The notes under the pieces were generated by a model. That model did not search any database and was not told the origin of the DNA. It was given only the letters and a program-made list of their open reading frames with translations. A DNA stretch of 64,000 bases from a virus, in the IMG/VR virus record IMGVR_UViG_3300010883_000003, positions 32,001 through 96,000 of that record; one strand, written 5' to 3'. Shown here piece after piece: positions 1-64,000 of this stretch. Position 1 is the stretch's first letter. Every line of letters starts with the position of its first letter. The position numbers and the translations under genes are program-made.

Positions 1-102
1 GCCGGCGATGCCGCGGCTCGCACAGCATCACAGAGTGATCCAACGCAGCTCTTTGGAGCAGCTGCACAAAATTGGGCTGCATTAGCATTTGATGATAAAT
101 AA
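1..102 (+). CDS. 3' end of hypothetical protein (partial)
   Basis: Frame 1 is open from the window edge, AGDAAARTASQSDPTQLFGAAAQNWAALAFDDK, to TAA at 100-102. Confidence 0.65.
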   Translation, partial: AGDAAARTASQSDPTQLFGAAAQNWAALAFDDK

Positions 103-123
103 GAAAAAAAGGCTGGACACAGC

Positions 124-130
124 ATACTTA
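124..130 (+). promoter_or_regulatory. ATA(N)TTA putative late-promoter motif (representative copy)
   Basis: The same motif precedes most structural genes (1552, 5157, 6979, 10191, 13422, 16524, 18281, 18579, 32903, 44219, 45505, 57333, 61071, 63252). Confidence 0.6.
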
Positions 131-153
131 CGAATAGGTCAGGAGGATTTGAC

Positions 154-429
154 ATGACTAAAAATATTAAATTAACACCTTCTCTTCTTAGAAGAATCGT
201 TCTAGAAGAAAAGAAAAAGATTATGGAAACCCTTGAACAGGGTAAAGAAGAGTCAGAAAAGGTATCAGCAGAAGAAACAGACGCTGATGAGTTGGCTGAC
301 GCTCTGGAAAAAGATATAGATTTTATGGCTGCTTTAAAGATTCAAGAGAGCATGCTAAAGAAGAAGTTTAAGAAAGTTCAACTTGCCAAAAGACGTCTTT
401 ATAAAAAGATTAATGAACGCAAAAATTAA
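154..429 (+). CDS. hypothetical charged coiled-coil protein, possibly head-associated
   Basis: 91 aa ORF with AGGAGG SD; N-terminal LRRIVLEE motif. Confidence 0.75.
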   Translation: MTKNIKLTPSLLRRIVLEEKKKIMETLEQGKEESEKVSAEETDADELADALEKDIDFMAALKIQESMLKKKFKKVQLAKRRLYKKINERKN

Positions 430-455
430 ACCACTTACAAAAAGGAACCGTTGAA

Positions 456-938
456 ATGCCAACACATACACAAAAAACAGTAGAACACCTAGCGACAGTT
501 AGAGATATGGGATCTTCTGATTCCGCAACGGTTAAGGCTTCTTTTCCAGGGTCTCCTATCCACCAAGGTGAAATGACAGCAGAGTCGGTACGAAAGCAGT
601 TCCAGGATGAAGTTATTGACGGTACCGTTAACGACGGCGGTCATACATTCGGAACGTTTAACAAAGATTATAGTGACTCACCAGATCTGGCTCAAGTTAA
701 GACCGGTGGTGGTGGTCTTCCTGCGTCTCCATACGTCCCAAACCCTGTTTCTCCTGGTGAAGGAAGTTTGAATCCTACAGATCAAGCTGATCCACCTGAG
801 GGATTCGGTCAAAGACCATCTGATACGTGGGGTTCCGGAGTCGGTTCACAGCTACAGCCTAAGACATCTTCTGAGCAACAGTCTTCTGGACGCTTAGGCG
901 ATTATGTAATGGGCAGAGCTTGGGGAAGTAGCTCTTAA
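456..938 (+). CDS. hypothetical Gly/Pro/Ser-rich protein in head module
   Basis: 160 aa ORF with AAGGA SD; TAATG overlap with next gene. Confidence 0.75.
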   Translation: MPTHTQKTVEHLATVRDMGSSDSATVKASFPGSPIHQGEMTAESVRKQFQDEVIDGTVNDGGHTFGTFNKDYSDSPDLAQVKTGGGGLPASPYVPNPVSPGEGSLNPTDQADPPEGFGQRPSDTWGSGVGSQLQPKTSSEQQSSGRLGDYVMGRAWGSSS

Positions 939-1516
939 TGTCTTCCAAGTCATATCAATCAAATCATGAGCTAAACTCAGGCCGCAAGCTTGGGCTTAGC
1001 CATGATGCCCGTCAGGGTCTTGGTTATGGCTTAACAAGAAGTAATTTTCATAATCAACGTCAAAAAGATCAACTGTTTCCGTATGTTACTGATTCCGTTG
1101 ATTTAGATAATTTGCAAGACCTAGATTTGGATATTAACGTTTTACAACAAATACAGAATAAGATAGACACACCGTATAAAAGCGGTGATAGTCTAATTGG
1201 AAGATCAGCCGATCACTCTGCATTTGTTAGCGCAAATCATCCTCTTTCTGCTGTTAGTGAAATAACGGCAAAAGGGATGGTTCCCTTTCCAGGGATGTAT
1301 AAAAATAGGATGCAAGTTGGTGGAGGAGTAAATTCTCCTAAATTAATTGCCCCCGGTGGATATAATCGAACTGGAACTTATTTTGGCTGGAGTCACGCGC
1401 CGGTCGATGATAATATAGATAATGATTACAATGAGTATGATGAAGAAACTATTTCTTTGGAAAAAGCTCGTAAGATTGTTAAAAAAGTGCTTAAAAACAA
1501 CTTAAAGAGTATATAG
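938..1516 (+). CDS. hypothetical protein in head module
   Basis: 192 aa ORF translationally coupled to the upstream gene. Confidence 0.7.
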   Translation: MSSKSYQSNHELNSGRKLGLSHDARQGLGYGLTRSNFHNQRQKDQLFPYVTDSVDLDNLQDLDLDINVLQQIQNKIDTPYKSGDSLIGRSADHSAFVSANHPLSAVSEITAKGMVPFPGMYKNRMQVGGGVNSPKLIAPGGYNRTGTYFGWSHAPVDDNIDNDYNEYDEETISLEKARKIVKKVLKNNLKSI

Positions 1517-1596
1517 TTAAGCATATTTTTAGTCATCTTCGTTTTGTGATCATATTTAAGAGATAAATGTGTGCATTATTTTTGTGAGGTTCGTGA

Positions 1597-3129
1597 ATGT
1601 CGACTACACTGTATAAAGAAGCTATTGCTGAAGCTCATCAACTCAAAGAGTTAGCTGAGCAAAATGCAAAGAACAAAATTATTGAGGCTTTAACGCCTAG
1701 AATTCAAGCGATGGTTGAATCTCAACTCTTATCAGAACAACAAGAAATTGAAATTGAAGATCTTGATTTAGATGATGATGGGACTATCGATATGTCTGCT
1801 ATGGAGGTACCGTCTTTAGACGCCGCTCTCGCGGATGAACTTATTGGTGATGATGAAAGTGAAGACAGCAGTGCTGCTGAAGCTAGCGTTATTATTAATG
1901 CGCAAGGAGATGTTAACGTTGCAGTTCAAGAAGCTGTAAAAAATAACGTCAAGAATATCAAAGAAGTGATAAAAAACTCTACATCTTCCAACGGAAATAA
2001 GCTCGCTAATAAAATTGCAAAGCTTCAGACGAAGGTTAGGAGAATGGATGCATTGTTGGAGAGTATAGACGCAAGTGCCCTATCTAACCAGCAACGCGCT
2101 GTAATCAAACAGTCATACCGAAAATTGTTGGGCGAGGCTTTAACTTTACGTTCAGAGGTAATAATTATTTCTGAGGGTGGAGAGCAAAGGTTGAGACTCC
2201 AGCTATTCAATACATTAAAGGAGATGAATACAATGACTAAAAACCGCAGCCGCGCCATCTTCAACCAACTTTTTGAAGCTGGTTACGGCGAATTAGATGA
2301 AATGGAACTGGTACTCAGTGATGAGGACCTCGAGGCTCTTGGTGTTGAAGACGCTGAAGATGCCGATGTCGATGCACTCGACCTCGAAGTTTTGATGGAC
2401 GAAGAGTCCTTTGAAGGTGAAGAGGAAGAAGCAGAGGCGGAAGAGGTTGAAGCCGAAGACGAAGAAGGTGAGGAAGAAGAAGCCGAACTTGAACTTGGGG
2501 AGTTGGACGAGGTCTTTGAGATTGACCCACGCGTTCTCCGTAGAGAACTTCGTCGTCTTAAAACAATTAGAGAGCAAGCAGAAGAAGAAGCCGACCAGTT
2601 TGGTGGCGGTGAGGTTGAGCTTGAAGTAATGGAAGTTGATGAAGAAGACCTTCTCAATGCCCTTGCTGATGAGCTTGGAACCGTCGATTCTATTGCTAAA
2701 GCTGCTGAGGCCACAACCGGTCCAGTCGCAGAGGCACGTCGTAGACGTCGCTCTCGTGCGAACGGCAGAGCTCGTACACAACGAACATCAAACACTGTTC
2801 GTGAAAATAGAGAGTTGAAAAAGCAACTTTCTGAAATGAATCTTTTTAACGCAAAGCTACTTTATGTGAATAAGCTGATCCAGAATCGCAATGTAAGTTC
2901 TAAGCAGCAGCGTGCCATAGTCGAGGCTTTAGATAATGCCAAGACAATTCGTGAGGCTAAGCTCGTTTTCGAGGGCTTAACCAAGTCACTAAATAAGAAG
3001 TCCCTCAGTGAGGGCAAGAGAAGAGTTCTTGGTTCTTCTAGCAAGCCAACTCGCAGCGGCTCAGCCACTGTAAATGAGTCAGCACAGACGAACCGATGGG
3101 CAACGCTCGCTGGTATTAAATCAAAGTAA
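1597..3129 (+). CDS. prohead scaffold/core protein (T4 gp22-like role)
   Basis: Very acidic coiled-coil protein immediately upstream of the MCP; C-terminal RWATLAGI; many L/I-x-E sites. Confidence 0.75.
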   Translation: MSTTLYKEAIAEAHQLKELAEQNAKNKIIEALTPRIQAMVESQLLSEQQEIEIEDLDLDDDGTIDMSAMEVPSLDAALADELIGDDESEDSSAAEASVIINAQGDVNVAVQEAVKNNVKNIKEVIKNSTSSNGNKLANKIAKLQTKVRRMDALLESIDASALSNQQRAVIKQSYRKLLGEALTLRSEVIIISEGGEQRLRLQLFNTLKEMNTMTKNRSRAIFNQLFEAGYGELDEMELVLSDEDLEALGVEDAEDADVDALDLEVLMDEESFEGEEEEAEAEEVEAEDEEGEEEEAELELGELDEVFEIDPRVLRRELRRLKTIREQAEEEADQFGGGEVELEVMEVDEEDLLNALADELGTVDSIAKAAEATTGPVAEARRRRRSRANGRARTQRTSNTVRENRELKKQLSEMNLFNAKLLYVNKLIQNRNVSSKQQRAIVEALDNAKTIREAKLVFEGLTKSLNKKSLSEGKRRVLGSSSKPTRSGSATVNESAQTNRWATLAGIKSK

Positions 3130-3161
3130 CAGACGCTAATTCTTTAAAGGAGAAATATACA

Positions 3162-5060
3162 ATGTCTAAAAAGTTTACACTTAGCCAATTAACCGAAGGT
3201 ATTCGGCAACGGCACCAAGGTGAGTCAAATGCTCGCCTTACAGAAAAGTGGGCTCGGACCGGTCTCCTTCGTGGTCTTGACGGCGTCCATCGTGAAAACA
3301 TGGCAACGCTACTCGAGAACCAGGCCGGTCAGGTCCTTCGTGAGTCCTCTACCCTTGGTGGTGGTGGTCTTAACCCCGCATCGAGCTCCGGTGATATCCG
3401 GGGCTTCACTAACATAGCTTTCCCAATCGTCCGCCGAGTATTCGGTGGTTTGGTTGCAAACGAGCTTGTTTCAATTCAGCCAATGAGTCTTCCTTCTGGA
3501 CTGCTCTTCTATCTTGATTACACTTACGGCACTAACGTCGGCGGTGAAGCAGATGGAGTCGGTAGTTCGACTAAGGCAACTTATAGCGATACCAATTCTA
3601 TCTACAATAACCCAGCGGGTAAGGGCGTTCGCTCTGGCTCACTCGGTGTTGGTGGACAGTATGACCTCGCTGGTAGCGGTTACTCTCGTGTTCACACGGG
3701 CTCAACCGTTATTAACCAGGATGATGCCACTACCATAAGTGTCTTCAAGCTCGGTTCGGGTTCTGCCCAGAGTCGTGCAGTCATTGGTTCCGGTGTCGCT
3801 TCGTCCGGTCAAGACGGTAGATTCTTGCAGTTCGATCCTCAGCTTTCGCAGCTTATTGATGATGAGAGCGGTACGTTCTTCTTCATGACTGTTCCTCTTG
3901 GACAGTTAGGCGATAACTTTGATGTGACAGCCGTTAAGGAAGCTGCTCTGGTACTGAGTGGAGCTACTGGTCTGAACACCGGTTGCGATATGGTTGCAAT
4001 CCCTGAAAGTATTCAGGGCGGTGCCGGCGTACATAACGTCCGTCGCTTGAACCAGCTTGTTACATCTGCCTCAGATGGGGGTACAATTACTCCTGCTCCG
4101 ATGGTAGGCGCAGGAACAGCTGGCGCAGCATTGCTAATGGTTTGCTCTGGTACTGTAACGGATGACATGACTGCATTCTCGGTTACCTATCCTAAGACTG
4201 CAACACTCAATAGTGATGACGGTTCAACTCTTGTTGTTCCAACATTCGAGTCTAGTTTCGGTTCTGATCCAACTCCGGAAATTCCTGAGATTGATATCAA
4301 GATTGAAAGTATCTCGGTTGTCGCACAGACTCGTAAGCTCCGCGCTCGCTGGTCACCAGAACTTGCACAGGACTTGAACGCTTACCACAGCCTCGACGCT
4401 GAGGTTGAGCTTACTCAAATCCTCTCTGAGCAAATCGCTCTTGAGATTGACCGCGAGATTCTAAACGACCTGCTTATGCAAGCTGACACTAACTTCTTCT
4501 GGGACCGCCGTCCTGGTCGATTCGTCAACAAGCGAAGTGGTGTTGTTGCTGCTAAGGCATCTTCTCTCGAGGGTGGTCCTTCTTTCACTGGTACAGTTCG
4601 CGAATGGTATGAGACTTTGGTCGAAACCGTTATCGACGTTGCCAATGAGATTCACAGAAAGACCCTACGTGGCTCTGCAAACTTCATCGTCGTAAGTCCT
4701 GATGTTGCAACCATCCTTGAAGCGAGTGTACTCTACAAGCCCAACTACAGCATTGATGGTGATGGCCAGGTTTCTGGTATGAGTCTTGGTGCAGAGTCTG
4801 TTGGTAGCTTAAGCAACCGCTTCACTGTCTACAAGGATCCTTACTTCCCTCGCAACAAGATTCTTGTTGGTTACAAGGGTGGTAGCTATCTTGAGACTGG
4901 GTATGTATACGCTCCGTATGTTCCGCTTATCGTTACTCCGACGATCTTCGCTCCTGAGGACTTCACTCCTCGCAAGGGCGTTATGACTCGATACGGTAAG
5001 AAGATGGTCAGAAATGACTTCTACGGTACCGTTACTTGTCTCGGTATGGACATTATCTAA
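3162..5060 (+). CDS. gp23: major capsid protein, T4 gp23-like, with a large insertion
   Basis: gp23 motifs ATLLENQ, FPIVRRV, VSIQPMSLPSGLLFYL, TRKLRARWSPELAQDLNAYHSLDAE, EIDREIL, YAPYVPL, FTPRKGVMTRYG; AAGGAG SD; followed by a terminator. Confidence 0.95.
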   Translation: MSKKFTLSQLTEGIRQRHQGESNARLTEKWARTGLLRGLDGVHRENMATLLENQAGQVLRESSTLGGGGLNPASSSGDIRGFTNIAFPIVRRVFGGLVANELVSIQPMSLPSGLLFYLDYTYGTNVGGEADGVGSSTKATYSDTNSIYNNPAGKGVRSGSLGVGGQYDLAGSGYSRVHTGSTVINQDDATTISVFKLGSGSAQSRAVIGSGVASSGQDGRFLQFDPQLSQLIDDESGTFFFMTVPLGQLGDNFDVTAVKEAALVLSGATGLNTGCDMVAIPESIQGGAGVHNVRRLNQLVTSASDGGTITPAPMVGAGTAGAALLMVCSGTVTDDMTAFSVTYPKTATLNSDDGSTLVVPTFESSFGSDPTPEIPEIDIKIESISVVAQTRKLRARWSPELAQDLNAYHSLDAEVELTQILSEQIALEIDREILNDLLMQADTNFFWDRRPGRFVNKRSGVVAAKASSLEGGPSFTGTVREWYETLVETVIDVANEIHRKTLRGSANFIVVSPDVATILEASVLYKPNYSIDGDGQVSGMSLGAESVGSLSNRFTVYKDPYFPRNKILVGYKGGSYLETGYVYAPYVPLIVTPTIFAPEDFTPRKGVMTRYGKKMVRNDFYGTVTCLGMDII

Positions 5061-5086
5061 GAAATTAGATAAAGTCTAAACGCTTT

Positions 5087-5119
5087 AAAGGCGGGCTCTT
5101 CGGGGTCCGCCTTTTTTTT
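5087..5119 (+). terminator. Rho-independent terminator after MCP
   Basis: aaaggcgggctc-TTCG-gggtccgcc stem with cUUCGg loop followed by T8. Confidence 0.9.
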
Positions 5120-5244
5120 GCGATAAATTATTTATAACAATTCAATGTTATATGATATAGTTAGTGGTAGGCCCGGTTCAATATAATCATCTGACACCCG
5201 CAGAGAATCGGAATCATCGGGAGCAAAAAAAAGGAGAGATTATT

Positions 5245-5652
5245 ATGCCCAAGGTAATTTATTCGGCCGCAAAAGGCCTTTATCAAGAGACAGGATCAGG
5301 TTTCCAGGTTAACGACGTAGCGATTCTTGAAGAGGTTCAATCTCTTACAGATCCATCTGCAGCTACTGTTAATGCGTACGGAATTACGACACTAACCAAA
5401 ACAGCTGCATGTACAGCAACATTAGCAGCGCCTACAAGCAGTGAACCTGCCGGCGCGAAAAAGGTCATGAGCATGATCGCAGCTTCTGGTGCCGGTGCTT
5501 GTGTCGTCACATTAACTGGTGGCGGCATTCAAGATGACGGCGCGACAGCTCTTGTATCTCTTTCTTTTAACGCTGTTGGTGAAACCGCAGTATTAATTTC
5601 TAACGGATCAAAGTGGGTAGCAGTTGCCTTAGCTGGCGCAACAGAAGCATAG
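5245..5652 (+). CDS. putative capsid decoration/structural protein (paralog A)
   Basis: ATG 5245 after AAGGAG SD; N-terminus MPKVIYSAAKGLYQETGSGF shared with next gene; Ala/Thr/Gly-rich. Confidence 0.6.
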   Translation: MPKVIYSAAKGLYQETGSGFQVNDVAILEEVQSLTDPSAATVNAYGITTLTKTAACTATLAAPTSSEPAGAKKVMSMIAASGAGACVVTLTGGGIQDDGATALVSLSFNAVGETAVLISNGSKWVAVALAGATEA

Positions 5653-5662
5653 GGAGACTGAA

Positions 5663-6460
5663 ATGCCTAAATTAAATTATACGTCCGCTAAAGGACTCTA
5701 TGAAGACACTGGTTCTGGCTTTGCGGTAGACGGTGTAAGCCTTCTTCCTGGAGTTTCTGATACAGTCACCTTAACAGGTGCGCTAACAACTGTCACATGC
5801 GTTGCAGATGTCGGCGATAGCCTTGATGGTAAGTACTTTATCATTTATGATCAAGCTGGTAACTCTTATGGTCTTTGGTTTGACACAGATGATGACGGAA
5901 CAACAATACCTGCCGGTGCTTCCGCCGCGACCTATAACGTTGAAGTCGCTACTGTAAATACAGGCGGAAACGCCGGAGCTGTTGCCACAGCAGTGCAAGG
6001 TGCTATCGATGGTGATGGAACAGCTAGTGCTGCTTTTGAGGCTGTAGTGGATGGTAGCGATGTCTTAGTTTACAACATTCAAGTTGGATCAATGACTACC
6101 ACCACAGAAGATGCTGGTGACTCTGGTTTTACTGTTACTCTTACAGATAGTACAACAGACTCATCAATACCTGCAGCTCCAATGGCTCAAGCAACTGTGA
6201 CATGTGGTCGTGATGTTGCAACTGTATTACAGGAAATCCCTCTCGATGACGGAGGAGCTGCTGGACAAGAGAAGTTTATTCAGCTTGCAGCACTTTCTTC
6301 TGGTCAAGCTAGATTTACTGGAAAGTTCTTGAACGGCGTAACTGCTGGTACAAAGTTAACATTTAACGCTGCAACCGGTGCTGCTAACGGTTTATATTGT
6401 ATATGGACTGGTACTCACTGGTTTGTTGTTAATAAAATGACAACGCAAACTGTCAGCTAG
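5663..6460 (+). CDS. putative capsid decoration/structural protein (paralog B, with insertion)
   Basis: MPKLNYTSAKGLYEDTGSGF N-terminus; C-terminus resembles paralog A; GGGAG SD. Confidence 0.6.
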   Translation: MPKLNYTSAKGLYEDTGSGFAVDGVSLLPGVSDTVTLTGALTTVTCVADVGDSLDGKYFIIYDQAGNSYGLWFDTDDDGTTIPAGASAATYNVEVATVNTGGNAGAVATAVQGAIDGDGTASAAFEAVVDGSDVLVYNIQVGSMTTTTEDAGDSGFTVTLTDSTTDSSIPAAPMAQATVTCGRDVATVLQEIPLDDGGAAGQEKFIQLAALSSGQARFTGKFLNGVTAGTKLTFNAATGAANGLYCIWTGTHWFVVNKMTTQTVS

Positions 6461-6484
6461 CTTTTAATAGATAGCTATTTAATT

Positions 6485-6516
6485 GCCGTCAACCATCAGG
6501 TTGGCGGCTTTTTTTT
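6485..6516 (+). terminator. Rho-independent terminator
   Basis: gccgtcaacc-atca-ggttggcggc stem followed by T8. Confidence 0.88.
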
Positions 6517-6575
6517 ACTTTACTCTACCATACAATAAAATATTATTATAACTTAAATCCTTGGAGGGAATTATA

Positions 6576-6929
6576 ATGGCTATAACATCAAAAGAAAAGA
6601 CAGCTAAGAGCACACCATCCGTAAAAGAAGCTCCAGCTACGACGAAAGCTGCTACCGCGGCCCCAAAGACATTTACAGCTAAACCTGCTGTACAAGAAGC
6701 AAAAGACTTCACATCAGATATCACAAGCTTAGTGGCTCAAATTAATTCTCTAAAAGAAGAAGTCGCAACACTAAGAGAGACTTTAAGCTCACACCAGCAT
6801 GCTACCACAGCGACGGAACGACCTGCGTCTAGCGCATCTTCATCACAAGATGTTGATAGATTACGACAAAATATCAGGGGTGTTTTAAAGAAAATGGGCG
6901 CCAGAGATCATATGATATCCGGATTGTAG
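6576..6929 (+). CDS. hypothetical protein (Ala/Thr/Lys-rich N-terminus, coiled coil)
   Basis: GGAGG SD at 6563-6567 before ATG 6576. Confidence 0.65.
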   Translation: MAITSKEKTAKSTPSVKEAPATTKAATAAPKTFTAKPAVQEAKDFTSDITSLVAQINSLKEEVATLRETLSSHQHATTATERPASSASSSQDVDRLRQNIRGVLKKMGARDHMISGL

Positions 6930-7000
6930 AATCATCAACATAACTACTTTATACAAAGACATTTCTTCTCTGTAGGTAATACTTAAAAATAGGTGGTAAT

Positions 7001-8167
7001 ATGTCTTTGTTTTCTTTTACAAGAAATCCAACGCCGTTTGGCTTTTTCGATACTGATGTTGATTTTCAGCAAGAAGCCGACGCGTGTGTAACGTTTACCA
7101 AGCGCAAGCTTGGAGATGATATATTAAGTGTTGAACTGACAAAAAAGCAGATCTGGGCGTGCTTAGAAGAAGGTATGCTAGAATACTGCCGAGTTATTAA
7201 TGAGGCAGACGCAAAGTCACAGCTTAATAACCATCTAGGATACTCTACAGGCAGTAATAAAGCTGGCCTATTTCCGAAGCAGAATCTCGAATATCTTCTC
7301 AGAATGGCTGAACCATACGCTATGGAAGCAGGTGTCGGTGGATCGTATAACGAAATAAGCGGATCGATACAGCTGACTGATAACGTACAGGATTACGACA
7401 TCTATACGCAGCTAAAAGACGACACCGGCACGTTGATTGTATCTTCGAGCGGTAACTCTCCTCGTAACAGGATGAAGATTAGAGAAGTATATCATTTTTC
7501 TCCATCTGCTGGATATAGGTTTTTTGATACAACATCTGCAGTAAATTATCTCAACAACGAATTTAGCTTTGAATCTTTTACTCCTGAAACGATGTTTTAC
7601 GTCTTGCCTGTATTCGAGGATGTTCTAAGAGCAGGCCAGATGGAAATGTCAAATAGGGTTAGGAAGTCCAATTATTCATACAGGATAATGGGTAGTAAGA
7701 TTCGCATCTTTCCAAGACCAACAGGTGATCAAACTAACAGAAAGCTCTGGATAAGAGTTCAATTCAATCCAGATCCCTACAATCCCGACGTAACTGATGA
7801 GTCAATTTACGGCGTATCTAATCTTTCAAATGTACCTTTCGGTCTATATGAGTATGTAAAGATTAACTCTGTAGGCAGACAATGGATTAGACAATATTGT
7901 CTTGCACTCTCCCGAGAGCTGCTGGGTCAAGTTCGTTCAAAGTTTTCTAGCGTACCGATTCCAAATGCTGATTTGCAACTAAACGGTACGGATCTAATAT
8001 CTCAAGGAAGAGAAGATCAAGGACGTCTAAGAGACCAGTTGATAGAGCTTCTTGATAGTCTATCATATAGTAAGCTTCTAGAGGGTCAAGCACAAGACGC
8101 AGAGAATATTACTCGTGCTCTTAAAGCGATCCCTATGCCGATTGGCAAATCGATAATAATGAAGTAA
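7001..8167 (+). CDS. neck/head-tail adaptor protein (T4 gp13-like)
   Basis: KRKLG...VELTKKQI N-terminus and WIRQYCLALSRELLGQVRSKF...LQLNG C-terminus typical of gp13-like proteins; position. Confidence 0.75.
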   Translation: MSLFSFTRNPTPFGFFDTDVDFQQEADACVTFTKRKLGDDILSVELTKKQIWACLEEGMLEYCRVINEADAKSQLNNHLGYSTGSNKAGLFPKQNLEYLLRMAEPYAMEAGVGGSYNEISGSIQLTDNVQDYDIYTQLKDDTGTLIVSSSGNSPRNRMKIREVYHFSPSAGYRFFDTTSAVNYLNNEFSFESFTPETMFYVLPVFEDVLRAGQMEMSNRVRKSNYSYRIMGSKIRIFPRPTGDQTNRKLWIRVQFNPDPYNPDVTDESIYGVSNLSNVPFGLYEYVKINSVGRQWIRQYCLALSRELLGQVRSKFSSVPIPNADLQLNGTDLISQGREDQGRLRDQLIELLDSLSYSKLLEGQAQDAENITRALKAIPMPIGKSIIMK

Positions 8168-8180
8168 GGATTCTTAGGTT

Positions 8181-8846
8181 ATGGCTCGACTTTTCATTAC
8201 ACCCAGAGAACAAGACTTGATATCAGATCTTACCAAGGAGATTGTTAAGGATGTTATAGGTCAAAAGATATACTATTATCGTGTAATGTCTGAGGTCACA
8301 AAAGTTCATGATATATACGAAGAAGCTATCGAGAAGCATTTTGACACCCCGATCGAGCTCGACGCGACAGTTGAATGGGGTGATCAAACAACATCAACAA
8401 ATAGATTTGGATCTGAGCAGCTGTATGGTATAACCGCATTCGTCCACTACAGAGATATAATAGACAAAGATATAGAAGTTAACGAAGGTGATTACTTTTC
8501 ATACGGAGAAACGTTCTTCGAGATAACTTCAACAGTGTATTTATCTGAAATATACGGTGAGATAGAGTACAAGACGGGCATCCAGCTTAATGGCAGACAG
8601 GCTCGTAAGGGTTTAATAGATAAAGACCCAATAGGTCCCACTGACGAAGGAAACGGGGATGCTGATGCTTTACAAGAGACGTTTGTACAACAGCGCGGTC
8701 AAGCTGAAAATGAGCTTGGAGAAACTGGTGATATCCGCGCATTACAAAAGCAAGGTAAACTAGAGGCCCCTCTGGACGGACCGAAACAAGTTTCACCAAA
8801 GGGTGATCCAGATGATGTAAGCTCTTCATTTTATGGTGATGAATAA
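8181..8846 (+). CDS. head closure/neck protein (gp14-like)
   Basis: GQKIYYY...IYEEA...EGDYFSYG..FFEI pattern; synteny after gp13-like gene. Confidence 0.6.
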   Translation: MARLFITPREQDLISDLTKEIVKDVIGQKIYYYRVMSEVTKVHDIYEEAIEKHFDTPIELDATVEWGDQTTSTNRFGSEQLYGITAFVHYRDIIDKDIEVNEGDYFSYGETFFEITSTVYLSEIYGEIEYKTGIQLNGRQARKGLIDKDPIGPTDEGNGDADALQETFVQQRGQAENELGETGDIRALQKQGKLEAPLDGPKQVSPKGDPDDVSSSFYGDE

Positions 8847-10156
8847 TGGCTACTAGATACACAAATAGCGGACAAAGAGGCCAGGAAAAAGTAGCATCTG
8901 GATACTCTAATGATCCAGCTACCGACTTCACTATGCCTTCCTGTACAATAGAAGATGTTGATAGAGGTGTATTTAATCTGTTTGATAAAGAGCTACCCTT
9001 ATACTACCGACGAAAAGATGCCCTTAAGAAAGTCCCTGTAATCTTTGCAACAGGTGAAAGATTCGCTATATTATCTAGAAACAGGCCTCTTAGAGATAAA
9101 GATGACGCTTTAATACTTCCTCTTATATCTGTTGTTAGAACAGGTATTGAGCAGGAAGACTCAAAAGGAAACACTCTTAATCAAGGCGCTCCTATTCTAG
9201 TTAAGGTAAAGCTGTCTGATGAAGATCCGATCTATCAGCGCTTGCAGAACAAATTAGGATTTAAGAACAGTGATACATCCGCGATCACAGCTGAAGAAAG
9301 CACCACCGAAGGTCTTGGTGGATCAACTACTCCCGGTAGGATAGCAACTAGAAGAGTAGCGCCAAGCATCTCGGTTTCTGCCAGAAATGGCACAGTATTA
9401 GATCCAAAGTTACAAAAAAATATATTTGAGTTTATAGAAATTCCGCCCGTTAAGCAATACACTGCAAGTTATGAAATAACTTTTTGGGCACAATATACAC
9501 AAGAAATGAACTCGATGTTGACTGTAATGATGAGTGGATATATAGAGAATAGAAGAAGGACGTATGTAATAGAAACAAAAGAAGGTTATCGATTTACTGC
9601 GTTTACAGACTCTGCGTTAACACCGCAAAATAATTTTGATGACTTTACAGATGCCGAAAGGTTAGTAAAATATAGTTTCACGATGTCTGTTGCTGCATGC
9701 GTAGTCGCTGCACAAGAACCCGGTATGCCTGTGCCATTTAGAAAAACTATATCTGCTCCTGAAATATCATTTGATACTTCGACTAGCCCTAGAGGAGGAC
9801 CTGCCGGCGGAAATCGCGGCGCGGTACTTTCTGGAGATCCATCAGCATATATTTTACAAGACTTACAGACTGACGCAGACGGTTACCCGACGTCTGCAAT
9901 TGCCTCAGATAAAAAAAGATTGACGACCGGATTTCCAGGAAAACCAGTTGCTTCAATAGGCGGTCAAAAATCTGATTTAGGCAATTCCGCTCCCACCGCT
10001 ATAATTACTGATATAGATCCTTTTACTGGTAAAAAGGAGAAGAGGTTTGTACTAATGTCCGTTTCAACTCCCAATAAAGGAGAGACCGTTTTTCGGTTTG
10101 GACTTAAATCACCCGAGGGAATTGAGATTGACTTGGGCAAATTACTTAAAGATTGA
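8846..10156 (+). CDS. tail terminator/sheath stabiliser (gp15-like)
   Basis: KVPVIFATGERF, LPLISVVRTGI, YEITFWAQYTQEMN motifs; lies just before the sheath genes. Confidence 0.6.
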   Translation: MATRYTNSGQRGQEKVASGYSNDPATDFTMPSCTIEDVDRGVFNLFDKELPLYYRRKDALKKVPVIFATGERFAILSRNRPLRDKDDALILPLISVVRTGIEQEDSKGNTLNQGAPILVKVKLSDEDPIYQRLQNKLGFKNSDTSAITAEESTTEGLGGSTTPGRIATRRVAPSISVSARNGTVLDPKLQKNIFEFIEIPPVKQYTASYEITFWAQYTQEMNSMLTVMMSGYIENRRRTYVIETKEGYRFTAFTDSALTPQNNFDDFTDAERLVKYSFTMSVAACVVAAQEPGMPVPFRKTISAPEISFDTSTSPRGGPAGGNRGAVLSGDPSAYILQDLQTDADGYPTSAIASDKKRLTTGFPGKPVASIGGQKSDLGNSAPTAIITDIDPFTGKKEKRFVLMSVSTPNKGETVFRFGLKSPEGIEIDLGKLLKD

Positions 10157-10231
10157 TTTCATGATAAAAGACATTTCGCTATTGCACGAAATAGTTATTT
10201 GTGATAGCTTAAGATCCAGGAGACCCGACTA

Positions 10232-13200
10232 ATGGCCGAACAAACTTTTAGATCACCCGGTTTTTTTGAACGTGAGATAGATGCATCTCAACGACAAACA
10301 GAAATTGTGGGTGTACCCGCAGGTATCGTAGGCACAGCTGAAAAAGGCCCTGCGTTTATTCCTGTCACAGTTGGCAGTACTGCCGACTTCATAAACAAAT
10401 TTGGTGAAGTAGATCCAGAGAGATTTGGACCTTATGCTGTAGAAGCATTCTTAGCAAATAGAACATCTATGACTTACGTCAGGGTTCTAGGAGCAGGCGC
10501 TAACCAAACAACAACAGATATTAGTAGCACAAATAGTAAAGGAACAGTCAAGAACGCTGGAGTTAAAGTTGTACCATCTACAACTATTGCTTCATCTGGC
10601 TCTGATCATACTGTGCAATTCATCACTGCACGACATTATGTTTCTTCGTCTACAGACTACTCTTATCCAATATTCGCTGATAATCCATCTTTCAGCATGA
10701 CTGCAACTGATGAACGATCAGCAGACCGCGCCGACCTTGTCCGTGCTGTACTGTTGACTTCGACAGGTAGTAGAATGCAGATTCTGAATATCGGTGAAAC
10801 GTGGAGTAACCACCTCGACCAATGCGCGAAGCTGAACACCTCTGATGGTGTATTTGCTCTCGCAATATCATCTTCAGACGGAGCTAGTTTTACTAGCAAG
10901 TTCAAGGATGTTGCTGGCGATGGTGTTAAAATCGTAACTGCTTCGCTAAACCCAACTCATCAATCATATATTGCTAATGTGTTGAATACAGATCCTTTAC
11001 GATTTACAGAAGAAAGACATCTTCTCTATCTCGACTTCGCGGTTGAGAGTGAAATTGCTTCTGTAGATTATCTTAGCACTTTCGGTGTATCCTTATTATC
11101 TGGATCAGGAGCAACGGTTAATACTACACTTTCTGGTGAAGATACTAAAGCGTTATCTGCTTTCGGTAGGTTTGACACAAGATATACTACCCCGCGTAGT
11201 CCACATATCATATCTCAACCGTACGGTAGCAAAGAGCATAACTTGTTCTACTTCGAGACTTTGTCTGATGGAGCCTGGGGCAACGACAAAGTTAAGATGA
11301 CTATTGCTAATATCAAGGCATCTACAAATGGAAACTATCCATATCCAAGCTTTGAAGTTCAAGTACGTAGATTTAACGACTCTGATTTAGATCAACAAGT
11401 CCTAGAATCTTACCCTGGATGTGTTCTTGATCCTGACTCGTCAAGCTTCGTTGGTAAAAAGATCGGTGATTATAAGGCACGTTACAACTTCGATGCTACA
11501 AACGCTAGTGAGAAGAGAATTATAGTTACGGGACGTTATCCAAACATCTCTAACTTTATACGCTTAGTAATAAGTGATGAAGTATATAATAAGACTCTGC
11601 CTGCGGATGTTTGTCCATTCGGTTTCCGTGGTGTTCCAGTACTTAAGACTGCTGATTCAATGACAGATGATGCGAAAAGAGCGTTAAAAGTCGACAGTAT
11701 CAGTTACGGAACTGTGAGTGCAACACCTCGATTATGGGGCGAAGCCGCTGACCATGCCGGCGTAATTCGCGCATTAACCGGCTCGATAATTCCACCTTTG
11801 CCACTTCGTTATAAGATTACTCGTGGACAAGCCACAGACGGCTGGTTTTCAGGTCATCCTGGTGAGAATGAGTTAGTAGACAGACGCTTAAACTGGGGCG
11901 TAAAATATGAAAGAGCTCCAGAAACAGGAAGTCTTGCTAACGCAAATAGAGATGTTAACGCTTCTAGCGTTGCGAATCCTATAATAGAAGCCTATGCGAA
12001 GTTTCAAGGTATATCGAAAGTTGGTACTTTATTAACTGGTTCTGGTGCTGATGTTTACTGTGCTAATAAGTTCACCCTTTCAAGGGTTGCTCTTGCAGGT
12101 ACTGGCTCAGCCGCTACTGGTAATACTTTACAGCATCTTACTGCTTCTGCACAAGAACACATGCTGGAAGCTGCATATCTACGAAACGTAACACCAGATT
12201 CTAAAGACTACACCCTGATGGATCCAGATGAAGTTGGTTACGGCCGAGTAAGTCTTGGTACACTCATACAGTCTTCATCGGTCAAGTTCAACAGGTTTAC
12301 TGCTTATACTGCATTCAACATTCCTGTATACGGAGGCTGGGACGGTACGAACATATTAGATAAAGATATGTTCTATATGAATGACAGGGCTTCTTCAACC
12401 GATGATACATCATCTGTTAACGGCTTAGTTGGTAAGGCTGCATCTTCATTCGATGCAAGAACGATTGGTCTAAAGACTAATCCCGCCGGCGAAGGAAGAC
12501 AAAATAACAACATCTCGTCATATCGGGAAGCTGCCACAATCATAACTGACCCAATGGCAACTTCAATTAATATCCTTGCGATTCCCGGTATCAGAGATTC
12601 ATTCGTAACAGATCACGCTGCAGAAAAAACGAAAGATTATTCTATGGCAATCTATCTAATGGATGTAGCATCATACTCCGAGTCTAACACAAGACTATTC
12701 TTGACAGAAGACAGAAGTAAGGTTGTTAGTGCTTCAACAGCATTCCCTGACGTCCGAGAGACAACAGAGCAATTTGAGTCTAGAGTGTTTGATAATAACT
12801 ACACCGCGACTTACTTCCCTGATGTTTATATAACTGATAGTAAGCTTGGCTCTAAAGTCAGAGTTCCGGCATCTGTGGCAGCGATTAGCGCGCTGGCATA
12901 TAACGATTCCGTAGCGTACCCTTGGTTCGCACCTGCTGGCTTTAATCGCGGCGGATTGGATGTTGTTAGTAATACAGATGTCCGCCTCACAGCGGGTGAC
13001 AGAGATACCCTATACGATGCACGTATTAATCCAATAGCAAACTTTGCTGATGGTAGCTTTGTAATATTTGGACAGAAAACTTGTCAACTTGCTCAATCGG
13101 CGCTTGATAGAGTTAATGTAAGAAGAATGTTACTTGAACTTAAGAGACAAGTCGTGTCGGTGGCTGATAGGCTTTTATTCGAACCGAACAATAACTCAAC

Positions 13201-13420
13201 TAGAGCACGCTTCGTTAACTCGGTTACCCCGCTGCTATCGACGATACAGTCACAGCAAGGTATAGAGTCTTTCAAAGTTGTTATGGATGACACGAATAAT
13301 GGTGTCGAAGATGTTGAGAATAACAGACTAAATGGTAGGATAGTCGTCGTACCAACAAGAGCTATCGAGTTTATTGCGATAGATTTTGTAATAACTAATA
13401 GCGGCGTAGACTTCCAGTAG
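10232..13420 (+). CDS. tail sheath protein 1 (gp18-like)
   Basis: SPGFFEREID, GTAEKGPAFIP, PWFAPAGFNRG, LYDARINPI, FGQKT, SALDRVNVRR, IEFIAIDF. Confidence 0.93.
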   Translation: MAEQTFRSPGFFEREIDASQRQTEIVGVPAGIVGTAEKGPAFIPVTVGSTADFINKFGEVDPERFGPYAVEAFLANRTSMTYVRVLGAGANQTTTDISSTNSKGTVKNAGVKVVPSTTIASSGSDHTVQFITARHYVSSSTDYSYPIFADNPSFSMTATDERSADRADLVRAVLLTSTGSRMQILNIGETWSNHLDQCAKLNTSDGVFALAISSSDGASFTSKFKDVAGDGVKIVTASLNPTHQSYIANVLNTDPLRFTEERHLLYLDFAVESEIASVDYLSTFGVSLLSGSGATVNTTLSGEDTKALSAFGRFDTRYTTPRSPHIISQPYGSKEHNLFYFETLSDGAWGNDKVKMTIANIKASTNGNYPYPSFEVQVRRFNDSDLDQQVLESYPGCVLDPDSSSFVGKKIGDYKARYNFDATNASEKRIIVTGRYPNISNFIRLVISDEVYNKTLPADVCPFGFRGVPVLKTADSMTDDAKRALKVDSISYGTVSATPRLWGEAADHAGVIRALTGSIIPPLPLRYKITRGQATDGWFSGHPGENELVDRRLNWGVKYERAPETGSLANANRDVNASSVANPIIEAYAKFQGISKVGTLLTGSGADVYCANKFTLSRVALAGTGSAATGNTLQHLTASAQEHMLEAAYLRNVTPDSKDYTLMDPDEVGYGRVSLGTLIQSSSVKFNRFTAYTAFNIPVYGGWDGTNILDKDMFYMNDRASSTDDTSSVNGLVGKAASSFDARTIGLKTNPAGEGRQNNNISSYREAATIITDPMATSINILAIPGIRDSFVTDHAAEKTKDYSMAIYLMDVASYSESNTRLFLTEDRSKVVSASTAFPDVRETTEQFESRVFDNNYTATYFPDVYITDSKLGSKVRVPASVAAISALAYNDSVAYPWFAPAGFNRGGLDVVSNTDVRLTAGDRDTLYDARINPIANFADGSFVIFGQKTCQLAQSALDRVNVRRMLLELKRQVVSVADRLLFEPNNNSTRARFVNSVTPLLSTIQSQQGIESFKVVMDDTNNGVEDVENNRLNGRIVVVPTRAIEFIAIDFVITNSGVDFQ

Positions 13421-13454
13421 TATAGTTAAGAAATGAAACAGGAGATAATCACAA

Positions 13455-16400
13455 ATGGCTGAACTTACCTTTAAGAGTCCCGGCGTATCGACACGAGAGA
13501 TCGATCTATCTGGACCAACACAGTCTGGACCAAGCGGTATTCCCGCTGGTGTAATTGGAACCGCAAAACAAGGTAGAGCTTTCGTTCCGATCACAATGGC
13601 TACATTCGCTGACTTCATAGCAGAGTTTGGAGATGTTGAGACTAATCTTTTTGGACCACTCGCAATGCGCCAGTGGTTAGGCTATGCCAATTCTGGAACG
13701 TACGTACGTACACTAGGGATTGGTGATGGTAAAAAGAGATCAACTACTGGCGTTGTAACGAACGCTGGCTTTACAGCGGGATCGCAGACTGTACAAGCAA
13801 ATGGAGTAGTTGGCGCGAACACATACGCTGGTATTACAACCACAAATGCTGGAGCGCTTGGTAGAACACACTTCCTTGCTGTGATTATGTCACAGTCAAA
13901 TGGGTCAAACGTATTCTCTAACGCGGGCTTAGACCCAGTAATACCAATATTAAGAGGTGTCCTATTAGCACCTTCTGGTGTTAATCTTGCTCTTAGCTCT
14001 TCAAGAGCAGCTGTGACCAATAACCTTCCATTAGGCGGACCATCAAAGTCTAACTTTGCTGCTGCTTTTGAATTTGGTACTGCTGCAACGAAAGATGCAG
14101 GGTCAACGCTCGGTGCTGTAAATATCGCCGCCGGTCGGCAAGAGTTTGTTATGTTACAAAACGGACATTCTCACACCGACTCATATCCAACTATAGTCAC
14201 TGCATCTTTCGATCCAGTTGCCCCTAACTACTTCGCGAACGTATTTAATACAGATCCAACGAAAACTGAGCAGGCTGGACACTGTCTATACACTCACTTT
14301 GATGTTACTACCGGCATAGCCGCCGTCACAGGTTCTACGAAAATGGCTGCGGCCTACGCTGCCTCGTTTGATGGTGTAAAAGAAGGCACTGCTCTAAAGA
14401 TGGAGGATATTGCGTTCTTAACTACAGGTTCTCTGGCTAGAGCGACAGGAAATACAACGAAGCCTGATTTTGAGAGCTTTACAGACAGATTTAGAACAGC
14501 TAAGTTTCCTACAATAATATCACAAGAGTTTGGTGGACAAAATAAAGACTTGTTTACGATGCATTGCTTGGATGACGGTGCTGTAGGAAGCTCTAGGGTA
14601 AAAGTCTCTATAGAGAATATTATAAAGTCTAATAACACGAATAACAAATACGGAACATTCGATATGTTAGTTCGTGACTTTAACGACACAGACGCTGAGC
14701 CTCTTGTCTTAGAGAGGTTTGTTAAGTTAAGTCTGGATCCAAATAGCGAGAGATACATCACTAGAGTCATTGGCGACTATAACATTTTCTATGATTTTGA
14801 CAAAAGAGTTGGTGGCCAGAAGTTAGTCGTAGAAGGTAGCTATCCCAACGCATCAAACTATGTGAGAGTAAGTCCTTCAACCGAAATGGAACGCGGAAAT
14901 ATTCCAGCAACTTCCTTACCGGTAGGGTTCAGAGGTATTCCACATATAGTGTCATCTGGATCTGCAATCTTTGGAGGACCTGAGCCGGGGACGTTAGTTG
15001 CACTAAAAGCTGACGTTCATGCTCAAATGGTCCAGCCTCCAATCCCAATGCGTCAAACAGTTGCTCAGGGACAATCACCTCGTAAGAGAATCAATACCTC
15101 ACTTTACTGGGGTATCCAAGCTGAAAAACGCTTATCTGTTGCAGAGCCAAATTCTTCTACTGTCGTTGATCCATCTATATCGTCATACGGCGCGTACTTT
15201 CCAAACTATAGATTAGACCAACAAGCAGTTATGGCCGACTCCTCATTTGGAGTTGCTGACGTTACTGGAACAATTTTAGATTGTGATAGATTTAATAACA
15301 ATAAATTCTCTCTTGAGAAGATCCAAGTTATTACAACATCAGCTGACAAAGCCGACGCCGCCCAATGGGCAGCAGCAACATATCGTAGAGACGGTTCAAG
15401 CACCGCTACGTTAACAGATATAGATGGTACTTCATCTTCTTCTACTAGACTGTTAAATGTCTCTAAAGACTTTGGTCTTTCAACAGCTAGGCCATTCCTT
15501 AAATTTACTATGACAGCCCAAGGAGGGTTCGACGGTCTGGATATCTTTAACGATGCCAGAACAAAGATGAAATCTGAAGCTGTTCGTAGAGAAATGACAT
15601 ATACAGATCAAGGTCTAACCGCCGGTCCAACAGTTGCAGCGTACAGAAAGGCTCTTGATGTCATGTCCGAAAGATCAGACGTAGACATTCAGCTATTAGC
15701 TATACCTGGTATTAGACACAGCGGTGTAACAGATTATGCTATTACAACAGTTGAAGAAAGATTCGATGCTTTATATATCATGGATCTTGAAGTAAAAGAT
15801 ACACTAGGCAACATCGTTTCAGGATCTGATCAAGAAGTAAGTGTTACCAATACAGCAGCCGATTTTAATTCTAGAAATCTAGATTCCAGCTTCGCAGCAG
15901 CGTATTTTCCAGATGTGGTAATGATTGACCCATCATCGGGAGCCGCTTCTTCTGCGCCTCCTAGTGTTGCCGTAATCGGTGCCTTTGGGCTTAACGACTC
16001 TGTAGCGTTCCCGTGGTACGCACCAGCTGGGTTTACTAGGGGTGCATTAAAGAATGTTACCGAGACACAGGTCAAGTTAAACAGAAGCAATCTGGACACA
16101 CTATATGAAGCTGATATTAACCCCATCACATCATTCCCACAGTCAAAAGAAGTTGTGGTGTTTGGACAAAAGACACTTCTCGCAGCACAATCTGCTCTAG
16201 ATAGAGTGAATGTACGTCGACTTCTCATCGACATTCGTAGACAGGTAAGAAAGATTGGTGATACATTCTTATTCGAGCCAAACAGAGAGTCCACCCTAGC
16301 AAGATTCTCTGCTGCTGTCACCCCTGTATTAACAAGAATTCAAGCCCAACAAGGTCTCGAAAGATTCAAGGTACAGATTGACACAACAACAACGACACAG

Positions 16401-16511
16401 GCCGATGTTGAGAACAACACTGTTAGAGGTAAAGTCTTCTTACAGCCAGTTCGGTCTGTTGAGTTTATATCACTTGATTTTGTGGTAACAAACGCTGGAT
16501 TGGACATATAG
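13455..16511 (+). CDS. tail sheath protein 2 (gp18-like)
   Basis: SPGVSTREID, PWYAPAGFTRG, LYEADINPI, FGQKT, SALDRVNVRR, VEFISLDF. Confidence 0.93.
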   Translation: MAELTFKSPGVSTREIDLSGPTQSGPSGIPAGVIGTAKQGRAFVPITMATFADFIAEFGDVETNLFGPLAMRQWLGYANSGTYVRTLGIGDGKKRSTTGVVTNAGFTAGSQTVQANGVVGANTYAGITTTNAGALGRTHFLAVIMSQSNGSNVFSNAGLDPVIPILRGVLLAPSGVNLALSSSRAAVTNNLPLGGPSKSNFAAAFEFGTAATKDAGSTLGAVNIAAGRQEFVMLQNGHSHTDSYPTIVTASFDPVAPNYFANVFNTDPTKTEQAGHCLYTHFDVTTGIAAVTGSTKMAAAYAASFDGVKEGTALKMEDIAFLTTGSLARATGNTTKPDFESFTDRFRTAKFPTIISQEFGGQNKDLFTMHCLDDGAVGSSRVKVSIENIIKSNNTNNKYGTFDMLVRDFNDTDAEPLVLERFVKLSLDPNSERYITRVIGDYNIFYDFDKRVGGQKLVVEGSYPNASNYVRVSPSTEMERGNIPATSLPVGFRGIPHIVSSGSAIFGGPEPGTLVALKADVHAQMVQPPIPMRQTVAQGQSPRKRINTSLYWGIQAEKRLSVAEPNSSTVVDPSISSYGAYFPNYRLDQQAVMADSSFGVADVTGTILDCDRFNNNKFSLEKIQVITTSADKADAAQWAAATYRRDGSSTATLTDIDGTSSSSTRLLNVSKDFGLSTARPFLKFTMTAQGGFDGLDIFNDARTKMKSEAVRREMTYTDQGLTAGPTVAAYRKALDVMSERSDVDIQLLAIPGIRHSGVTDYAITTVEERFDALYIMDLEVKDTLGNIVSGSDQEVSVTNTAADFNSRNLDSSFAAAYFPDVVMIDPSSGAASSAPPSVAVIGAFGLNDSVAFPWYAPAGFTRGALKNVTETQVKLNRSNLDTLYEADINPITSFPQSKEVVVFGQKTLLAAQSALDRVNVRRLLIDIRRQVRKIGDTFLFEPNRESTLARFSAAVTPVLTRIQAQQGLERFKVQIDTTTTTQADVENNTVRGKVFLQPVRSVEFISLDFVVTNAGLDI

Positions 16512-16552
16512 TCCGTGAACGATATAGTTAGATTTAACAAGGAGTAACGAAA

Positions 16553-17041
16553 ATGCCAGAAACACTATCAGTTACCGACATGCTGCCGAATAAGTTCGAG
16601 CCGAAAAGAAAATTTCGGTGGGTTTTCGCTATCGAAGGAATTGACGCTTTCTTAATTAAGACCGCTGCACGTCCGGTTATGAATACCGCCGAGATTGAAA
16701 TTCCATTTATGAACTCAACTCGGTATATTGCCGGTAAAACGAAATTTGATGCAATTTCGGTTACCTTACACGATCCAATTGCTCCCTCGGGCGCTCAACA
16801 GGTTATGGAGTGGGTACGAACTCATTACGAATCTGTTTCTGGTCGTGGTGGTTATGCCGATTTTTATAAGAGAGATTGCCAGCTCAAGATGCTTGACCCA
16901 GTGGGTACGGTTGTAGAGCTATGGGATATGAAAGGGTGTTTCTTAACATCTGCCGGATTCGGTGATCTAGATTATGGTTCGGAAGATCCAGCAGAGATTG
17001 CGTTGACGATTAGATTTGATAATTGCGTTTTGCAATACTGA
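16553..17041 (+). CDS. tail tube protein (gp19-like)
   Basis: FEPKRKFRW, YIAGK, LHDPIAPSGAQQVMEW, LDPVGTVVELW, FGDLDY...LTIRFD; follows the sheath genes. Confidence 0.9.
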   Translation: MPETLSVTDMLPNKFEPKRKFRWVFAIEGIDAFLIKTAARPVMNTAEIEIPFMNSTRYIAGKTKFDAISVTLHDPIAPSGAQQVMEWVRTHYESVSGRGGYADFYKRDCQLKMLDPVGTVVELWDMKGCFLTSAGFGDLDYGSEDPAEIALTIRFDNCVLQY

Positions 17042-17079
17042 TCTTACAAGTAAATAAGCTTTAAGTCTATCTACTTAAG

Positions 17080-17106
17080 AAGTCCTCCTTTACGGAGGAC
17101 TTTTTT
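17080..17106 (+). terminator. Rho-independent terminator after tail tube
   Basis: aagtcctcc-tttac-ggaggactt followed by a T-run. Confidence 0.85.
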
Positions 17107-17194
17107 GCTTTAAACTATTTATAACCGTATACACGGCGTATTATTTTTTTTAAGATAGTAATAATCGTGTTATTAAATAAATGGAGAGCACTAA

Positions 17195-18043
17195 ATGTCA
17201 ACTGATACCCCGACTAATGAAAGAAGTGATATATTTGGTTCAATGAGAGACCAAATTCCCACTCGTAACGTAATCAAGGATGATTTTGGTTTCGAGATTC
17301 CTGTTGAAACCGTGCCGCTGCCTTCTGGCGGAAAGTGTTACGATGAAGAACATCCTCTTCATAATAAAGACACGGTCGAAATCCGAGCCATGACAGCTAG
17401 AGAAGAAGACATCTTAACATCGAAAGCGCTGATTAAAAAAGGTACGGTCATTAGCCACCTTATAAAGTCTTGTATGATCGATAAACGTGTTGATCCTGAC
17501 TCTTTACTTGCTGGTGATAGAAATGCGCTGATGATTGCACTACGTGTTACAGGTTACGGCGCTGAGTATAAAGTGGAGATAGATTGTCCCGCATGTAGTG
17601 AGAGATCGAAGCATTCATTTAATCTTGGTGAGCTACCTGTTAAAAGACTAGACATTGACCCTGTGGTTATGGGTTCAAACGTTTTTGAGACAGATCTCCC
17701 AACAACGAAGGCTAAAGTTAGATTCAAGCTATTAACAGGTAAAGACGAACAAGAAATTATGGTCGCCGGAGAGCGGCGTAAGAAGCAAGGTCAACGCTCT
17801 GATAACCTCATTACACAGCGTCTTAAGTACTCGTTAGTTTCGGCAAACGGTATTTCTGATAAGACTAAGCTTGATATGATGGCCAGTAATCTCCCAGCAA
17901 GAGACTCTTTATACCTCCGGAAGTATATCGATAAGCACGAACCCGGTATAGAAATGTCTTCATGGATGGACTGTCCTTCATGTCTTGAACATTCGGAGGT
18001 ACGGCTCCCACTGGGTGCCGCGTTTTTTTGGCCTGACGAGTGA
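17195..18043 (+). CDS. baseplate hub/tail assembly chaperone (T4 gp26-like)
   Basis: LPSGG.CY, MTAREEDILT, GDRNALMIALR..GYG, two CxxC pairs (CPAC, CPSC), ends FFWP; lies between tube and TMP. Confidence 0.8.
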   Translation: MSTDTPTNERSDIFGSMRDQIPTRNVIKDDFGFEIPVETVPLPSGGKCYDEEHPLHNKDTVEIRAMTAREEDILTSKALIKKGTVISHLIKSCMIDKRVDPDSLLAGDRNALMIALRVTGYGAEYKVEIDCPACSERSKHSFNLGELPVKRLDIDPVVMGSNVFETDLPTTKAKVRFKLLTGKDEQEIMVAGERRKKQGQRSDNLITQRLKYSLVSANGISDKTKLDMMASNLPARDSLYLRKYIDKHEPGIEMSSWMDCPSCLEHSEVRLPLGAAFFWPDE

Positions 18044-18284
18044 GTCTAAAGAGGTCTATCTAGACCAAATATTTTTATTGATGTATTATATGGGTTTCAC
18101 TTTTGTGGAAGGATATAACATACCAATATGGATAAGATACTGGTTCATCAAGAGATTGAACAAAGAGCTTAAGGGCGCAAAAGACCAAGGCTCAAGGGCA
18201 GCCCACCAAAACGACGCCGAAACTAGGGCGATGATGGGCCGACATAGAGCACAGACTCCGTCAAAACTGCGTAGATTCACATAG
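18021..18284 (+). CDS. gp51-like/TAC C-terminal extension, probably made by frameshift from the upstream gene
   Basis: Overlaps the 3' end of the gp26-like gene at a T7 run; IFLLMYYMGFTFVEGYNIPIWIRYWFIKRL resembles gp51/TAC-C; no obvious SD and start of its own at the 5' end. Confidence 0.65.
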   Translation, partial: RFFGLTSESKEVYLDQIFLLMYYMGFTFVEGYNIPIWIRYWFIKRLNKELKGAKDQGSRAAHQNDAETRAMMGRHRAQTPSKLRRFT

Positions 18285-18305
18285 TTATGATTAGAGGTAT
18301 ATATT

Positions 18306-18548
18306 ATGAATGTTAATAAGCAATTTCTAAAAGAGTGTGCGCTGTATATTAGAGGCGAAGTGCCTGAAATAAAGATTAGAGGAAACTCTAAGATCATATC
18401 TTTATTTGCGAATACGTTATCTGAGTCAAGAAGACTTTACCTCGCGCTGCAATCTGGCGAATTGAGCAAGACACTACCATTGCTAGAGAACAAGAGGGCC
18501 GCATCTAAACTTCTCCGAGAGAAGACGGGTTATGTTTGGCCTCTGTGA
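18306..18548 (+). CDS. hypothetical protein
   Basis: 80 aa ORF with GAGG SD and upstream ATAGTTA motif. Confidence 0.65.
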   Translation: MNVNKQFLKECALYIRGEVPEIKIRGNSKIISLFANTLSESRRLYLALQSGELSKTLPLLENKRAASKLLREKTGYVWPL

Positions 18549-18619
18549 TTAAATAAGTGGCGTAGTTTCTCGTTTGCCATATTTATTGTTGAATGACTTT
18601 TTAGCGGGAAACGAGCTGC

Positions 18620-21600
18620 ATGGCTGATTCAAAAGAACTACAGACACAATTAGGTATAAACCAGCAAATAAATAAAGTGCTGGCTGATCGTGCTAAGCAG
18701 CTCGATGCTATGTCTAAACAAATATCCGGACAGGCACAGCTAGCTAAAGAGCTGTGCGCCGCGATGGACTGTAAGGAGCTTGACGGTCTTGAAGACAGAA
18801 TAGGTTCGATCAACGCATCTCTTTCCGAAGCCGCCGATCAAGCTGGTTTAGCCGGCGCCGGAATGGATAAGATGGCCAGTGACGGGCAGAAAGGTACCGA
18901 TAAGCTCGGCGGCTCGCTTGGTGGTATCCTATCCAAAGTAACACCTATGAAAGGCGCCGCAGTCGGCGCTGGCATGGGCTTCATGAAAGGCTTCAAAGGC
19001 GTCGGTGGAATGCTTAAGATGGTTGCAGGCGGAGTCGCCGGTATAGCATCTGGTGTTGCAAAAGTCGGCATGAGCATTATTGCCATTCCTTTTAAGATTT
19101 TAGGCGGATTTGTCGATGCGGCAGCCGCCGGCTCTGGCGGGGTTGACGCGTTACGTCAAGCAATGGAGAAAGTCCGTGGTGAGTTTGGCGATCTAGCCAC
19201 CGGTGAAGGCAAGGCCTTAGTAGATGGTCTTGATACTATGCGGGGTTCCTCTAGCGCCCTTGCCAAGTCCGGTATGAACCTTGGTCAAGTGTTCGGCTAC
19301 GGCAAAGCTGGCGCGGCAGCCATGCTGGAAGCTGTTTCTGGAATAGCAAAAGCAGCTGGCGCAAACTTCTCCATGATGGGCGCGCAAATCGCGGGCGCAG
19401 CCGACAAAATGGTTATGATGAACAAGGGCCTTGGTATGACCAACGAGGCTCTTGCGGAAATGGCCAGAAGAGCCCATAATACCGGCCAAGATGTGGGTCA
19501 AAATCTAGTTGACATGGGATCCATGGCGATACAGATGGGAAACAAATTTGGCGTCTCTGCTAAGACCATTGGTAAGAATATGTCTGCGCTCATGGAAGAT
19601 GTCGAAAACTTCGGCGGAATGAGTAAGAAAGAATTCGGCGCGACTGCTACATACATGGCTAAGTTAGGTTTAGAAGCTAAAGACCTCCAGGGTGTTATTG
19701 GTAAGTTCGATGATTTCGAGTCTGCTGCCGGATCTGTATCACAGTTAAACCAAGCTTTCGGTATACAGCTTGACACCATGGAAATGATGAATGCCGAGAA
19801 TCCAGCTGAGCGCATCGACATGATGAAAAACGCGTTCCATGAAGCTGGCAAGTCAGTCGAAGATATGACCCGCCAAGAAAAGAAGCTCATGGCTGAGCAA
19901 ATGGGTCTGTCTGTATCCGCGATGGAGAATGCTCTAGCAACAGAAAATATGGGCACCTCTTATGAAGATATGGAAGGCGCTGCCTCAGAAGCTGAAGCTA
20001 ATAAGATGAGTGAGAACGAGGTTATGCTCGAACTCGCAAAATCCGTCGAAAAAATGGTCAAAAGTGGTCAGAAGGTCGATGGATTCTTCGACTCGTTTAG
20101 GAAAGGATTCGCAAGAGGATTCAAGCAGAATAAAGAATATATGGAATCGATTCGAGCGATCCGGGAGTCGCTAAAGGTCGTAGGTAAATTTGGTAGAGAA
20201 GTCGGTAAGATATTCGCTGAGATGATGGGTACAATGGGCCTATTCAAATCTATTAAGAAGATATTCGATCCAGCAGCATTAGGAGAGATGCTTACAGGCG
20301 ATGGCGGTCTCTTAGGAATGTTGAAAAAGTTCCAAAAATCGACCGCAGAAGGTGGCGATTATAGCTTAGCTGATATGCTAAAAGATATGTTCGCTAGAGT
20401 TAAGAAATATCTTACAACTGGTGCCGTAAAAGAAGGTGGTGACGGTTTCGCTGTGTGGATGGAGAAAATGATCCGGTTCATGGGTGATGGTCTTGCTTCT
20501 GCACTTCCCTTTATCGTAGAAAAGATAACTGAAACGATTCAATTTATAGCCGATGTAATCCGTGACCCATCGAAGCTGTCATCGATTGGTAGCGCCGGAC
20601 AAACTGGTATAGGCGGCGCGCTAGCTGACTCTTTTTCTAAGATTGGCGAAGCGCTTGCACCAGTTCTGCCGCTACTTTGGGATGCGTTTAAAGACCTATT
20701 CTCTGCCTTATACGAAAAAATCGAACCGTTCTTGATGTTCGGACTTAAGCGTATCATCCTATTTGCTGTAGTGAAAGCAGTCGTGTCCGCGCTGGCTAAC
20801 GCCGCCGCGGGAGCAGCAATCGGCGGCGCCGCGAAGCTCCTCGCAAAGGGTCTAGGCATGAAGATGGGTAAGGGTATGGACGAAACCGCCGGCAAGCAGA
20901 TGCAGAAGAGCGGCGGCGGATTCTTTAAGGGCTTAAAAAGTATGCTCCAATCTATTGGCAAGATCAAGCCCACCACCGTTGCCAAAGCAGGATTTAATTT
21001 GCTGATTTTGGCCGCCTTCGCGGCTGGATCAATGGTCGCATTTGCACTAGGTATTAGGGCTGCTTACGAAATCTTAAAATCTGTTTCATGGGAAGGTCTA
21101 GCGAAGGTTTTTGTTGTATTAGCAATCTCTATTTTGGCAATGATACCGTTTGTGTTGGCTGCGCTAATGATGGAACCAACAACCATCACCACGGCCGGTT
21201 TAATGATGCTTATCGGCGCCACCTTCTTCGCCATCTCTGTCGTCGCATTTGCGGGTGCTATTAGAATAGCGTACGAGATTCTAAAGCCCGTGGCCTGGTC
21301 GGCTTTTGCATCCATACTCGGGATGGTTGGTGTTGCCATTCTGGCTACTATCGCTCTTGCAGTTGTTGGATTAGCTTTTGCGAGCGTAGCCCCTGCGGTA
21401 CCAGCTATGATTGTTGGTCTAGTCGCAGCAGCCCTCTTATTCACTGCAGGAATAGTAATATACGCTAAAGCCATTGCCATAGCTTATGATATACTAAAAT
21501 CTGTACCGCTGGCAGAGTTCGCGGAACAAATAAAAACAGTAGGGCTGGCTCTTGCAGCCACTGTCGCGTTTGGGGTGATCGGAGGTACTCTTGCAGCGTT

Positions 21601-23251
21601 CTTCCCTCTTGTTCCGATGATGGTTATTGGCCTAGTCGCAGCAGGTACCTTGTTCACAGCCGGGGTCTTCATCTTTGGTGAAGCAATTATGATGTCTCTC
21701 CCTATGTTTAAAAAGATTGCCCAAAATGAACAGGCTGTTACTGCAGGTATGTCCGCACTAGATACAGTCGTCAACGCCCTGGGCAAAATGGGTTTATTGG
21801 CTGCGGTATTTACTGCTTTTGGACCGTTCGTCGGTATTCTTAAGCGGGGGTTTGCCAAAGCCGCTGACTTCTTTGTAAGCTCGGCTGGTCATATAGAGGG
21901 AATGATCGGCGCTGTTCTAAAGATCCCCATGTCAAACCCTGAAGACGTTGCAAAACGAATAGAGATTGTTGCACTAATAGCTGAAGCGATGCAAAGTCTA
22001 GCCGGTATCGGTCTAGAAGCTGCCAAAATGGGTATTGTTTCTGAGCTAATGGGCGGGACAGATATGCCTACGATGTTTAAATCAATGGGAGACTTTCTCG
22101 GTAAGATAGCGAACATCATGATTGTGATGATATCGCTGATCGTTTCTCTTGCATCTGGCTTGAGCGAAAGTGACATGAAGGGTGTGGAAGTCATTGCGAC
22201 AGTTCTACAAGCTATCGCCGCCCTCGCCTCCGCACTGTTCTCCCCGCTTGAAGCTGTGTCAAAAATGTCATCAGGTATGTTCGGTCCTAGTGTCTCGGAA
22301 GCTATGGGTGCTGTTGTCGGAGGTATCACTCAGCTCATGCTCGCAATCTATATCTTCTTACCAGCGCTGATTACTAAAATAATCGAAATTGCGAACGGTA
22401 TTCCAGGAGATCCGGCAGCGCTAAAACCAAGGATGGAAGTAATCGCAATAGCGCTAGGAGCCGTTGGGAGTTTTGCTAAAGCCATCGGTGACGTGGCTAA
22501 GCTCATGCCGGAAGAGGGCGGCGGCTTCTTCGGTGGCGGAGCTAGTATGGCTGAGCGGCTCGCCGATATGAGCAAAATTATCAGATCGGTTGTCGAGTCA
22601 GTAAAGAAGCATATGCCACCTCTTATAAAGGATCTCCTAAAAATAGAGATCCCGGGAGATCCAGCCACTGCCAAAGCAAAAATTGAAATCATTGGATCTG
22701 CCATGACGGCCATCAGTCAATTTGCGGATGTCATCTCAAAGCTAGCTGGTATGGCCGTCCCAGATGGCGCATCAATGGGAAGCTTAATTCGAAATATCGT
22801 TACCGGTGTTAAATCTGCTTTAACTGGTGACGACGGTCTGCAAGGATTGTTTACAGCACTGGGCGGCGTAACTCTTGATGAGTCCGCGCTGGCACCCCTT
22901 GATGCAGCGAATACAGCTTTAGAAAAGTTAACGAGCTTCGGTGCCAATATTATTAAGATGCAAGAGAAAATGGCGGAAGTCCCGGGCGGCGGTCTAGCCA
23001 CAGCCGTGACGTCGATGGTTACAGAGGCGAAACTAGCCGTTGAAGCGATGAACTCCCTCGGCGAACTAGACGCCACAGTAGCGCTTGATAACTTTGCTTC
23101 CGCCATCGGAACGGGTCAGGGAGAATTTACTATCACCAATGAACCAATTAATATTACGATCAATATGAATGTCACTATGGACGCGAACGAGGTCGGTAAG
23201 GTGCTGGTTAATAAATCAGTAATGACAACGCCTCTAACAACTGCGGAGTAA
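18620..23251 (+). CDS. tape measure protein
   Basis: 1543 aa, Ala/Gly/Met-rich and helical, with ~70-aa hydrophobic repeats; downstream of the chaperone pair. Confidence 0.85.
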   Translation: MADSKELQTQLGINQQINKVLADRAKQLDAMSKQISGQAQLAKELCAAMDCKELDGLEDRIGSINASLSEAADQAGLAGAGMDKMASDGQKGTDKLGGSLGGILSKVTPMKGAAVGAGMGFMKGFKGVGGMLKMVAGGVAGIASGVAKVGMSIIAIPFKILGGFVDAAAAGSGGVDALRQAMEKVRGEFGDLATGEGKALVDGLDTMRGSSSALAKSGMNLGQVFGYGKAGAAAMLEAVSGIAKAAGANFSMMGAQIAGAADKMVMMNKGLGMTNEALAEMARRAHNTGQDVGQNLVDMGSMAIQMGNKFGVSAKTIGKNMSALMEDVENFGGMSKKEFGATATYMAKLGLEAKDLQGVIGKFDDFESAAGSVSQLNQAFGIQLDTMEMMNAENPAERIDMMKNAFHEAGKSVEDMTRQEKKLMAEQMGLSVSAMENALATENMGTSYEDMEGAASEAEANKMSENEVMLELAKSVEKMVKSGQKVDGFFDSFRKGFARGFKQNKEYMESIRAIRESLKVVGKFGREVGKIFAEMMGTMGLFKSIKKIFDPAALGEMLTGDGGLLGMLKKFQKSTAEGGDYSLADMLKDMFARVKKYLTTGAVKEGGDGFAVWMEKMIRFMGDGLASALPFIVEKITETIQFIADVIRDPSKLSSIGSAGQTGIGGALADSFSKIGEALAPVLPLLWDAFKDLFSALYEKIEPFLMFGLKRIILFAVVKAVVSALANAAAGAAIGGAAKLLAKGLGMKMGKGMDETAGKQMQKSGGGFFKGLKSMLQSIGKIKPTTVAKAGFNLLILAAFAAGSMVAFALGIRAAYEILKSVSWEGLAKVFVVLAISILAMIPFVLAALMMEPTTITTAGLMMLIGATFFAISVVAFAGAIRIAYEILKPVAWSAFASILGMVGVAILATIALAVVGLAFASVAPAVPAMIVGLVAAALLFTAGIVIYAKAIAIAYDILKSVPLAEFAEQIKTVGLALAATVAFGVIGGTLAAFFPLVPMMVIGLVAAGTLFTAGVFIFGEAIMMSLPMFKKIAQNEQAVTAGMSALDTVVNALGKMGLLAAVFTAFGPFVGILKRGFAKAADFFVSSAGHIEGMIGAVLKIPMSNPEDVAKRIEIVALIAEAMQSLAGIGLEAAKMGIVSELMGGTDMPTMFKSMGDFLGKIANIMIVMISLIVSLASGLSESDMKGVEVIATVLQAIAALASALFSPLEAVSKMSSGMFGPSVSEAMGAVVGGITQLMLAIYIFLPALITKIIEIANGIPGDPAALKPRMEVIAIALGAVGSFAKAIGDVAKLMPEEGGGFFGGGASMAERLADMSKIIRSVVESVKKHMPPLIKDLLKIEIPGDPATAKAKIEIIGSAMTAISQFADVISKLAGMAVPDGASMGSLIRNIVTGVKSALTGDDGLQGLFTALGGVTLDESALAPLDAANTALEKLTSFGANIIKMQEKMAEVPGGGLATAVTSMVTEAKLAVEAMNSLGELDATVALDNFASAIGTGQGEFTITNEPINITINMNVTMDANEVGKVLVNKSVMTTPLTTAE

Positions 23252-23253
23252 TA

Positions 23254-23451
23254 ATGAAAGATAATAACCAAGGATTAGAAGAAGTACTTCGGCAACAAAA
23301 GTCTGGTTTTACAAAGATTAAAAACGATTTTAAAGAAGGTAGCACGAGTCCTGCGATTAATAGCTTACTAGAGCTTATAGACTTTATTCGTAATGACGAA
23401 GACGCCTTAAGCAAACTACAAGAAGAGATTGTTAGACATTATGGCGAATGA
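23254..23451 (+). CDS. small hypothetical protein
   Basis: 65 aa ORF filling the gap, GGAG SD. Confidence 0.55.
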   Translation: MKDNNQGLEEVLRQQKSGFTKIKNDFKEGSTSPAINSLLELIDFIRNDEDALSKLQEEIVRHYGE

Positions 23452-26400
23452 AAAAGATTATATTCCCGAAGGTTCTGGTACAGAAGGTCAGTTTAAAGAG
23501 GGCGATGATCTAAAAAACTCTTCAAAAGATACTCTAGGCTCATTTTTGAGCGCAAAAACAACTAACGCTGCTACACTTAATGAGTTCCCTATAGAAGACG
23601 CACCGCGTACTGAAATTTCGTTACAAGGGTCCGCTGGTCGTCCTGCAGAGTTCACAACAGGTGGCCAGGATGGAAACCCTGGCTTTACGAATACATTCCC
23701 TTCTGGACCAGGTTCTTCCGAAACCAGTGTGAGCGATTTTGACACACTAAGCGATTCTGGGAAAATTGAAACGCTTTCCGATGTATTAAACAAAAACGCA
23801 CAGTCTGATGGACATTCACTTCTTAGGGATATCGTTTCGAATCGCCAGCCTGGTGAACCCGGTATCGGCGCTACTGCCGGTGCTAGCGCAGCAGCAGATC
23901 CAACCAAAGCCACTCCGCTGCAGAAAAAAATATCGTCGATGTTAAAGATGGGTAATAGATTTGATCCAACTCCTGGTTCATCACCCTATATAGAGGATGG
24001 ACAGTTTACAGAACCAGGGATCCCTATAGAGCAAGGAGCGTTTGGTGTATACAATGACGATGCTGTAAGAACATCACTTGAAGATCTGCACAAGATATCT
24101 TCATCTATGCTAGTTCGACAAGCTGGACATGCATATGGTAACACAGATCCGGAAAGCGTGAGTAGTTTGTCAACCACGGGTGTTCAGATGGGCAGCGAAA
24201 AAGTTGGCGTATCTAGGTTAAGACCTCGGAATGCTTATAACGCACCCTCAAAAATAGATCTGCAAAATGCCGAACTAAGATTTGATGATCTGACGGGAGA
24301 CGCGTTACTAGATAAAGAGTCTTACGGTGTCTTATCGACATATAAAGAGCCGTTTGGCAAAGCCCCTCTAGCAAATATGAATACCGCGCTACAGTCACTG
24401 GCGGAGTATCTTGTAGGTGCTGCTGTTTTTACTGCCATTACTTCGCTGGTCGAGGTTCTTGAAGTAGGTACCGCTACCCCCTTGCCAGGAAAGCCTCACA
24501 CGTTAAAGAAGGGTTCTTGGAAAAAAGAGCCGGCACAGTTGCGTATGATTCGTCAACTAGGGTTCCCATCCCTAGACCGTCCCGCGTGGTTATGCTTTTG
24601 TTATGGCTTAGGGGCATTTTTAAAGCTTCCGCCCTCCGCCTTACCTGACCCATCTGGACCGCCACCTCCTATTCCAGGCGGCTGGACAGCCGTAGGCGCA
24701 TGGTTCACAGGTGTTTTGGCGGATGCCGACTCTGTCTTCTTTAACATGCTGTATGGGGCTGGATATTACGCAAACATTATGCGGGTAATGAGAAGAGATT
24801 TAGAGACTATGCTAGAAGAAATAGAACTAGCTACATCTTCCTCAGGTCCAGATCCAGCGATTATAATGTTTAATATGATAACTAGTCTAAACAGCTATCC
24901 GGCTTGGAATTTCTTTACAGCGATACTAAGAATGGGCGATGTATGGTTATCATCATACGAAAGACACATCAGATTCGCCAGTATGAATACCACAGGTCAG
25001 ACCCGCCAGAGACTTAGTCGAGATCCGGGGGGATCAAAAGGTCTGGCATGGAGGCATAGCAGTGCTCCAGCATTAACTCTGTTAAACGAAAAATATGTAA
25101 ATGCGTCTACGGTGTTTGGTTATGATCCTACGTTTATGCAACAACTGCATAATACTATAGGAGATACTTATTCTAGAAGTGATAAGAGCCCGTATAAAGA
25201 CAGTGGTAAAAGAGGTACTCAAGCGAGAGGACTATTTGCAAGTAAGCCGCAGGCAGGAAAAAGATACACATCAGAACAAGTCACGGAAATAGAAAATGAG
25301 CTTGATGCAGAGTATTGCCCGTTTTATCTACATGATCTAAGGACTAATGAAGTTCTTGGGTTCCATGCTTTCTTAGGTGACTTAAAAGATTCGTATTCAA
25401 TATCTTATGCCGAGTCTGGTGGATATGGCAGGATTGATAAAGTCAAGATATACCAAGATACGACTAGATCTATAAGCTTGAGCTGGACCATGGTCGCAAC
25501 AAGTCCTTCAGACTTTGATTCTATGTGGTGGAGCTTAAATAAGCTTATATCTATGATATACCCACAGTTTTCGATGGGTAAGCCTGTTACGGCTGGTAGC
25601 AAAAAGTTCATTATGCCATTCTCTCAAATTCCAACTGCTAGTCCTGTTTTGAGACTGAGAGTTGGTGATGTAATTCGTAGCAATTATAGCAGATTTAATC
25701 TAGCTAGAATATTCGGTCTAAGTGAGGTAATGCCGGCACCAGACACCGAAGCCGGCGCCACGAGTGGGACTGGTCCAGCCGGCGCAGAGTTTAGGGCAAT
25801 CGCCGGCGCCACGTTTGATATATCTGCAACAGCAAAGGTGGATTCTGCTACCGCAGCTGCGTCAAGCGCAACAGCTACCGCGGCGTCGACTCACGCGGAT
25901 GCTTTAATTGCGAGGTTTAAAGATGAGCCATCATCGTACTCTGACGTTAAGCAGGGCTTTTTACCAGGTGACCCAACCTGGGGTAAAGCTACACTCAAGC
26001 CCGGTGCATATACAACATATGATACTAAAGCCGGTAATGTGGTAGAGGTCACAGACGGTACTGCATCACCAGAATTAGCAAAAAATAAGCACACCGCAAA
26101 CACACCTGATACTGGAGCGACCCACGTCTCCACCGTACCGTTTGTTAGTAGGCCTTCAGCTGCGGGTACAGTCACTATCTGTGAGAGAATTGTTGTACCG
26201 CCTAACACCGGCGATGCTATAGACCAAGATTCTGACGAAGCAAAAGAAAAGCCTCACGCAGAATATTACGTTCAATATGTTAACCAAGATGATGAAGCTG
26301 ATCCTTATGGCAAAGCTTCAGACAAACGTCACTTTCACACATATGTTGTTACTTCTGCGGATTTAGATCCTATTCCGCCACCTCCCCCCGCCGCAACACT

Positions 26401-26857
26401 ACCAGCTGATTCTACAGTAACTCTCTCCGATCAAATAACAGACGTTGGTGACTTTTTTAAGCCCGAAAATAACGCGATAGTAAGATCATTCGAAGCTGCC
26501 GGCGGCCGTGGTCTCGCTGGTGTTATAACAAGCTTTGATATGGATTGGGGTGAAGCACAATGGGACATGAGTGGGATAGGTAGACGAGCACCAACTATGT
26601 TAAATATCTCCATATCATTTAGCCCAATCCATGATATCATACCAGGTCTTGATAACAACGGTATGATGCGCGCCATAAACTATCCAGTCGGTAATATAGC
26701 AGGACCTCTAGGCACAGACTTTTACGATAAGGGTGGCATAAAAAACGATTCAATTGCAACTACAGGTAGGATACCCGGTTCCGATTCACCTAACGACGCC
26801 GCGAGAGAAAATTATGTTAAATTCGCAAAATCTGCTAAAATGCCTGGAGGAGAATAA
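23441..26857 (+). CDS. baseplate tube-initiator-like protein (gp48/gp54-like fold) with long N-terminal extension
   Basis: FHAFLGDLKDSY...GYGRID.V.IYQDTTRSISLSW...PVLRLRVGD and GVITSFDMDW...W...RAPTMLNISISFSPIHD; lies after the TMP. Confidence 0.6.
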   Translation: MANEKDYIPEGSGTEGQFKEGDDLKNSSKDTLGSFLSAKTTNAATLNEFPIEDAPRTEISLQGSAGRPAEFTTGGQDGNPGFTNTFPSGPGSSETSVSDFDTLSDSGKIETLSDVLNKNAQSDGHSLLRDIVSNRQPGEPGIGATAGASAAADPTKATPLQKKISSMLKMGNRFDPTPGSSPYIEDGQFTEPGIPIEQGAFGVYNDDAVRTSLEDLHKISSSMLVRQAGHAYGNTDPESVSSLSTTGVQMGSEKVGVSRLRPRNAYNAPSKIDLQNAELRFDDLTGDALLDKESYGVLSTYKEPFGKAPLANMNTALQSLAEYLVGAAVFTAITSLVEVLEVGTATPLPGKPHTLKKGSWKKEPAQLRMIRQLGFPSLDRPAWLCFCYGLGAFLKLPPSALPDPSGPPPPIPGGWTAVGAWFTGVLADADSVFFNMLYGAGYYANIMRVMRRDLETMLEEIELATSSSGPDPAIIMFNMITSLNSYPAWNFFTAILRMGDVWLSSYERHIRFASMNTTGQTRQRLSRDPGGSKGLAWRHSSAPALTLLNEKYVNASTVFGYDPTFMQQLHNTIGDTYSRSDKSPYKDSGKRGTQARGLFASKPQAGKRYTSEQVTEIENELDAEYCPFYLHDLRTNEVLGFHAFLGDLKDSYSISYAESGGYGRIDKVKIYQDTTRSISLSWTMVATSPSDFDSMWWSLNKLISMIYPQFSMGKPVTAGSKKFIMPFSQIPTASPVLRLRVGDVIRSNYSRFNLARIFGLSEVMPAPDTEAGATSGTGPAGAEFRAIAGATFDISATAKVDSATAAASSATATAASTHADALIARFKDEPSSYSDVKQGFLPGDPTWGKATLKPGAYTTYDTKAGNVVEVTDGTASPELAKNKHTANTPDTGATHVSTVPFVSRPSAAGTVTICERIVVPPNTGDAIDQDSDEAKEKPHAEYYVQYVNQDDEADPYGKASDKRHFHTYVVTSADLDPIPPPPPAATLPADSTVTLSDQITDVGDFFKPENNAIVRSFEAAGGRGLAGVITSFDMDWGEAQWDMSGIGRRAPTMLNISISFSPIHDIIPGLDNNGMMRAINYPVGNIAGPLGTDFYDKGGIKNDSIATTGRIPGSDSPNDAARENYVKFAKSAKMPGGE

Positions 26858-27150
26858 TGGCCACTAGATACCGTCGCGCCCCTAAGCTTAGAGGTGGTAA
26901 ATCATACGGCACGTACGCAGCTGGTAATGTAATATACAGAGCATGTCAACAAAGCGCAATTGCATATACTACGTATGTAACGAAAGAAAGCGAAAGGCTT
27001 GACATCATCGCTGGTGAGCACTACGACGATGGTAACCTATGGTGGGTCATAGCTGCTGCAAGTAGCATCGGGTGGGGTCTACAAGTTCCTCCAGGCACGC
27101 AATTGTTAATACCCACAGATTTAGCACAAATAGAAGCGTTGATAGGTTAA
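26857..27150 (+). CDS. LysM/gp53-like baseplate wedge protein
   Basis: ERLDIIAGEHYDDGNLWWVIAAAS...PPGTQLLIP. Confidence 0.85.
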   Translation: MATRYRRAPKLRGGKSYGTYAAGNVIYRACQQSAIAYTTYVTKESERLDIIAGEHYDDGNLWWVIAAASSIGWGLQVPPGTQLLIPTDLAQIEALIG

Positions 27151-27153
27151 GCA

Positions 27154-30100
27154 ATGGCAATTTACGACTCAAAACTTGCTATGATTGTAGAGGCGTTAGG
27201 TCGCTACTATAGCGTTGTGTCAAAAGAGAAGTTTATGTCTATTCTCGCATTCGGCGACGACAATGCTATAAGCTCATTTGGCTCTGTAAACCTTGATCCA
27301 ACACCAGAAATGAATAAACTAGTTCGTACGTTCACTGATGCTACTGAAGGCGGCGTCATTATGACAAAGAACTTTACTGCTCTTAAAGATATTGCTACAG
27401 GTGATGAAGCTGGAGAGATTGAGCAAATGGCTCAAAAATTGTACCGATATGTTGGTGAGCCTTCTGCATTTGAAACTATATGGGACTCTTCGTGGACAAA
27501 AGTTTGTTCTCAAATAAGCGTATCTGATTTTTGCAAGATATCACCCGGTACCGATGGCAGCAGAGATGGGACCATTAACGGTGCGTTTGCTTCACCAACT
27601 AAATTTACACCTAATCTATGTGCACTAGAAGTAAAGAACCCTAAGTTAGTTCCAGCAGCAAGAGATTCCGGCGCAGCTGGTCTTTTCATGAATTGTATAC
27701 CTACTCTAGAATTCTCAAGACTTCAACCGCATCTGGATATTACGCTAGTGTCGCCCAGGGATGGGATGAGTGATTCCGGAAAAATTCAGTCTATTGGCTT
27801 AATGCAGCATCTTATTGGTCAAAGTCAACCTTCATCAGATGCTAATAAAAGTCTAGCGTCAGCAGTTGACGAAAGCGCTGTCCAAGGAATGCTTGAGGCA
27901 GCGGATGCCGACGCAGCTGCTGGCGGGGCAGATACTCAAGTATCATCAGCCGATATTGCTGTTTCCACGGCAGGAATGGAGATGTTTACAGCACCCCAGA
28001 CGTTGGTCCCCCATATAAATGGTCAACTAGAAACCTATGGCGACTATGAGTCGTTTTCAAACGTGATAGGAGACGATGGTGAGCCTATTTCATCAGGTGG
28101 CCGCCGCGGCGCAGCAATAATAGACCCATTTCGCCCTCTTATGAGTATCGAAGGTTTTGCAATAACAGTGAGCCCTTCACGTGGTATGATGTCTCATAAG
28201 ACTGCTGAACTATCACTTACACTACATGATCGGTCTAGACTATCTGAGGTTGCTGAATTTGTAAAGCCTGATCTATATGGTCACAGTGAGTTAATGATAA
28301 CGTACGGGTGGTCTCATCCTGACGACTCTGCCTCGACTTCTACAGACGGTGTCAGGTCTGGTAATTTTTATGGTTCTTTCTTAAATGCCATGAAGGTCAC
28401 TGAAAAATACATGATAGTCAATAGTAGCTTTAGCTTTGATGAAGTAGGACAAGTTAAAATTAAGCTTAAGCTTTCTATGAAAGGTGCTAGCAATCTAGAC
28501 ACGAATAATATAGGTCAAGGCGAAGATGTTGAGACTGCCGTCCAAGCCTTACAAGATATGGTGGAAGTGATTAGGCAACTGAAAGCAACTGCAATATCTG
28601 AGGCATCCTCAATGGGCGGCGGTAGCGAAGCCAGAGATGTGTTCGGTGAATCTTTCTTTTCCGCCGCTTCCGACACTAGTCGAGCGATGACTATAGATGA
28701 AGAAACCCAAAAAGCATTAAAGAAATACATCTCTGATAACAGAGGCGCAAGTGGGACAACAGGAGAGCTAGCAGGCACACTTGAAAATATGTTTGGTAGC
28801 GATGGGACCGGTGGCGCTGTCGAGGCGTTGCAAAAAACGATAGCCGACGCAATCTCTGCTAAGATGTCTCATCTTGTTTCACTGCGCACCGCGAATAAAG
28901 ATCCATTTGCTAAAACAATAACTGGTAATGAAGGAAGCACGAAGTACGTAAATATAACTAAAAGATCTTCAAAACACGTATCTCTCGGCGCCCTTGTCAT
29001 GTATATGGTTGGAAAGCCTTTAGCATCGACAAAGAGATTTGACGAAATCCAGTTTATATTTTATCCTGTAAATGATAAAGCATCGTATATTAAAGACTGT
29101 ACGACGGCTGAAATTCCTATAAACATGGTGGATTTTCAAAAGACTTTTAAAGAAAATACGAAAACTTCTATAAATCTGCCTCTTGGTCGTTTTATGAGCA
29201 TGGTCGGTAAAGAATTCGTGCATAATCAGGCTTCTGAAGCATACGGTCTTGCAGCACTATATGACACAGATGAAGAGGGAAAAAAGAAGGTTAAGGAAGA
29301 CCTCTCCGAAGATCCTACAAAGCTAAACGATGAAAAGAAAAAACGTCTTGAAGATGCTTACGGTATGGAGGCAGACATGGAATTCAAGATGCCACGAATA
29401 AGGTTTCATCTTGAAGCCGTTCCAGCAAAAGAAACAGGTCACGACGAAGGTCGCCGCTCCACTATACTAAGGATACATGTATACGACTCTGTTTGCACTC
29501 CCCACACTGCTTTAGGAAAATTAATGGCCGCCTCAAGGTCAAACTCACTGGGGTTATTAACTTCCGCCGCCAGCAAAGCTGCTAGACCACCGACGCCAGA
29601 TACAGATAGCGACGAAGCAGAGGTGTCTGTATCCCACGCCGATGCATTTTATGATGAGCTACAAAAAGCGCTGGACTATGGTCTTCTAGAGGCTGTTCCG
29701 TCGCTCTCTGAAGATGATACATCGGGCTATGATCCAGCGACCCAGCCAAATACGTATTTTCGTGTAAAGGGCGGATTCAAGGCGTTGAAAAACTTTATGC
29801 AAGCCTCAATGCCTACCATAATATACGGTAGTACAAACTCTGCTGTTCTGTCAGCAGACGTTGCTTCTATGAATAATCCTAAGCTGGCATCTATGAATAT
29901 GATGAGAAGTGGCATGGGCGGCGGCACGACAGCTCAAGGCGCCCGAGACGCCGGCGTACCTCTTCAAACAGCGCCCGTTACTCTTTCATTAACGACACTA
30001 GGGTGTCCAGTAGTCAGCTATGGCCAGAGCTTCTTTGTAGATTTTGGTACTGGGACGACAGTAGATAATGTCTTTGTAGTTTCTGGAATAAGTCATACAA

Positions 30101-30225
30101 TACAAAAAGGTAAGTTTGAAACAAAGTTAAAGATGACCCAAGTGGATGCTTTCGGTAAGTACGCTAGTATGATGGGTAACGTTACTAAGGCGCTAACAGC
30201 ATTATCCGAAAGCAAAGAAGAATAA
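27154..30225 (+). CDS. baseplate hub protein (gp27-like)
   Basis: LMITYGWS, IVNSSFSFDE.GQV, C-terminal LSLTTLGCP...FVVSGISHTI..GKFETKL; follows the LysM gene. Confidence 0.6.
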   Translation: MAIYDSKLAMIVEALGRYYSVVSKEKFMSILAFGDDNAISSFGSVNLDPTPEMNKLVRTFTDATEGGVIMTKNFTALKDIATGDEAGEIEQMAQKLYRYVGEPSAFETIWDSSWTKVCSQISVSDFCKISPGTDGSRDGTINGAFASPTKFTPNLCALEVKNPKLVPAARDSGAAGLFMNCIPTLEFSRLQPHLDITLVSPRDGMSDSGKIQSIGLMQHLIGQSQPSSDANKSLASAVDESAVQGMLEAADADAAAGGADTQVSSADIAVSTAGMEMFTAPQTLVPHINGQLETYGDYESFSNVIGDDGEPISSGGRRGAAIIDPFRPLMSIEGFAITVSPSRGMMSHKTAELSLTLHDRSRLSEVAEFVKPDLYGHSELMITYGWSHPDDSASTSTDGVRSGNFYGSFLNAMKVTEKYMIVNSSFSFDEVGQVKIKLKLSMKGASNLDTNNIGQGEDVETAVQALQDMVEVIRQLKATAISEASSMGGGSEARDVFGESFFSAASDTSRAMTIDEETQKALKKYISDNRGASGTTGELAGTLENMFGSDGTGGAVEALQKTIADAISAKMSHLVSLRTANKDPFAKTITGNEGSTKYVNITKRSSKHVSLGALVMYMVGKPLASTKRFDEIQFIFYPVNDKASYIKDCTTAEIPINMVDFQKTFKENTKTSINLPLGRFMSMVGKEFVHNQASEAYGLAALYDTDEEGKKKVKEDLSEDPTKLNDEKKKRLEDAYGMEADMEFKMPRIRFHLEAVPAKETGHDEGRRSTILRIHVYDSVCTPHTALGKLMAASRSNSLGLLTSAASKAARPPTPDTDSDEAEVSVSHADAFYDELQKALDYGLLEAVPSLSEDDTSGYDPATQPNTYFRVKGGFKALKNFMQASMPTIIYGSTNSAVLSADVASMNNPKLASMNMMRSGMGGGTTAQGARDAGVPLQTAPVTLSLTTLGCPVVSYGQSFFVDFGTGTTVDNVFVVSGISHTIQKGKFETKLKMTQVDAFGKYASMMGNVTKALTALSESKEE

Positions 30226-30232
30226 CTTACAC

Positions 30233-30261
30233 TTGAAAATAAGTTCGCGTTATGATATAAT
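30233..30261 (+). promoter_or_regulatory. sigma70-type promoter (TTGAAA-17-TATAAT, extended TG); likely leaderless transcript
   Basis: TTGAAA 30233-30238, TATAAT 30256-30261, ATG at 30267. Confidence 0.7.
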
Positions 30262-30266
30262 CTACT

Positions 30267-31454
30267 ATGTCTATCCTTATTAACAAACATATTATAGGTT
30301 CTTCCTATCACGCAGCACTTGACGGTGAGTTGTTAAGCTGGTCTGATAATAAGGAGACAGGTTATCGTTATGGATTCGAAGGCGCTCAAAATTCAATTGA
30401 ACCTTTGTTGACTTTGTTTGCATGTCAGCAACCTTCTTTAGTTCCTACTCCGGTTATTAATTCGTTTAAGGAATGCGGATATAACTCGGCGCCATGGAGC
30501 AAAGTTATACCTCCAAAAAAGTTTAAGAAGCTGTTTATGGAGTTTATATCAGAGATGCAGACAGCTATCGGTATTATAGATCATAGTGAGTACCCTAGTT
30601 TCTTTATTGAGACAAACAAGCTATTTTCATATCTTGGATCTAGTACAGTTTCTAAAGCAAGGTGTGATAGCTACCTTAAAGTAAACGATAACCACTCTCT
30701 TAAAGCGATAACAGGTATGCTTAAAGGTAATAAGCTTCCAGTCCCGCTATATAACAGGGTCTCGACTAAGACCGGTCGCTTAACAATAAAAGCTGGACCG
30801 CAAATACTAACACTAAAGAAAGACTTTAGATCAATATTTATTCCGAGTATACCGGGTAATAAGCTATATGAGATAGATTTTACTTCTCTTGAGCCACGTG
30901 TGGCCTTGAATATAGCAGGAAAGCAGGCAGACACAGACGTGTACACTTCTTTTTCTGTAAGTAGCGGTTTCGATATACCTCGCGACGTTTCCAAGCTGGC
31001 TACTCTTTGTGCCTTGTACGGAGCCGGAACTTCAAAACTAGAAAGTGTTTTACGTACAAACGATCACAAGATAACAGCAAAAAGATTGCTCAAAGAAGTT
31101 AAGCAGTACTTTCAAATTTCTTCCTTGTCAAAGTCTCTAAGATCTCAAGCATCAGCTGGAACAATAACAAACTGCTTTGGTCGACCCATTATAGTCGACG
31201 ATGCGCGAGATTCTATTTTGGTTAATAACTTCTTACAGTCTTCAGCTACTGACATTGCCCTACTTGGTTTTTTAGATTTTTGTGAAACGTTAAAAGACAT
31301 CGTCAAGCCCATATTTATTATTCATGATGCTTTAATTTTCGAAGCTGATCCTGAGCAATTAGGACCGGTAGTTGAATACGTAAACAGCGGATTTGAGTTA
31401 AAAGAAATGGGAAATTTTCCACTAAAAATTTCGGAGTTTAGTTCTAATGAATGA
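30267..31454 (+). CDS. minimal family A DNA polymerase (polymerase domain only)
   Basis: TKTGRL, motif A EIDFTSLEPR, motif B RDVSKLATLCALYG, NNFLQSSATD, motif C IIHDAL; no exonuclease motifs seen. Confidence 0.8.
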   Translation: MSILINKHIIGSSYHAALDGELLSWSDNKETGYRYGFEGAQNSIEPLLTLFACQQPSLVPTPVINSFKECGYNSAPWSKVIPPKKFKKLFMEFISEMQTAIGIIDHSEYPSFFIETNKLFSYLGSSTVSKARCDSYLKVNDNHSLKAITGMLKGNKLPVPLYNRVSTKTGRLTIKAGPQILTLKKDFRSIFIPSIPGNKLYEIDFTSLEPRVALNIAGKQADTDVYTSFSVSSGFDIPRDVSKLATLCALYGAGTSKLESVLRTNDHKITAKRLLKEVKQYFQISSLSKSLRSQASAGTITNCFGRPIIVDDARDSILVNNFLQSSATDIALLGFLDFCETLKDIVKPIFIIHDALIFEADPEQLGPVVEYVNSGFELKEMGNFPLKISEFSSNE

Positions 31455-32004
31455 AGATAAGTTAAGAGTTTATATACGTAAGATGTTAGCTGAGGGACCA
31501 GATGTACCTGCGACAGATGATAAAGAAAAGAAACCACCCTCAAAACGCAAAAAGAAAAAAGCTGATACTGCACCAGGCGAAATTGGTGTCACTGCCGGTA
31601 GAGGTAGCTGGAGTAAGTCTGTAAAGGAAGCCGGCGCTCTTGCTGAAGAGGCTCCTGATGAACTTATGAGTAATCTTGGTATTAAAAATGCTGCATCCGG
31701 ATTTGCTGGAATTTCAAAACTGCTAAATCAAGCATTTAAAGAATCTGATGTTATGAAGCGCTCATACGGAGGAATTTCTAACGTAACACAAGGAAAAAGC
31801 AAGGGAATTATGATCTCTATGGGCGAGCTAGACAGCCGTAATGGTGCAAAATATCTTCACCACACGCTGATCGGCGCCCAGAACGCTGGAAAGCTATCTC
31901 TTGACGTGCCTGTGCAGATCCAGCGAATTGACACCGGTACGGTAGTTATTCACTCTTCACCTATGAAAAATTCATGGGTTGTAAAAGATAAAAAGCAAGA
32001 ATAA
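31447..32004 (+). CDS. hypothetical protein with N-terminal LRxYIRxMLxE motif
   Basis: 185 aa ORF overlapping the end of the Pol A gene. Confidence 0.7.
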   Translation: MNEDKLRVYIRKMLAEGPDVPATDDKEKKPPSKRKKKKADTAPGEIGVTAGRGSWSKSVKEAGALAEEAPDELMSNLGIKNAASGFAGISKLLNQAFKESDVMKRSYGGISNVTQGKSKGIMISMGELDSRNGAKYLHHTLIGAQNAGKLSLDVPVQIQRIDTGTVVIHSSPMKNSWVVKDKKQE

Positions 32005-32066
32005 GTTATGTAAAACTTAGGGTGTACCTTTATACTTCTATAGTACTTTGATTAACTGAGGAAAAT

Positions 32067-32906
32067 ATGAAGCATCTTGAACATAATGGAAAAGTAACAC
32101 TTACCAAACTGGTACAGTTAGGATCACCAGACCGTGAACCAGCTAAAGGAGACGTTCCCGCCATAGTGCTTGACGTCGAAACAACTGGTTTAAATAGCGA
32201 TAGGGATGAAGTAATCCAGATTGCAATGAGACCTTTCTTTGTCTCCCCAACAACCGGTGAAATCTCTGGTGTTAAAAAGAGTATCGAATACTTTCAGGAA
32301 CCATCGAAACCACTTGACCCTATTATCACACAGATAACTGGTTTTGTTGATAGCGATCTAAAGGGTAAATCAATCCCATGGGATAAGGTCGCCGCAATAT
32401 TATCTAAGTGCCAATTTGTGATTTGTCATAATGCTTCTTTCGATAGACAATGGGTTGACAAAGCTATCGCCAACAGCGGTCATACAGTGCCTTCAGATGT
32501 TGTCTGGTGTTGTTCAATGAGTCAAGTTGATTGGTCTAATGTCTGTCGTGCTTCGAAGGCTCTAGAGGTCCTCTGCGCATGGCACGGATTTTACTATGAT
32601 TCGCACAATGCCATCGCAGACGTTGATGCAACCTTACATCTTCTTAGAAAAGAAGACTATATGAAGACGATGCTTGGTAACGCTATCGAATCAGATTATC
32701 ATGTTTTCGCCGCCGGTTCGCTTCGGGAAGAAAACCCCCTGCTTAAGCAGCGTCGTTATAGATGGAATCCTGATCTTGTTGTCTGGTGGAAATCTGTTAA
32801 CAATATTAGTGAGGCAGAGATTGAATCTGCATGGCTATCTGAGAACTTACAAAAATGTGAACCTCAATATTTTGAGATCGAGGCTCATCATAGATTTACT
32901 CCATAG
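32067..32906 (+). CDS. DEDDh 3'-5' exonuclease (DnaQ/epsilon-like)
   Basis: LDVETTG, CHNASFDR, HNAIADVDA. Confidence 0.9.
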   Translation: MKHLEHNGKVTLTKLVQLGSPDREPAKGDVPAIVLDVETTGLNSDRDEVIQIAMRPFFVSPTTGEISGVKKSIEYFQEPSKPLDPIITQITGFVDSDLKGKSIPWDKVAAILSKCQFVICHNASFDRQWVDKAIANSGHTVPSDVVWCCSMSQVDWSNVCRASKALEVLCAWHGFYYDSHNAIADVDATLHLLRKEDYMKTMLGNAIESDYHVFAAGSLREENPLLKQRRYRWNPDLVVWWKSVNNISEAEIESAWLSENLQKCEPQYFEIEAHHRFTP

Positions 32907-32914
32907 TTATATAC

Positions 32915-33133
32915 ATGCAAAATCTTAGAGAAATCATTAGACGTATACTTCTAGAGGAAGAGATCCTGACTGAGCCAGATGAAACTAACCAAGAGCAACA
33001 TGATCAAGAAGAGCAAAGCGTTGCCGGTATTGCCGGCGCCACTACACCTCTTGGTACCGGCCCAACTTATCCCGATAAGCTTAAGAAAAAGCATAAAAAA
33101 AGACAAAAAACAAATAAAAATTTGAAAAAATAA
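32915..33133 (+). CDS. small hypothetical protein, possible internal head protein
   Basis: LREIIRRILLEE N-terminus, basic C-terminus; ATAGTTA upstream. Confidence 0.6.
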   Translation: MQNLREIIRRILLEEEILTEPDETNQEQHDQEEQSVAGIAGATTPLGTGPTYPDKLKKKHKKRQKTNKNLKK

Positions 33134-33150
33134 CAAGTTGTTATTATACT
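33122..33150 (+). promoter_or_regulatory. sigma70-type promoter for SSB
   Basis: TTGAAA 33122-33127, 17 nt, TATACT 33145-33150. Confidence 0.65.
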
Positions 33151-33208
33151 AAGAATGTCCTTGAGGACAAACAGTTGAATATTGCATATTAAACATTTGG
33201 AGGTTAAC

Positions 33209-34009
33209 ATGGCAATTGATTTTGATGCGCTTCGTAAGAAGCTCGGCCAACTTTCTGGCACTAATTCCCGGCGAAACACGATGTGGCGCCCCACCGAAGG
33301 TGAAGAAGCTGTAGTTCGTCTACTAGCATTCGCCGATAATGAAGACGGTCTTCCGTTCGCTGAACGATGGTTTTATTATAATATCGGTACAAATCCAGGA
33401 CTTCTAGCGCCCTATCAGTTTGGTAATCCTGATCCGATTCAAGAATTGATCACAAAGCTGCGCGATGAAGGTACTAAAGAGTCATACGATTTGGCTAAAA
33501 AGCTATATCCTAAGGCTCGCTACTACGCTCCTGTTGTAGTTCGAGGTGAAGAAGAGAAGGGTGTCCGCATTTGGTCTTTTGGTAAGACAGTCTATCAGTC
33601 TCTTTTAAACATTATGCTTGATGAAGACTATGGCGATATCACAGACCCAGTTGACGGTCGTGATATCAAAGTCGTCTGCTCGAAAGCCCCGGGTCGACAA
33701 TGGGCCACAACAGAAGTTCGCCCTCGAGGCAAGACATGTGCACTTGGTGAAACCACTAAGCAGATGAAAGACTGGACCGATGCGATTCCTGCAATTGGAG
33801 ATATGTACGAAGAAAAGTCAGTCGATGTCTTAACAAAGATCGTAAATGACTGGCTTAACGGCGATGACGAAGCATCTGGCAATTCTTATGGAACTTCTAG
33901 AAATGACGCTCCCACAAAGACACCGTCTGCTTCTACATCTAAGCCCTCTGTTGACTCTAAGTTTAAGAGTCTAGATGACGCGTTCGCCGATCTTGAAGAT
34001 GATTTTTAA
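33209..34009 (+). CDS. single-stranded DNA-binding protein (T4 gp32-like)
   Basis: GGAGG SD; WRPTEG..VVRLL, GVRIWSFGKTVY, DITDPVDGRDI, acidic tail LDDAFADLEDDF. Confidence 0.8.
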   Translation: MAIDFDALRKKLGQLSGTNSRRNTMWRPTEGEEAVVRLLAFADNEDGLPFAERWFYYNIGTNPGLLAPYQFGNPDPIQELITKLRDEGTKESYDLAKKLYPKARYYAPVVVRGEEEKGVRIWSFGKTVYQSLLNIMLDEDYGDITDPVDGRDIKVVCSKAPGRQWATTEVRPRGKTCALGETTKQMKDWTDAIPAIGDMYEEKSVDVLTKIVNDWLNGDDEASGNSYGTSRNDAPTKTPSASTSKPSVDSKFKSLDDAFADLEDDF

Positions 34010-34033
34010 GTCATAACATAGCTGCATTATACG

Positions 34034-34068
34034 ACAAGGGGAAGAAGCAATTCTTCCCCTTGTTTTTT
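34034..34068 (+). terminator. Rho-independent terminator after SSB
   Basis: acaaggggaagaa-GCAA-ttcttccccttgt perfect stem followed by a T-run. Confidence 0.9.
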
Positions 34069-34125
34069 ATGAACATGTCTCAATTAATCCTTATAGTAGT
34101 ATAGACTTCATGGAGCTAAAAGAAT

Positions 34126-35328
34126 ATGCCGAGAAAAAAAATCAAAACTAATCCTGTTAACGATGAATTTACTTCTGATCTGATTAAGTCGCTAAACAAG
34201 GAGCACGGATCCAGGGTAGCTTACAATCTTTCGACAGACGAATCACCGACCCATGTTAATCGATGGATCAGTACTGGCTCAAAGCAGCTAGATTATATTA
34301 TAGCAAACCGTCCGAATGGTGGCCTTCCAGAAGGTCGTATCATCGAGATCTTCGGACCTCCGTCTATTGGAAAATCTCATATCGCAATTCAGATTGCTAG
34401 ATCAACCCAAGAGCTAGGCGGAATCTGTGTATATATTGATACAGAGAACGCAACATCGGTAGAAAATCTTGGTTTGCTTGGCGTAGATATTAATAAGCGG
34501 TTTGTATATGTCGACACTCACTGTACGGAAGAAGTTCTATCCATCGCAGAGTCGACTATATTAAAGGCAAAGGCAATGGACAAAGATGTACCAGTTACAA
34601 TTATTTGGGACTCGGTAGCAGCATCTTCTCCTAAGGCGGAGCTTGATGGGACGTATGAACAAAACTCCATTGGTCTTCAAGCCAGAGCTATATCAAAAGG
34701 CATGCGAAAAATAACAGGAGTTATTGCGAATCAAAACGTGTTGTTTATCTGCTTGAATCAGATCAGAACTAAGATCGGAGTTATGTACGGTGATCCCACT
34801 ACAACCCCTGGTGGGAAAGCCATTCCATTCCATTCGTCAGTTCGTATTAAGCTTGGCGCTGGACAACATATAACAAATAAAGCAAAAGAAGTTATTGGTA
34901 TCCACGTTAGGGCGAAAACGATCAAAAATAAAGTCGCACCTCCGTTTCGAGAAGTTAACTTCGAGATACATTTCGGTAAAGGTATCGTGGAGCACGAACA
35001 AGTATTTGACGAATTACGTAAGCACGGATCTGCCGTTCTGGGTGGCAAGGAAATAACGGTATCTGGTACTAGTTCATGGAAAAATTTAATTGTCGCTAAC
35101 GCTAAAACTGGTGAAGTAGAAGTTGAGAAGAAGTTCTATAAAGCAGACTTTGGTGAAGTGTGGAAAGATCCAGAGTACAAAGACTACATTGACGCATTGT
35201 TATCTGACTGTATGCTAAGAAAGCTGTCGAATGATAATGAAGCTGTACTCGATACTGAATCTTATGAAGAAGTAAGAGCGGTTGCAATTGACCTAAACCT
35301 AGAGGGGATTGAAGATCTAGATGTCTAG
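34126..35328 (+). CDS. recA: RecA/UvsX recombinase
   Basis: ISTGS..LD, GGLPEGRIIEIFGPPSIGKS, YIDTENA, IWDSVAA, NQIR.KIGVMYGDP.TTPGGKA..F.SSVRI, KNKVAPPF. Confidence 0.95.
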   Translation: MPRKKIKTNPVNDEFTSDLIKSLNKEHGSRVAYNLSTDESPTHVNRWISTGSKQLDYIIANRPNGGLPEGRIIEIFGPPSIGKSHIAIQIARSTQELGGICVYIDTENATSVENLGLLGVDINKRFVYVDTHCTEEVLSIAESTILKAKAMDKDVPVTIIWDSVAASSPKAELDGTYEQNSIGLQARAISKGMRKITGVIANQNVLFICLNQIRTKIGVMYGDPTTTPGGKAIPFHSSVRIKLGAGQHITNKAKEVIGIHVRAKTIKNKVAPPFREVNFEIHFGKGIVEHEQVFDELRKHGSAVLGGKEITVSGTSSWKNLIVANAKTGEVEVEKKFYKADFGEVWKDPEYKDYIDALLSDCMLRKLSNDNEAVLDTESYEEVRAVAIDLNLEGIEDLDV

Positions 35329-36277
35329 TAGCGTACGACCCACGCTAATAATAGATGGCTTAAATGTCTTCTATAGGCATTGGGTCGCGAATCCAACAAT
35401 GGACGCAAACGGCGAGCATGTCGGAGGTATAGTAGGGTTCTTAAAAAATCTACAATTGCTGTGCGAAAGGTATACTCCAGAAGACATGATTGTTGTTTGG
35501 GAAGGCGGAGGATCCACACGCAGAAGGTCTATAGATTCGAATTATAAGAATGGTCGTAAACCAGCAAAGTTAAATCGCTTTTATGATGAAATACCTGATA
35601 CTGTCCAGAACAGAAATTCGCAAGTTTCCCAACTTGTTTCTCTCTTAAGGAAAGCCGGCGTAAAGCAATTGTACGTTCCTGATTGTGAAGCAGACGATGT
35701 CATAGCGTATATAGTTTCATCACGCTTTCGTAAGAAAGAAAAAAAATGTGTTATCGTATCTACGGATAAAGATTTCTATCAGTTAGTTAGTGAGCAAGTT
35801 AACGTGTGGTCTCCAGGAAGTAAAAAGCAGTGGGACATTTCTTCTATAGTAAATACGTTTAGCATACATCCCGAAAACTTTTGTCTTGCAAGATGCTTTA
35901 TTGGTGATCCTTCTGACGGTCTAAAGGGTGCCCCCGGCGTTGGCTTTAAGAGTCTAGCTAAAAGATTTCCAAATTTGTCTAAACGTGATAGTCTAACAAT
36001 CAGCGACATAGTTACAGAATGTAGAAAACTTCAAGAACAAAGCAAGCTTAAGCTTTATGATAGCATTATCAATCATGAAGATGAAATACGAAAAAATTGG
36101 AAGCTTATGTATCTAGGGTTTGGAAAACTGTCTGCATCACAAGTTGATAAAATTAGTTTTGCATTCGAGCAAACTCCTACAAGAGATAAGCTAGGCTTTA
36201 TAAGAAGTCTTATGAATCTACAGATAACAAACGTTGATTATGATAAGCTTTTTATGAATCTCAAAATCTTAAGATAG
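35321..36277 (+). CDS. 5'-3' exonuclease/FEN (T4 RNase H or Pol I N-domain-like)
   Basis: IIDGLN, YK.GR, EADDVIA, STDKDFYQL, GDPSDGLKGAPGVG.K. Confidence 0.92.
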   Translation: MSSSVRPTLIIDGLNVFYRHWVANPTMDANGEHVGGIVGFLKNLQLLCERYTPEDMIVVWEGGGSTRRRSIDSNYKNGRKPAKLNRFYDEIPDTVQNRNSQVSQLVSLLRKAGVKQLYVPDCEADDVIAYIVSSRFRKKEKKCVIVSTDKDFYQLVSEQVNVWSPGSKKQWDISSIVNTFSIHPENFCLARCFIGDPSDGLKGAPGVGFKSLAKRFPNLSKRDSLTISDIVTECRKLQEQSKLKLYDSIINHEDEIRKNWKLMYLGFGKLSASQVDKISFAFEQTPTRDKLGFIRSLMNLQITNVDYDKLFMNLKILR

Positions 36278-36292
36278 AACAAAGGAAAAAAC

Positions 36293-37702
36293 ATGACATC
36301 TGCTGTTGCAAAAACAGAAATATTGACAGACCTCGCCGCAGGCCAATTTTCTCAGTATAACAAACCATTCCAGGAAAAAATCTTCCAAGGCTTGTTAACT
36401 GATCTAAAGTGGTCTGCTCAGATGGTTGAAGTTATGAGACCTGACTTCTTTGAGCTTCGTTATCTTGAATATCTCTGTGATAAGTACTTTAACTACTTCA
36501 AGCAGTACCGCTGTTTTCCAACACAGTCATTATTGATCAGCATTATCAAAGATTCACTTAGTGAAGACGGTGACGTATTACTTAGAGATCAAATCGTGTC
36601 GTATCTAATCCGTATGCGCGAAAACCCTAATCCGGGAGATATCGCTTATGTCAAGGAGAAATCTTTAGACTTCTGTAAGAGACAGGCATTTAAAGAAGCC
36701 CTAGAGCAATCTGTCGAGTTGATCGGTTCTGATAATTTTGAGTCTGTCATTACACTGATGAAGTCTGCGATATCAATTGGCATGCCGAATACAGTTGGTC
36801 ATGACTTTTTTGAAGATCTAGAGGCGAGATTTCAAAAGATTGACAGGTGTGTATGTCCAACCGGTATACCCGAGCTAGATGCAAAAGATATTTTAGCTGG
36901 TGGTCTAGGTAGAGGAGAAATCGGTGTCATCACCGCGAACACTGGTGTCGGCAAATCTCACTTCTTGGTGCAAATGGGTGCCAATGCCATGAAGGCTGGT
37001 AAGAATGTCCTTCATTACACCTTCGAATTGACAGAGCAAGCAGTTGGTATTCGTTACGACTCTAACTTATGTGGTATATCTTCTTCTGACGTTGTTGATA
37101 ATAAAGATAGAGTAATCGATTTCTATGAAAAGTCTGAAGACTTAGGTCGGTTGATAATTAAGGAATACCCAACTGGCGCTGCTACCGTGAACACAATTCG
37201 GAATCACATTGAGAAGCTAGCACTGAGAAATTTTAAACCGTCAGTTATCTTAATCGACTATGCGGATATCATGAGGTCTTCAAGACAGTATGATTCTCTT
37301 CGTCATGAGCTGAAGTTAATCTACGAGGAACTTCGTAATCTTGCCATGGAATTAAGGGTACCTGTTTGGACAGCTAGTCAAGCAAACCGGGACTCTGCGA
37401 ATTCCGATATTGTTGGCCTTGAGAACATGGCTGAGGCATACGGGAAAGCGATGGTGGCTGATTTAGTGGTATCAATATCTAGAAAACCTTCTGAGAAAGC
37501 CACCGGCGCAGGAAGACTTTTTATCGCAAAAAACCGAGCCGGCAAAGACGGCATACTTTTTCCTATACACATTGACACAGCACGCTCTAGTATTAGAGTA
37601 GTAGATAGCGAATCATCAACGCTAGCGCAAGCTCAAAAAGACGAAAAGGTCGAGGCTCGTGAGCTGATAAAGAAAAGATGGAAAGAAATTAATAAGATCT
37701 AA
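36293..37702 (+). CDS. replicative DnaB/gp41-like helicase
   Basis: PTGI.ELD, GGLGRGE, ANTGVGKS, YTFEL, IKEYP, IDYAD, WTASQANR, KNRAG. Confidence 0.92.
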   Translation: MTSAVAKTEILTDLAAGQFSQYNKPFQEKIFQGLLTDLKWSAQMVEVMRPDFFELRYLEYLCDKYFNYFKQYRCFPTQSLLISIIKDSLSEDGDVLLRDQIVSYLIRMRENPNPGDIAYVKEKSLDFCKRQAFKEALEQSVELIGSDNFESVITLMKSAISIGMPNTVGHDFFEDLEARFQKIDRCVCPTGIPELDAKDILAGGLGRGEIGVITANTGVGKSHFLVQMGANAMKAGKNVLHYTFELTEQAVGIRYDSNLCGISSSDVVDNKDRVIDFYEKSEDLGRLIIKEYPTGAATVNTIRNHIEKLALRNFKPSVILIDYADIMRSSRQYDSLRHELKLIYEELRNLAMELRVPVWTASQANRDSANSDIVGLENMAEAYGKAMVADLVVSISRKPSEKATGAGRLFIAKNRAGKDGILFPIHIDTARSSIRVVDSESSTLAQAQKDEKVEARELIKKRWKEINKI

Positions 37703-37716
37703 TAGGAGCAAGATAG

Positions 37717-40227
37717 GTGTCAAAAACATACACATACCAAGAGGCTTATGACAAATGCCTGGAATACTTTAATGGCGATGAGTTAGCTGCAAATGTTATC
37801 GTAACGAAGTATTTATTAACAGATAATGATGGAAGTTTTTTAGAGCTTTCACCAGATGATATGCATCAAAGAATCGCTTCCGAACTTTCAAGGATTGAGT
37901 CTAATTATTCTAATCCTATGACAGAGGAAGAGATCTACAATTTGTTAAAAGACTTCAGGTATGTAGTTCCTCAAGGGTCACCAATGTCTGGTATCGGAAA
38001 TAATACTAGACTTCAGTCACTATCAAACTGTTTTGTTCTTCCCTCTCCAGAAGACAGCTACGGAGGAATTCTTAAAACTGATCAAGAGTTAGTACAGATC
38101 GCGAAGCGTCGCGGTGGTGTTGGTTTTGATCTTAGTACCATACGTCCAAAAGGTTTGTTAACGGCCAACGCAGCTCGAACTACAGATGGTATAGAAGTGT
38201 TCATGGACAGGTTTAGCAATTCATGCCGTGAGGTCGCCCAAGGAGGCCGCCGCGGCGCATTGATGTTAACAATATCCGTTCATCATCCACAAATTCGTGA
38301 CTTTATAAAAATCAAGCAAAATTTGTCACGAGTTACCGGTGCCAATATCTCTATTCGCATTTCTGATGAGTTTATGCATGCCGTAGAGTCTTCTGGACAA
38401 GTTGAACTTCGCTGGCCAGTCGATTCACCTTCTCCTAAAATATCTCTAATGGATAGTGCTACAGAAATTTGGGATGAGATTGTCGAGGGCGCCCACGCTG
38501 CTGCAGAGCCAGGTGTATTGTTTTGGGACACTGCAAAAAAAATGACGCCGTCTGATGCGTACGATGATGTAGGATTCGGTTCAGTCAGTACCAACCCTTG
38601 CGGAGAGATCATATTATCTCCATATGACTCCTGCCGGTTGATGTTAATGAATTTAACGTCTTTCGTTGAAGAACCATGGACAGATTCAGCAAAGTTTGAT
38701 TATGGCGAGTTTGGTAAAAAAGTCCGACAAGCGCAGCGCCTGATGGATGATATGATTGATCTTGAGATCGAGCAAATAGATAAGATATTAGAAAAAATTG
38801 ATAATGATCCTGAGTCCGATGAAGTAAAATATCACGAAAGAGAATTGTGGTGGAATGTTAGACAAGCAGCCCTTAACGGTCGCAGGACAGGTTTGGGGAT
38901 AACAGGATTAGGCGATATGCTGGCGATGCTAAGCATCACATACGGCTCTGATAGCGCCATTTCGACTACAGAAGAAGTATATAAGTGGCTAGCCGTAAAT
39001 TCCTATGAGTCATCGATCGTGCTCGCTAAAGAGCGCGGCGCGTTCCCCATATGGGACTATAAGAAAGAGTCTGATCACCCATTTATATCTAATATAATAA
39101 GCGAGCTGCTACCTCACCGTGTAAAAGATTATAAGGAGTACGGCCGCCGAAATATTGCTAATACAACGACTGCGCCTGCGGGCTCTGTATCTGTTCTGAC
39201 ACAAACTACATCTGGTATAGAGCCAGCGTTCATGCTACATTACACTCGTCGCAAAAAGTTAACAGGTCAAGATGAGAGTGCAAGAGTTGACTTTACGGAC
39301 GCTAGCGGAGATAAGTGGCAAGAATATACTGTCTATCACCACGGCTTTAAGCAGTGGTTAGATAATTGGGATGATGAAGCTACGGGTGATCTGGATAATG
39401 CAATTGCCCATAGTCCTTATCATGGCGCGACAGCTAATGAGATAAACTGGGTGAATAAAGTTGGAATGCAGGCAGCTGCCCAAAGATGGGTATGCCATGC
39501 AATATCAAACACAACAAATCTTCCATCAGATATTGGTGTTGATACTGTAAAAAATGTATATATGAAAGCGTGGACGCTTGGGTGCAAAGGTGTAACTGTT
39601 TACAGGGACGGTTCTAGAACCGGAGTTTTAGTTTCGTCAACAGAAGAAAAGAAAAATAGCAGGGACTCCACCGAAATAAGTACCAATGTAGCCCCTAAGA
39701 GACCTGATGAGCTGTCATGTGATATTCATCAAGCAAATATTAAGGGTGAGGCCTGGACGATACTTGTGGGCCTTCTAGAAGGTAGACCCTATGAGGTAAT
39801 AGGCGGATTATCTGAGTATGTAGAGATCCCAAGAAGATACCAGGCTGGAATGATCAGGAAAAGAACAAGAAAATCTGTTCTTTCAAAATATGATCTAGTC
39901 GTTGGTACTAACGGTGACGAGTTCGTAATAAAAGATGTTGTGAAAGTTTTTGATAATCCAAACTACTCTGCATTTACTAGAACTATATCTCTCGCGCTAC
40001 GGCACGGAGTACCTGTACAATACATGGTTGAGCAGTTACAGAAAGATAAGGACGCCGACCTGTTTAGCTTTTCGAAAGTAATTGCTAGATGTTTAAAGAA
40101 GTATATCACTGACGGAACAAAAGTCAGCAATGGTGTATTTGATCTTGGCTGTTGTGACAGCCCAAATGTAGTATATCAAGAAGGTTGTGCTACATGTATA
40201 AATTGTGGCATAGCAAAATGTGGATAG
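37717..40227 (+). CDS. nrdJ: class II (B12-dependent) ribonucleotide reductase
   Basis: SLSNCF, RGGVG, GGRRGALM, ANISI, EPG, TNPCGE, RRTGLG, TTAPAGSVS, SGIEP, KGVTVYRDGSR; C-terminal TSCPD-like and Cys-rich tail; no beta subunit in the window. Confidence 0.88.
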   Translation: MSKTYTYQEAYDKCLEYFNGDELAANVIVTKYLLTDNDGSFLELSPDDMHQRIASELSRIESNYSNPMTEEEIYNLLKDFRYVVPQGSPMSGIGNNTRLQSLSNCFVLPSPEDSYGGILKTDQELVQIAKRRGGVGFDLSTIRPKGLLTANAARTTDGIEVFMDRFSNSCREVAQGGRRGALMLTISVHHPQIRDFIKIKQNLSRVTGANISIRISDEFMHAVESSGQVELRWPVDSPSPKISLMDSATEIWDEIVEGAHAAAEPGVLFWDTAKKMTPSDAYDDVGFGSVSTNPCGEIILSPYDSCRLMLMNLTSFVEEPWTDSAKFDYGEFGKKVRQAQRLMDDMIDLEIEQIDKILEKIDNDPESDEVKYHERELWWNVRQAALNGRRTGLGITGLGDMLAMLSITYGSDSAISTTEEVYKWLAVNSYESSIVLAKERGAFPIWDYKKESDHPFISNIISELLPHRVKDYKEYGRRNIANTTTAPAGSVSVLTQTTSGIEPAFMLHYTRRKKLTGQDESARVDFTDASGDKWQEYTVYHHGFKQWLDNWDDEATGDLDNAIAHSPYHGATANEINWVNKVGMQAAAQRWVCHAISNTTNLPSDIGVDTVKNVYMKAWTLGCKGVTVYRDGSRTGVLVSSTEEKKNSRDSTEISTNVAPKRPDELSCDIHQANIKGEAWTILVGLLEGRPYEVIGGLSEYVEIPRRYQAGMIRKRTRKSVLSKYDLVVGTNGDEFVIKDVVKVFDNPNYSAFTRTISLALRHGVPVQYMVEQLQKDKDADLFSFSKVIARCLKKYITDGTKVSNGVFDLGCCDSPNVVYQEGCATCINCGIAKCG

Positions 40228-40279
40228 TAATAGTTGCCCAATAGGTAATTTTTTAAGTTTCAGTTTTTAGGAGTGTTTA

Positions 40280-40882
40280 ATGCGCTGGACAACAAAGATC
40301 GATTCAAAGATCAAAGAAATAGAGTTAAGAAAACAACCTGTTATAATTCGGGTCAACAAGTTCGACGAAGAGTCTGCCAGCAAGTTCGCTATGGAAGTAG
40401 CGGCTGCTCATAATACAGGCCAGAAAGTCATACCTGTTGTAATCGATTCATACGGAGGTCAAGTTTATGGCTTGATGAGTATGATAAGTGCGATCAAGCA
40501 CGCAGAGCTACCGGTTGCCACCATAGTGGAAGGAAAAGCAATGTCATGTGGCGCGATTCTTTTTTCATGTGGTACTGAGGGTTACAGGTTTATGGACCCT
40601 GATGCTACACTTATGATTCATGATGTTTCATCAATGGATATGGGTAAAGTAGAAGAATTAAAGGCTGGCGCAAAAGAAGCTGACAGGCTGAATGAAAAAG
40701 TCTATAAGATGATGGCCCAAAACTGCGGAAAGAAAGATGACTATTTTCTTAAGATCGTGGACAAAAAGAAGCATGCAGACTGGTTTCTGGACGCGAATGA
40801 AACAAAGAAGCACGGACTAGCAAACCACTTACGAGTTCCAAAGCTTCATATTGATGTTACTGTAAACATAGATTTTGAGTAG
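40280..40882 (+). CDS. clpP: ClpP-family serine protease
   Basis: IDSYGG, GKAMSCGA (catalytic Ser), LMIHD (His), WFLDA.E...GL. Confidence 0.88.
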   Translation: MRWTTKIDSKIKEIELRKQPVIIRVNKFDEESASKFAMEVAAAHNTGQKVIPVVIDSYGGQVYGLMSMISAIKHAELPVATIVEGKAMSCGAILFSCGTEGYRFMDPDATLMIHDVSSMDMGKVEELKAGAKEADRLNEKVYKMMAQNCGKKDDYFLKIVDKKKHADWFLDANETKKHGLANHLRVPKLHIDVTVNIDFE

Positions 40883-40885
40883 AGA

Positions 40886-41143
40886 GTGAGTATGGATAGC
40901 GCTAGCAGAAGGGTCCTTCTTGAAGTATTGGCAGATCTTGAACACCGTCAATGGGCTCACTGGACTAGATATATGCTCGATAACTATACTCCGGAAAATG
41001 TCGAAAGGTGGCGAAAGCAAGTCCTGACTGAATATGAGGACTTGTCCGAAAGAGAGAAAGACAGTGACAGAACCTGGGCTTCTACGGTCTTATTTCATAT
41101 AGACGAGTACGAACGAGAAAAAGAGAGAAAAAAAGATGGATAA
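40886..41143 (+). CDS. small RyR-repeat-like protein
   Basis: LADLEHRQW...YEDLSEREKDSDR pattern; the true start may be ATG 40892. Confidence 0.55.
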   Translation: MSMDSASRRVLLEVLADLEHRQWAHWTRYMLDNYTPENVERWRKQVLTEYEDLSEREKDSDRTWASTVLFHIDEYEREKERKKDG

Positions 41144-42053
41144 AGTTTTTTATAATAAGAGTTCTGCTGACTCCCTAGGATGGGAGCCTTCTTGGTTCGG
41201 TGCTGTTGACCACGATGATGATCTAGTAAAAGCAATCAGAAAGTGGCAAAAGAAAAATGATCTAACCGCGGACGGTCTATGTGGTCCTTCAACATATAGA
41301 AGGATATGGACCGAACGAGAAGACGAGATATCTGATCATAAGCCAAGTTACCGCTCTTGCTCTGCTAGCGATAAGTTTATAGTTCATAATGGCAAATTTC
41401 TTCCGATTGAGTGGGATGATGTCATACTATGGGATGATCCTAACGGGTTCGTTTGTAAAGATGGAACGTACACTAGCTACGCAGGCAAGCCTGATAGAAA
41501 GCCACACTTCTTTGTCAATCATTGGGATGTTTGTTTATCCACAGAGTCTATGTCTAGAGTAATCAATAACCGCGGAATATCAATTCACTTCGGTATAGAT
41601 AACGACGGAACGATATACCAACTATTAGATACGCAACACGCTGCATGGCAAGCTGGTGGTCGTAAATGGAATCATGATAGTATTGGTGTTGAGATAGCAA
41701 ATGCCTTTTATCCGAAGTACCAAAGCTGGTATGTTAAGAACGGTTTTGGCGAGCGACCTTTGAATAAGAAGGGAGATGTCAAAGTCCACGGCAGCAGCCT
41801 AAAAGAGCACTTAGGTTTTTATGACATCCAGCTTGAGGCGCTAAAGGCTCTTTGGTCTGCTATCCATAGTGGTATTGGTATTCCGCTTGAATGCCCAACA
41901 GACTCATCTGGAAAGCTAGTGCAGGGTGTTGATAAAGACTGCGCGGCTTCAAAATTCGAGGGTTTTATAAACCACTTTAATTTAACAAGAAAAAAAATTG
42001 ATTGCGCCGGTCTAGATATAGCCGGTCTTTTAAAAGAATGTAAGGAAGACTAG
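41136..42053 (+). CDS. endolysin: peptidoglycan-binding domain plus Amidase_2
   Basis: AIRKWQKKNDLTADGLCGPST; VNHWD, SIHFGIDNDGTIYQ, AWQAG, SIGVE, INH...KIDC. Confidence 0.85.
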   Translation: MDKVFYNKSSADSLGWEPSWFGAVDHDDDLVKAIRKWQKKNDLTADGLCGPSTYRRIWTEREDEISDHKPSYRSCSASDKFIVHNGKFLPIEWDDVILWDDPNGFVCKDGTYTSYAGKPDRKPHFFVNHWDVCLSTESMSRVINNRGISIHFGIDNDGTIYQLLDTQHAAWQAGGRKWNHDSIGVEIANAFYPKYQSWYVKNGFGERPLNKKGDVKVHGSSLKEHLGFYDIQLEALKALWSAIHSGIGIPLECPTDSSGKLVQGVDKDCAASKFEGFINHFNLTRKKIDCAGLDIAGLLKECKED

Positions 42054-43061
42054 ATGATTCACGTTGATTATATATGGGTAGATGGTTTAGAGGCCCCGCT
42101 TATTCGCTCAAAGACCAAGATTGTAAACCCAATTGTTGGCACCGACGGCGAGTTCGAAATATCTGTTCCTGAGTGGAACTTTGATGGCTCTTCAACAAGT
42201 CAAGCAACAACAACTGATTCCGAAAGAGTGATCCAGCCTCAAAGAGTTTATAAGCTATCTGATAAGCACTACATCGCGTTATGTGAGGTATGTTTACCTG
42301 ACAAAAACAGGACCCCTCACAGCTCAAACCATCGCGCCGTTCTCAGAAAAAGATTGTCTGATGGAGCGTCTAGCAAGAAGTTGTGGCTCGGTTTTGAGCA
42401 AGAGTTTTTTGTTACGATAGACGGTAAGAATGTTTTGTGGCCAAAAGAAGGACTACCAATCGATGACAGTCGCTATTATTGCTCATCAGGTTCTCCAATA
42501 AAGTTTAGGAGACTGATTAGGGAACACGCGTCCCTTTGTACTTCTATAGGTATAAATATCGTAGGATATAACACAGAGGTAAGTCCTGGACAATGGGAAT
42601 ATCAGCTGTTTAACGAAGATCCCTTAAAAGCAGCTGATGATATGTGGGTTAGCAGATACCTTCTACAACTATCCGCCGAAACATATGATGCTGGTATTGA
42701 TTGGCATCCTAAACCTCATGACGGATGGAACGGCTCCGGATGCCACACTAATTTTTCCACTGAAAAAATGCGAGATGTAGGCGGCCAAACATTATTCGAA
42801 TCAATAATGTCTAATGCTAAAGAAGCACATTCTTCGCATATGCTACTTTACGGTGATCTTAATGATAGAAGAATGACAGGAATTCATGAAACGTCTAGTT
42901 TCGGAAATTTCACGTCTGGGGTTGGCGACCGCTCGGCATCGATTAGGATACCTACCGGAACGACAGAAAATAACTGGTCAGGTTACGCTGAAGACCGCCG
43001 CCCTGGTTCAAATTGTGATCCGTATCGCGTCGCTTGTTGCGTTTTAGAGTACGCGGAGTAA
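42054..43061 (+). CDS. glutamine synthetase, GSII-like
   Basis: YIWVDG..RSKT, WNFDGSST.QA, GFEQEF, NTEV.PGQWEYQ, HPKP..GWNGSGCHTNFST, R.TG.HET, DRSASIRIP, EDRRPGSNCDPY. Confidence 0.92.
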   Translation: MIHVDYIWVDGLEAPLIRSKTKIVNPIVGTDGEFEISVPEWNFDGSSTSQATTTDSERVIQPQRVYKLSDKHYIALCEVCLPDKNRTPHSSNHRAVLRKRLSDGASSKKLWLGFEQEFFVTIDGKNVLWPKEGLPIDDSRYYCSSGSPIKFRRLIREHASLCTSIGINIVGYNTEVSPGQWEYQLFNEDPLKAADDMWVSRYLLQLSAETYDAGIDWHPKPHDGWNGSGCHTNFSTEKMRDVGGQTLFESIMSNAKEAHSSHMLLYGDLNDRRMTGIHETSSFGNFTSGVGDRSASIRIPTGTTENNWSGYAEDRRPGSNCDPYRVACCVLEYAE

Positions 43062-43065
43062 AAAA

Positions 43066-43497
43066 ATGTCTGAGCTTATAGCGACCCATATGTGCAAAGA
43101 GTCGAATGTGGGTTATCACGGTAACTTATTCGGCGGAACAATGTTAGCTTGGCTTGACGAAGCAGGAGCAGTTTTTACTGCGCAGGTATGTGGAACACCT
43201 CGAGTGGTCACAAAATGTATTTCTGAAGTTATTTTTAAGAAACCTGTTCGTCCAGGCCAGATCATAAAGATCTATGGCGATGTCGTTAAGATTGGTACAT
43301 CATCTATAACAATCAAATTATCTGCTCGTCGACACAGCGTCGTGAACGGATCTCAACGTGCCGTATGTGACGTCGAGATGACGTTTGTTAGAATAGATGG
43401 CGATGGTGAGCCTGTACCAATCCAGAATGTAAAGCAAAAATACGCCGATAGAAGAATAAAGAAAGAAGAAGATGTGCGTAAAGATATGGAGTATTAA
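43066..43497 (+). CDS. hotdog-fold acyl-CoA thioesterase
   Basis: HGNLFGGTMLAWLDEAG, F.KPV.PG, G.SSI, TFVRID. Confidence 0.88.
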   Translation: MSELIATHMCKESNVGYHGNLFGGTMLAWLDEAGAVFTAQVCGTPRVVTKCISEVIFKKPVRPGQIIKIYGDVVKIGTSSITIKLSARRHSVVNGSQRAVCDVEMTFVRIDGDGEPVPIQNVKQKYADRRIKKEEDVRKDMEY

Positions 43498-44193
43498 GTG
43501 AAAAAAGTAGAGCTTTATGAAGATGGTATTGGCGCAGTTGAGTATGTTGAGCATATGGGCTCTGATTTAACCATAGTCAATAGCGCCCGCGTTTCTTTTG
43601 GGAAGCATAAAGAAACGTTAGATGAGAAAGACGAAAAGCTTATCAAGTATCTTGTTAATCATAAGCACACTAGCACTTTCGAACATAACGTCGTAACTTT
43701 TCGCTTTGTAGTTCCGCTCTTTATAAGGAGCCAACATCACAGACATCGTACTTGGAGCTATAACGAGATTAGTAGAAGATACACTGACTTTGATTTAAGA
43801 TTTTACGAACCCAAAGAGTTTAGAACTCAACACAAGAGTAATCGACAAGCTTCCAATCTTTCAGATTTAATAAATCCAGATATGTCTATGGGCACTGAAG
43901 CAAACTTTTCTGCATCATACATGGTTGAAAGTCACCACAAACAATCGCTACACATCTATAATAGACTCATCGAAGAAGGAGTCTGCAGAGAGCAAGCTAG
44001 GGGAGTTCTTCCACAAAATCTCTATACAGAGTATTACGGTACTTGCAATCTTTCAAATCTTTTAAAATTTATTGAGCTACGTACGCATACAGGAGCTCAG
44101 TGGGAAATACAACAGGTAGCGAACGCCTGCATGGACATAGCTGAATCACTCTGGCCGACAGCTGTAGGCACCTATAGAAAATCGAGAAAATGA
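43498..44193 (+). CDS. thyX: flavin-dependent thymidylate synthase
   Basis: IVNSARVSF, HTSTFEH, RHRTWSYNEISRRY, REQARGVLP, LR...AQWEI; GTG start. Confidence 0.95.
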   Translation: MKKVELYEDGIGAVEYVEHMGSDLTIVNSARVSFGKHKETLDEKDEKLIKYLVNHKHTSTFEHNVVTFRFVVPLFIRSQHHRHRTWSYNEISRRYTDFDLRFYEPKEFRTQHKSNRQASNLSDLINPDMSMGTEANFSASYMVESHHKQSLHIYNRLIEEGVCREQARGVLPQNLYTEYYGTCNLSNLLKFIELRTHTGAQWEIQQVANACMDIAESLWPTAVGTYRKSRK

Positions 44194-44262
44194 CACAAGA
44201 ATAGTTGCGCTTTTATGCATATTTAAAGAATGTTACGTTACGTCATTTCTTGGAGTTACCTT

Positions 44263-44493
44263 ATGTCAAGCCTTGAGAAGCTAAGAGAGCTAAGAGACCA
44301 AATATGCCAAAAAAAGCCAGCAGGCCAGGTCACTAGCGGATGCAAAGAGCGCGTCTTAAGAGAGCTTGCTAGCCTTCATACAGATATGTGTATAGATGAA
44401 AGTGTCTCAATAGAATATACTGAGAAGATTTTTAAAATATTAAGCATCCTAAAAGACTCGAAGTCTAGTGATCTGGAGGTTACAAATGTCTGA
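44263..44493 (+). CDS. hypothetical protein
   Basis: GGAG SD before ATG 44263; ATATTTA upstream. Confidence 0.5.
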   Translation: MSSLEKLRELRDQICQKKPAGQVTSGCKERVLRELASLHTDMCIDESVSIEYTEKIFKILSILKDSKSSDLEVTNV

Positions 44494-44806
44494 GAACGGA
44501 TGGGCCGAATACTCCAGACTGGTATTAAAGGAGTTAGAAACTTTAGCGACTGGAATTGAAGCTTTACGCTCGGAACTACAAGACGTAAAGCAAGAGCTGG
44601 CAAAAATGCAAGTCCGTGAAGACAAAGTCGATGAGCTTAAAACGTGGAAAGAAAAAATTGATGAAGTTGCCTCACCTTCATAAATAAAAGAATTGGTGGA
44701 TGAAGTTCAAGAGCTCAAAGCTTTTCGAACTAAAGCAGTTACCGTCTTCACCGTTGTACAGTTCGGTATGGCTTTTTGGGCCTGGGCAACGAAATTTATG
44801 AATTAA
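44486..44806 (+). pseudogene. coiled-coil plus C-terminal TM protein interrupted by an in-frame TAA (44681-44683)
   Basis: GGAGGT SD and ATG 44486; after the TAA the frame stays open for 40 codons ending in a hydrophobic helix (AVTVFTVVQFGMAFWAWA) to TAA 44804-44806. Confidence 0.6.
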
Positions 44807-44881
44807 CGATTCATTTTATGTACAATTCATAAAGTATCCTTTATAATCAATCAATGATTATCTTTCTTTAGAGGAGAAAAA

Positions 44882-45115
44882 ATGAAAAATACAACGTTAA
44901 CAGACAACGCAATTTCCCACATCGCGCAACTAGTACAGGTTGCTATTCTAACAGGTACTGACATCGTAGATAACCTCCGTGCAGCTCAGTTTGTAGATAA
45001 GAATGGACAAATTGATATCTCACCTGACTATTACGAAAATTTTAACAGTAATATCCAAAAGATGCTATCCGACGCCGAAGAGCTTGCAGCAACACCGGCT
45101 GAAGAAGAGGCATAA
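44882..45115 (+). CDS. hypothetical protein
   Basis: 77 aa, GAGGAG SD. Confidence 0.75.
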   Translation: MKNTTLTDNAISHIAQLVQVAILTGTDIVDNLRAAQFVDKNGQIDISPDYYENFNSNIQKMLSDAEELAATPAEEEA

Positions 45116-45117
45116 AA

Positions 45118-45483
45118 ATGAAAGACCGTCTTGGTGAAATCTTTGCATTACGTGAAGAATTCATGCGTAGAATCAATAAGAGCATCCCTGGCGCGTATCC
45201 AGAAGAATGGCCAATTGATCTAACAGTTAAATCGAACCAAAAAGATGTTAGGGAACTCGCTTTTCGCGGGATCGAAGAGCTCTTTGAAGCGCTTCTTCAT
45301 CTTAAGAATTGGAAAGATCATCGCACCGGTACAGGTGAGTTTGACAGGGCTGAGTTCCTGGAAGAGATGATCGATGCCTACAAGTACTTTACAGCGATTT
45401 TAGTTCTTACTGGTGTTGATAGCGAAGAGTTTTTTAACGCTTACAAGAAGAAGCATGACGTAATCTGTTCAAGGCTTGAATAA
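45118..45483 (+). CDS. all-alpha NTP pyrophosphohydrolase (MazG/dimeric dUTPase/T4 gp56 dCTPase-like)
   Basis: EELFEAL..LKNWKDH and EEMIDAYKYF (ExxE...EExxD), EFFNAY.KK. Confidence 0.75.
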   Translation: MKDRLGEIFALREEFMRRINKSIPGAYPEEWPIDLTVKSNQKDVRELAFRGIEELFEALLHLKNWKDHRTGTGEFDRAEFLEEMIDAYKYFTAILVLTGVDSEEFFNAYKKKHDVICSRLE

Positions 45484-45516
45484 GACAACTATATTTTTTC
45501 TTCCATACTTAGATTT

Positions 45517-46266
45517 ATGAAGAAAAAGTCTCGCATCGCGACAAGAAAGGTTCGTTTTCTAGAAGCAGAATTACGAATGTTGCAAAAATATAGTATGCAA
45601 GTAGACGCTCTTTATAGTGAGTATTCTGTAGAATATACTAAAGATATGTCAACCCTGTTAGAGTCTGCCGCGAATATAGCACCGAGACCAGAAGATCCTG
45701 AGCGCCCAACCGATCAAGACAACCATGATGGGGAGACTATTAACATAGACCCAACTAAATCGTCACAAACTTGGCGTAAGACAGCTGATGGCTGGGTTCT
45801 TGAAGACTCTGAAGACTTGATTGATGAAGACGAATATCACGAGCCAGACAAGCAAGCTAGAGACGTTCCTCATTGGGCAAAAAAAATATACAAAAAAATT
45901 GCTTTAGCTTCGCATCCTGACCGAACGTCGAAAGATCTCCAGCACAAAAAACTAAAAGAAATCTTTCTACAGTCTGCAGCAGCAATGGATTCCGGCGACT
46001 TTTCAAAGCTTCTTGGTCTCGCTTTAGAGATAGACATTGATATAGCTAGTGACAACGACGTAGATATGTTGCCTCTTTTGTCAAGCAGAGTCTCCGCTTT
46101 AAAGCAAGAACTATCTGGGACTGAATCAACTCCCGAGTGGCTCTGGGGAGAAGGATTAGGAACACCTGAAATAAGGTTCCCGCTAGCCAACCTATTTCTT
46201 ACCAGTAAAGGCTATAACTTGAAAAGAGACGATATACTGGATATAATCCTCCAAATAGAGGAATAG
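45517..46266 (+). CDS. protein with J-domain-like segment
   Basis: KKIYKKIALASHPDR (HPD motif). Confidence 0.6.
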   Translation: MKKKSRIATRKVRFLEAELRMLQKYSMQVDALYSEYSVEYTKDMSTLLESAANIAPRPEDPERPTDQDNHDGETINIDPTKSSQTWRKTADGWVLEDSEDLIDEDEYHEPDKQARDVPHWAKKIYKKIALASHPDRTSKDLQHKKLKEIFLQSAAAMDSGDFSKLLGLALEIDIDIASDNDVDMLPLLSSRVSALKQELSGTESTPEWLWGEGLGTPEIRFPLANLFLTSKGYNLKRDDILDIILQIEE

Positions 46267-46269
46267 CAA

Positions 46270-46500
46270 ATGATATTAGGAAATCTAGTAATGTTTCAAG
46301 CCCCAGTCGATGCTTTTGATAATAAGGGTGAACCGTTTTACATCTATCCCGGGAACTCTGCATTAGTACTGGGATATAATGAATATGACATCACACTACT
46401 GGTTTGTGGAGAGGTTTTGTATACCTCAGTATCTAATGAACGAAACATTAAAAAACTCAGGACAACAAACGTGAATCTTGGGGTTCACAAAATTATTTAA
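46270..46500 (+). CDS. hypothetical protein
   Basis: 76 aa, GAGG SD. Confidence 0.55.
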   Translation: MILGNLVMFQAPVDAFDNKGEPFYIYPGNSALVLGYNEYDITLLVCGEVLYTSVSNERNIKKLRTTNVNLGVHKII

Positions 46501-46527
46501 GATTACACAAAAATCCTTACTAAATCG

Positions 46528-46556
46528 TTGAAAAAAGCTCTTGTTTATGGTATAAT
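46528..46556 (+). promoter_or_regulatory. sigma70-type promoter for dnaE
   Basis: TTGAAA 46528-46533, 17 nt, TATAAT 46551-46556 with TG extended -10. Confidence 0.75.
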
Positions 46557-46585
46557 AGTATTAATCACAACAGGAGCTTTCTCAT

Positions 46586-49500
46586 ATGAGCAAATCACTT
46601 ATCACCCCACCGAATAAGTTCATTTCCCTACATTCGCATGACGGATTCAGCACTTTTGATGGACTTGGATATCCACAAGAGCATATCGATTATGTCATTG
46701 AGAATGGTATGGACGGCTGGTGTCTCACAAACCACGGTCATATGAACTCGTTTGGTCATGCATTTCTACATGCTGAGAAGATCCAGAAAAGAGGTGGCTT
46801 GTTTAAGTTCGTTCCAGGATGTGAAATGTATGTCCATCCTGATCTTGATGCGTGGAAGCTCGACATGGAGATTAATCAGGCTGCCAAGAAAGGTGATAAA
46901 GAGTCTCTTAGAATTCTTCGTGCCCAACGTGAAGCAATTGCAACTCCCTTAACGGCTATCACCGACGGAGATGATGAGATTGTAGATATCGGAAAGTCTG
47001 AAGTAGGTCTCACGGTGGAGAATGAGGAAGAGACTAAGTCTGGAAAATTTTATGACCCGATTAAGCGCCGCCACCACTTGGTTGTTCTTCCAAAAACGTC
47101 TATTGGTTTACAGCGGCTATTTCATCTTGTCAGTAGAGGGTACAGAGAGGGCTTCTATCGCTTTCCCCGTATTGACTATAAGATGTTAAGGGAAGCAGCT
47201 GAGGGTGGCCATCTGATGGTATCAACAGCTTGTATCGGTGGCCCAATAGCATACGAGGTGTTTAAGCACGCTCAACAAGTGGAATTTGATGAGCTAAAGC
47301 ATAATCTAATGGATGATGAGTCGTTTCGGTCTAAGGTTATGACTGGTGTAGGTAATGCATATCAAGGTCTCGTAGATGCTGTTGGGATTGATGATGTACA
47401 TCTAGAGATACAATTTAATAAGCTTCCCGCTCAGCACCTTGTGAACCGTGCAATTATTGAATTTGCAAATAGCAACGGTTTAAATGACAAGATAGTTGTA
47501 ACTACCGACTCACATTATGCTCGCCCAGAGCATTGGCGTGAGCGTGAGCTATACAAGAAGTTAGGCTGGTTGAACTATAAAGAATTTGACCCCTCCAAGC
47601 TGCCACAATCAAGAGAGGATCTTAAGTGCGAGCTGTATCCGAAGAATGCTCACCAGCTTTGGGATACATATCTTGAGACCACTGAGGATATGTCATTCTA
47701 TAATGACGAGGTTGTGAAAGCAGCCATGGAATTGCCACATCAGATTGTCCATGAAAAGATTTCTGCGATTGTTCCTGACCGTACGATGAAACTACCTTCG
47801 TACGTTGTTCCTGAGGGAATGACGGATGATAAGGCCTTGCTTGAAGCATGTAAGAAAGGACTAGTTTATCGTGGTCTTGCCGATGACCCGAAGTACGTCG
47901 AAAGAATAAAGCATGAGCTCAAGATCATCAAGGATAAGAAGTTCTCCAGATACTTCCTAACAATGGAGGCAATCATTAAAATCGCCAAGAAAGCTATGCT
48001 TGTCGGTCCAGGCCGTGGGTCTGCCGCTGGTAGTCTCGTTGCGTATGTCCTCAGGCTTACCGATGTTGACCCGTTCGAGTATGACCTCATGTTCGGTCGC
48101 TTTCTAAATCCGTCTCGAGAAGGTGCTCCGGATATCGACACCGATGTAGGTGATCGAGACATGCTTATTAATATGATGAAAGACAAGTGGGGCGATGAGA
48201 ACATCATTCCAATCTCTAACTACAATACATTCAAACTCAAGTCACTTGTTAAAGATATTTCTCGCTTCTACGGCATCCCATATACCGAAGTGAATAAGGC
48301 ATTAGCGTCTGTCGAGGATGACGTAAAGCGCGCGGTCTTTAAGCAGGGGACAGATAAGAACTTGTTCGTACTGTTATACGAGGATGCTATGTCACACTCA
48401 AAGGTGTTTAGAGAATTTATCGAGTCTCATCCAGAAGTAGCCGCCCCGATTCAGGTTCTGTTTAAGCAGAATAAGGCTCTTGGTCGTCACGCTGGAGGTG
48501 TAGTTGTCGCGGAAGATATAGCTGAAAGGATGCCGCTGATCAAGGCTCGAGGCGAGTTACAAACACCTTGGGCGGAGGGTATGAACTATAAGCATCTTGA
48601 GACATTCGGATGGATTAAGTTTGACCTCCTCGGCTTGGAAACACTAAGGGTGATCCAGCGTACTATTGAGTTAATCCTACAAAGAAAAGAAGGTATTGAA
48701 AATCCATCGTTTGAGCAAGTCTATGACTGGTTTAATAACAACATGGATCCAAAAGTACTTGATATGGATGATCAGCATGTATACGAGCACGTCTACGCTA
48801 AGGGTCGCTGGGCTGGAATCTTTCAGCTTGCTGGTCGAGGTGCACAAAACTTATTCAAGAGAGCCAAGCCAAAGAGCATCATCGATATTGCAACGCTAAC
48901 GTCAATTTATCGTCCGGGCCCACTTACTGCGAAGGTTGATAAGCTCTACATCGATGCGAAGAATAACCCTGATGACATTGATTATGGTCACCCGTTAATT
49001 AAAGAGGTGCTAGAAGAAACATACGGCTTGATTGTATTCCAAGAGCAGATCATGAAGCTATGCTCTGTGGTGGCTGGCTTCCCTGAGGAGGAAACAGATA
49101 CGGTTAGACGTAGTATTATGAAGCGTAAAGCTTCCGAAGCAGCAGAGTCGCTAGCTAAGGCTAGGGCAATCAAAGAGAAGTTCGTAGCTGGCTCTGTAAA
49201 GAACGGTGTTGACGCTCAGTTAGCCGATGACCTATATGAAAAGATTCTATTCTTTGCAGGGTATGGGTTTAATAAGTCTCATGCCGTGTGTTACGCGATT
49301 GATTCATATTACTGCGCTTGGTTGTTAACTTACTTCGAGGAAGAGTGGTTATGCGCATATCTTGAAGCAATGTCAGGTAACGATAAGAAGCGAGCTAAGG
49401 CTTTCGCTGAAGTAAAGGCTCTTGATTATAGGGTTGTACCACTTGATATTAATTATGCCACGAAGAACTGGACTATTCTTGAAGGTAAGAAGTTCATGCC

Positions 49501-50200
49501 GTCGCTCTTATCATGTAAGGGTATCGGTGAGTCAGCGGTCGATGAGCTTGTTGCGAATAGACCGTATGAAAGTGTTAATGACTTGTTGTGGACAGACGAA
49601 GGTAAGTGGAGGCATTCAAAATTCAATAAGCGCGCTATGGAAGCATTAATCAACATCAGGGCGTTTGAGTCAATGGATTTAGTTGGTAAAGATAAGACTT
49701 TCGAGAGCTACAAGCACATGCATGAAGTTATTATTAATAAGCAAAATGATATTAAGAAGTGGACCAAGAGAGATCCGCAACGTGGAAAGAACAACTACAA
49801 TGAGCTGCTGTTAGAGTCGCAAGGTATCGGACCATGGTCTCGCCGCGAGATGGTTGAAAATAGCGTAAAGCATTTTGGATCGTTTAACGCATCGACTCTT
49901 GTAAGCGAAGAAATACAAGAAAGACTAGCAGCAAAAGATGTACGTTGTATTGATGAAATTGACGGACATGATGTATACTGGTTCTTGGTATCTGATGTCA
50001 AGGCAAAGCTTACGAAAAACAAAAAGCCATATCTTCTGGTTACAGCAACAGGACTGGGAGGTAAAAACTTTAGAATGTTTTGTTGGGGATGGGATGGACA
50101 AACTGAACTTCCGCTATACAGCTTATGCTTGGCAGAGATTAAGAAAACAGACTTTGGATTCCAAACTTCTATGAGTAAAGTCAAGCTTCTTCGTATATGA
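46586..50200 (+). CDS. dnaE: DNA polymerase III alpha subunit (family C)
   Basis: PHP domain LHSHDGFSTFDG, TNHG, GCE, TDSHY; GPGRGSAAGSL, RFLNPSR..PDIDTD, HAGG, KFDLLGL, GIFQL, YRPGPL, FQEQIM, YGFNKSHA; C-terminal OB fold. Confidence 0.96.
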   Translation: MSKSLITPPNKFISLHSHDGFSTFDGLGYPQEHIDYVIENGMDGWCLTNHGHMNSFGHAFLHAEKIQKRGGLFKFVPGCEMYVHPDLDAWKLDMEINQAAKKGDKESLRILRAQREAIATPLTAITDGDDEIVDIGKSEVGLTVENEEETKSGKFYDPIKRRHHLVVLPKTSIGLQRLFHLVSRGYREGFYRFPRIDYKMLREAAEGGHLMVSTACIGGPIAYEVFKHAQQVEFDELKHNLMDDESFRSKVMTGVGNAYQGLVDAVGIDDVHLEIQFNKLPAQHLVNRAIIEFANSNGLNDKIVVTTDSHYARPEHWRERELYKKLGWLNYKEFDPSKLPQSREDLKCELYPKNAHQLWDTYLETTEDMSFYNDEVVKAAMELPHQIVHEKISAIVPDRTMKLPSYVVPEGMTDDKALLEACKKGLVYRGLADDPKYVERIKHELKIIKDKKFSRYFLTMEAIIKIAKKAMLVGPGRGSAAGSLVAYVLRLTDVDPFEYDLMFGRFLNPSREGAPDIDTDVGDRDMLINMMKDKWGDENIIPISNYNTFKLKSLVKDISRFYGIPYTEVNKALASVEDDVKRAVFKQGTDKNLFVLLYEDAMSHSKVFREFIESHPEVAAPIQVLFKQNKALGRHAGGVVVAEDIAERMPLIKARGELQTPWAEGMNYKHLETFGWIKFDLLGLETLRVIQRTIELILQRKEGIENPSFEQVYDWFNNNMDPKVLDMDDQHVYEHVYAKGRWAGIFQLAGRGAQNLFKRAKPKSIIDIATLTSIYRPGPLTAKVDKLYIDAKNNPDDIDYGHPLIKEVLEETYGLIVFQEQIMKLCSVVAGFPEEETDTVRRSIMKRKASEAAESLAKARAIKEKFVAGSVKNGVDAQLADDLYEKILFFAGYGFNKSHAVCYAIDSYYCAWLLTYFEEEWLCAYLEAMSGNDKKRAKAFAEVKALDYRVVPLDINYATKNWTILEGKKFMPSLLSCKGIGESAVDELVANRPYESVNDLLWTDEGKWRHSKFNKRAMEALINIRAFESMDLVGKDKTFESYKHMHEVIINKQNDIKKWTKRDPQRGKNNYNELLLESQGIGPWSRREMVENSVKHFGSFNASTLVSEEIQERLAAKDVRCIDEIDGHDVYWFLVSDVKAKLTKNKKPYLLVTATGLGGKNFRMFCWGWDGQTELPLYSLCLAEIKKTDFGFQTSMSKVKLLRI

Positions 50201-50253
50201 TTAGCTTGGTACAAAAAGTCTACACTTATTAACAGATGGAGTAAAAAAGTAAC

Positions 50254-51273
50254 ATGCACTTAGGTCGATACAAAAACTTTACAGAATGCTATTTAGGCCT
50301 TCTAGACAAAGTTATGAATGAGCCCCAATACGAGTCCGCACCCAGGGGTCAGAATATCAAGGAGATCTTAGGCGCATCATTTACGATTGATAACCCTCGA
50401 GATCGAATTCCATATGTAGTGGCAAGAAAGTTTGGAATGAGCTATATGGTTGCTGAGCTGGTTTGGTATCTGTCCGGAAACAACAGGACTGACTGGATAT
50501 CTAAGTACTCTGCGTTTTGGAAGAATATTAGTGATGATGGTATCACCGCAAACTCGGCATACGGCGCGCGTCTATTCAAAAGACATTCTTCAATTGCTCA
50601 AGGAAGATTCACACAGCTAGAATATGTGGTTAATGAATTAAAGAGTGATCCAGATTCTCGGCGTGCCATAATGCATCTTAGAGTACCTGACGATTCTATT
50701 GACGCAAAGCTTGATGTCCCATGTACACTGGCGCTACAATACTTCATAAGAGACGGTGAGCTACATCAGGTAGTTAATATGAGAAGCTCTGATTTAGTTT
50801 TCGGAATTGCATATGACGTTCCTGCATTCACAGTATTCCAGGAAATGATCGCGAATGAGTTAAATGTAGGGCTAGGAAGTTACACACATGTTAGCAATTC
50901 CTTACACATTTATGAGACTCATTTTGATATGGTCAATAAAATACTGGAGCCTGATAATATCGACAAGTCGATAAATTTACATCAGACACACGGCCCGATG
51001 CCATCACTTCCTGGATCTATCGATCAAACGGCTACTGACGTAGATAGAGTCTTTGCGTTTGAGGGAGATCTACAGACTGATGAGTCATTTGAAGCTGTAT
51101 TAAATACTTTGCAGCGCTGGTACCATGATTATGGCTCTTCATACTTTTACGATTGGGCAAAGGTCTTAGCTTCCTCAAGACTAAGAAAGCTTGGACTAAA
51201 AGCAGACGCGAATAAAACACTTACAACAACAAAATTCACGGGATACTCGTTTAACGCTAAGAGGAAAAATTGA
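50254..51273 (+). CDS. thymidylate synthase-fold enzyme, predicted dCMP hydroxymethylase (T4 gp42-like)
   Basis: AEL.WYLSG, NSAYG, DSRRA, catalytic PCT, MRSSDLVFGIAYD (Asp at the ThyA Asn177 position), SLHIYE.H. Confidence 0.8.
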   Translation: MHLGRYKNFTECYLGLLDKVMNEPQYESAPRGQNIKEILGASFTIDNPRDRIPYVVARKFGMSYMVAELVWYLSGNNRTDWISKYSAFWKNISDDGITANSAYGARLFKRHSSIAQGRFTQLEYVVNELKSDPDSRRAIMHLRVPDDSIDAKLDVPCTLALQYFIRDGELHQVVNMRSSDLVFGIAYDVPAFTVFQEMIANELNVGLGSYTHVSNSLHIYETHFDMVNKILEPDNIDKSINLHQTHGPMPSLPGSIDQTATDVDRVFAFEGDLQTDESFEAVLNTLQRWYHDYGSSYFYDWAKVLASSRLRKLGLKADANKTLTTTKFTGYSFNAKRKN

Positions 51274-52415
51274 TGCAGCAAGAATATGACTATTTAATCG
51301 TTGGCGCCGGCTTATTTGGCGCTACATTTGCAAGAGAAATGACAGATGCTGGATATAAATGTCTTGTTATAGACAAACGCGAACACATTGGTGGAAATGT
51401 ATATTCAGAAAAGCGTAATGGTATCGATGTTCATGTCTATGGCGCCCACATCTTTCATACGAATAATGACGGGATCTGGAACTACGTAAATCGATTTGCA
51501 ACTTTTAATAACTACATTAATAAACCAAAGGTGAGATTTGGGGACAAGATTTTTTCGTTTCCGATTAACTTAATGACACTTCACCAGCTGTGGGGTGTTA
51601 CTTCGCCCGCAGAAGCAGAGGCAAAGCTTAAGGAAGTCCGTATTCCTTGTGAAAATCCAGACAATCTTGAAGACTGGATTCTGTCACAGGTCGGTAGGGA
51701 AGTTTATGAAACTTTCATTAAGGGTTATACGATGAAGCAATGGCAGCGTGATCCTAAGGAGCTGCCTGCATCTATTATTAAGCGATTACCCATTAGAATG
51801 GTGTTTGAAGAGAACTACTTTTTTGATAAGTACCAAGGTATTCCTGTAGAAGGCTATACAGCGATGGTTGATAACATGCTTGACGGTATTACGGTAAAAA
51901 CGGGAATAGATTACTTTGCTGATAAAGAACACTGGAATGGTCTTGCAAACAAGATTATATTTTCTGGAAAGATTGACGAGTATTTTGACTTTCGCTTTGG
52001 TGAACTCGAGTATAGAACACTACGTTTTGAACACGAAGAACTAGAAGGTGATTTTCAGGGCAACGCTGTTATAAACTATACACATCCTGACACACCGTTT
52101 ACTCGTATTCTGGAGCATAAGCATTTCCAGCCTCAAACAGCCGGTAAGATTAATAACACTATAATCACCAGAGAATATTCTGATGAGTATAAGAGGGGTA
52201 AGACGCCCTATTATCCGATTAATGACGACAAGAATACCAAGATGTACAAAAAGTATGAGCACCTTGCTAAGAATGAAGGTGGCGTAATTTTTGGTGGTCG
52301 ATTATCTGAATACAAGTATTATGATATGCGTCAAGTTATTGGATCTGCGCTCGTAAAAGCTAAAAGAGAGCTTGAAAACCAGGCAGAAATAGGTTATAAT
52401 AGTCTTACTGATTAA
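51273..52415 (+). CDS. glf: UDP-galactopyranose mutase
   Basis: IVGAGLFGA, HIGGN.Y, YGAHIFHT, YQGIP..GYT, L.YR.L.F, TRI.EHKHF, PYYP, GRL.EYKYYDM; TGATG coupling to the upstream gene. Confidence 0.95.
   Translation: MQQEYDYLIVGAGLFGATFAREMTDAGYKCLVIDKREHIGGNVYSEKRNGIDVHVYGAHIFHTNNDGIWNYVNRFATFNNYINKPKVRFGDKIFSFPINLMTLHQLWGVTSPAEAEAKLKEVRIPCENPDNLEDWILSQVGREVYETFIKGYTMKQWQRDPKELPASIIKRLPIRMVFEENYFFDKYQGIPVEGYTAMVDNMLDGITVKTGIDYFADKEHWNGLANKIIFSGKIDEYFDFRFGELEYRTLRFEHEELEGDFQGNAVINYTHPDTPFTRILEHKHFQPQTAGKINNTIITREYSDEYKRGKTPYYPINDDKNTKMYKKYEHLAKNEGGVIFGGRLSEYKYYDMRQVIGSALVKAKRELENQAEIGYNSLTD
52372..52400 (+). promoter_or_regulatory. internal sigma70-type promoter upstream of the glycosyltransferase
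   Basis: TTGAAA 52372-52377, 17 nt, TATAAT 52395-52400, inside the 3' end of glf. Confidence 0.65.
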
Positions 52416-52425
52416 GGAGAGCAAT

Positions 52426-53481
52426 ATGAAAGTACTTTATAGTTTTTGGGGGTTTATTACTCCTCTTGAAAAAAATAGCATTGTCGATACGCCTGATGGA
52501 GAGAGAGGCAATCGAGTTGACTGGGTCAATGAACTTCTTAAGCGCGGACATACACCTATTCAGCTTCAAAAAATGAGGGATGATGAACAGTATCCGGGTG
52601 TTGAGTATGATGCCTCTGGGTACCCGGATGGTGATGTGTTATATGTTGAGTGGCGTTGGCCCACATATAAGAATTCTGGTGAGCATGCTGTAGAACCTGA
52701 TTATAATAGACAATGCGCAGTGCTAGATTATTATCATGACCAAGGCATTCCGATTGTAATTGTAGACGGTGATCTTAAGATGACACCTGAAGAAGAACTT
52801 AGGTGGCCAAACGCTATCTTAGCTGATGCGTGTGTAAACCCTCAGCACCAGACGCGTAAGAGGATTACGATCCCATGGTGCAATTACATGAAGCGTTATT
52901 TTGACCCTGTTGAGTATTCATACAACTACACTTACGTCGGTAATAATTACGAGCGTGAAGACCCTTTCGCGAAATACTACACAGGTCCAAGCGCTGCTTT
53001 ACGCTCCCAAGGCATCCAGACTATGATTTACGGAAACTGGCTTAGCAAATCTCCTGAGAGAATTGATCCAGCCGTCTTGCTAGCTCAAACACCTAGCGTA
53101 GCTTTTGGCCCTCGGCTAGCGTACAAAGACATTTTCAAGGCTCTAAATGAGTCGATCGCTGTTACTCATATTACAAAACCTTCGTATACTCCTTACGGAA
53201 ATATTACAGGCAGATTTTTTGAAGCAATCAAGAGTAACGTCCCGGCGCTGGTACCAGTAGAGTTTCAACACGCTGTTCCAGTGGGACTAGCAGATAAGTC
53301 ACTGCTGGTAGAGAGTACCGAAGATGTTGTTAGAAAAGTTAAATGGTTAACTACACTGGACGCGTCATCACGTAAAGCTTTAGTCGATGCCCAGGAAGAG
53401 GCTCTGAGGACAGTGATTAATCCTTCACCTGAATATAGGACCGATCTGCTAGAACACATTCTAGGGGACTACAGAGCATGA
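52426..53481 (+). CDS. GT-B glycosyltransferase resembling T4 DNA beta-glucosyltransferase
   Basis: 351 aa; YVGNNYERE, GIQTMIYGN, NITGRFFEAIKSNVPALVPVEF and LVESTEDVVRKVKWL align by eye with T4 BGT segments recalled from memory. Confidence 0.7.
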   Translation: MKVLYSFWGFITPLEKNSIVDTPDGERGNRVDWVNELLKRGHTPIQLQKMRDDEQYPGVEYDASGYPDGDVLYVEWRWPTYKNSGEHAVEPDYNRQCAVLDYYHDQGIPIVIVDGDLKMTPEEELRWPNAILADACVNPQHQTRKRITIPWCNYMKRYFDPVEYSYNYTYVGNNYEREDPFAKYYTGPSAALRSQGIQTMIYGNWLSKSPERIDPAVLLAQTPSVAFGPRLAYKDIFKALNESIAVTHITKPSYTPYGNITGRFFEAIKSNVPALVPVEFQHAVPVGLADKSLLVESTEDVVRKVKWLTTLDASSRKALVDAQEEALRTVINPSPEYRTDLLEHILGDYRA

Positions 53482-53996
53482 AGATTGCGTTCATAGGTCC
53501 TGACATGACAGGTAAGTCTAACATTGCAAAAGAGCTTTCAAACCGATTAGAGCTCCCGGTTTTTAAGAACTCTGGAGAATGGAAAACACAGCTGGATAGC
53601 GCTGACTACTTCTTGAACTTGCTTAAGTTCGGCGGTCCGTTTCTCATGGATTTTATAACCCAAACAAACATCAGTGTTATACTTGATAGATTTTATCCTT
53701 GTGAGCTAGTATACGCCGACGCGTTTAATAGGGAAACAGATATGTCTGCAATAGCATGGATGGATAGAGAATTTACAAAAGCTGGTGGAAAGTTTATCGT
53801 CTGCTTAAGGAAAGACTACAGCGGTTTGGTCGATGATCAGTATCCTGACCAACTGCCAACATCTATGCTGGAGAAACTAGATGAACTATATCGTACATTT
53901 TGTGATACCACAGAATGTGAATATCTTGTTTTGGAAACTGATGACTTTGATTTAGACAGACAGGTTTCAGATATTATTAAGTTTTTAGAAAAATAA
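53478..53996 (+). CDS. P-loop dNMP kinase (thymidylate kinase-like; candidate modified-dCMP kinase)
   Basis: GPDMTGKS Walker A and ILDRFYPCELVY; ATGA overlap with the GT gene. Confidence 0.8.
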   Translation: MKIAFIGPDMTGKSNIAKELSNRLELPVFKNSGEWKTQLDSADYFLNLLKFGGPFLMDFITQTNISVILDRFYPCELVYADAFNRETDMSAIAWMDREFTKAGGKFIVCLRKDYSGLVDDQYPDQLPTSMLEKLDELYRTFCDTTECEYLVLETDDFDLDRQVSDIIKFLEK

Positions 53997-54010
53997 GGAG
54001 AGTATTTATT

Positions 54011-55015
54011 ATGACGTTTCGTAGAGCATTAGTCACTGGGTGTTGCGGGTTTATTGGCGCGCACGTTACCCGCTTGTTGGTAAACGAAGGATGGTATGTA
54101 GAGGGAGTAGATGACTTATCAAATGGAGATCTCGCTGCCATCTCAGATCTTAAGTTCCGCGCAGTCCATGAAGGATTGCTTGGTATGCTTGAGAAAACAG
54201 ACTTAAAGGCCGAAGCTGGCGGGCTTATGGTCGTCACCGGAGATTTTGCTTCTCCAGCTATGTTACAAAGGGTCGAAGAGGGTAGATACGATGTTATTTT
54301 TCATCTAGCGGCAAATCCAAGAGTTGAGTTTTCTGTCAAGCATCCTGCCTTGACAACTCATCATAATATTCAGAAGACTGTCGAACTTATGACTTCTGCA
54401 AGAGATAAGATAGATAGATTTGTCTTTGCATCTTCGTCCGCATGCTATGGGAATGTTGAAGTCTTACCAACTGTTGAGGGAAGTGTTACTGATAATCCTA
54501 CGTCACCGTATGGTCTTCAAAAGCTAGTAATAGAGCAATTCGGTAAGCTATACGATAGTTTATATGATATGGATTTCGTGGCTCTTAGGTTCTTTAATGC
54601 GTATGGACCAGGCCAAGATGGCACAAGCCCGTATTCTACAGCGATCTCCGCGTGGTGCACTCGTCTTAACAATGGTGAGCCTTTGCGTAGCGACGGCGAC
54701 GGCCAACAAACTAGAGACATGGTCTATGTTGAAGATTTAGCAAGTGCTATGTTGTCGGTCGCTAATCATCCAGAGCGTATTGGGTTCGATGTATTCAACG
54801 TTGGAAATGGAGAGTCTTTTAAAAATAAGCAGATATTAAGCTACCTTGTGGATAAATTTCCAAAAGCACAGATTGACTATGCTCCCGAGAGACCAGGCGA
54901 TGTAAAGCATACTCTGGCCTCAATCTCTAAAATTCATGACGCCATCGGCTGGAGTCCAGAAGTACAGTTTTGGGATGGCCTAAATAGAACGCTAGCTTGG
55001 TGGAAGCTTCTATGA
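54011..55015 (+). CDS. NAD-dependent nucleotide-sugar epimerase (GalE/WbpP-like)
   Basis: VTGCCGFIG, DDLSNG, HLAA, FASSSACYG, SPYGLQK (YxxxK), LRFFNAYGP, QTRD.VYV.D, RPGDV. Confidence 0.9.
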   Translation: MTFRRALVTGCCGFIGAHVTRLLVNEGWYVEGVDDLSNGDLAAISDLKFRAVHEGLLGMLEKTDLKAEAGGLMVVTGDFASPAMLQRVEEGRYDVIFHLAANPRVEFSVKHPALTTHHNIQKTVELMTSARDKIDRFVFASSSACYGNVEVLPTVEGSVTDNPTSPYGLQKLVIEQFGKLYDSLYDMDFVALRFFNAYGPGQDGTSPYSTAISAWCTRLNNGEPLRSDGDGQQTRDMVYVEDLASAMLSVANHPERIGFDVFNVGNGESFKNKQILSYLVDKFPKAQIDYAPERPGDVKHTLASISKIHDAIGWSPEVQFWDGLNRTLAWWKLL

Positions 55016-55446
55016 ACAGATGCAGCTGGCCAGGTACTTCTTCTAAAGAAGAAAAGCCTTGGGGACATGAAATATCATGGACCGGTTTATTTCACGGGAA
55101 AGAAATTTTTATTAAATCTGGGTTTAGGACAAGTCTAAAGTTTAACGTACAAAAAAATGAATTACTATACGTCCAGTCAGGAAGAGTTATCGCCGAATAT
55201 GCAGATGAAGGTCACTTTAAAGACTCAAATAAATGTCCAGCTAGTGCAAGAGAACTGCTTCCGGGGGATATACTAAATGTCCAAGCCGGCTGTCCCTATC
55301 GTCTATCTGCGCTGGATAACAGTATTGTTTTCGAAATATCTGACCGCGGAGCTTTCCGCAGAGTTATAATTGAAGATGATTACGGTAGAGAATCTAAGGA
55401 CTCGAGCCAAGAGAAACTAATATTTAAGCCTCTAATAGGGCAATGA
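55012..55446 (+). CDS. cupin, mannose-6-phosphate isomerase C-domain-like; metal His residues apparently lost
   Basis: EEKPWGHE, RTSLKF, KNELLYVQSG, PYRLSA, IEDDYGR; ATGA overlap. Confidence 0.7.
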   Translation: MNRCSWPGTSSKEEKPWGHEISWTGLFHGKEIFIKSGFRTSLKFNVQKNELLYVQSGRVIAEYADEGHFKDSNKCPASARELLPGDILNVQAGCPYRLSALDNSIVFEISDRGAFRRVIIEDDYGRESKDSSQEKLIFKPLIGQ

Positions 55447-55480
55447 AAAAAACACAATCAATGTCTATAATGGAGATAGT

Positions 55481-56377
55481 ATGACTGTAATGGATCCAAA
55501 TTCGGTTAACGCCGTGATATACCACGCTGACTGTACTGACGGTTTTGGCGCCGCATATTCTGCATGGAAGTGTTTAGGAAATCGAGCAGAGTATTACCCG
55601 TGTAAGCACGGAACAACGCCTCCTGATGTTAAAGGAAAGAATGTCGTTATACTAGATTTTTCTTTTGATAATAAAACTACAAAGAAAATGATTGAGGATG
55701 CTGCCGCCTTAATAGTAATTGACCATCATAAGTCTGCAGTCGTTGAACTACATGACATACCAAACACGTTATTTGATATGACAAAGTCTGGAGCAATTCT
55801 TTCATGGGAATGGTTCCATCCGGGTAAAGAGCCTCCGAAGTTCATTCGATATATTCAAGATAGGGACCTGTGGAAGTGGGAACTAGAGTATTCTAAAGAG
55901 TTTTCCGCCGCATTTGATATGATTCAATTTGAGTTCGAGGAATTTGAAAAGTTCGAAGATGACTCTGTATTTGATGATGCCTGTAAGCGCGGCTCGTACA
56001 TTCTTGCGTATAGTAAGACTGTGGTAAAGAAAGTTTGCGAAAAAGCCCAGCCTCGAAAAATGGACGGAAAAGACGTGCTAGTCGTAAATGCTTCTCATTG
56101 GATGTCTGAAATCGGCGCTCGTCTTGCTCCTGATTGTGACTTTGCCTTGATTTGGTATTGGGATCATGAGTCTAAAAACACTAAGGTAAGTTTAAGGGCG
56201 TTCCATGACGCCGCAGACGTTTCTGAGATCTCCAAAAGGTTCGGCGGCGGCGGCCACAGGAAGGCAGCTGGTTTTCAGCTGTCCGCAGATAAGCATATCG
56301 AGGATATTTTTGACCAACCAAAAAAGGCGTCTAGGTCAAGACGCGCTTCTACGAAAAGTAAGGATTCGAATGAGTAA
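55481..56377 (+). CDS. DHH/DHHA1 phosphoesterase
   Basis: YHADCTDGF, ILDF, IDHH, SGA.L.W, IQDRDLW, SLR, FGGGGH..AAGF. Confidence 0.88.
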   Translation: MTVMDPNSVNAVIYHADCTDGFGAAYSAWKCLGNRAEYYPCKHGTTPPDVKGKNVVILDFSFDNKTTKKMIEDAAALIVIDHHKSAVVELHDIPNTLFDMTKSGAILSWEWFHPGKEPPKFIRYIQDRDLWKWELEYSKEFSAAFDMIQFEFEEFEKFEDDSVFDDACKRGSYILAYSKTVVKKVCEKAQPRKMDGKDVLVVNASHWMSEIGARLAPDCDFALIWYWDHESKNTKVSLRAFHDAADVSEISKRFGGGGHRKAAGFQLSADKHIEDIFDQPKKASRSRRASTKSKDSNE

Positions 56378-56909
56378 GATTTATTCAACAATTATGGCCG
56401 ATCCACCGTGGTACCAACGCGGAGGCGGAAAATCAAAGCGCGGCGCGGATAGGCATTATGACATTTTAAAAGAGCATGAAATTAAAGCAGTGATGTCTAA
56501 AATGTTACAAGGCAAAGTTGCTGAAAACGCTCATATGTATATGTGGGTTGCAAATAATCACCTTGCTGAAGGTTTACGAATTCTAGAACATCTAGAGTTC
56601 AGGTATATAACCAACTTAGTATGGGCAAAGCCAAGCTTTGGACTAGGGAGATATTTTCGCGGACAGCACGAGATATGTTTATTTGCCACAAGAGGTAGAG
56701 GGTTTTCTGTTCGATCTGAAGCTAATAATGTTTCTACACTCATCGGTGGTAGTATGATCAAACCGACCAAGCACAGCACAAAGCCGCAAGAAATATACGA
56801 CTTAGTAGAATCTAGAAGCAGAGGAAGCTATCTTGAACTGTTTGCCAGAAACAGCCGACCCGGCTGGGATTGCTTGGGTAACGAAGCACCTAGCGAGGAA
56901 AATGAATGA
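56370..56909 (+). CDS. MT-A70 family N6-adenine methyltransferase
   Basis: IMADPPW, MYMW, W.K...GLG.YFRGQHE.CLFA.RG, HS.KP, YLELFAR..RPGW..LGNE. Confidence 0.9.
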   Translation: MSKIYSTIMADPPWYQRGGGKSKRGADRHYDILKEHEIKAVMSKMLQGKVAENAHMYMWVANNHLAEGLRILEHLEFRYITNLVWAKPSFGLGRYFRGQHEICLFATRGRGFSVRSEANNVSTLIGGSMIKPTKHSTKPQEIYDLVESRSRGSYLELFARNSRPGWDCLGNEAPSEENE

Positions 56910-57316
56910 GGGCATCATGGGATGACGTCTGGATGGACTTCGCTTATCTAATAGCTAAGCGCTCCTATGACCCAAGATATCAGGTCGGATCTGTTATTGT
57001 TACCGATACTAATACACAGGTCTTGGCAGTAGGATATAACGGCAATTACTCTGGTGGCCCTAATGAGGTAGAGTCTACGTTACCAGGTCAATCAGGAATG
57101 ATACATGCAGAAATTAACGCATTGATAAAACTTGATTATAATAACCCTAATAAGAAAATTATGTACCTTACGCTTAGTCCGTGTAGAGGCTGCGCAAAGG
57201 CAATTATAAACGGGGGAATATCTGAAGTGGTTTATCATAAACAATATAGAGATACCTCTGGTATAGAGCTACTACAGTCAGCCGGAATAAAAGTTCGTCA
57301 GCACTGTATGGAGTAA
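56906..57316 (+). CDS. dCMP deaminase-like zinc deaminase
   Basis: IAKRS.D...QVG, GYNG, HAEINA, TLSPCRGCAK. Confidence 0.9.
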   Translation: MRASWDDVWMDFAYLIAKRSYDPRYQVGSVIVTDTNTQVLAVGYNGNYSGGPNEVESTLPGQSGMIHAEINALIKLDYNNPNKKIMYLTLSPCRGCAKAIINGGISEVVYHKQYRDTSGIELLQSAGIKVRQHCME

Positions 57317-57373
57317 GACTCCTTGCGCGTGTATATTTAATGATGATACTAACTTTATGTGGAGTTTAATAGA

Positions 57374-58780
57374 ATGAAAAAAGCCTTAATAGAAAGCATA
57401 TCTAAGCAGTGTATAAAGCTCGTTTATAGATCTAGATTAAATGATCTCACTACAGCAGCACTTAGCGAAGGAATGACAGATGGAATTCTTTTACAGGAAG
57501 CGTTTACAAGCGAGGACGCGAACGAGTTAGAGGCTGCCACGAAAGAAATGTCTGCGGTAATTGGTTCTTTAGAAAATCGTCTTGCTGATGCCGGCGAAGG
57601 CTGGGCACCGGTTATAGACTCTTTAAAGTCAGCAGCTGGCAATTTAGATAGTAAAGCAATCGCTCAAATGGCTCTTAGCGGCGAAACCAAAAAATTAGCT
57701 AAGGCGTCCACTGAGTTCACAAAGTCTTTGCAAAGCGTAGCGGCAGAAACGGCTGCAGTCCTTGCAGCCGTAGATGGCATAAAAAAGAACTTATCGAATT
57801 TTGAGAAAGATGTTGGTGATAAAGGTGGTGAGACCATCGCAGCGTTATCGGACTCAATCGAGAAGTTCCCAGATATCTCTAAGCTAGATAAAGGTATAAG
57901 CAGCGTGTATCAGATACCAAAGTGGTTTGATTCCGCTTGGGCTGACGGCTCGAAGGCAGCCGAGAGCGAAACAGAGGGGGGCTTTTTTAAGAAAGCAATG
58001 GCATTTGTTGGTGGTATGTTTAAAGCCGATAAGACTGGCCGCTTAGTTGATGCGAAAGTGTTAGCTGATGCTGTTAAGGCAACGTCTTTCACCGCGTTAA
58101 TGGATCTGGATGTGCAAGGTGAAGTAGCAGCCTTAACTCAAGGCGCTGAAACTGCTGGTACCGAGTCAACAGAACTGGCTGCCGCCGGCGCTGGTGGTGC
58201 TGAAGGTAGCGAGGGTGGTGAAGACGACGCCGGCGGCAACGAAACCGAAGACGGCGTTACTGTTGCTACAGAAGAAGAAGCAGAAGAAGAGCAAGCTGCC
58301 GCTGAAGAAGAATTAACTGCCGCCGCTGAAGAAGTTGTCGCAGAGCCTGAGTCACCAGGCGTAGCTATCGCAAACGCTCTTGATACTTGGGCTTCCTCGT
58401 TATCTAAGTCTTCACAGTCTGCATTAGCAGCAAAGAAGAGGTTAGACAGTCTTAAGACAGGTGTTGCTGCCTCTCTAGAGAAAGCAGCTGCTGCGGTTGA
58501 ATCTGAGGTTGCTGGTGCTGTACAGGCTTGGCGAGCAGAAAACGAAGAAACGCTAATGAAGAGTAAAAGGTTCGCCAAGAAGAATTTTGATGCGCTTGAA
58601 AAAGTCATTCCTCAAATTGCGTCAGTTATGTTAAAGAAAACATCTGAGACTAAGATAAAAATGACGAAAGGCATGGTACGTAAGTCTGTCTTTAATTACC
58701 TCGATAAGCAATTTGCGAATGAAGGTATCTTATTTGAGTCAAAAAGATGGCAGTCTCTAGCAGGTATGGGGAGAAAATAA
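57374..58780 (+). CDS. Ala/Glu-rich hypothetical protein, candidate internal head protein
   Basis: GGAG SD before ATG 57374; C-terminal FESKRWQSLAGM resembles the scaffold C-terminus. Confidence 0.7.
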   Translation: MKKALIESISKQCIKLVYRSRLNDLTTAALSEGMTDGILLQEAFTSEDANELEAATKEMSAVIGSLENRLADAGEGWAPVIDSLKSAAGNLDSKAIAQMALSGETKKLAKASTEFTKSLQSVAAETAAVLAAVDGIKKNLSNFEKDVGDKGGETIAALSDSIEKFPDISKLDKGISSVYQIPKWFDSAWADGSKAAESETEGGFFKKAMAFVGGMFKADKTGRLVDAKVLADAVKATSFTALMDLDVQGEVAALTQGAETAGTESTELAAAGAGGAEGSEGGEDDAGGNETEDGVTVATEEEAEEEQAAAEEELTAAAEEVVAEPESPGVAIANALDTWASSLSKSSQSALAAKKRLDSLKTGVAASLEKAAAAVESEVAGAVQAWRAENEETLMKSKRFAKKNFDALEKVIPQIASVMLKKTSETKIKMTKGMVRKSVFNYLDKQFANEGILFESKRWQSLAGMGRK

Positions 58781-59188
58781 ATGTCTTCTACTAATACAAG
58801 GTTTCTATCCGAAATGCTACGAAACCAATATGTCGGTCGTCTTAACGAAGTTATAAAAGAAGCTGATGTATTCGATGATGAAGGCAATATGATATTGTCA
58901 CCTGACTTAAAAGTGAAACACCGTGACTCTGGTTATGAGTATACTATAGATCATGTTGAAGGTGATACCGACAATGAGATACAAATTTATCTTAGGTCAC
59001 CTGAGTCACCGAGAGTTCACCCGGCCCCTGAAGAAAAGTCGCTGTTAGGCGAACCGCGACAGGAAGATATACTAGGTGAGCAAGATCCCGCAGCAAATAT
59101 AGAGGAAGAGTTACCAAGCGAAGATCAAGAAGATGTGATCTTTGTCATCAACCAACAAGAATTTGAAAAAGAGTATGAGGTAGATTAA
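58781..59188 (+). CDS. acidic hypothetical protein
   Basis: 135 aa, abuts both neighbours. Confidence 0.7.
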   Translation: MSSTNTRFLSEMLRNQYVGRLNEVIKEADVFDDEGNMILSPDLKVKHRDSGYEYTIDHVEGDTDNEIQIYLRSPESPRVHPAPEEKSLLGEPRQEDILGEQDPAANIEEELPSEDQEDVIFVINQQEFEKEYEVD

Positions 59189-59916
59189 TGTCAACAATCA
59201 GTGATAAAGAGATTATGAAAGTTATTAGCGAAACGTTAGGTGTCGATGACATGTCTTCTCGTAAGAGCAAGCCTTTAAATGAGGCATACGTACTTGAGCC
59301 TAAGAAGTATGACATTCAAACCGATATCTTAAGCCAAAAAGCAATAAGTGCAAATATCGAAGACTTTAAGTCTGCTGTTGATATAGTAAATGAAATATCT
59401 GCGAAGCTTGATTCTGTTGATAGAAGCAATTCTAATCCAAAAGACGCTGCATTCCGGGAGCTAAAATCAGCAGAAGCCTACAATCTAAACTATGTTTTTC
59501 TAACGTCTCTTCATTTTGATAATATCGCAGACCCTACCTCAAAAGTTATGATGGATTCATTGTCATACATGAGATTGTCAAGAGACTTCGGAACGTTTGA
59601 AGATTGGCAGAAAGATTTTATTGCTTGTGCAATGGGGGCTCGTAATGGATATGTTGCGACTGTGTTCAACGGATCGCTGAACCGCTATATGAATGTCATG
59701 GTCGATGAAAATTCTTCTGGTCCTATGATGAACTGTATTCCCGTAATATGCCTGTGTGTTAAAGATAGCTTTTATTTCCGTGATTACTTAAATGACCGTA
59801 AAGCCTACATCTTCGCAATGATGAAAGAGTTAAGGTGGTCTTTAATTGAGGAAAGATTTAAGCGCGCCGACAAGCTTTCAAAAATCATGTCTAGGCCATT
59901 AGGAGATAACTCATGA
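59188..59916 (+). CDS. Fe/Mn superoxide dismutase-like protein, metal ligands degenerate
   Basis: LHFDNI, RDFGTFEDWQKDF, PVICLCVKDSFYFRDYLNDRKAYI...L.W..IEERF match the SOD C-domain, but DxWEH is replaced by CVKDS. Confidence 0.7.
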   Translation: MSTISDKEIMKVISETLGVDDMSSRKSKPLNEAYVLEPKKYDIQTDILSQKAISANIEDFKSAVDIVNEISAKLDSVDRSNSNPKDAAFRELKSAEAYNLNYVFLTSLHFDNIADPTSKVMMDSLSYMRLSRDFGTFEDWQKDFIACAMGARNGYVATVFNGSLNRYMNVMVDENSSGPMMNCIPVICLCVKDSFYFRDYLNDRKAYIFAMMKELRWSLIEERFKRADKLSKIMSRPLGDNS

Positions 59917-60536
59917 AAAGAGAACAACTAAAGAATTATTTTAGGAAGCAATACAGCTTGCTAGCAGAGCAAGATGAAGAAGATCCATTCGCGACAGATG
60001 ATGCTGCAGCCGACGAAGAGCCAGATGATGCTGCAGCCGACGAAGAGCCAGCCGACGATACTGGTGAAGAAGGCGAAGACGAAGACGAAGGCGAAGGCGA
60101 AGATGAAGATGAAGTAGAGGTTGATGAGGATGATGAACAGCGTTTTCAAAAGTCTATAGATGATCAACTCCAGGCACTCCTAATAGACATTGAGGCTGAC
60201 TCTATCAAGTCTGCAGTAGTACAGCAAGAAAGCTATAGCCTAAAGCAAATGTATATAAATGAGTCTGGCGATGTACCTATCGATACAGATAAGTTTGCAT
60301 CTGAGGTTGCCAGGCTAATATTAAATTTTGACGCTTTCCTTGATCTTGAAACGATGCTATTATCTAAAGTTAGAAGCTTTCTGGTAGACAAGCATGGCGA
60401 AGAAGCTGCTGACGAAGTTGAGAAATTATTATCCGACCGTCATGATCTTAAGCGCAGAGAAGAAGTCGAAGAAGCAGATGATATAGAAGAGCAGGTTCCT
60501 ATAGCTGTAGGCGCTACTCCAGGGGCGGGTGTGTGA
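59913..60536 (+). CDS. highly acidic hypothetical protein
   Basis: 207 aa with an Asp/Glu tract; N-terminal QLKNYF...LLAE. Confidence 0.7.
   Translation: MKREQLKNYFRKQYSLLAEQDEEDPFATDDAAADEEPDDAAADEEPADDTGEEGEDEDEGEGEDEDEVEVDEDDEQRFQKSIDDQLQALLIDIEADSIKSAVVQQESYSLKQMYINESGDVPIDTDKFASEVARLILNFDAFLDLETMLLSKVRSFLVDKHGEEAADEVEKLLSDRHDLKRREEVEEADDIEEQVPIAVGATPGAGV
59997..60050 (+). repeat. exact 27-bp tandem duplication (DDAAADEEP x2)
   Basis: gatgatgctgcagccgacgaagagcca at 59997-60023 and 60024-60050. Confidence 0.95.
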
Positions 60537-60811
60537 GTGATTTATTCGTAGTAAGGAAATCTGTCCATATTAACCTTATGAAAGAAACCCACGCAGAGCT
60601 CAGAGTTCTGGCTTTTAGAAAAAAGCTCTCTATGCAATCGATAGTCGAGGGTTTGGTTTCAAGATTAGTTAACGGTGACCCTACTTTGAGTAAAATGGTA
60701 AATCAGATGGCGGAAGAAAAATATAAAGTTGAACTTCGGAAAGTCGTTGGTACTGATGCTAGTAGTGTATACGACATTCTTGAAGGTCTAGATTCTATAA
60801 AGGACAATTAA
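60533..60811 (+). CDS. small protein, possibly ribbon-helix-helix DNA-binding
   Basis: KSVHINL..ETHAELRVLA...KLSMQSIVEGLV pattern; GTG start overlapping the upstream stop. Confidence 0.5.
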   Translation: MSDLFVVRKSVHINLMKETHAELRVLAFRKKLSMQSIVEGLVSRLVNGDPTLSKMVNQMAEEKYKVELRKVVGTDASSVYDILEGLDSIKDN

Positions 60812-61062
60812 TGTTTTGGTCAAATAACTCGAGAAGACTTAAATCACTAGAAGATAAAGTAGATCAGCTTGAGAAACAAAACGCGATTTTTGTTTTAAGC
60901 ATGCAGAACATTCAAGCTGCATTACTGAGTGCCTCTAATCTACAACAAGCTGTCGCCGGCGACGTTAGAGAGATACAAGACTTGATAAATTCCATACTGC
61001 AACAAGCTGAACAAGCGTCAACGTTACATGGTTTTGACCCAGGCGATGGGTATGAGCACTAG
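60811..61062 (+). CDS. hypothetical coiled-coil protein
   Basis: 83 aa, TAATG coupling. Confidence 0.6.
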   Translation: MFWSNNSRRLKSLEDKVDQLEKQNAIFVLSMQNIQAALLSASNLQQAVAGDVREIQDLINSILQQAEQASTLHGFDPGDGYEH

Positions 61063-61106
61063 CGTTCATAATAATTAGAGTAAAATCACTTGCGGAGAAA
61101 ATAGAG

Positions 61107-61358
61107 ATGACACCCAACCCATCTAATGATAACCAGCAGGACACTACACCAGTGATAATCCCCAAAGAATCGCTCGGCGCTATCGACCTGATTGTTGGCC
61201 GGGTGATATCTAGAAAGTTCTTTGTATTTTTAACAGCAACAGGACTGCTCACGTGGTCTAATCTAGACAGCGATACGTGGGGCATGATTGCAATGATATA
61301 CATTGGCGGTCAAACAGTCATAGACGCCGCCATCGCATGGAAACATGGATCTAAATAA
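61107..61358 (+). CDS. small two-TM membrane protein (holin-like candidate)
   Basis: ISRKFFVFLTATGLL and WGMIAMIYIGGQTVID hydrophobic segments. Confidence 0.55.
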   Translation: MTPNPSNDNQQDTTPVIIPKESLGAIDLIVGRVISRKFFVFLTATGLLTWSNLDSDTWGMIAMIYIGGQTVIDAAIAWKHGSK

Positions 61359-61724
61359 ATGAGCATTTTTTGGACAAAATTTTTGTTGTGCTGTAAAAGG
61401 CAATGGAAGCTGATAGTTGGTTTTATCACTGGCGTCTTCGCTATAGCATTGATAATTAAAAGAGGTCCCAGCAAGAAGATGTTCGAAAAAAAATCTGAGC
61501 TACAGGATAAAGTCTCTGACTCTGAGTCTACAGCACGCGAAAAGCTAGACACAGAATATCAAAAAAACCTAGAAGCGTTTCTTGATAAGAATGAACAGAT
61601 AGAAGAAGAAACGCGACAAAAGTTAAAAAGTTTAGATGATGAAAAGAAAGACAGGGTGAAAGAGCTATTAAGTTCGTCTAACCCTGAAAATGAGATTGCA
61701 AAAGCTTTAAAGAAGCTACTTTAG
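61359..61724 (+). CDS. N-terminal TM plus coiled-coil protein
   Basis: WKLIVGFITGVFAIALII followed by a charged coiled coil. Confidence 0.6.
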   Translation: MSIFWTKFLLCCKRQWKLIVGFITGVFAIALIIKRGPSKKMFEKKSELQDKVSDSESTAREKLDTEYQKNLEAFLDKNEQIEEETRQKLKSLDDEKKDRVKELLSSSNPENEIAKALKKLL

Positions 61725-61744
61725 ATTAAAATTGGAGAATAACC

Positions 61745-62722
61745 GTGAGTAAAAAATTATCGTTAAAAAGCGCGCTACTCGGAGAAGTAGAAGCAAAAAA
61801 AATATCTGGCCGAGATTTTAGGAAGTTAATTCTCGAGCAAGTTTCTTTTCTTAAAGAGCAAGACACACCCGGTGTTACTGGGGGTACTAAATTTACAGAA
61901 CAGTCAAACTTCAAAGATTTTGACGATGCTATGATAGATGAGCTTTTTGCCCAAATTAAGACTCGAGATATGAGTCAGCCGATATTCGGAGCAATGTGGG
62001 AAGCGGATCCTGATAAGACTGCTGACTGGCTCGCGAGCAAAGGTGAAGACGCAGTACGCGAAAGAATTAAGGCCGTCGCCGCAAAGATTCCAGCTACAGG
62101 ACTGCCTAAGTCTGAAATGCCGTTTCTGCCAGGCCCTCCAGACGCTGCAGGCGAAGTTGCTGACGTTGTAGATGCTCTTTCACCGGGCGGTAAAATAAAC
62201 ATTGACTTTAAAGAATCTAAAAAATCTAAGTCTAATGATCTTATAACAGAGAGATGGGGAAAAATAGCAGGTATACTTCCACTAAGCGAGATCGCACCAC
62301 CAAGTAAAGACTCTCTAGCACCCGGTACTCCTGAAACTGAAGAATACCTCACATCTGGTAACGAAGAAAATGATGGCAAGGCAGATGACGATGACGCAAA
62401 TATCAACCAGCCAGCCCAAGTCGCTGCCGCCGACGCGATTCCAACACAATCGAATATATTAATACCGAAGGCACTAGGAATGGCAGTCGGAAGTGGGGGA
62501 AACCCTCCTGTAGAAGGTGGCGACATGGGCGCTTATTTCTCCACAGACGATGAGATCCTCGACGGTCACCACCGCTGGGCTGCCACGATGCTGAACAACC
62601 CAGGTGCTTCTATAGGCGGTTTCGCAGCGATTGATTTAAAGGCTATGGGTGGAACCGAGCAGGCTCTAAAACACTTAACAGCACTCGGTAACGCTCTGGG
62701 TAACAAGACTAAAACTTCATAA
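61745..62722 (+). CDS. ParB/Srx-like domain protein
   Basis: IPTQS and ILDGHHRWAA motifs; internal ERWGKIAGI; GGAG SD, GTG start. Confidence 0.7.
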   Translation: MSKKLSLKSALLGEVEAKKISGRDFRKLILEQVSFLKEQDTPGVTGGTKFTEQSNFKDFDDAMIDELFAQIKTRDMSQPIFGAMWEADPDKTADWLASKGEDAVRERIKAVAAKIPATGLPKSEMPFLPGPPDAAGEVADVVDALSPGGKINIDFKESKKSKSNDLITERWGKIAGILPLSEIAPPSKDSLAPGTPETEEYLTSGNEENDGKADDDDANINQPAQVAAADAIPTQSNILIPKALGMAVGSGGNPPVEGGDMGAYFSTDDEILDGHHRWAATMLNNPGASIGGFAAIDLKAMGGTEQALKHLTALGNALGNKTKTS

Positions 62723-62767
62723 GATAAAACTGCTTTTACCTTATACTTTTCACGCGTAGAATACTAT

Positions 62768-63232
62768 ATGAATAAAGTACTTACTAGTTTGCTCTGTGCG
62801 TGGATTTGTTGTTGGCTTGTGGTGGCTCCTACCATTTCTTACGCTCAAGAAGCAGCACCTGAGCCTACACCGATCAAAGTTAACGATCCGGCACCATTTA
62901 GCGGAGTACTAATACCTACTATTCAAGCTGCAGATATGGTCGCTAGACTAGAGCAACAAGGGCAGGTGTGCCAAGGTAGGGTAGACACAGAGGTTGCTGC
63001 AGCTGTAAACGTTATAGATCTTCGTTTAAACAACTGTATTTCTTCAAAGGCAGTTATGGAAGAGATGTATACGTCACAACTAGTTGCTAATCGTGATTAT
63101 ATAGATTTTTTAGAAAAAAAAGCGATGGGTCCTAGAATACCACAGGAGTGGGTATTTATAATCGGGATAGTAGCTGGTGCGGGTATAGCGATTGGCGCTG
63201 GATATGCAATGCATGAAGCGGCTTCTCATTAG
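62768..63232 (+). CDS. exported protein: signal peptide, coiled coil, C-terminal TM
   Basis: Hydrophobic N-terminus ending SYA|QE; APFSGVLI; C-terminal WVFIIGIVAGAGIAIGA. Confidence 0.65.
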   Translation: MNKVLTSLLCAWICCWLVVAPTISYAQEAAPEPTPIKVNDPAPFSGVLIPTIQAADMVARLEQQGQVCQGRVDTEVAAAVNVIDLRLNNCISSKAVMEEMYTSQLVANRDYIDFLEKKAMGPRIPQEWVFIIGIVAGAGIAIGAGYAMHEAASH

Positions 63233-63277
63233 CAAACTAACTACTAACTCCATACTTAATATGTGAGGTGTTTTATT

Positions 63278-64000
63278 ATGTCTAGAAACTTTAAGAAATT
63301 CCAACGAGAGATCGATTCGCTGTTATTCGAAGACTCGTACGTCACTCATGGTACAATAGATAATCTAAGGGCTGGTAACATAGATATATCACTAGATGAT
63401 GAAGATCCTGATATAGATTTGCCCATAGAACCGGGTCCTCAAGCTGCATCACAATTATCACATGATGTTCCTCCCGTAGAAGATCCTGAATACATACCAG
63501 CTAACAGCAAAGAGTTATCTAAGGCGCTAGCTGCGCTAGCCGTAGATATACCAGACAAAACAAGCATAGTTCAAAAAACATACGAAAAATTTAAAAAGTT
63601 TGTGGACGATTCCCAAGAGGAGAGTATTGACGTGGACAACCAAGAATCAAAAGTAGAAGAAGCAAGAAAGCTTATTAAGAATCAACTGTTAATAAACATC
63701 ATGAAAGAGCAGATGCAAGACCGTGATGCATACGGTAACCGTTATGACGACGAAGATCCGCTTGGAGATCTAGACGGTCCATCACCGGAAGAGCTTGAAG
63801 CAATGGAAACTCCATCGCCGAAAAAAGCAGAGCCTACAAAAGATGAGTCTACACTGGCTGATTTAGCGAAAGACATGGGGCTAAGCACGTCAGGTGTTAA
63901 GAGACTAGAGGCTGAAGCTGTCAAAAAAATGAGGCTGTTTGCAGTACACTTTCCAGATGATGCTGACGGCGTAAAAGAATTAGCAATGAGATATTACGCT
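63278..64000 (+). CDS. partial acidic protein with sigma70 region 4-like HTH
   Basis: GAGGTG SD, ATG 63278, open to the window end (absent from the ORF track); TLADLAKDMGLSTSGVKRLEAEAVKKMR at 63851-63934. Confidence 0.7.
   Translation, partial: MSRNFKKFQREIDSLLFEDSYVTHGTIDNLRAGNIDISLDDEDPDIDLPIEPGPQAASQLSHDVPPVEDPEYIPANSKELSKALAALAVDIPDKTSIVQKTYEKFKKFVDDSQEESIDVDNQESKVEEARKLIKNQLLINIMKEQMQDRDAYGNRYDDEDPLGDLDGPSPEELEAMETPSPKKAEPTKDESTLADLAKDMGLSTSGVKRLEAEAVKKMRLFAVHFPDDADGVKELAMRYYA

Follow-up and report, generated by a model that had tools for sequence, protein, structure and literature searches.

A predicted 5-hydroxymethylcytosine glycosylation cluster with a UDP-galactopyranose mutase in an uncultured marine giant phage

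The window, a stretch of 64,000 nucleotides, comes from a 116.7-kb contig of an uncultured marine giant phage (37% complete, with 63% of the genome unseen). Directly 3' of the gene for a DnaE-type replicative DNA polymerase (46586..50200, + strand; a 1204-aa ORF whose tblastn matches in cultured phages, at <30% identity, are labelled 'DnaE-like DNA polymerase III alpha') lies a compact set of six close-packed + strand genes, as a sequence-only reading had claimed and our ORF check of the window confirms. The first begins 53 nt past the polymerase gene, and the successive junctions are −4, +10, −4, +14 and −4 nt. They encode a TS-fold enzyme (50254..51273, 339 aa), a UDP-galactopyranose mutase (Glf; 51270..52415, 381 aa), a GT-B glycosyltransferase (GT; 52426..53481, 351 aa), a small P-loop nucleotide kinase (53478..53996, 172 aa), an extended-SDR nucleotide-sugar 4-epimerase (54011..55015, 334 aa) and a small cupin-like protein (54997-55446, 149 aa, or 55012..55446, 144 aa, the ATG at 55012 giving a 4-nt ATGA overlap with the epimerase gene). 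The order of polymerase, dCMP hydroxymethylase and beta-gt genes is likewise found in T4. For comparison we used 58 IMG/VR loci with a GT relative, counting neighbours within 8 kb; the DnaE gene adjoins the GT in 53 of them.

The TS homologue matches PF00303 (E 2e-35), and its best solved relative is the CMP hydroxymethylase MilA (E 7.4e-43), with the T4 dCMP hydroxymethylase gp42 at E 1.8e-17. In E. coli numbering it carries Cys146, Asp143, Asp169, Asp177, Arg126 and Ser167 (alignment A1 and a 58-sequence MAFFT alignment), a signature of the T4 gp42/MilA type that upholds the earlier dCMP-hydroxymethylase assignment. According to the passages of PMC13326640 on these enzymes, Asp177 selects cytosine, an acidic residue at 143 accompanies hydroxymethylation and Asn169 marks 5hoC synthases, and Arg126 with Ser167 is reported to favour deoxyribose over ribose (PMC5175136). 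Controls in the same MAFFT alignment fit the published rules, with L/D/N in E. coli ThyA, D/D/N in the SP-10 dUMP hydroxymethylase and E/N/D in RL38J1_216. Cys146, Asp169 and Asp177 are present in all 53 TS homologues of the GT loci and Asp143 in 51 of the 53. The signature predicts 5-hydroxymethyl-dCMP as the product, rather than dTMP, hmdUMP or 5-hydroxy-dCMP. A flavin-dependent thymidylate synthase, ThyX, is encoded upstream (43498..44193, +; PF02511 Thy1 E 1.1e-49, PHROG 85 E 4e-63) and would supply dTMP, leaving the ThyA-fold enzyme free for another role; a dCMP deaminase (56906..57316, +; PF00383 E 1.7e-20, PHROG 174 E 5.4e-46; present in 46/58 related loci), whose T4 counterpart is Cd, would supply dUMP to ThyX.

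The glf product scores 366.8 bits against the NCBIfam equivalog TIGR00031 (cut-off 303.75), matches PF03275 (E 3.6e-78) and PF13450 (E 2.4e-20), and aligns over nearly its full length with the solved mutases 1i8t (E 3.8e-129) and 4mo2 (E 1.6e-124); by these matches it is a genuine UDP-galactopyranose mutase, as had been read from the sequence, and would be an FAD enzyme making UDP-Galf. The UDP-sugar epimerase is likewise borne out (PF01370 E 2.6e-48): the solved proteins nearest to it are 4-epimerases (6dnt E 3.6e-43, 6wjb, 4zrm, WbgU and WbpP) and its motifs GCCGFIG, SSSACYG and YGLQK are of the epimerase type rather than of the dehydratase (TDE) or decarboxylase (TSE) type, with a score of 146 bits under the GalE equivalog cut-off of 262 (TIGR01179). 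For the kinase, previously called a dNMP kinase, the P-loop (GPDMTGKS) and the nucleotide-kinase relationship hold, through weak matches: AAA_28 (E 4e-4), PHROG 761 'thymidylate kinase' (E 3.4e-7) and, with a six-sequence profile (A3), YorR (2axp/3kb2, E 1.1e-6) and deoxyguanosine kinase (E 7.5e-4). A small all-alpha NTP pyrophosphohydrolase (45118..45483, +; PHROG 12184 'nucleotide pyrophosphohydrolase' E 2.8e-14, PHROG 173 E 3.1e-8; in Pfam only PRA-PH, sub-threshold at E 0.0094), with homologues within 8 kb of the GT in 17/58 loci, is a candidate dCTPase and functional analogue of T4 gp56; a Pfam profile search of the contig found neither MazG (PF03819) nor a trimeric dUTPase (PF00692). Both of these assignments, kinase and dCTPase, are weak, and the cupin is the least secure of the six: the name is backed by PHROG 7851 (E 1.8e-11) and by nearest ESM Atlas clusters of viral Cupin_2/MannoseP_isomer families, and is left without a Pfam match at E<=0.01 (Cupin_1 E 0.23), without a match in a PDB sequence search and without a conserved His pair among 17 distinct orthologues. 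The cupin gene occurs in 24/58 loci, always 3' of the epimerase gene and in 7 of them without Glf; it thus accompanies the epimerase, not Glf.

The sequence of the GT gives little to build on, with a sub-threshold PF13524 match (E 1.7e-4, 22 bits against a cut-off of 25), no match by tblastn in GenBank phages or in a PDB sequence search, and no Pfam BGT-family match even at E<=10. An MSA-based model has a GT-B fold (pLDDT 93.1, pTM 0.90) and superimposes on T4 BGT (1qkj) with Z 23.0 and rmsd 3.6 over 307 aligned residues at 16% identity; T4 BGT ranks first of 48,161 chains, a nominal lead, since PimA, BshA and sucrose-phosphate synthase score within 1 Z of it. Aligned by hhalign with T4 BGT, a wide GT profile (A4) gave a probability of 97.2% (E 3.9e-11) over 214 columns of the C-terminal domain, leaving the N-terminal (acceptor) domain uncovered, and the family-conserved Arg177, Arg263 and Glu266 align with BGT Arg195, Arg269 and Glu272. 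These matches indicate homology between the C-terminal domains of the GT and T4 BGT, and the 'BGT-like' label survives to that extent, with the fold ranking shared by generic GT-B enzymes and a pI that differs, the GT being acidic (5.3) and T4 BGT basic (9.05). An acidic pI is also found in the proposed DNA galactosyltransferase of RL38JI (5.61, against 5.30 here). Known furanosyltransferases are mostly GT-A enzymes, a point against furanose transfer by this GT. The GT belongs to an uncharacterised phage family, a remote relation of T4 beta-glucosyltransferase with 463 representatives among 1.84 billion at E<=1e-3, and is predicted to glycosylate 5hmC DNA.

Across the 58 loci, the GT has the TS homologue within 8 kb in 53, the adjoining kinase in 49 and the epimerase in 42; the whole gene order recurs in 17, and with this and the GT-TS pairing the arrangement is beyond chance. 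A co-occurrence of TS, glf and GT genes in related phages, which had been put forward as a check, is found in 20/58 loci from three separate lineages, with Glf next to the GT-TS pair, and Glf is absent from the other 38, so that the GT family overall is not bound to furanose donors; other sugar-nucleotide cassettes also occur in the set. The first lineage is the clade of the window (17 loci). The second, L022, has the order UXS-Glf-kinase-GT-epimerase-TS, where the additional UDP-glucuronate decarboxylase (UXS, E 8.8e-96 to human UXS1) gives a complete UDP-L-Araf route, and the earlier wording 'Galf or Araf' was therefore apt. The third, L062/L064, is another phage type (dUTPase_2-Glf-Tmk-like-GT-TS-deaminase-DnaE) with Glf and GT and no epimerase. 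A sister clade (GT 58-61% identical; 7 full loci) has the epimerase and cupin but lacks Glf. In a relative that is 92% complete and whose GT is 83% identical, neither UDP-glucose dehydrogenase (Ugd) nor UXS is present; its SDR genes are two for GDP-sugar enzymes and that of the cluster epimerase only, so that the window clade lacks phage genes for a UDP-Ara route. Other GTs of relatives lie in a second sugar island, of the GDP-fucose/sulfotransferase type, about 117 kb away.

From sequence, predicted fold and synteny, we propose that these genes hypermodify cytosine in the manner of T4, but with another sugar. The TS homologue would convert dCMP to 5-hydroxymethyl-dCMP, which the adjacent kinase and a host NDP kinase would take to the triphosphate; dCTP would be cleared by the candidate upstream pyrophosphatase, and the DnaE polymerase would build 5hmC DNA. 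In parallel, the epimerase would turn host UDP-glucose into UDP-galactopyranose, and Glf, by ring contraction, would make UDP-galactofuranose; the identities of these two enzymes are well supported, and their coupling is presumed. By analogy with T4 BGT/AGT and given the conserved gene linkage, the GT would finally attach the furanose, once replication is done, to 5hmC in duplex DNA at the hydroxymethyl group of the base. This pathway logic, already drawn from the sequence, agrees with every computational test run; it is supported in part, with the acidic GT and the weak kinase and cupin matches as its reservations. That the product of the cluster is glycosylated 5hmC DNA is very probable and that this GT attaches Galf is probable; the conversion of genomic cytosine to galactofuranosyl-5hmC, in which sugar, ring form and acceptor are all deduced, is our best reading, with a likelihood somewhat above even. 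Since the contig is 37% complete and the second island of the relatives has other GTs, the Glf product could also feed another transferase.

It is unlikely, though to be taken seriously, that 5hmC DNA is the acceptor and the sugar of this GT is not Galf: it might be galactopyranose or glucose next to the base, while the Glf product goes to a second transferase, as yet unseen, or L-arabinofuranose, with Glf as a UDP-Arap mutase, the epimerase as a UDP-Xyl 4-epimerase and UDP-xylose from the host. The sister clade, keeping GT, epimerase and cupin without Glf, implies that the GT lineage can use a non-furanose donor, the UXS beside Glf in L022 shows that Glf and the epimerase together can supply a pentose, the best relatives of the epimerase, itself below the GalE cut-off, include UDP-GlcNAc/GalNAc 4-epimerases, and further GTs exist elsewhere in relatives of this partly seen genome. 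However, glf lies between the genes for TS and GT in 17/17 clade loci, in translational coupling with them (−4 and +10 nt here), the contig holds a single GT of this family and a single SDR, the 92%-complete relative speaks against the pentose route, the other GTs lie in the distant island, and Glf with GT and no epimerase in L062/L064 fits a conversion of UDP-Galp to UDP-Galf from host UDP-Gal. The timing assumed for galactofuranosyl-5hmC is questioned by two observations: the GT gene overlaps the kinase gene by 4 nt and is its neighbour in almost every locus, and an acidic GT is better matched to a small-molecule acceptor than to DNA. Glycosylation of 5hm-dCMP or 5hm-dCDP before replication, an option left open in the sequence-only reading, would, however, require the replicative DnaE to accept a bulky C5 adduct, and the characterised phage base glycosylations cited in PMC13326640 and bioRxiv 2023.12.21.572611 all occur on DNA after replication, so that we hold a pre-replication route to be quite improbable.

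Glf usually serves cell-wall or O-antigen synthesis. Accordingly, the TS homologue and kinase might make 5hmC DNA while Glf, GT, epimerase and cupin glycosylate a target other than DNA, for example a virion protein or glycans of the host envelope, as the glf of Agrobacterium phage Atu_ph04 was interpreted as a cell-wall/O-antigen gene (PMC6630229); this is the classic 'auxiliary metabolic gene' view of phage glf. The acidic pI and a fold equally near lipid and small-molecule GT-B enzymes (PimA, BshA) would agree with such a target, which is nevertheless improbable, given that the TS and kinase genes flank the GT across very divergent lineages (GT identity down to 23-33%), inside replication modules, that its C-terminal domain resembles that of a DNA glucosyltransferase by homology, that a surface-glycan-type island is separate in relatives and that experiments on RB69 and DLP3 established the same logic, which is also proposed for RL38JI (PMC13326640). 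A different base altogether, 5-hydroxy-dCMP (RB69/RL38JI), 5hm-dUMP (SPO1/SP-10), 5hm-CMP (MilA) or dTMP, is very improbable: MilA, the nearest solved relative, prefers the ribonucleotide CMP, several of the TS homologue's nearest matches in cultured phages bear the annotation dUMP hydroxymethylase and the residue rules are correlative, but Asp177 speaks against dUMP, Asp169 against a 5hoC synthase, Arg126 and Ser167 against the ribose pocket of MilA (Lys/Ala) and Asp143 against methyl transfer, the need for dTMP being already met by ThyX.

If galactofuranosyl-5hmC is indeed formed, the DNA would resist restriction and CRISPR nucleases and be distinct from glucosyl-5hmC, an instance of the known phage strategy of hiding DNA from bacterial defences, here with an unusual five-membered-ring sugar. 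The novelty is narrower than first claimed. The sequence-only reading knew of no described Galf-modified base, a statement overtaken by a 2026 paper on Rhizobium phage RL38JI, where a TS-GT-kinase plus Glf logic acts on 5-hydroxycytosine and Glf is proposed to supply UDP-Galf for its galactose (PMC13326640); arabinofuranosyl-5hoC is proven in RB69 and DLP3 (PMC13326640), and epimerase-dependent GTs decorate 5hmC (2023 preprint, bioRxiv 2023.12.21.572611). RL38JI differs in its base, 5-hydroxycytosine as opposed to the 5hmC predicted here, and its GTs are unrelated to that of the window.

Two further genes follow the cluster on the + strand. A DHH/DHHA1 phosphoesterase (55481..56377; PHROG 4771 E 7.6e-77, DHHA1 E 2.5e-6, DHH E 5.2e-4) is co-conserved downstream, being present in 29/58 related loci, and an MT-A70-family DNA adenine methyltransferase (56205..56909; PF05063 E 2.8e-18 over ORF residues 60-227, PHROG 359 E 2.6e-43), whose true start is probably near 56376, past the DHH gene, is likely to provide a second DNA modification.

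The gene cluster that lies directly after dnaE in the window very probably makes glycosylated 5-hydroxymethylcytosine (5hmC) DNA. We favour galactofuranose (Galf) as the sugar, with distinctly less assurance, and for the statement taken as a whole, glycosylated 5hmC DNA with Galf as its sugar, the balance is only slightly positive. The identities of the thymidylate synthase (TS) homologue, of the UDP-galactopyranose mutase (Glf) and of the glycosyltransferase (GT) fold, the class of the epimerase, the hydroxymethylase signature and the linkage between GT, TS and kinase genes are computationally well supported. All six open reading frames of the sequence-only reading were found at the positions it gave, on the + strand. 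The cluster begins 53 nt past the gene for a 1204-aa DnaE, its intergenic junctions measure −4, +10, −4, +14 and −4 nt (the last gene starting at the ATG at 55012), and both GC and GC3 are uniform over its genes. The identities proposed in that reading for the TS, Glf, GT and epimerase genes stand, whereas the names 'dNMP kinase' and 'cupin' are backed by much weaker matches.

The first gene (50254-51273, + strand) encodes a TS-fold enzyme of 339 aa (PF00303, E = 2e-35), whose nearest solved relatives are the CMP hydroxymethylase MilA (E = 7.4e-43) and the T4 dCMP hydroxymethylase gp42 (E = 1.8e-17), with true thymidylate synthases falling between these two, at about 1e-22 to 1e-24. The enzyme was aligned with proteins of known product, namely E. 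coli ThyA, T4 gp42, the 5-hydroxycytosine (5hoC) synthase of phage RL38JI and the SP-10 dUMP hydroxymethylase. Numbered after the E. coli enzyme, its residues include Arg126, Asp143, Cys146, Ser167, Asp169 and Asp177, and it keeps Arg166, His207 and Tyr209 along with the catalytic Cys146. Position 177 is Asp in this protein and in gp42, and Asn in ThyA and in the SP-10 enzyme; in the same alignment, position 169 is Asp here and Asn in RL38J1_216, the RL38JI protein. According to the sections of Lee et al. concerned with such enzymes (PMC13326640), Asp177 leads to the selection of dCMP, acidity at position 143 accompanies a product that is non-methyl (hydroxymethyl), and Asn169 (D169N) is diagnostic of 5-hydroxy-dCMP synthases, as in RB69 gp48, DLP3 gp80 and RL38J1_216. 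For MilA, Zhao et al. (PMC5175136) trace the preference for ribonucleotides to Lys and Ala, which replace the Arg126 and Ser167 of TS and gp42; the double mutant A176S/K133R turns to dCMP instead. The controls in our alignment match these published residue rules and, since the gp42 pattern is found at all the diagnostic positions, the enzyme is predicted to make 5hm-dCMP rather than dTMP, 5hm-dUMP, 5ho-dCMP or 5hm-CMP. A CMP enzyme of the MilA type was rejected on Arg126 and Ser167, which are invariant in the alignment and in 53 of 53 relatives, and a 5-hydroxy-dCMP synthase was rejected on Asp169, found where that type has Asn.

Further genes of nucleotide metabolism lie around the cluster. 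ThyX (43498-44193; PF02511, E = 1.1e-49) covers dTMP, while a dCMP deaminase (56906-57316) and a small all-alpha NTP pyrophosphatase (45118-45483; PHROG 12184, E = 2.8e-14) complete a T4-like set. The pyrophosphatase is a candidate dCTPase and, as searches of the contig for MazG (PF03819) and trimeric dUTPase (PF00692) gave no match, this protein, recognized at the PHROG level, is the sole candidate for that function. Among cultured phages, the closest TS homologue is gp319 of Bacillus phage G (JN638751.1; 38% identity), which has Asp143, Asp169 and Asp177 and is encoded near the dCMP deaminase gp317 and near gp313, annotated as 'alpha glucosyl transferase' (locus L031:1311-7047); this arrangement hints at glycosyl-5hmC in phage G.

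The second gene (51270-52415) encodes a genuine UDP-galactopyranose mutase, as judged from its sequence. The protein scores 366.8 bits against the NCBIfam equivalog TIGR00031, with a cut-off of 303.75, contains the N-terminal FAD-binding Rossmann domain (PF13450, E = 2.4e-20) and the GLF domain (PF03275, E = 3.6e-78), and aligns over nearly its full length with the solved mutases 1i8t (E = 3.8e-129) and 4mo2 (E = 1.6e-124). At the positions of Arg59 and Arg168 of 4mo2, which we take to be the residues allowing the use of UDP-GalNAc, the window protein has His and Lys, as does 1i8t. Phage glf genes have been interpreted as host-benefit genes in earlier genome papers, as put in the part of PMC6630229 that deals with them. 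In the T4-like Aeromonas phage 25 (NC_008208.1; L032:5992-9263), a glf gene annotated as 'hypothetical' is followed by two ORFs of ~350 aa of no assigned family, both labelled 'not conserved in 44RR', and the same glf occurs in 19 Aeromonas phage records.

The epimerase is a protein of the extended-SDR fold (PF01370, E = 2.6e-48) whose best solved relatives are 4-epimerases. It carries the motifs GCCGFIG at residue 10, SSSACYG, and YGLQK at residue 167, without the acid pair of dehydratases and decarboxylases, and on these motifs a 4,6-dehydratase or a UXS was rejected. As it scores 146.2 bits against the GalE equivalog TIGR01179, below the cut-off of 262.3, we class it as 4-epimerase-like, with a putative substrate. 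The kinase, a P-loop protein of 172 aa, was compared by means of a six-sequence profile, which matches YorR (E = 1.1e-6) and deoxyguanosine kinase (E = 7.5e-4); YorR is also the structural match reported for the DLP3 'nucleotide kinase'. The last protein is cupin-like only by its matches to PHROG 7851 (E = 1.8e-11) and, through the ESM Atlas, to Cupin_2/MannoseP_isomer clusters, Cupin_1 scoring no better than E = 0.23; a conserved His pair is absent among 17 distinct orthologues, and phmmer against PDB sequences returned nothing meaningful. Since its gene follows that of the epimerase in 24 of 58 related loci, seven of them without Glf, it belongs with the epimerase.

The GT (52426-53481) is predicted to be a 5hmC-DNA glycosyltransferase of the GT-B class. 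As a single sequence it matches one Pfam family, PF13524, below threshold, even at E ≤ 10, and phmmer against PDB sequences gave nothing meaningful. A model built from 78 homologues (pLDDT 93.1, pTM 0.90; pLDDT 33 for the single-sequence model) displays the two-Rossmann GT-B fold. Foldseek ranked tll1591 first (2.1e-10) and the T4 beta-glucosyltransferase (BGT) second (4.1e-10), and in VIA-align four BGT entries came top, with 1qkj at Z 23.0, an rmsd of 3.6 over 307 residues and 16% identity, GT residues 1-344 being aligned to BGT 1-351. The fold alone does not single out BGT, because when 48,161 chains were searched without bias BGT came first (Z 21.7) in a tie, within 1 Z, with 6kih (21.5), 2gej (21.5) and 6n1x (21.2), the tied proteins being sucrose-phosphate synthase, PimA and BshA. 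Profile comparison is more specific: a narrow GT profile aligned to BGT with an hhalign probability of 50%, and a wide one (83 sequences, down to 23% identity) with 97.2% (E = 3.9e-11, 214 columns, GT 108-345 against BGT 130-348). By this comparison of profiles, the C-terminal domain of the GT is homologous to that of BGT. In the alignment, Arg177, Arg263 and Glu266, invariant or nearly so in both profiles, correspond to Arg195, Arg269 and Glu272 of BGT, which we assume to be ligands of UDP; the match is confined to the C-terminal domain, and the N-terminal, acceptor-side domain, with BGT Asp100, presumably the catalytic base, lies outside it.

Action of the GT on 5hmC in duplex DNA is predicted from one line of argument, the linkage of its gene to dCMP-hydroxymethylase genes in 53 of 58 loci. 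The acidic character of the protein (predicted pI 5.30, as compared with 9.05 for BGT) counts against DNA binding, although the proposed DNA galactosyltransferase of RL38JI is also acidic (5.61). The GT family comprises 463 representatives at E ≤ 1e-3 among 1.84 billion proteins. No relative was detected among five proteins compared with the GT profile by hhalign (probability ≤0.5% each), namely RL38J1_215, the two ~350-aa ORFs beside glf in Aeromonas phage 25, and two 355-aa ORFs upstream of the UXS gene of the related locus L022.

The 58 IMG/VR loci encoding a relative of the GT were scored by tblastn with the window proteins. The GT was matched over at least half its length in 57 of them and a TS homologue was found within 8 kb in 53, together with the kinase in 49, the dCMP deaminase in 46 and an epimerase orthologue in 42; less frequent were the DHH phosphoesterase (29), the cupin (24), Glf (20), the NTP pyrophosphatase (17), a second SDR type (13) and a UXS-like SDR (6). 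Many of the loci are near-duplicates from different samples, so that these counts represent about 10 independent architectures rather than 58. The five loci without TS include three truncated ones (L016, L042 and L061) and two of full length (L057 and L065). All 53 TS homologues have Cys146, Arg126, Ser167, Asp169 and Asp177; position 143 is Asp in 51 and Asn in two, and Asn169 occurs in none. The residues of these linked enzymes tie the GT family consistently to the 5hmC signature.

Glf is found in three lineages, which differ in the arrangement of the genes around it. In the window clade, 17 loci share the full order dnaE-TS-Glf-GT-kinase-epimerase-cupin-DHH. In L022 (5379-10966), from a distant relative, the order is UXS-Glf-kinase-GT-epimerase-TS, and the additional SDR matches human UDP-glucuronate decarboxylase with E = 8.8e-96; by homology, this set amounts to a complete route from UDP-GlcA through UDP-Xyl and UDP-L-Arap to UDP-L-Araf, which suggests L-arabinofuranosyl-5hmC in that phage. 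The third lineage, L062/L064, is of a smaller and different phage type, with the order DnaB-primase-exonuclease-(unassigned ORF)-dUTPase_2-Glf-Tmk-like-GT-TS-deaminase-DnaE and with 29% (GT) and 33% (Glf) identity to the window proteins. Its block in L062 (5900-13643) includes a gp56-like dUTPase_2 and a TS homologue with Asp143, Asp169 and Asp177, and is devoid of an epimerase; on gene content, we regard L062/L064 as an independent association of Glf, GT and hydroxymethylase. In other clades, GT, kinase and TS are retained and the sugar genes are replaced; these may be the epimerase and cupin only, two SDRs with a 258-aa protein of no assigned family, or UXS without Glf. Such swapping of cassettes is to be expected if the GT draws its donor from the products of the sugar genes beside it. 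The family thus appears to change its donor by exchanging an epimerase, an epimerase plus Glf, a UXS plus epimerase plus Glf (L-arabinofuranose), or two SDRs.

These observations bear on the nature of the sugar, for which the sequence-only reading had proposed either Galf or Araf, placed on 5hmC, in DNA or at the nucleotide stage, by the combined action of epimerase, Glf and BGT-like GT. The main rival explanation maintains the same pathway with a sugar other than Galf, and we consider it unlikely. In its favour, relatives encode further GTs, and the Glf product could feed something else. On the virus contig, which is incomplete, a single SDR and a single member of this GT family are encoded, and five larger relatives were compared for a pentose route. 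UDP-glucose dehydrogenase is absent from the relative that is rated 92% complete and whose GT is 83% identical, and the two extra SDR genes of this genome are located in a separate island ~117 kb away. This second sugar island (locus L072:2461-11550, relative genome G001), upstream of the hypermodification cluster, encodes a GDP-fucose-synthase-like SDR and a GDP-mannose 4,6-dehydratase beside fucosyltransferase-like proteins of the GT10 and GT11 families, a GT1, a pair of sulfotransferases and a DegT aminotransferase; its counterpart in the phage of the window lies outside the contig. From its gene content, it looks like a GDP-sugar glycan island rather than a UDP-pentose route, and such a set would fit a glycan that is sulfated and fucosylated, carried by the host or by the virion. 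Given an island of GDP-sugar type and the absence of UDP-glucose dehydrogenase from the 92%-complete relative, UDP-Galf would be the most economical donor in the window clade. Another relative, G002 (L073), has a larger island, with UDP-glucose dehydrogenase and five SDR genes.

In the mechanism that we propose, with Galf as the sugar, 5hmC would replace cytosine in virion DNA, the pyrophosphatase would serve as the dCTPase, and the GT would act on the DNA after replication with UDP-Galf as donor. The resemblance to T4 is considerable: the TS-fold enzyme has the Cys146, Asp143, Asp169 and Asp177 of gp42, the genes follow the order polymerase, hydroxymethylase, GT, the C-terminal domain of the GT is homologous to BGT, which is also its nominal best fold match, and the window likewise encodes a dCMP deaminase and a pyrophosphatase resembling a dCTPase. 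Unlike T4, which uses host UDP-glucose, the window phage would make its donor with its own Glf and epimerase. Its hydroxymethylase, at 339 aa, belongs to the long type represented by MilA, its kinase is a 172-aa YorR/dNK-like protein in which no match to T4 gp1 was detected, its all-alpha pyrophosphatase does not resemble gp56, ThyX is the source of dTMP, DnaE takes the place of a family B polymerase, and the acidic GT is only ~16% identical to BGT.

The closest precedent for a mutase is the Rhizobium phage RL38JI (Pootjesviridae), for which Lee et al. (Nucleic Acids Res 2026, PMC13326640) describe galactose-glucose chains on 5hoC, with gp84 as Glf and genes 216 (TS), 215 (GT) and 214 (kinase); in the portion of that work dealing with biosynthesis, the synthesis of UDP-Galf by the phage mutase is proposed (Fig. 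S11) and the base-proximal sugar is galactose, with UDP-Galf as the proposed donor. We confirmed the order of RL38J1_216, 215 and 214, and Asn169, in RL38JI. Both phages combine a Glf (45% identical) with a TS homologue, a GT and a kinase, and share the order TS-GT-kinase. They differ in that the window TS has Asp169 where RL38JI has Asn169 (5-hydroxycytosine), in that neither BLASTP (E = 0.18) nor hhalign (probability 0.1%) relates their GTs and their kinases have no useful similarity (the profile matches the P-loop only), and in that glf lies ~60 kb from TS-GT-kinase in RL38JI and between TS and GT in the window, where Glf, TS, GT and kinase are contiguous. RL38JI, moreover, has three GTs and a chain of one to three hexoses, and belongs to an unrelated phage lineage. 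In view of the dissimilar GTs and of the residue at position 169, the two systems are analogous and not orthologous.

RB69 and DLP3 carry arabinofuranosyl chains on 5-hydroxycytosine and their D169N TS homologues make 5ho-dCMP, as reported in the pertinent parts of PMC13326640. They share with the window a TS homologue, a kinase, a GT-B, a phage supply of sugar nucleotide and, as predicted here, a furanose on a C5-modified cytosine, and differ in using D-arabinofuranose derived from pentose phosphates without a mutase, in the 5hoC acceptor and in their T4-like backbone. A further precedent is offered by the epimerase-dependent GTs of a 2023 preprint (bioRxiv 10.1101/2023.12.21.572611), which, in the sections on these pathways, put Hex, HexNAc and HexA on 5hmC; about 28% of the GT-B pathways described there have the GT-B beside thymidylate-synthase homologues, while in the clusters tested in that preprint 5hmC is made after replication by a C5-methyltransferase and a TET-like dioxygenase. 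The terms 'mutase' and 'furanos' have no occurrence in its text. In the passage concerned of a 2013 paper (PMC3627594), the mutase is mentioned merely as an analogy. Within the literature searched, which covered sources other than subscription journals, there was no report of Galf on 5hmC, and the sole link between glf and DNA modification was that on 5hoC (PMC13326640).

The variant of cytosine hypermodification seen here is real and conserved and has apparently not been described before, but it is not categorically new. It combines T4-like 5hmC chemistry, a furanose supply of the kind put forward for RL38JI and a new family of BGT-related GTs whose sugar cassettes appear exchangeable. The broadest formulation, that of a recurrent marine jumbo-phage clade in which D-galactofuranosyl-5hmC stands for genomic cytosine and is made by a previously unrecognized BGT-related DNA-GT family that swaps sugar cassettes, is put forward tentatively, as a possibility somewhat short of an even chance.

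Glycosylated cytosines are a main means by which lytic phages escape restriction enzymes and CRISPR nucleases, and they are in turn targeted by type IV restriction and glycosylase defences, so that each new DNA sugar opens a new round of the phage-host arms race. Galactofuranose is absent from mammals and is known in bacteria from cell walls and O-antigens. If our proposal is true, it would join glucose and arabinose as a decoration of DNA, on the classic 5hmC base, as the first hexofuranose reported there, and the glf genes of phages, which annotation has long treated as beneficial to the host, would have to be reinterpreted as DNA-modification genes. The one base and one GT scaffold would then form a natural glycodiversification platform, and the 463-cluster BGT-related family, with its varied sugar cassettes, would be a source of enzymes for the labelling of 5hmC with sugars other than glucose. 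Abundant marine jumbo phages would also have DNA that behaves abnormally in native-DNA sequencing and in restriction-based methods.

The window corresponds to bases 32001-96000 of an IMG/VR virus contig of 116,688 bp, rated 37% complete by CheckV, which makes a jumbo-sized phage probable. The same cluster occurs in relatives as large as 254-281 kb, among them the genome rated 92% complete. The phage has no close cultured relative, as neither megablast with the cluster nor tblastn with the GT found a match in 50,697 GenBank phage records, and the best DnaE relatives in GenBank phages are <30% identical. Near-identical DNA is present in marine and seawater metagenomes, with at least half of the sampled words held by 7 of the 23 listed runs (seven studies), and the 12 kb examined are fully covered by contigs from three marine DNA runs. 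In an RNA-library run (X20, a seawater metatranscriptome), two 151-nt contigs match exactly inside the epimerase gene (window 54472-54851), which does not show transcription, since DNA carry-over is possible and the amount of sequence is too small. One contig of the marine run X4 seems to join 51312 to 55373, skipping Glf through cupin; its shorter side spans only 22 letters, for which reason it was rejected as a Glf-less variant, and with long unlike tails flanking the junction it is most likely from another organism or a chimera.

At 37717-40227 lies the gene for a ribonucleotide reductase of class II type that includes a TSCPD domain, and the segment upstream of ThyX (40280-43497) contains a ClpP-like protease, an amidase with a peptidoglycan-binding domain, a glutamine-synthetase-like protein and a 4HBT thioesterase. 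Downstream, a match of ORF 57359-58780 to an alpha-xenorhabdolysin subunit was dismissed as noise (NCBIfam E = 6e-4, 19 bits against a cut-off of 125), and a PHROG scan of six ORFs (58781-63232) assigned no family. An ORF for an MT-A70 adenine methyltransferase (56205-56909) overlaps the end of the DHH gene by ~170 nt; as its Pfam match begins at residue 60, its true start is probably near 56376. With such an enzyme, the phage would carry N6-methyladenine besides the modified cytosine.

Follow-up and report, generated by a model that had tools for sequence, protein, structure and literature searches.

A divergent homologue of T4 beta-glucosyltransferase in an uncultivated virus, with a predicted role in glycosylation of 5-hydroxymethylcytosine

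The DNA examined in this work comprises positions 32,001-96,000 of the IMG/VR virus record IMGVR_UViG_3300010883_000003 (the 64-kb window), part of a 116.7-kb record that is 37% complete. In the window, a gene for a 351-aa protein, designated GT351, follows the gene for a UDP-galactopyranose mutase (Glf). The original prediction, made from the sequence, held that GT351 is a divergent T4 beta-glucosyltransferase (BGT) that glycosylates nucleic acid containing 5-hydroxymethylcytosine (5hmC, hmC) and that is adapted to a furanose donor. GT351 probably represents a new divergent branch of the known phage 5hmC DNA glycosyltransferases. The features of the locus are listed in Table 1.

Table 1. Features of the GT351 locus, numbered from the first position of the window.
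Feature	Position	Strand	Evidence or remark
Thymidylate-synthase (TS) homologue, predicted dCMP hydroxymethylase (5hmdCMP synthase)	50254..51273	+	PF00303 2e-35
UDP-galactopyranose mutase (Glf)	51270..52415	+	TIGR00031 366.8 bits (cut-off 303.75); PF03275 3.6e-78
Sigma-70-type promoter TTGAAA-17-TATAAT	52372..52400	+	Within glf 3' end; TTGAAA 52372-52377, TATAAT 52395-52400
Shine-Dalgarno AAGGAG	52414..52419	+	6 nt 5' of GT351 ATG, read from sequence
GT351, 351-aa GT-B glycosyltransferase, distant BGT homologue	52426..53481	+	ATG start
DGD motif, D114-G115-D116	52765..52773	+	D116 aligned with BGT D100, candidate catalytic base
C-terminal donor-binding Rossmann domain, residues 166-351	52921..53478	+	Homologous to BGT C-domain
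172-aa P-loop kinase-like protein, predicted 5hm-dCMP kinase	53478..53996	+	Start overlaps GT stop
SDR NDP-sugar 4-epimerase-like enzyme	54011..55015	+	PF01370 2.6e-48
149-aa cupin-like protein	54997..55446	+	phrog_7851 1.8e-11
dCMP deaminase	56906..57316	+	PF00383 1.7e-20; present in most related loci

Both the open reading frame and the promoter that had been noted inside the end of glf are real. The two promoter boxes and the 17-nt spacer between them lie in the final 44 nt of glf, and the Shine-Dalgarno sequence of GT351 overlaps the glf stop codon (52413-52415). The exact pattern TTGAAA-N17-TATAAT occurs four times in the window, always on the + strand, against an expected number of 0.05, and none of 100 shuffles reached four such sites; loosely defined sigma-70-like sites were not enriched between positions 46000 and 60000 (26 seen, 29.7 +/- 5.2 expected). 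The close clade has 12 distinct upstream sequences, and in eight of them TTGAAA-17-TATAAT (or TACAAT) precedes the glycosyltransferase (GT) start, with spacers that vary in sequence, and is absent at this position from loci L011, L015, L016 and L030. GT351 thus has a conserved sigma-70-type promoter of its own inside the end of glf.

The relationship of GT351 to BGT was examined by comparison of sequence profiles, using the T4 BGT sequence from GenBank AF158101. The GT351 family comprises 216 proteins at E <= 1e-3, and the representatives taken at 50% identity number 259. The broad family profile matched the BGT family profile at 98.7% (E 2.6e-16) over 289 columns, pairing residues 20-346 with 16-349, and the family alignment A1 matched the BGT family at 95.5% (E 1.3e-8). 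As controls, E. coli WaaG and WaaB gave 2.9% and 0.2% with the GT351 family, and T4 alpha-glucosyltransferase (AGT) gave 0.5-0.9%, with no match to the AGT Pfam model (PF11440). Values for the first transferases of RB69 (p046/p047, 0.1-0.5%) and Rhizobium phage RL38J1 (RL38J1_215, 0.2%) come from single-sequence templates and have limited power. When 268 family proteins were searched with phmmer, T4 BGT found at least 16 of them below 1e-3 (best 3.5e-6), while T4 AGT found none (best E 0.49). Alignment of the GT351 family with the single T4 BGT sequence by hhalign (Prob 43%, E 2.5e-4) paired GIQTMIYGN with GLNIEFFGN, NITGRFFEAIKSNVPALVPVEF with FITLRVWETMASDAVMLIDEEF and LVESTEDVVRKV with YVNNRAELIDRV, and thereby reproduced all three motif pairings previously made by eye. 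As profile comparison separates BGT from every control, none of which exceeded 2.9%, the proposed likeness to T4 BGT is borne out as distant homology.

GT351 and T4 BGT are of the same length, 351 aa, and share a weak match to PF13524 (Glyco_trans_1_2) in nearly the same place, at residues 193-320 of GT351 (22 bits, E 1.7e-4, under the gathering cut-off of 25 bits) and residues 197-324 of T4 BGT (21.3 bits). This model also matches 27 of 39 GT351 family members at E <= 1, the best at 6.6e-11. Other searches were less informative: a phmmer search of PDB sequences with GT351 returned only chance matches (E 0.57 and above), none of 50,697 phage records was matched by tblastn at 1e-3, the 5-kb module had no megablast match, and neither PHROGs nor NCBIfam holds a family for GT351.

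The AF2 model of GT351 (pLDDT 89.9, pTM 0.87) has two Rossmann-like halves, and GT351 is, as modelled, a glycosyltransferase of GT-B fold. T4 BGT is the best match to the model both in Foldseek (E 1.5e-9) and in VIA (Z 21.9, rmsd 3.7, 306 residues aligned, 16% identity). However, sucrose-phosphate synthase, BshA, PimA and T4 AGT (Z 20.6) are tied with it at Z 20-21.3, and in a Foldseek-independent structure search the BGT representative came only fifth (Z 20.6). As the GT4 enzymes within one Z unit of BGT act on small molecules or lipids, structure alone decides nothing for GT351, and it was dropped as a discriminator. Viral models in BFVD that match GT351 are mostly unnamed or generic glycosyltransferases, and its language-model neighbours include one cluster that is 100% PF09198 (score 0.97).

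The similarity to BGT is unevenly distributed along the protein. Taken alone, the C-domain matches the BGT C-domain at 96.8% (E 2.3e-10) and, in a second comparison, at 99.2% (E 1.7e-19), while cross-domain controls between the two proteins gave 0.4% or less. BGT residues R195, Y261, R269 and E272, which we take to be its UDP ligands, are paired in the full-length profile alignment with GT351 R177, Y254, R263 and E266, respectively. None of the latter four varies in A1; of their BGT counterparts, Y261, R269 and E272 do not vary within the BGT family either, and R195 hardly does. The N-terminal domain alone did not match the BGT N-domain profile significantly (0.6%; 11.9%, E 0.0025, in a second comparison), and the Pfam BGT model PF09198, which covers the N-domain only (residues 1-166), detected none of 39 family members at E <= 1 (T4 BGT control 9.4e-98). 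By these comparisons, the UDP-sugar-binding C-domain is recognisably BGT-like and the acceptor-side N-domain has diverged beyond recognition in sequence.

This bears on the catalytic residue, for which the DGD motif had been suggested. D114 and D116 are invariant across 39 GT351 family members, as is D100 in the BGT family, and D116 is paired with D100 in both the full-length and the low-stringency alignments. However, the pairing falls within the N-domain part, which is not significant by itself, so that the equivalence depends on an alignment that is collinear yet weak. The alignment is therefore suggestive of D116 being the counterpart of D100, the catalytic residue of BGT according to bioRxiv 10.1101/2023.12.21.572611 and the title of PDB entry 1nzd.

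The divergence of the N-domain also leaves room for a different acceptor, namely free 5hm-dCMP, -dCDP or -dCTP that would be glycosylated before replication. With a pI of 5.3 and a net charge of -10 (N-domain pI 4.87), GT351 is acidic where T4 BGT is basic (pI 9.05), as might suit an enzyme with a nucleotide substrate and an N-domain unlike the DNA-binding domain of BGT, and for the first transferases of RB69 and DLP3 a nucleotide and a DNA acceptor are not distinguishable in published work (PMC13326640). However, other BGT family members are acidic too (family median pI 6.27, range 4.7-9.4), and a polymerase would need to accept a bulky glycosylated dNTP. Characterised BGT-type enzymes all act on DNA, as judged from the T4 annotation and from bioRxiv 10.1101/2023.12.21.572611. 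Glycosylation of the free nucleotide is thus considered improbable, and GT351 likely acts on DNA.

Further indications of the acceptor come from the neighbouring genes. The TS homologue located 1.15 kb upstream of GT351 has MilA as its best solved relative (7e-43) and is 30% identical to T4 gp42, with its own D188 opposite D179 of gp42. It carries D143/C146/D169/D177 (DCDD), as does gp42, which upholds the proposed setting of cytosine hydroxymethylation. Asn versus Asp at E. coli ThyA position 169 tells 5-hydroxycytosine from 5hmC (PMC13326640), and the proven 5-hydroxycytosine synthases RB69 p048 and RL38J1_216 showed E/C/N/D in the same kind of alignment. Among related viral loci, a TS homologue lies within 10 kb of the GT gene in 51 of 56, or in 33 of 35 clusters formed at 90% identity, down to a GT identity of 26-29%. 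The gp42-type signature is present in all 51 linked TS homologues, hence 5hmC is predicted rather than 5-hydroxycytosine. The 172-aa P-loop protein encoded downstream, which accompanies the GT in most loci, has a weak AAA_28 match and a match to phrog_761 'thymidylate kinase' (3.4e-7). DnaE, RNR, ThyX and dCMP deaminase are encoded in the same replication and nucleotide-metabolism block. Searches of the 37% complete record turned up no dCTPase, MazG or dUTPase, which counts against this reading.

These associations also argue against a role outside nucleic acids, with GT351, Glf and the epimerase as an auxiliary cassette for altering a glycan on the host surface or for glycosylating a protein of the virion. 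Such a cassette would fit the acidity of GT351 and its structural ties to enzymes with lipid or small-molecule substrates. It would also fit some phage records (Streptococcus suis phages) in which Glf sits right at the edge of the record, a position suggestive of polysaccharide genes of host origin. However, such a cassette would not be expected to travel with an hmC-type TS homologue and a small P-loop kinase or to lie within a replication block, and the homology is specific to BGT and not to WaaG or WaaB, so that this role is very improbable. It is highly likely that GT351 is a glycosyltransferase of 5hmC, be it in DNA or in a nucleotide.

The gene order TS-(Glf)-GT-kinase mirrors that of 42-b-gt in T4, where the BGT gene is directly downstream of gene 42, and that of p048-p047/046-p045 in RB69. 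T4 BGT (PF09198) presumably corresponds to CAZy family GT63. In PMC13216743, the numbers GT63 and GT72 stand in the opposite order. Along with the shared GT-B fold, homologous C-domain and collinear full-length alignment, GT351 differs from T4 BGT in being only ~16% identical, in its neighbours Glf and a 4-epimerase-like SDR, and in that its family occurs in DnaE-encoding uncultivated myoviruses and not in Straboviridae. T4 AGT likewise has the GT-B fold and acts on hmC DNA, but it has no sequence relationship to GT351. In RB69, DLP3 and RL38J1 a TS homologue, a first glycosyltransferase and a small nucleotide kinase follow in the same order (PMC13326640). However, their TS has N169 and makes 5-hydroxy-dCMP, in contrast to D169 in the window, the first transferases of RB69 and RL38J1 lack similarity to GT351, and their kinases have only the P-loop in common with that of the window. 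A 5-hydroxycytosine system of this type was therefore rejected.

Among the close published counterparts are also the T4-BGT-like GT-B enzymes of uncultivated viruses, found in 5mYOX/TET or ThyS clusters, that glycosylate 5hmC (bioRxiv 10.1101/2023.12.21.572611). HMM mining of IMG/VR reported there found GT-B matches beside TS homologues in ~28% of contigs, and its main text does not mention a furanose or a mutase.

A furanose donor had been proposed from the adjacent glf gene. In the window, Glf has the TS homologue as its neighbour on one side and the GT on the other, and it adjoins GT homologues in three separate identity tiers (72-89%; 38%, L048; 29%, L051/L056). However, it is found within 10 kb of the GT in only 10 of 35 clusters. 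A furanose donor is therefore plausible here, though unproven, and the GT351 family as a whole is not tied to furanose. The more constant sugar gene across related loci is the SDR, whose nearest NCBIfam models, GalE and TviC, score below their cut-offs and whose solved relatives are UDP-hexose 4-epimerases; the cupin-like gene adjoins it in the close clade and in the 58-61% clades. Given Glf and the 4-epimerase-like SDR as neighbours, the donor of GT351 is probably not UDP-glucose.

The distribution of Glf could also mean that GT351 uses a pyranose donor, UDP-glucose or UDP-galactopyranose, on hmC DNA, and that Glf feeds another transferase, such as one that attaches a second sugar, or serves another purpose. 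Besides the 25 clusters without Glf within 10 kb and the greater constancy of the SDR, this accords with the absence of Glf from the part present of 9 of 10 large Glf-less contigs (43-84% complete; the tenth has it elsewhere) and with RL38J1, in which Glf is far from the base-proximal transferase. In addition, a second UDP-Galf-using glycosyltransferase could sit outside a record that is 37% complete. Searches of the 116.7-kb record with PF13524, PF00534 and PF00535 detected no other glycosyltransferase, but such negatives carry little weight as the PF13524 search missed GT351 itself. More weight against a pyranose donor comes from the position of Glf in the window, its recurrence beside the GT across tiers, and the bona fide BGT homologue flanked by Glf in Lactobacillus phage ATCCB. 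On balance, a pyranose donor is regarded as rather unlikely, and UDP-galactofuranose is tentatively preferred for this phage.

Phage ATCCB is cultured (MK504445), and the chemistry predicted for it is the same as for the GT351 phage. ATCCB_0045-0047 encode a DCDD TS, a BGT-type transferase and Glf in a row, and are not discussed in the paper describing the phage. Unlike GT351, ATCCB_0046 is a regular member of the BGT family, whose profile it matches at 100% (E 1.4e-48), and its match to the GT351 family (93.6%, E 2.1e-7) is confined to the C-domain; the genes also stand in another order (TS-GT-Glf), and the annotation shows no epimerase beside them. The two cases raise the possibility, advanced with more reserve than the donor assignment itself, that enzymes of the BGT lineage were repeatedly recruited to attach galactofuranose to 5hmC. 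Three hypothetical proteins encoded next to Glf in Aeromonas phage AS-gz were found to be unrelated to GT351 or BGT (<=2.9%).

In the pathway proposed for the GT351 phage, the upstream TS homologue would convert dCMP to 5-hydroxymethyl-dCMP, which the downstream P-loop kinase and host enzymes would raise to the triphosphate for incorporation by the phage DnaE polymerase. GT351 would then transfer a sugar from a UDP-sugar to the 5-CH2OH group of hmC in DNA, with R177, Y254, R263 and E266 holding the UDP. Judging from the alignment, D116 is the likely general base, in which case an inverting mechanism, as in BGT, is proposed. For this phage and those closely related to it, the most likely single donor would be UDP-galactofuranose, formed from UDP-glucose via the 4-epimerase-like SDR and Glf, and the product would be galactofuranosyl-5hmC. 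No report of such a DNA base was found in the literature; the sole paper found to tie galactofuranose to phage DNA concerns galactosyl-5-hydroxycytosine in RL38J1, which encodes Glf and in which the base-proximal sugar is galactose (PMC13326640). That GT351 belongs to an uncultivated-virus branch of the T4 BGT lineage and modifies the phage's own DNA at 5hmC by this pathway is, taken as a whole, reasonably likely.

If the donor is as proposed, GT351 would glycosylate DNA specifically with a furanose, and its acceptor domain would resemble none characterised so far. Phages classically protect their DNA from restriction enzymes and CRISPR by sugar-coating hmC, a modification that is in turn targeted by type IV systems and DNA glycosylases; GT351 probably coats the DNA of its phage in this way, as protection from host nucleases. 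With the 216 proteins of the GT351 family, the BGT lineage, hitherto centred on Straboviridae, is extended to many uncultivated myoviruses that encode DnaE. In these, a core module of an hmC-type TS homologue, a BGT-like transferase and a small kinase is joined with NDP-sugar genes that differ between clades, hence a range of hmC glycans is predicted. The locus points to galactofuranosyl-5hmC as a testable new base, for which phage ATCCB provides a cultured proxy, and, more speculatively, a transferase with another donor specificity on hmC could serve as a labelling enzyme.

The source phage is a myovirus, with a parent IMG/VR record of 116,688 bp (completeness estimate 37%), of which the window covers bases 32001-96000, and all long ORFs in the window lie on the + strand. 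The morphogenesis genes include those for a major head protein and two tail-sheath paralogues of ~1000 aa each, which are tandem and unusually long. DnaB, ribonucleotide reductase, a DnaE-type polymerase (1204 aa), ThyX and dCMP deaminase represent replication and nucleotide metabolism. No cultured close relative was found, DnaE sharing at most ~29% identity with any protein across 50,697 phage records. ThyX and a ThyA-like hydroxymethylase occur in the same phage, consistent with one enzyme serving dTMP synthesis and the other cytosine modification. The protein with a glutamine-synthetase domain, encoded in the nucleotide-metabolism block, could be an amide ligase for further modification.

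Features of the phage and a related record
Feature	Position	Strand	Remarks
Tail-sheath ORF 1	10232-13420		1062 aa; sheath-family match in C-terminal part
Tail-sheath ORF 2	13455-16511		1018 aa; sheath-family match in C-terminal part
TTGAAA-17-TATAAT	30233-30261	+	exact pattern
Glutamine-synthetase catalytic domain protein	42054-43061		335 aa; PF00120, 1.5e-20
ThyX	43498-44193		PF02511, 1.1e-49
TTGAAA-17-TATAAT	46219-46247	+	exact pattern
TTGAAA-17-TATAAT	46528-46556	+	exact pattern
ThyA-like hydroxymethylase	50254-51273
TTGAAA-17-TATAAT	52372-52400		within final codons of glf
GT351	52426-53481	+	351 aa; AAGGAG 6 nt 5' of ATG
Cupin-like protein	54997-55446		149 aa; phrog_7851; after epimerase
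MT-A70-type adenine methyltransferase	56205-56909		PF05063, 1.1e-18
Fe/Mn superoxide dismutase C-terminal domain protein	59188-59916		242 aa; PF02777, 1.1e-11
Distal Glf, record behind L019	G001:C1:107187-108287	-	60% identity; one in-frame TGA

The reading frame of the glycosyltransferase (GT351) and the promoter at the end of glf were both found as originally predicted. Loose sigma-70-like sites are not enriched around the gene (26 seen, 29.7 expected). The exact TTGAAA-17-TATAAT pattern occurs four times in the window, on the coding strand every time, where 0.05 would be expected. In the close clade, it precedes the transferase gene in eight of 12 distinct sequences, with a constant 17-nt spacing and a variable spacer sequence, and is missing in four. 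Given this excess and its upkeep in the close clade, the promoter is genuine and recurs in this phage, and probably represents an early or middle promoter class. The three other copies each have an A directly after TTGAAA; one lies directly 5' of DnaE, and one only 5 nt upstream of the listed start of ORF 30267.

GT351 belongs to an almost exclusively metagenomic family (216 proteins at E ≤ 1e-3; 259 representatives at 50% identity), and none of the members found carries a functional name. Searches of PHROGs, NCBIfam and PDB sequences gave no match, and Pfam returned PF13524 alone (residues 193-320; 22 bits, below the cut-off of 25). T4 beta-glucosyltransferase (BGT) has a weak match to the same model, similarly placed at 197-324. 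An AlphaFold model built from a 39-sequence family alignment (pLDDT 89.9, pTM 0.87) has two Rossmann-like halves, and GT351 is predicted to have a GT-B fold. T4 BGT was the top match to the model in Foldseek (E 1.5e-9) and VIA-align (Z 21.9, rmsd 3.7, 306 residues, 16% identity), but sucrose-phosphate synthase, BshA, PimA and T4 alpha-glucosyltransferase (AGT) were within ~1 Z unit in VIA-align, and a Foldseek-independent search placed the BGT representative at rank 5 (Z 20.6). Hence, structure bears out the fold without singling out BGT among near-tied GT-B enzymes.

The T4 BGT sequence was taken from GenBank AF158101, and 35 of 42 BGT family proteins were aligned. The three motif pairings with BGT originally made by eye were reproduced when the 39-member GT351 alignment was compared with the single BGT sequence (43%, E 2.5e-4), and comparison with the BGT family alignment gave 95.5% (E 1.3e-8). 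A broad alignment of the query and 239 of 268 collected proteins (lengths 300-420) matched the BGT alignment at 98.7% (E 2.6e-16; 289 columns, residues 20-346 against 16-349) and the single BGT sequence at 96.4%. Controls with the broad profile gave 0.9% for T4 AGT, 2.9% and 0.2% for E. coli WaaG and WaaB, 0.3% and 0.1% for RB69 p047 and p046, and 0.2% for RL38J1_215. As judged by these scores, sequence profiles do discriminate BGT from other glycosyltransferases, unlike structure. PF09198 (Pfam BGT model) clusters were also among the closest neighbours of GT351 in a language-model search. GT351 therefore represents a new branch of the BGT lineage that has diverged strongly.

The similarity to BGT comes from the donor domain at the C-terminus (99.2%, E 1.7e-19). 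The N-terminal domains alone showed no significant similarity between the families (0.6%; 11.9%, E 0.0025), and PF09198, which covers the N-terminal domain only, matched none of the 39 members. In the full-length alignment, R177, Y254, R263 and E266 of GT351 lie opposite BGT R195, Y261, R269 and E272, and the invariant D116, in the DGD motif proposed to carry the catalytic Asp, lies opposite invariant D100. As the N-terminal domains alone lack significant similarity, this equivalence is plausible but not established, and D116 as the candidate catalytic residue is reasonable but unproven.

The genes run in the order DnaE, thymidylate-synthase (TS) homologue, Glf (UDP-galactopyranose mutase), GT351, P-loop kinase, 4-epimerase-like SDR, cupin, DHH protein, MT-A70 methyltransferase and dCMP deaminase, with overlapping stop and start codons at TS homologue/Glf and GT351/kinase. 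T4 (42, b-gt) and RB69 (p048, p047/046, p045) likewise arrange TS, transferase and small kinase in this order. The TS homologue is nearest to the MilA CMP hydroxymethylase (7e-43), is 30% identical to T4 gp42, and has Asp at the counterparts of E. coli ThyA residues 143, 169 and 177. Asp177 is reported to mark cytosine specificity and an acidic residue at 143 hydroxymethylation, whereas Asn169 marks newly described 5-hydroxy-dCMP synthases (PMC13326640). In our alignment, the proven 5-hydroxycytosine (5hoC) enzymes RB69 p048 and RL38J1_216 have E/C/N/D at positions 143/146/169/177, so this signature separates the 5hoC type from the D/C/D/D type. A TS homologue lies within 10 kb of the transferase in 51 of 56 related viral loci, all 51 being D/C/D/D; in three of the other five, the sequence ends on that side. 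Grouped at 90% transferase identity, 33 of 35 clusters show the linkage, down to 26–29% identity.

Against a DNA acceptor, GT351 is acidic (pI 5.3, versus 9.05 for T4 BGT; BGT family 4.7–9.4), and its acceptor domain is unlike every characterised one. Chiefly because the TS linkage is conserved, a role in cytosine hypermodification is preferred over surface or protein glycosylation, and GT351 is almost certainly a component of a 5hmC hypermodification module. No nucleotide match to this 5-kb module was found. The cupin-like protein, present in the close and 58–61% clades (loci L002-L025 and L040) and missing from more distant ones, might act as a partner that modifies the sugar. Some members of the close clade carry, in place of this MT-A70 methyltransferase, a version with only 31–33% identity.

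The original prediction of a furanose donor is reasonable but unproven. Glf scores above its equivalog cut-off and the SDR resembles UDP-hexose 4-epimerases below every cut-off, so the evident route of supply runs from UDP-Glc through UDP-Galp to UDP-Galf. Ten of the 35 clusters have Glf close to the transferase, and they fall into three distinct tiers of identity (72–89%, 38% and 29%). Counting against a furanose donor family-wide, Glf is not nearby in the other 25, and only one of 10 large Glf-less contigs encodes it elsewhere. This sole distal Glf seen among the contigs checked could be a broken gene, or its TGA a sequencing error or recoded stop. Likewise, in the Glf-less ~45% clade (L031:11010-14740), two distinct SDR epimerase/dehydratase genes around a 264-aa ORF come after the transferase, with those for the TS homologue, a thymidine kinase and a dCMP deaminase beyond them, which suggests another sugar. 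UDP-Galf is our best, though tentative, guess for the source phage, and the family layout is a constant core with sugar genes differing by clade.

The alpha- and beta-GT families have been regarded as confined to phages (PMC13216743). BGT-like GT-B enzymes of metagenomic viruses are reported to act on 5hmC, and GT-B matches from HMM mining of IMG/VR often adjoin thymidylate-synthase homologues (bioRxiv 10.1101/2023.12.21.572611); the main text of that report mentions neither furanose nor mutase. The 5hoC systems run parallel, including Glf in RL38J1 (PMC13326640), and a literature search joining galactopyranose mutase or galactofuranose with hmC or hypermodification found nothing relevant beyond that paper. 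In T4-like Aeromonas phages (19 records; NC_042019, 5992-10774), Glf is followed by three hypothetical proteins of 318–348 aa, for which comparison revealed no relation to either BGT or GT351. The cultured Lactobacillus phage ATCCB (MK504445, 3337-6392) has adjoining genes for a D/C/D/D TS homologue, a BGT-family protein and Glf, which go unmentioned in the phage's description paper. The BGT-family protein is a bona fide member (100%, E 1.4e-48), and ATCCB provides a cultured phage for testing the galactofuranosyl-hmC hypothesis.
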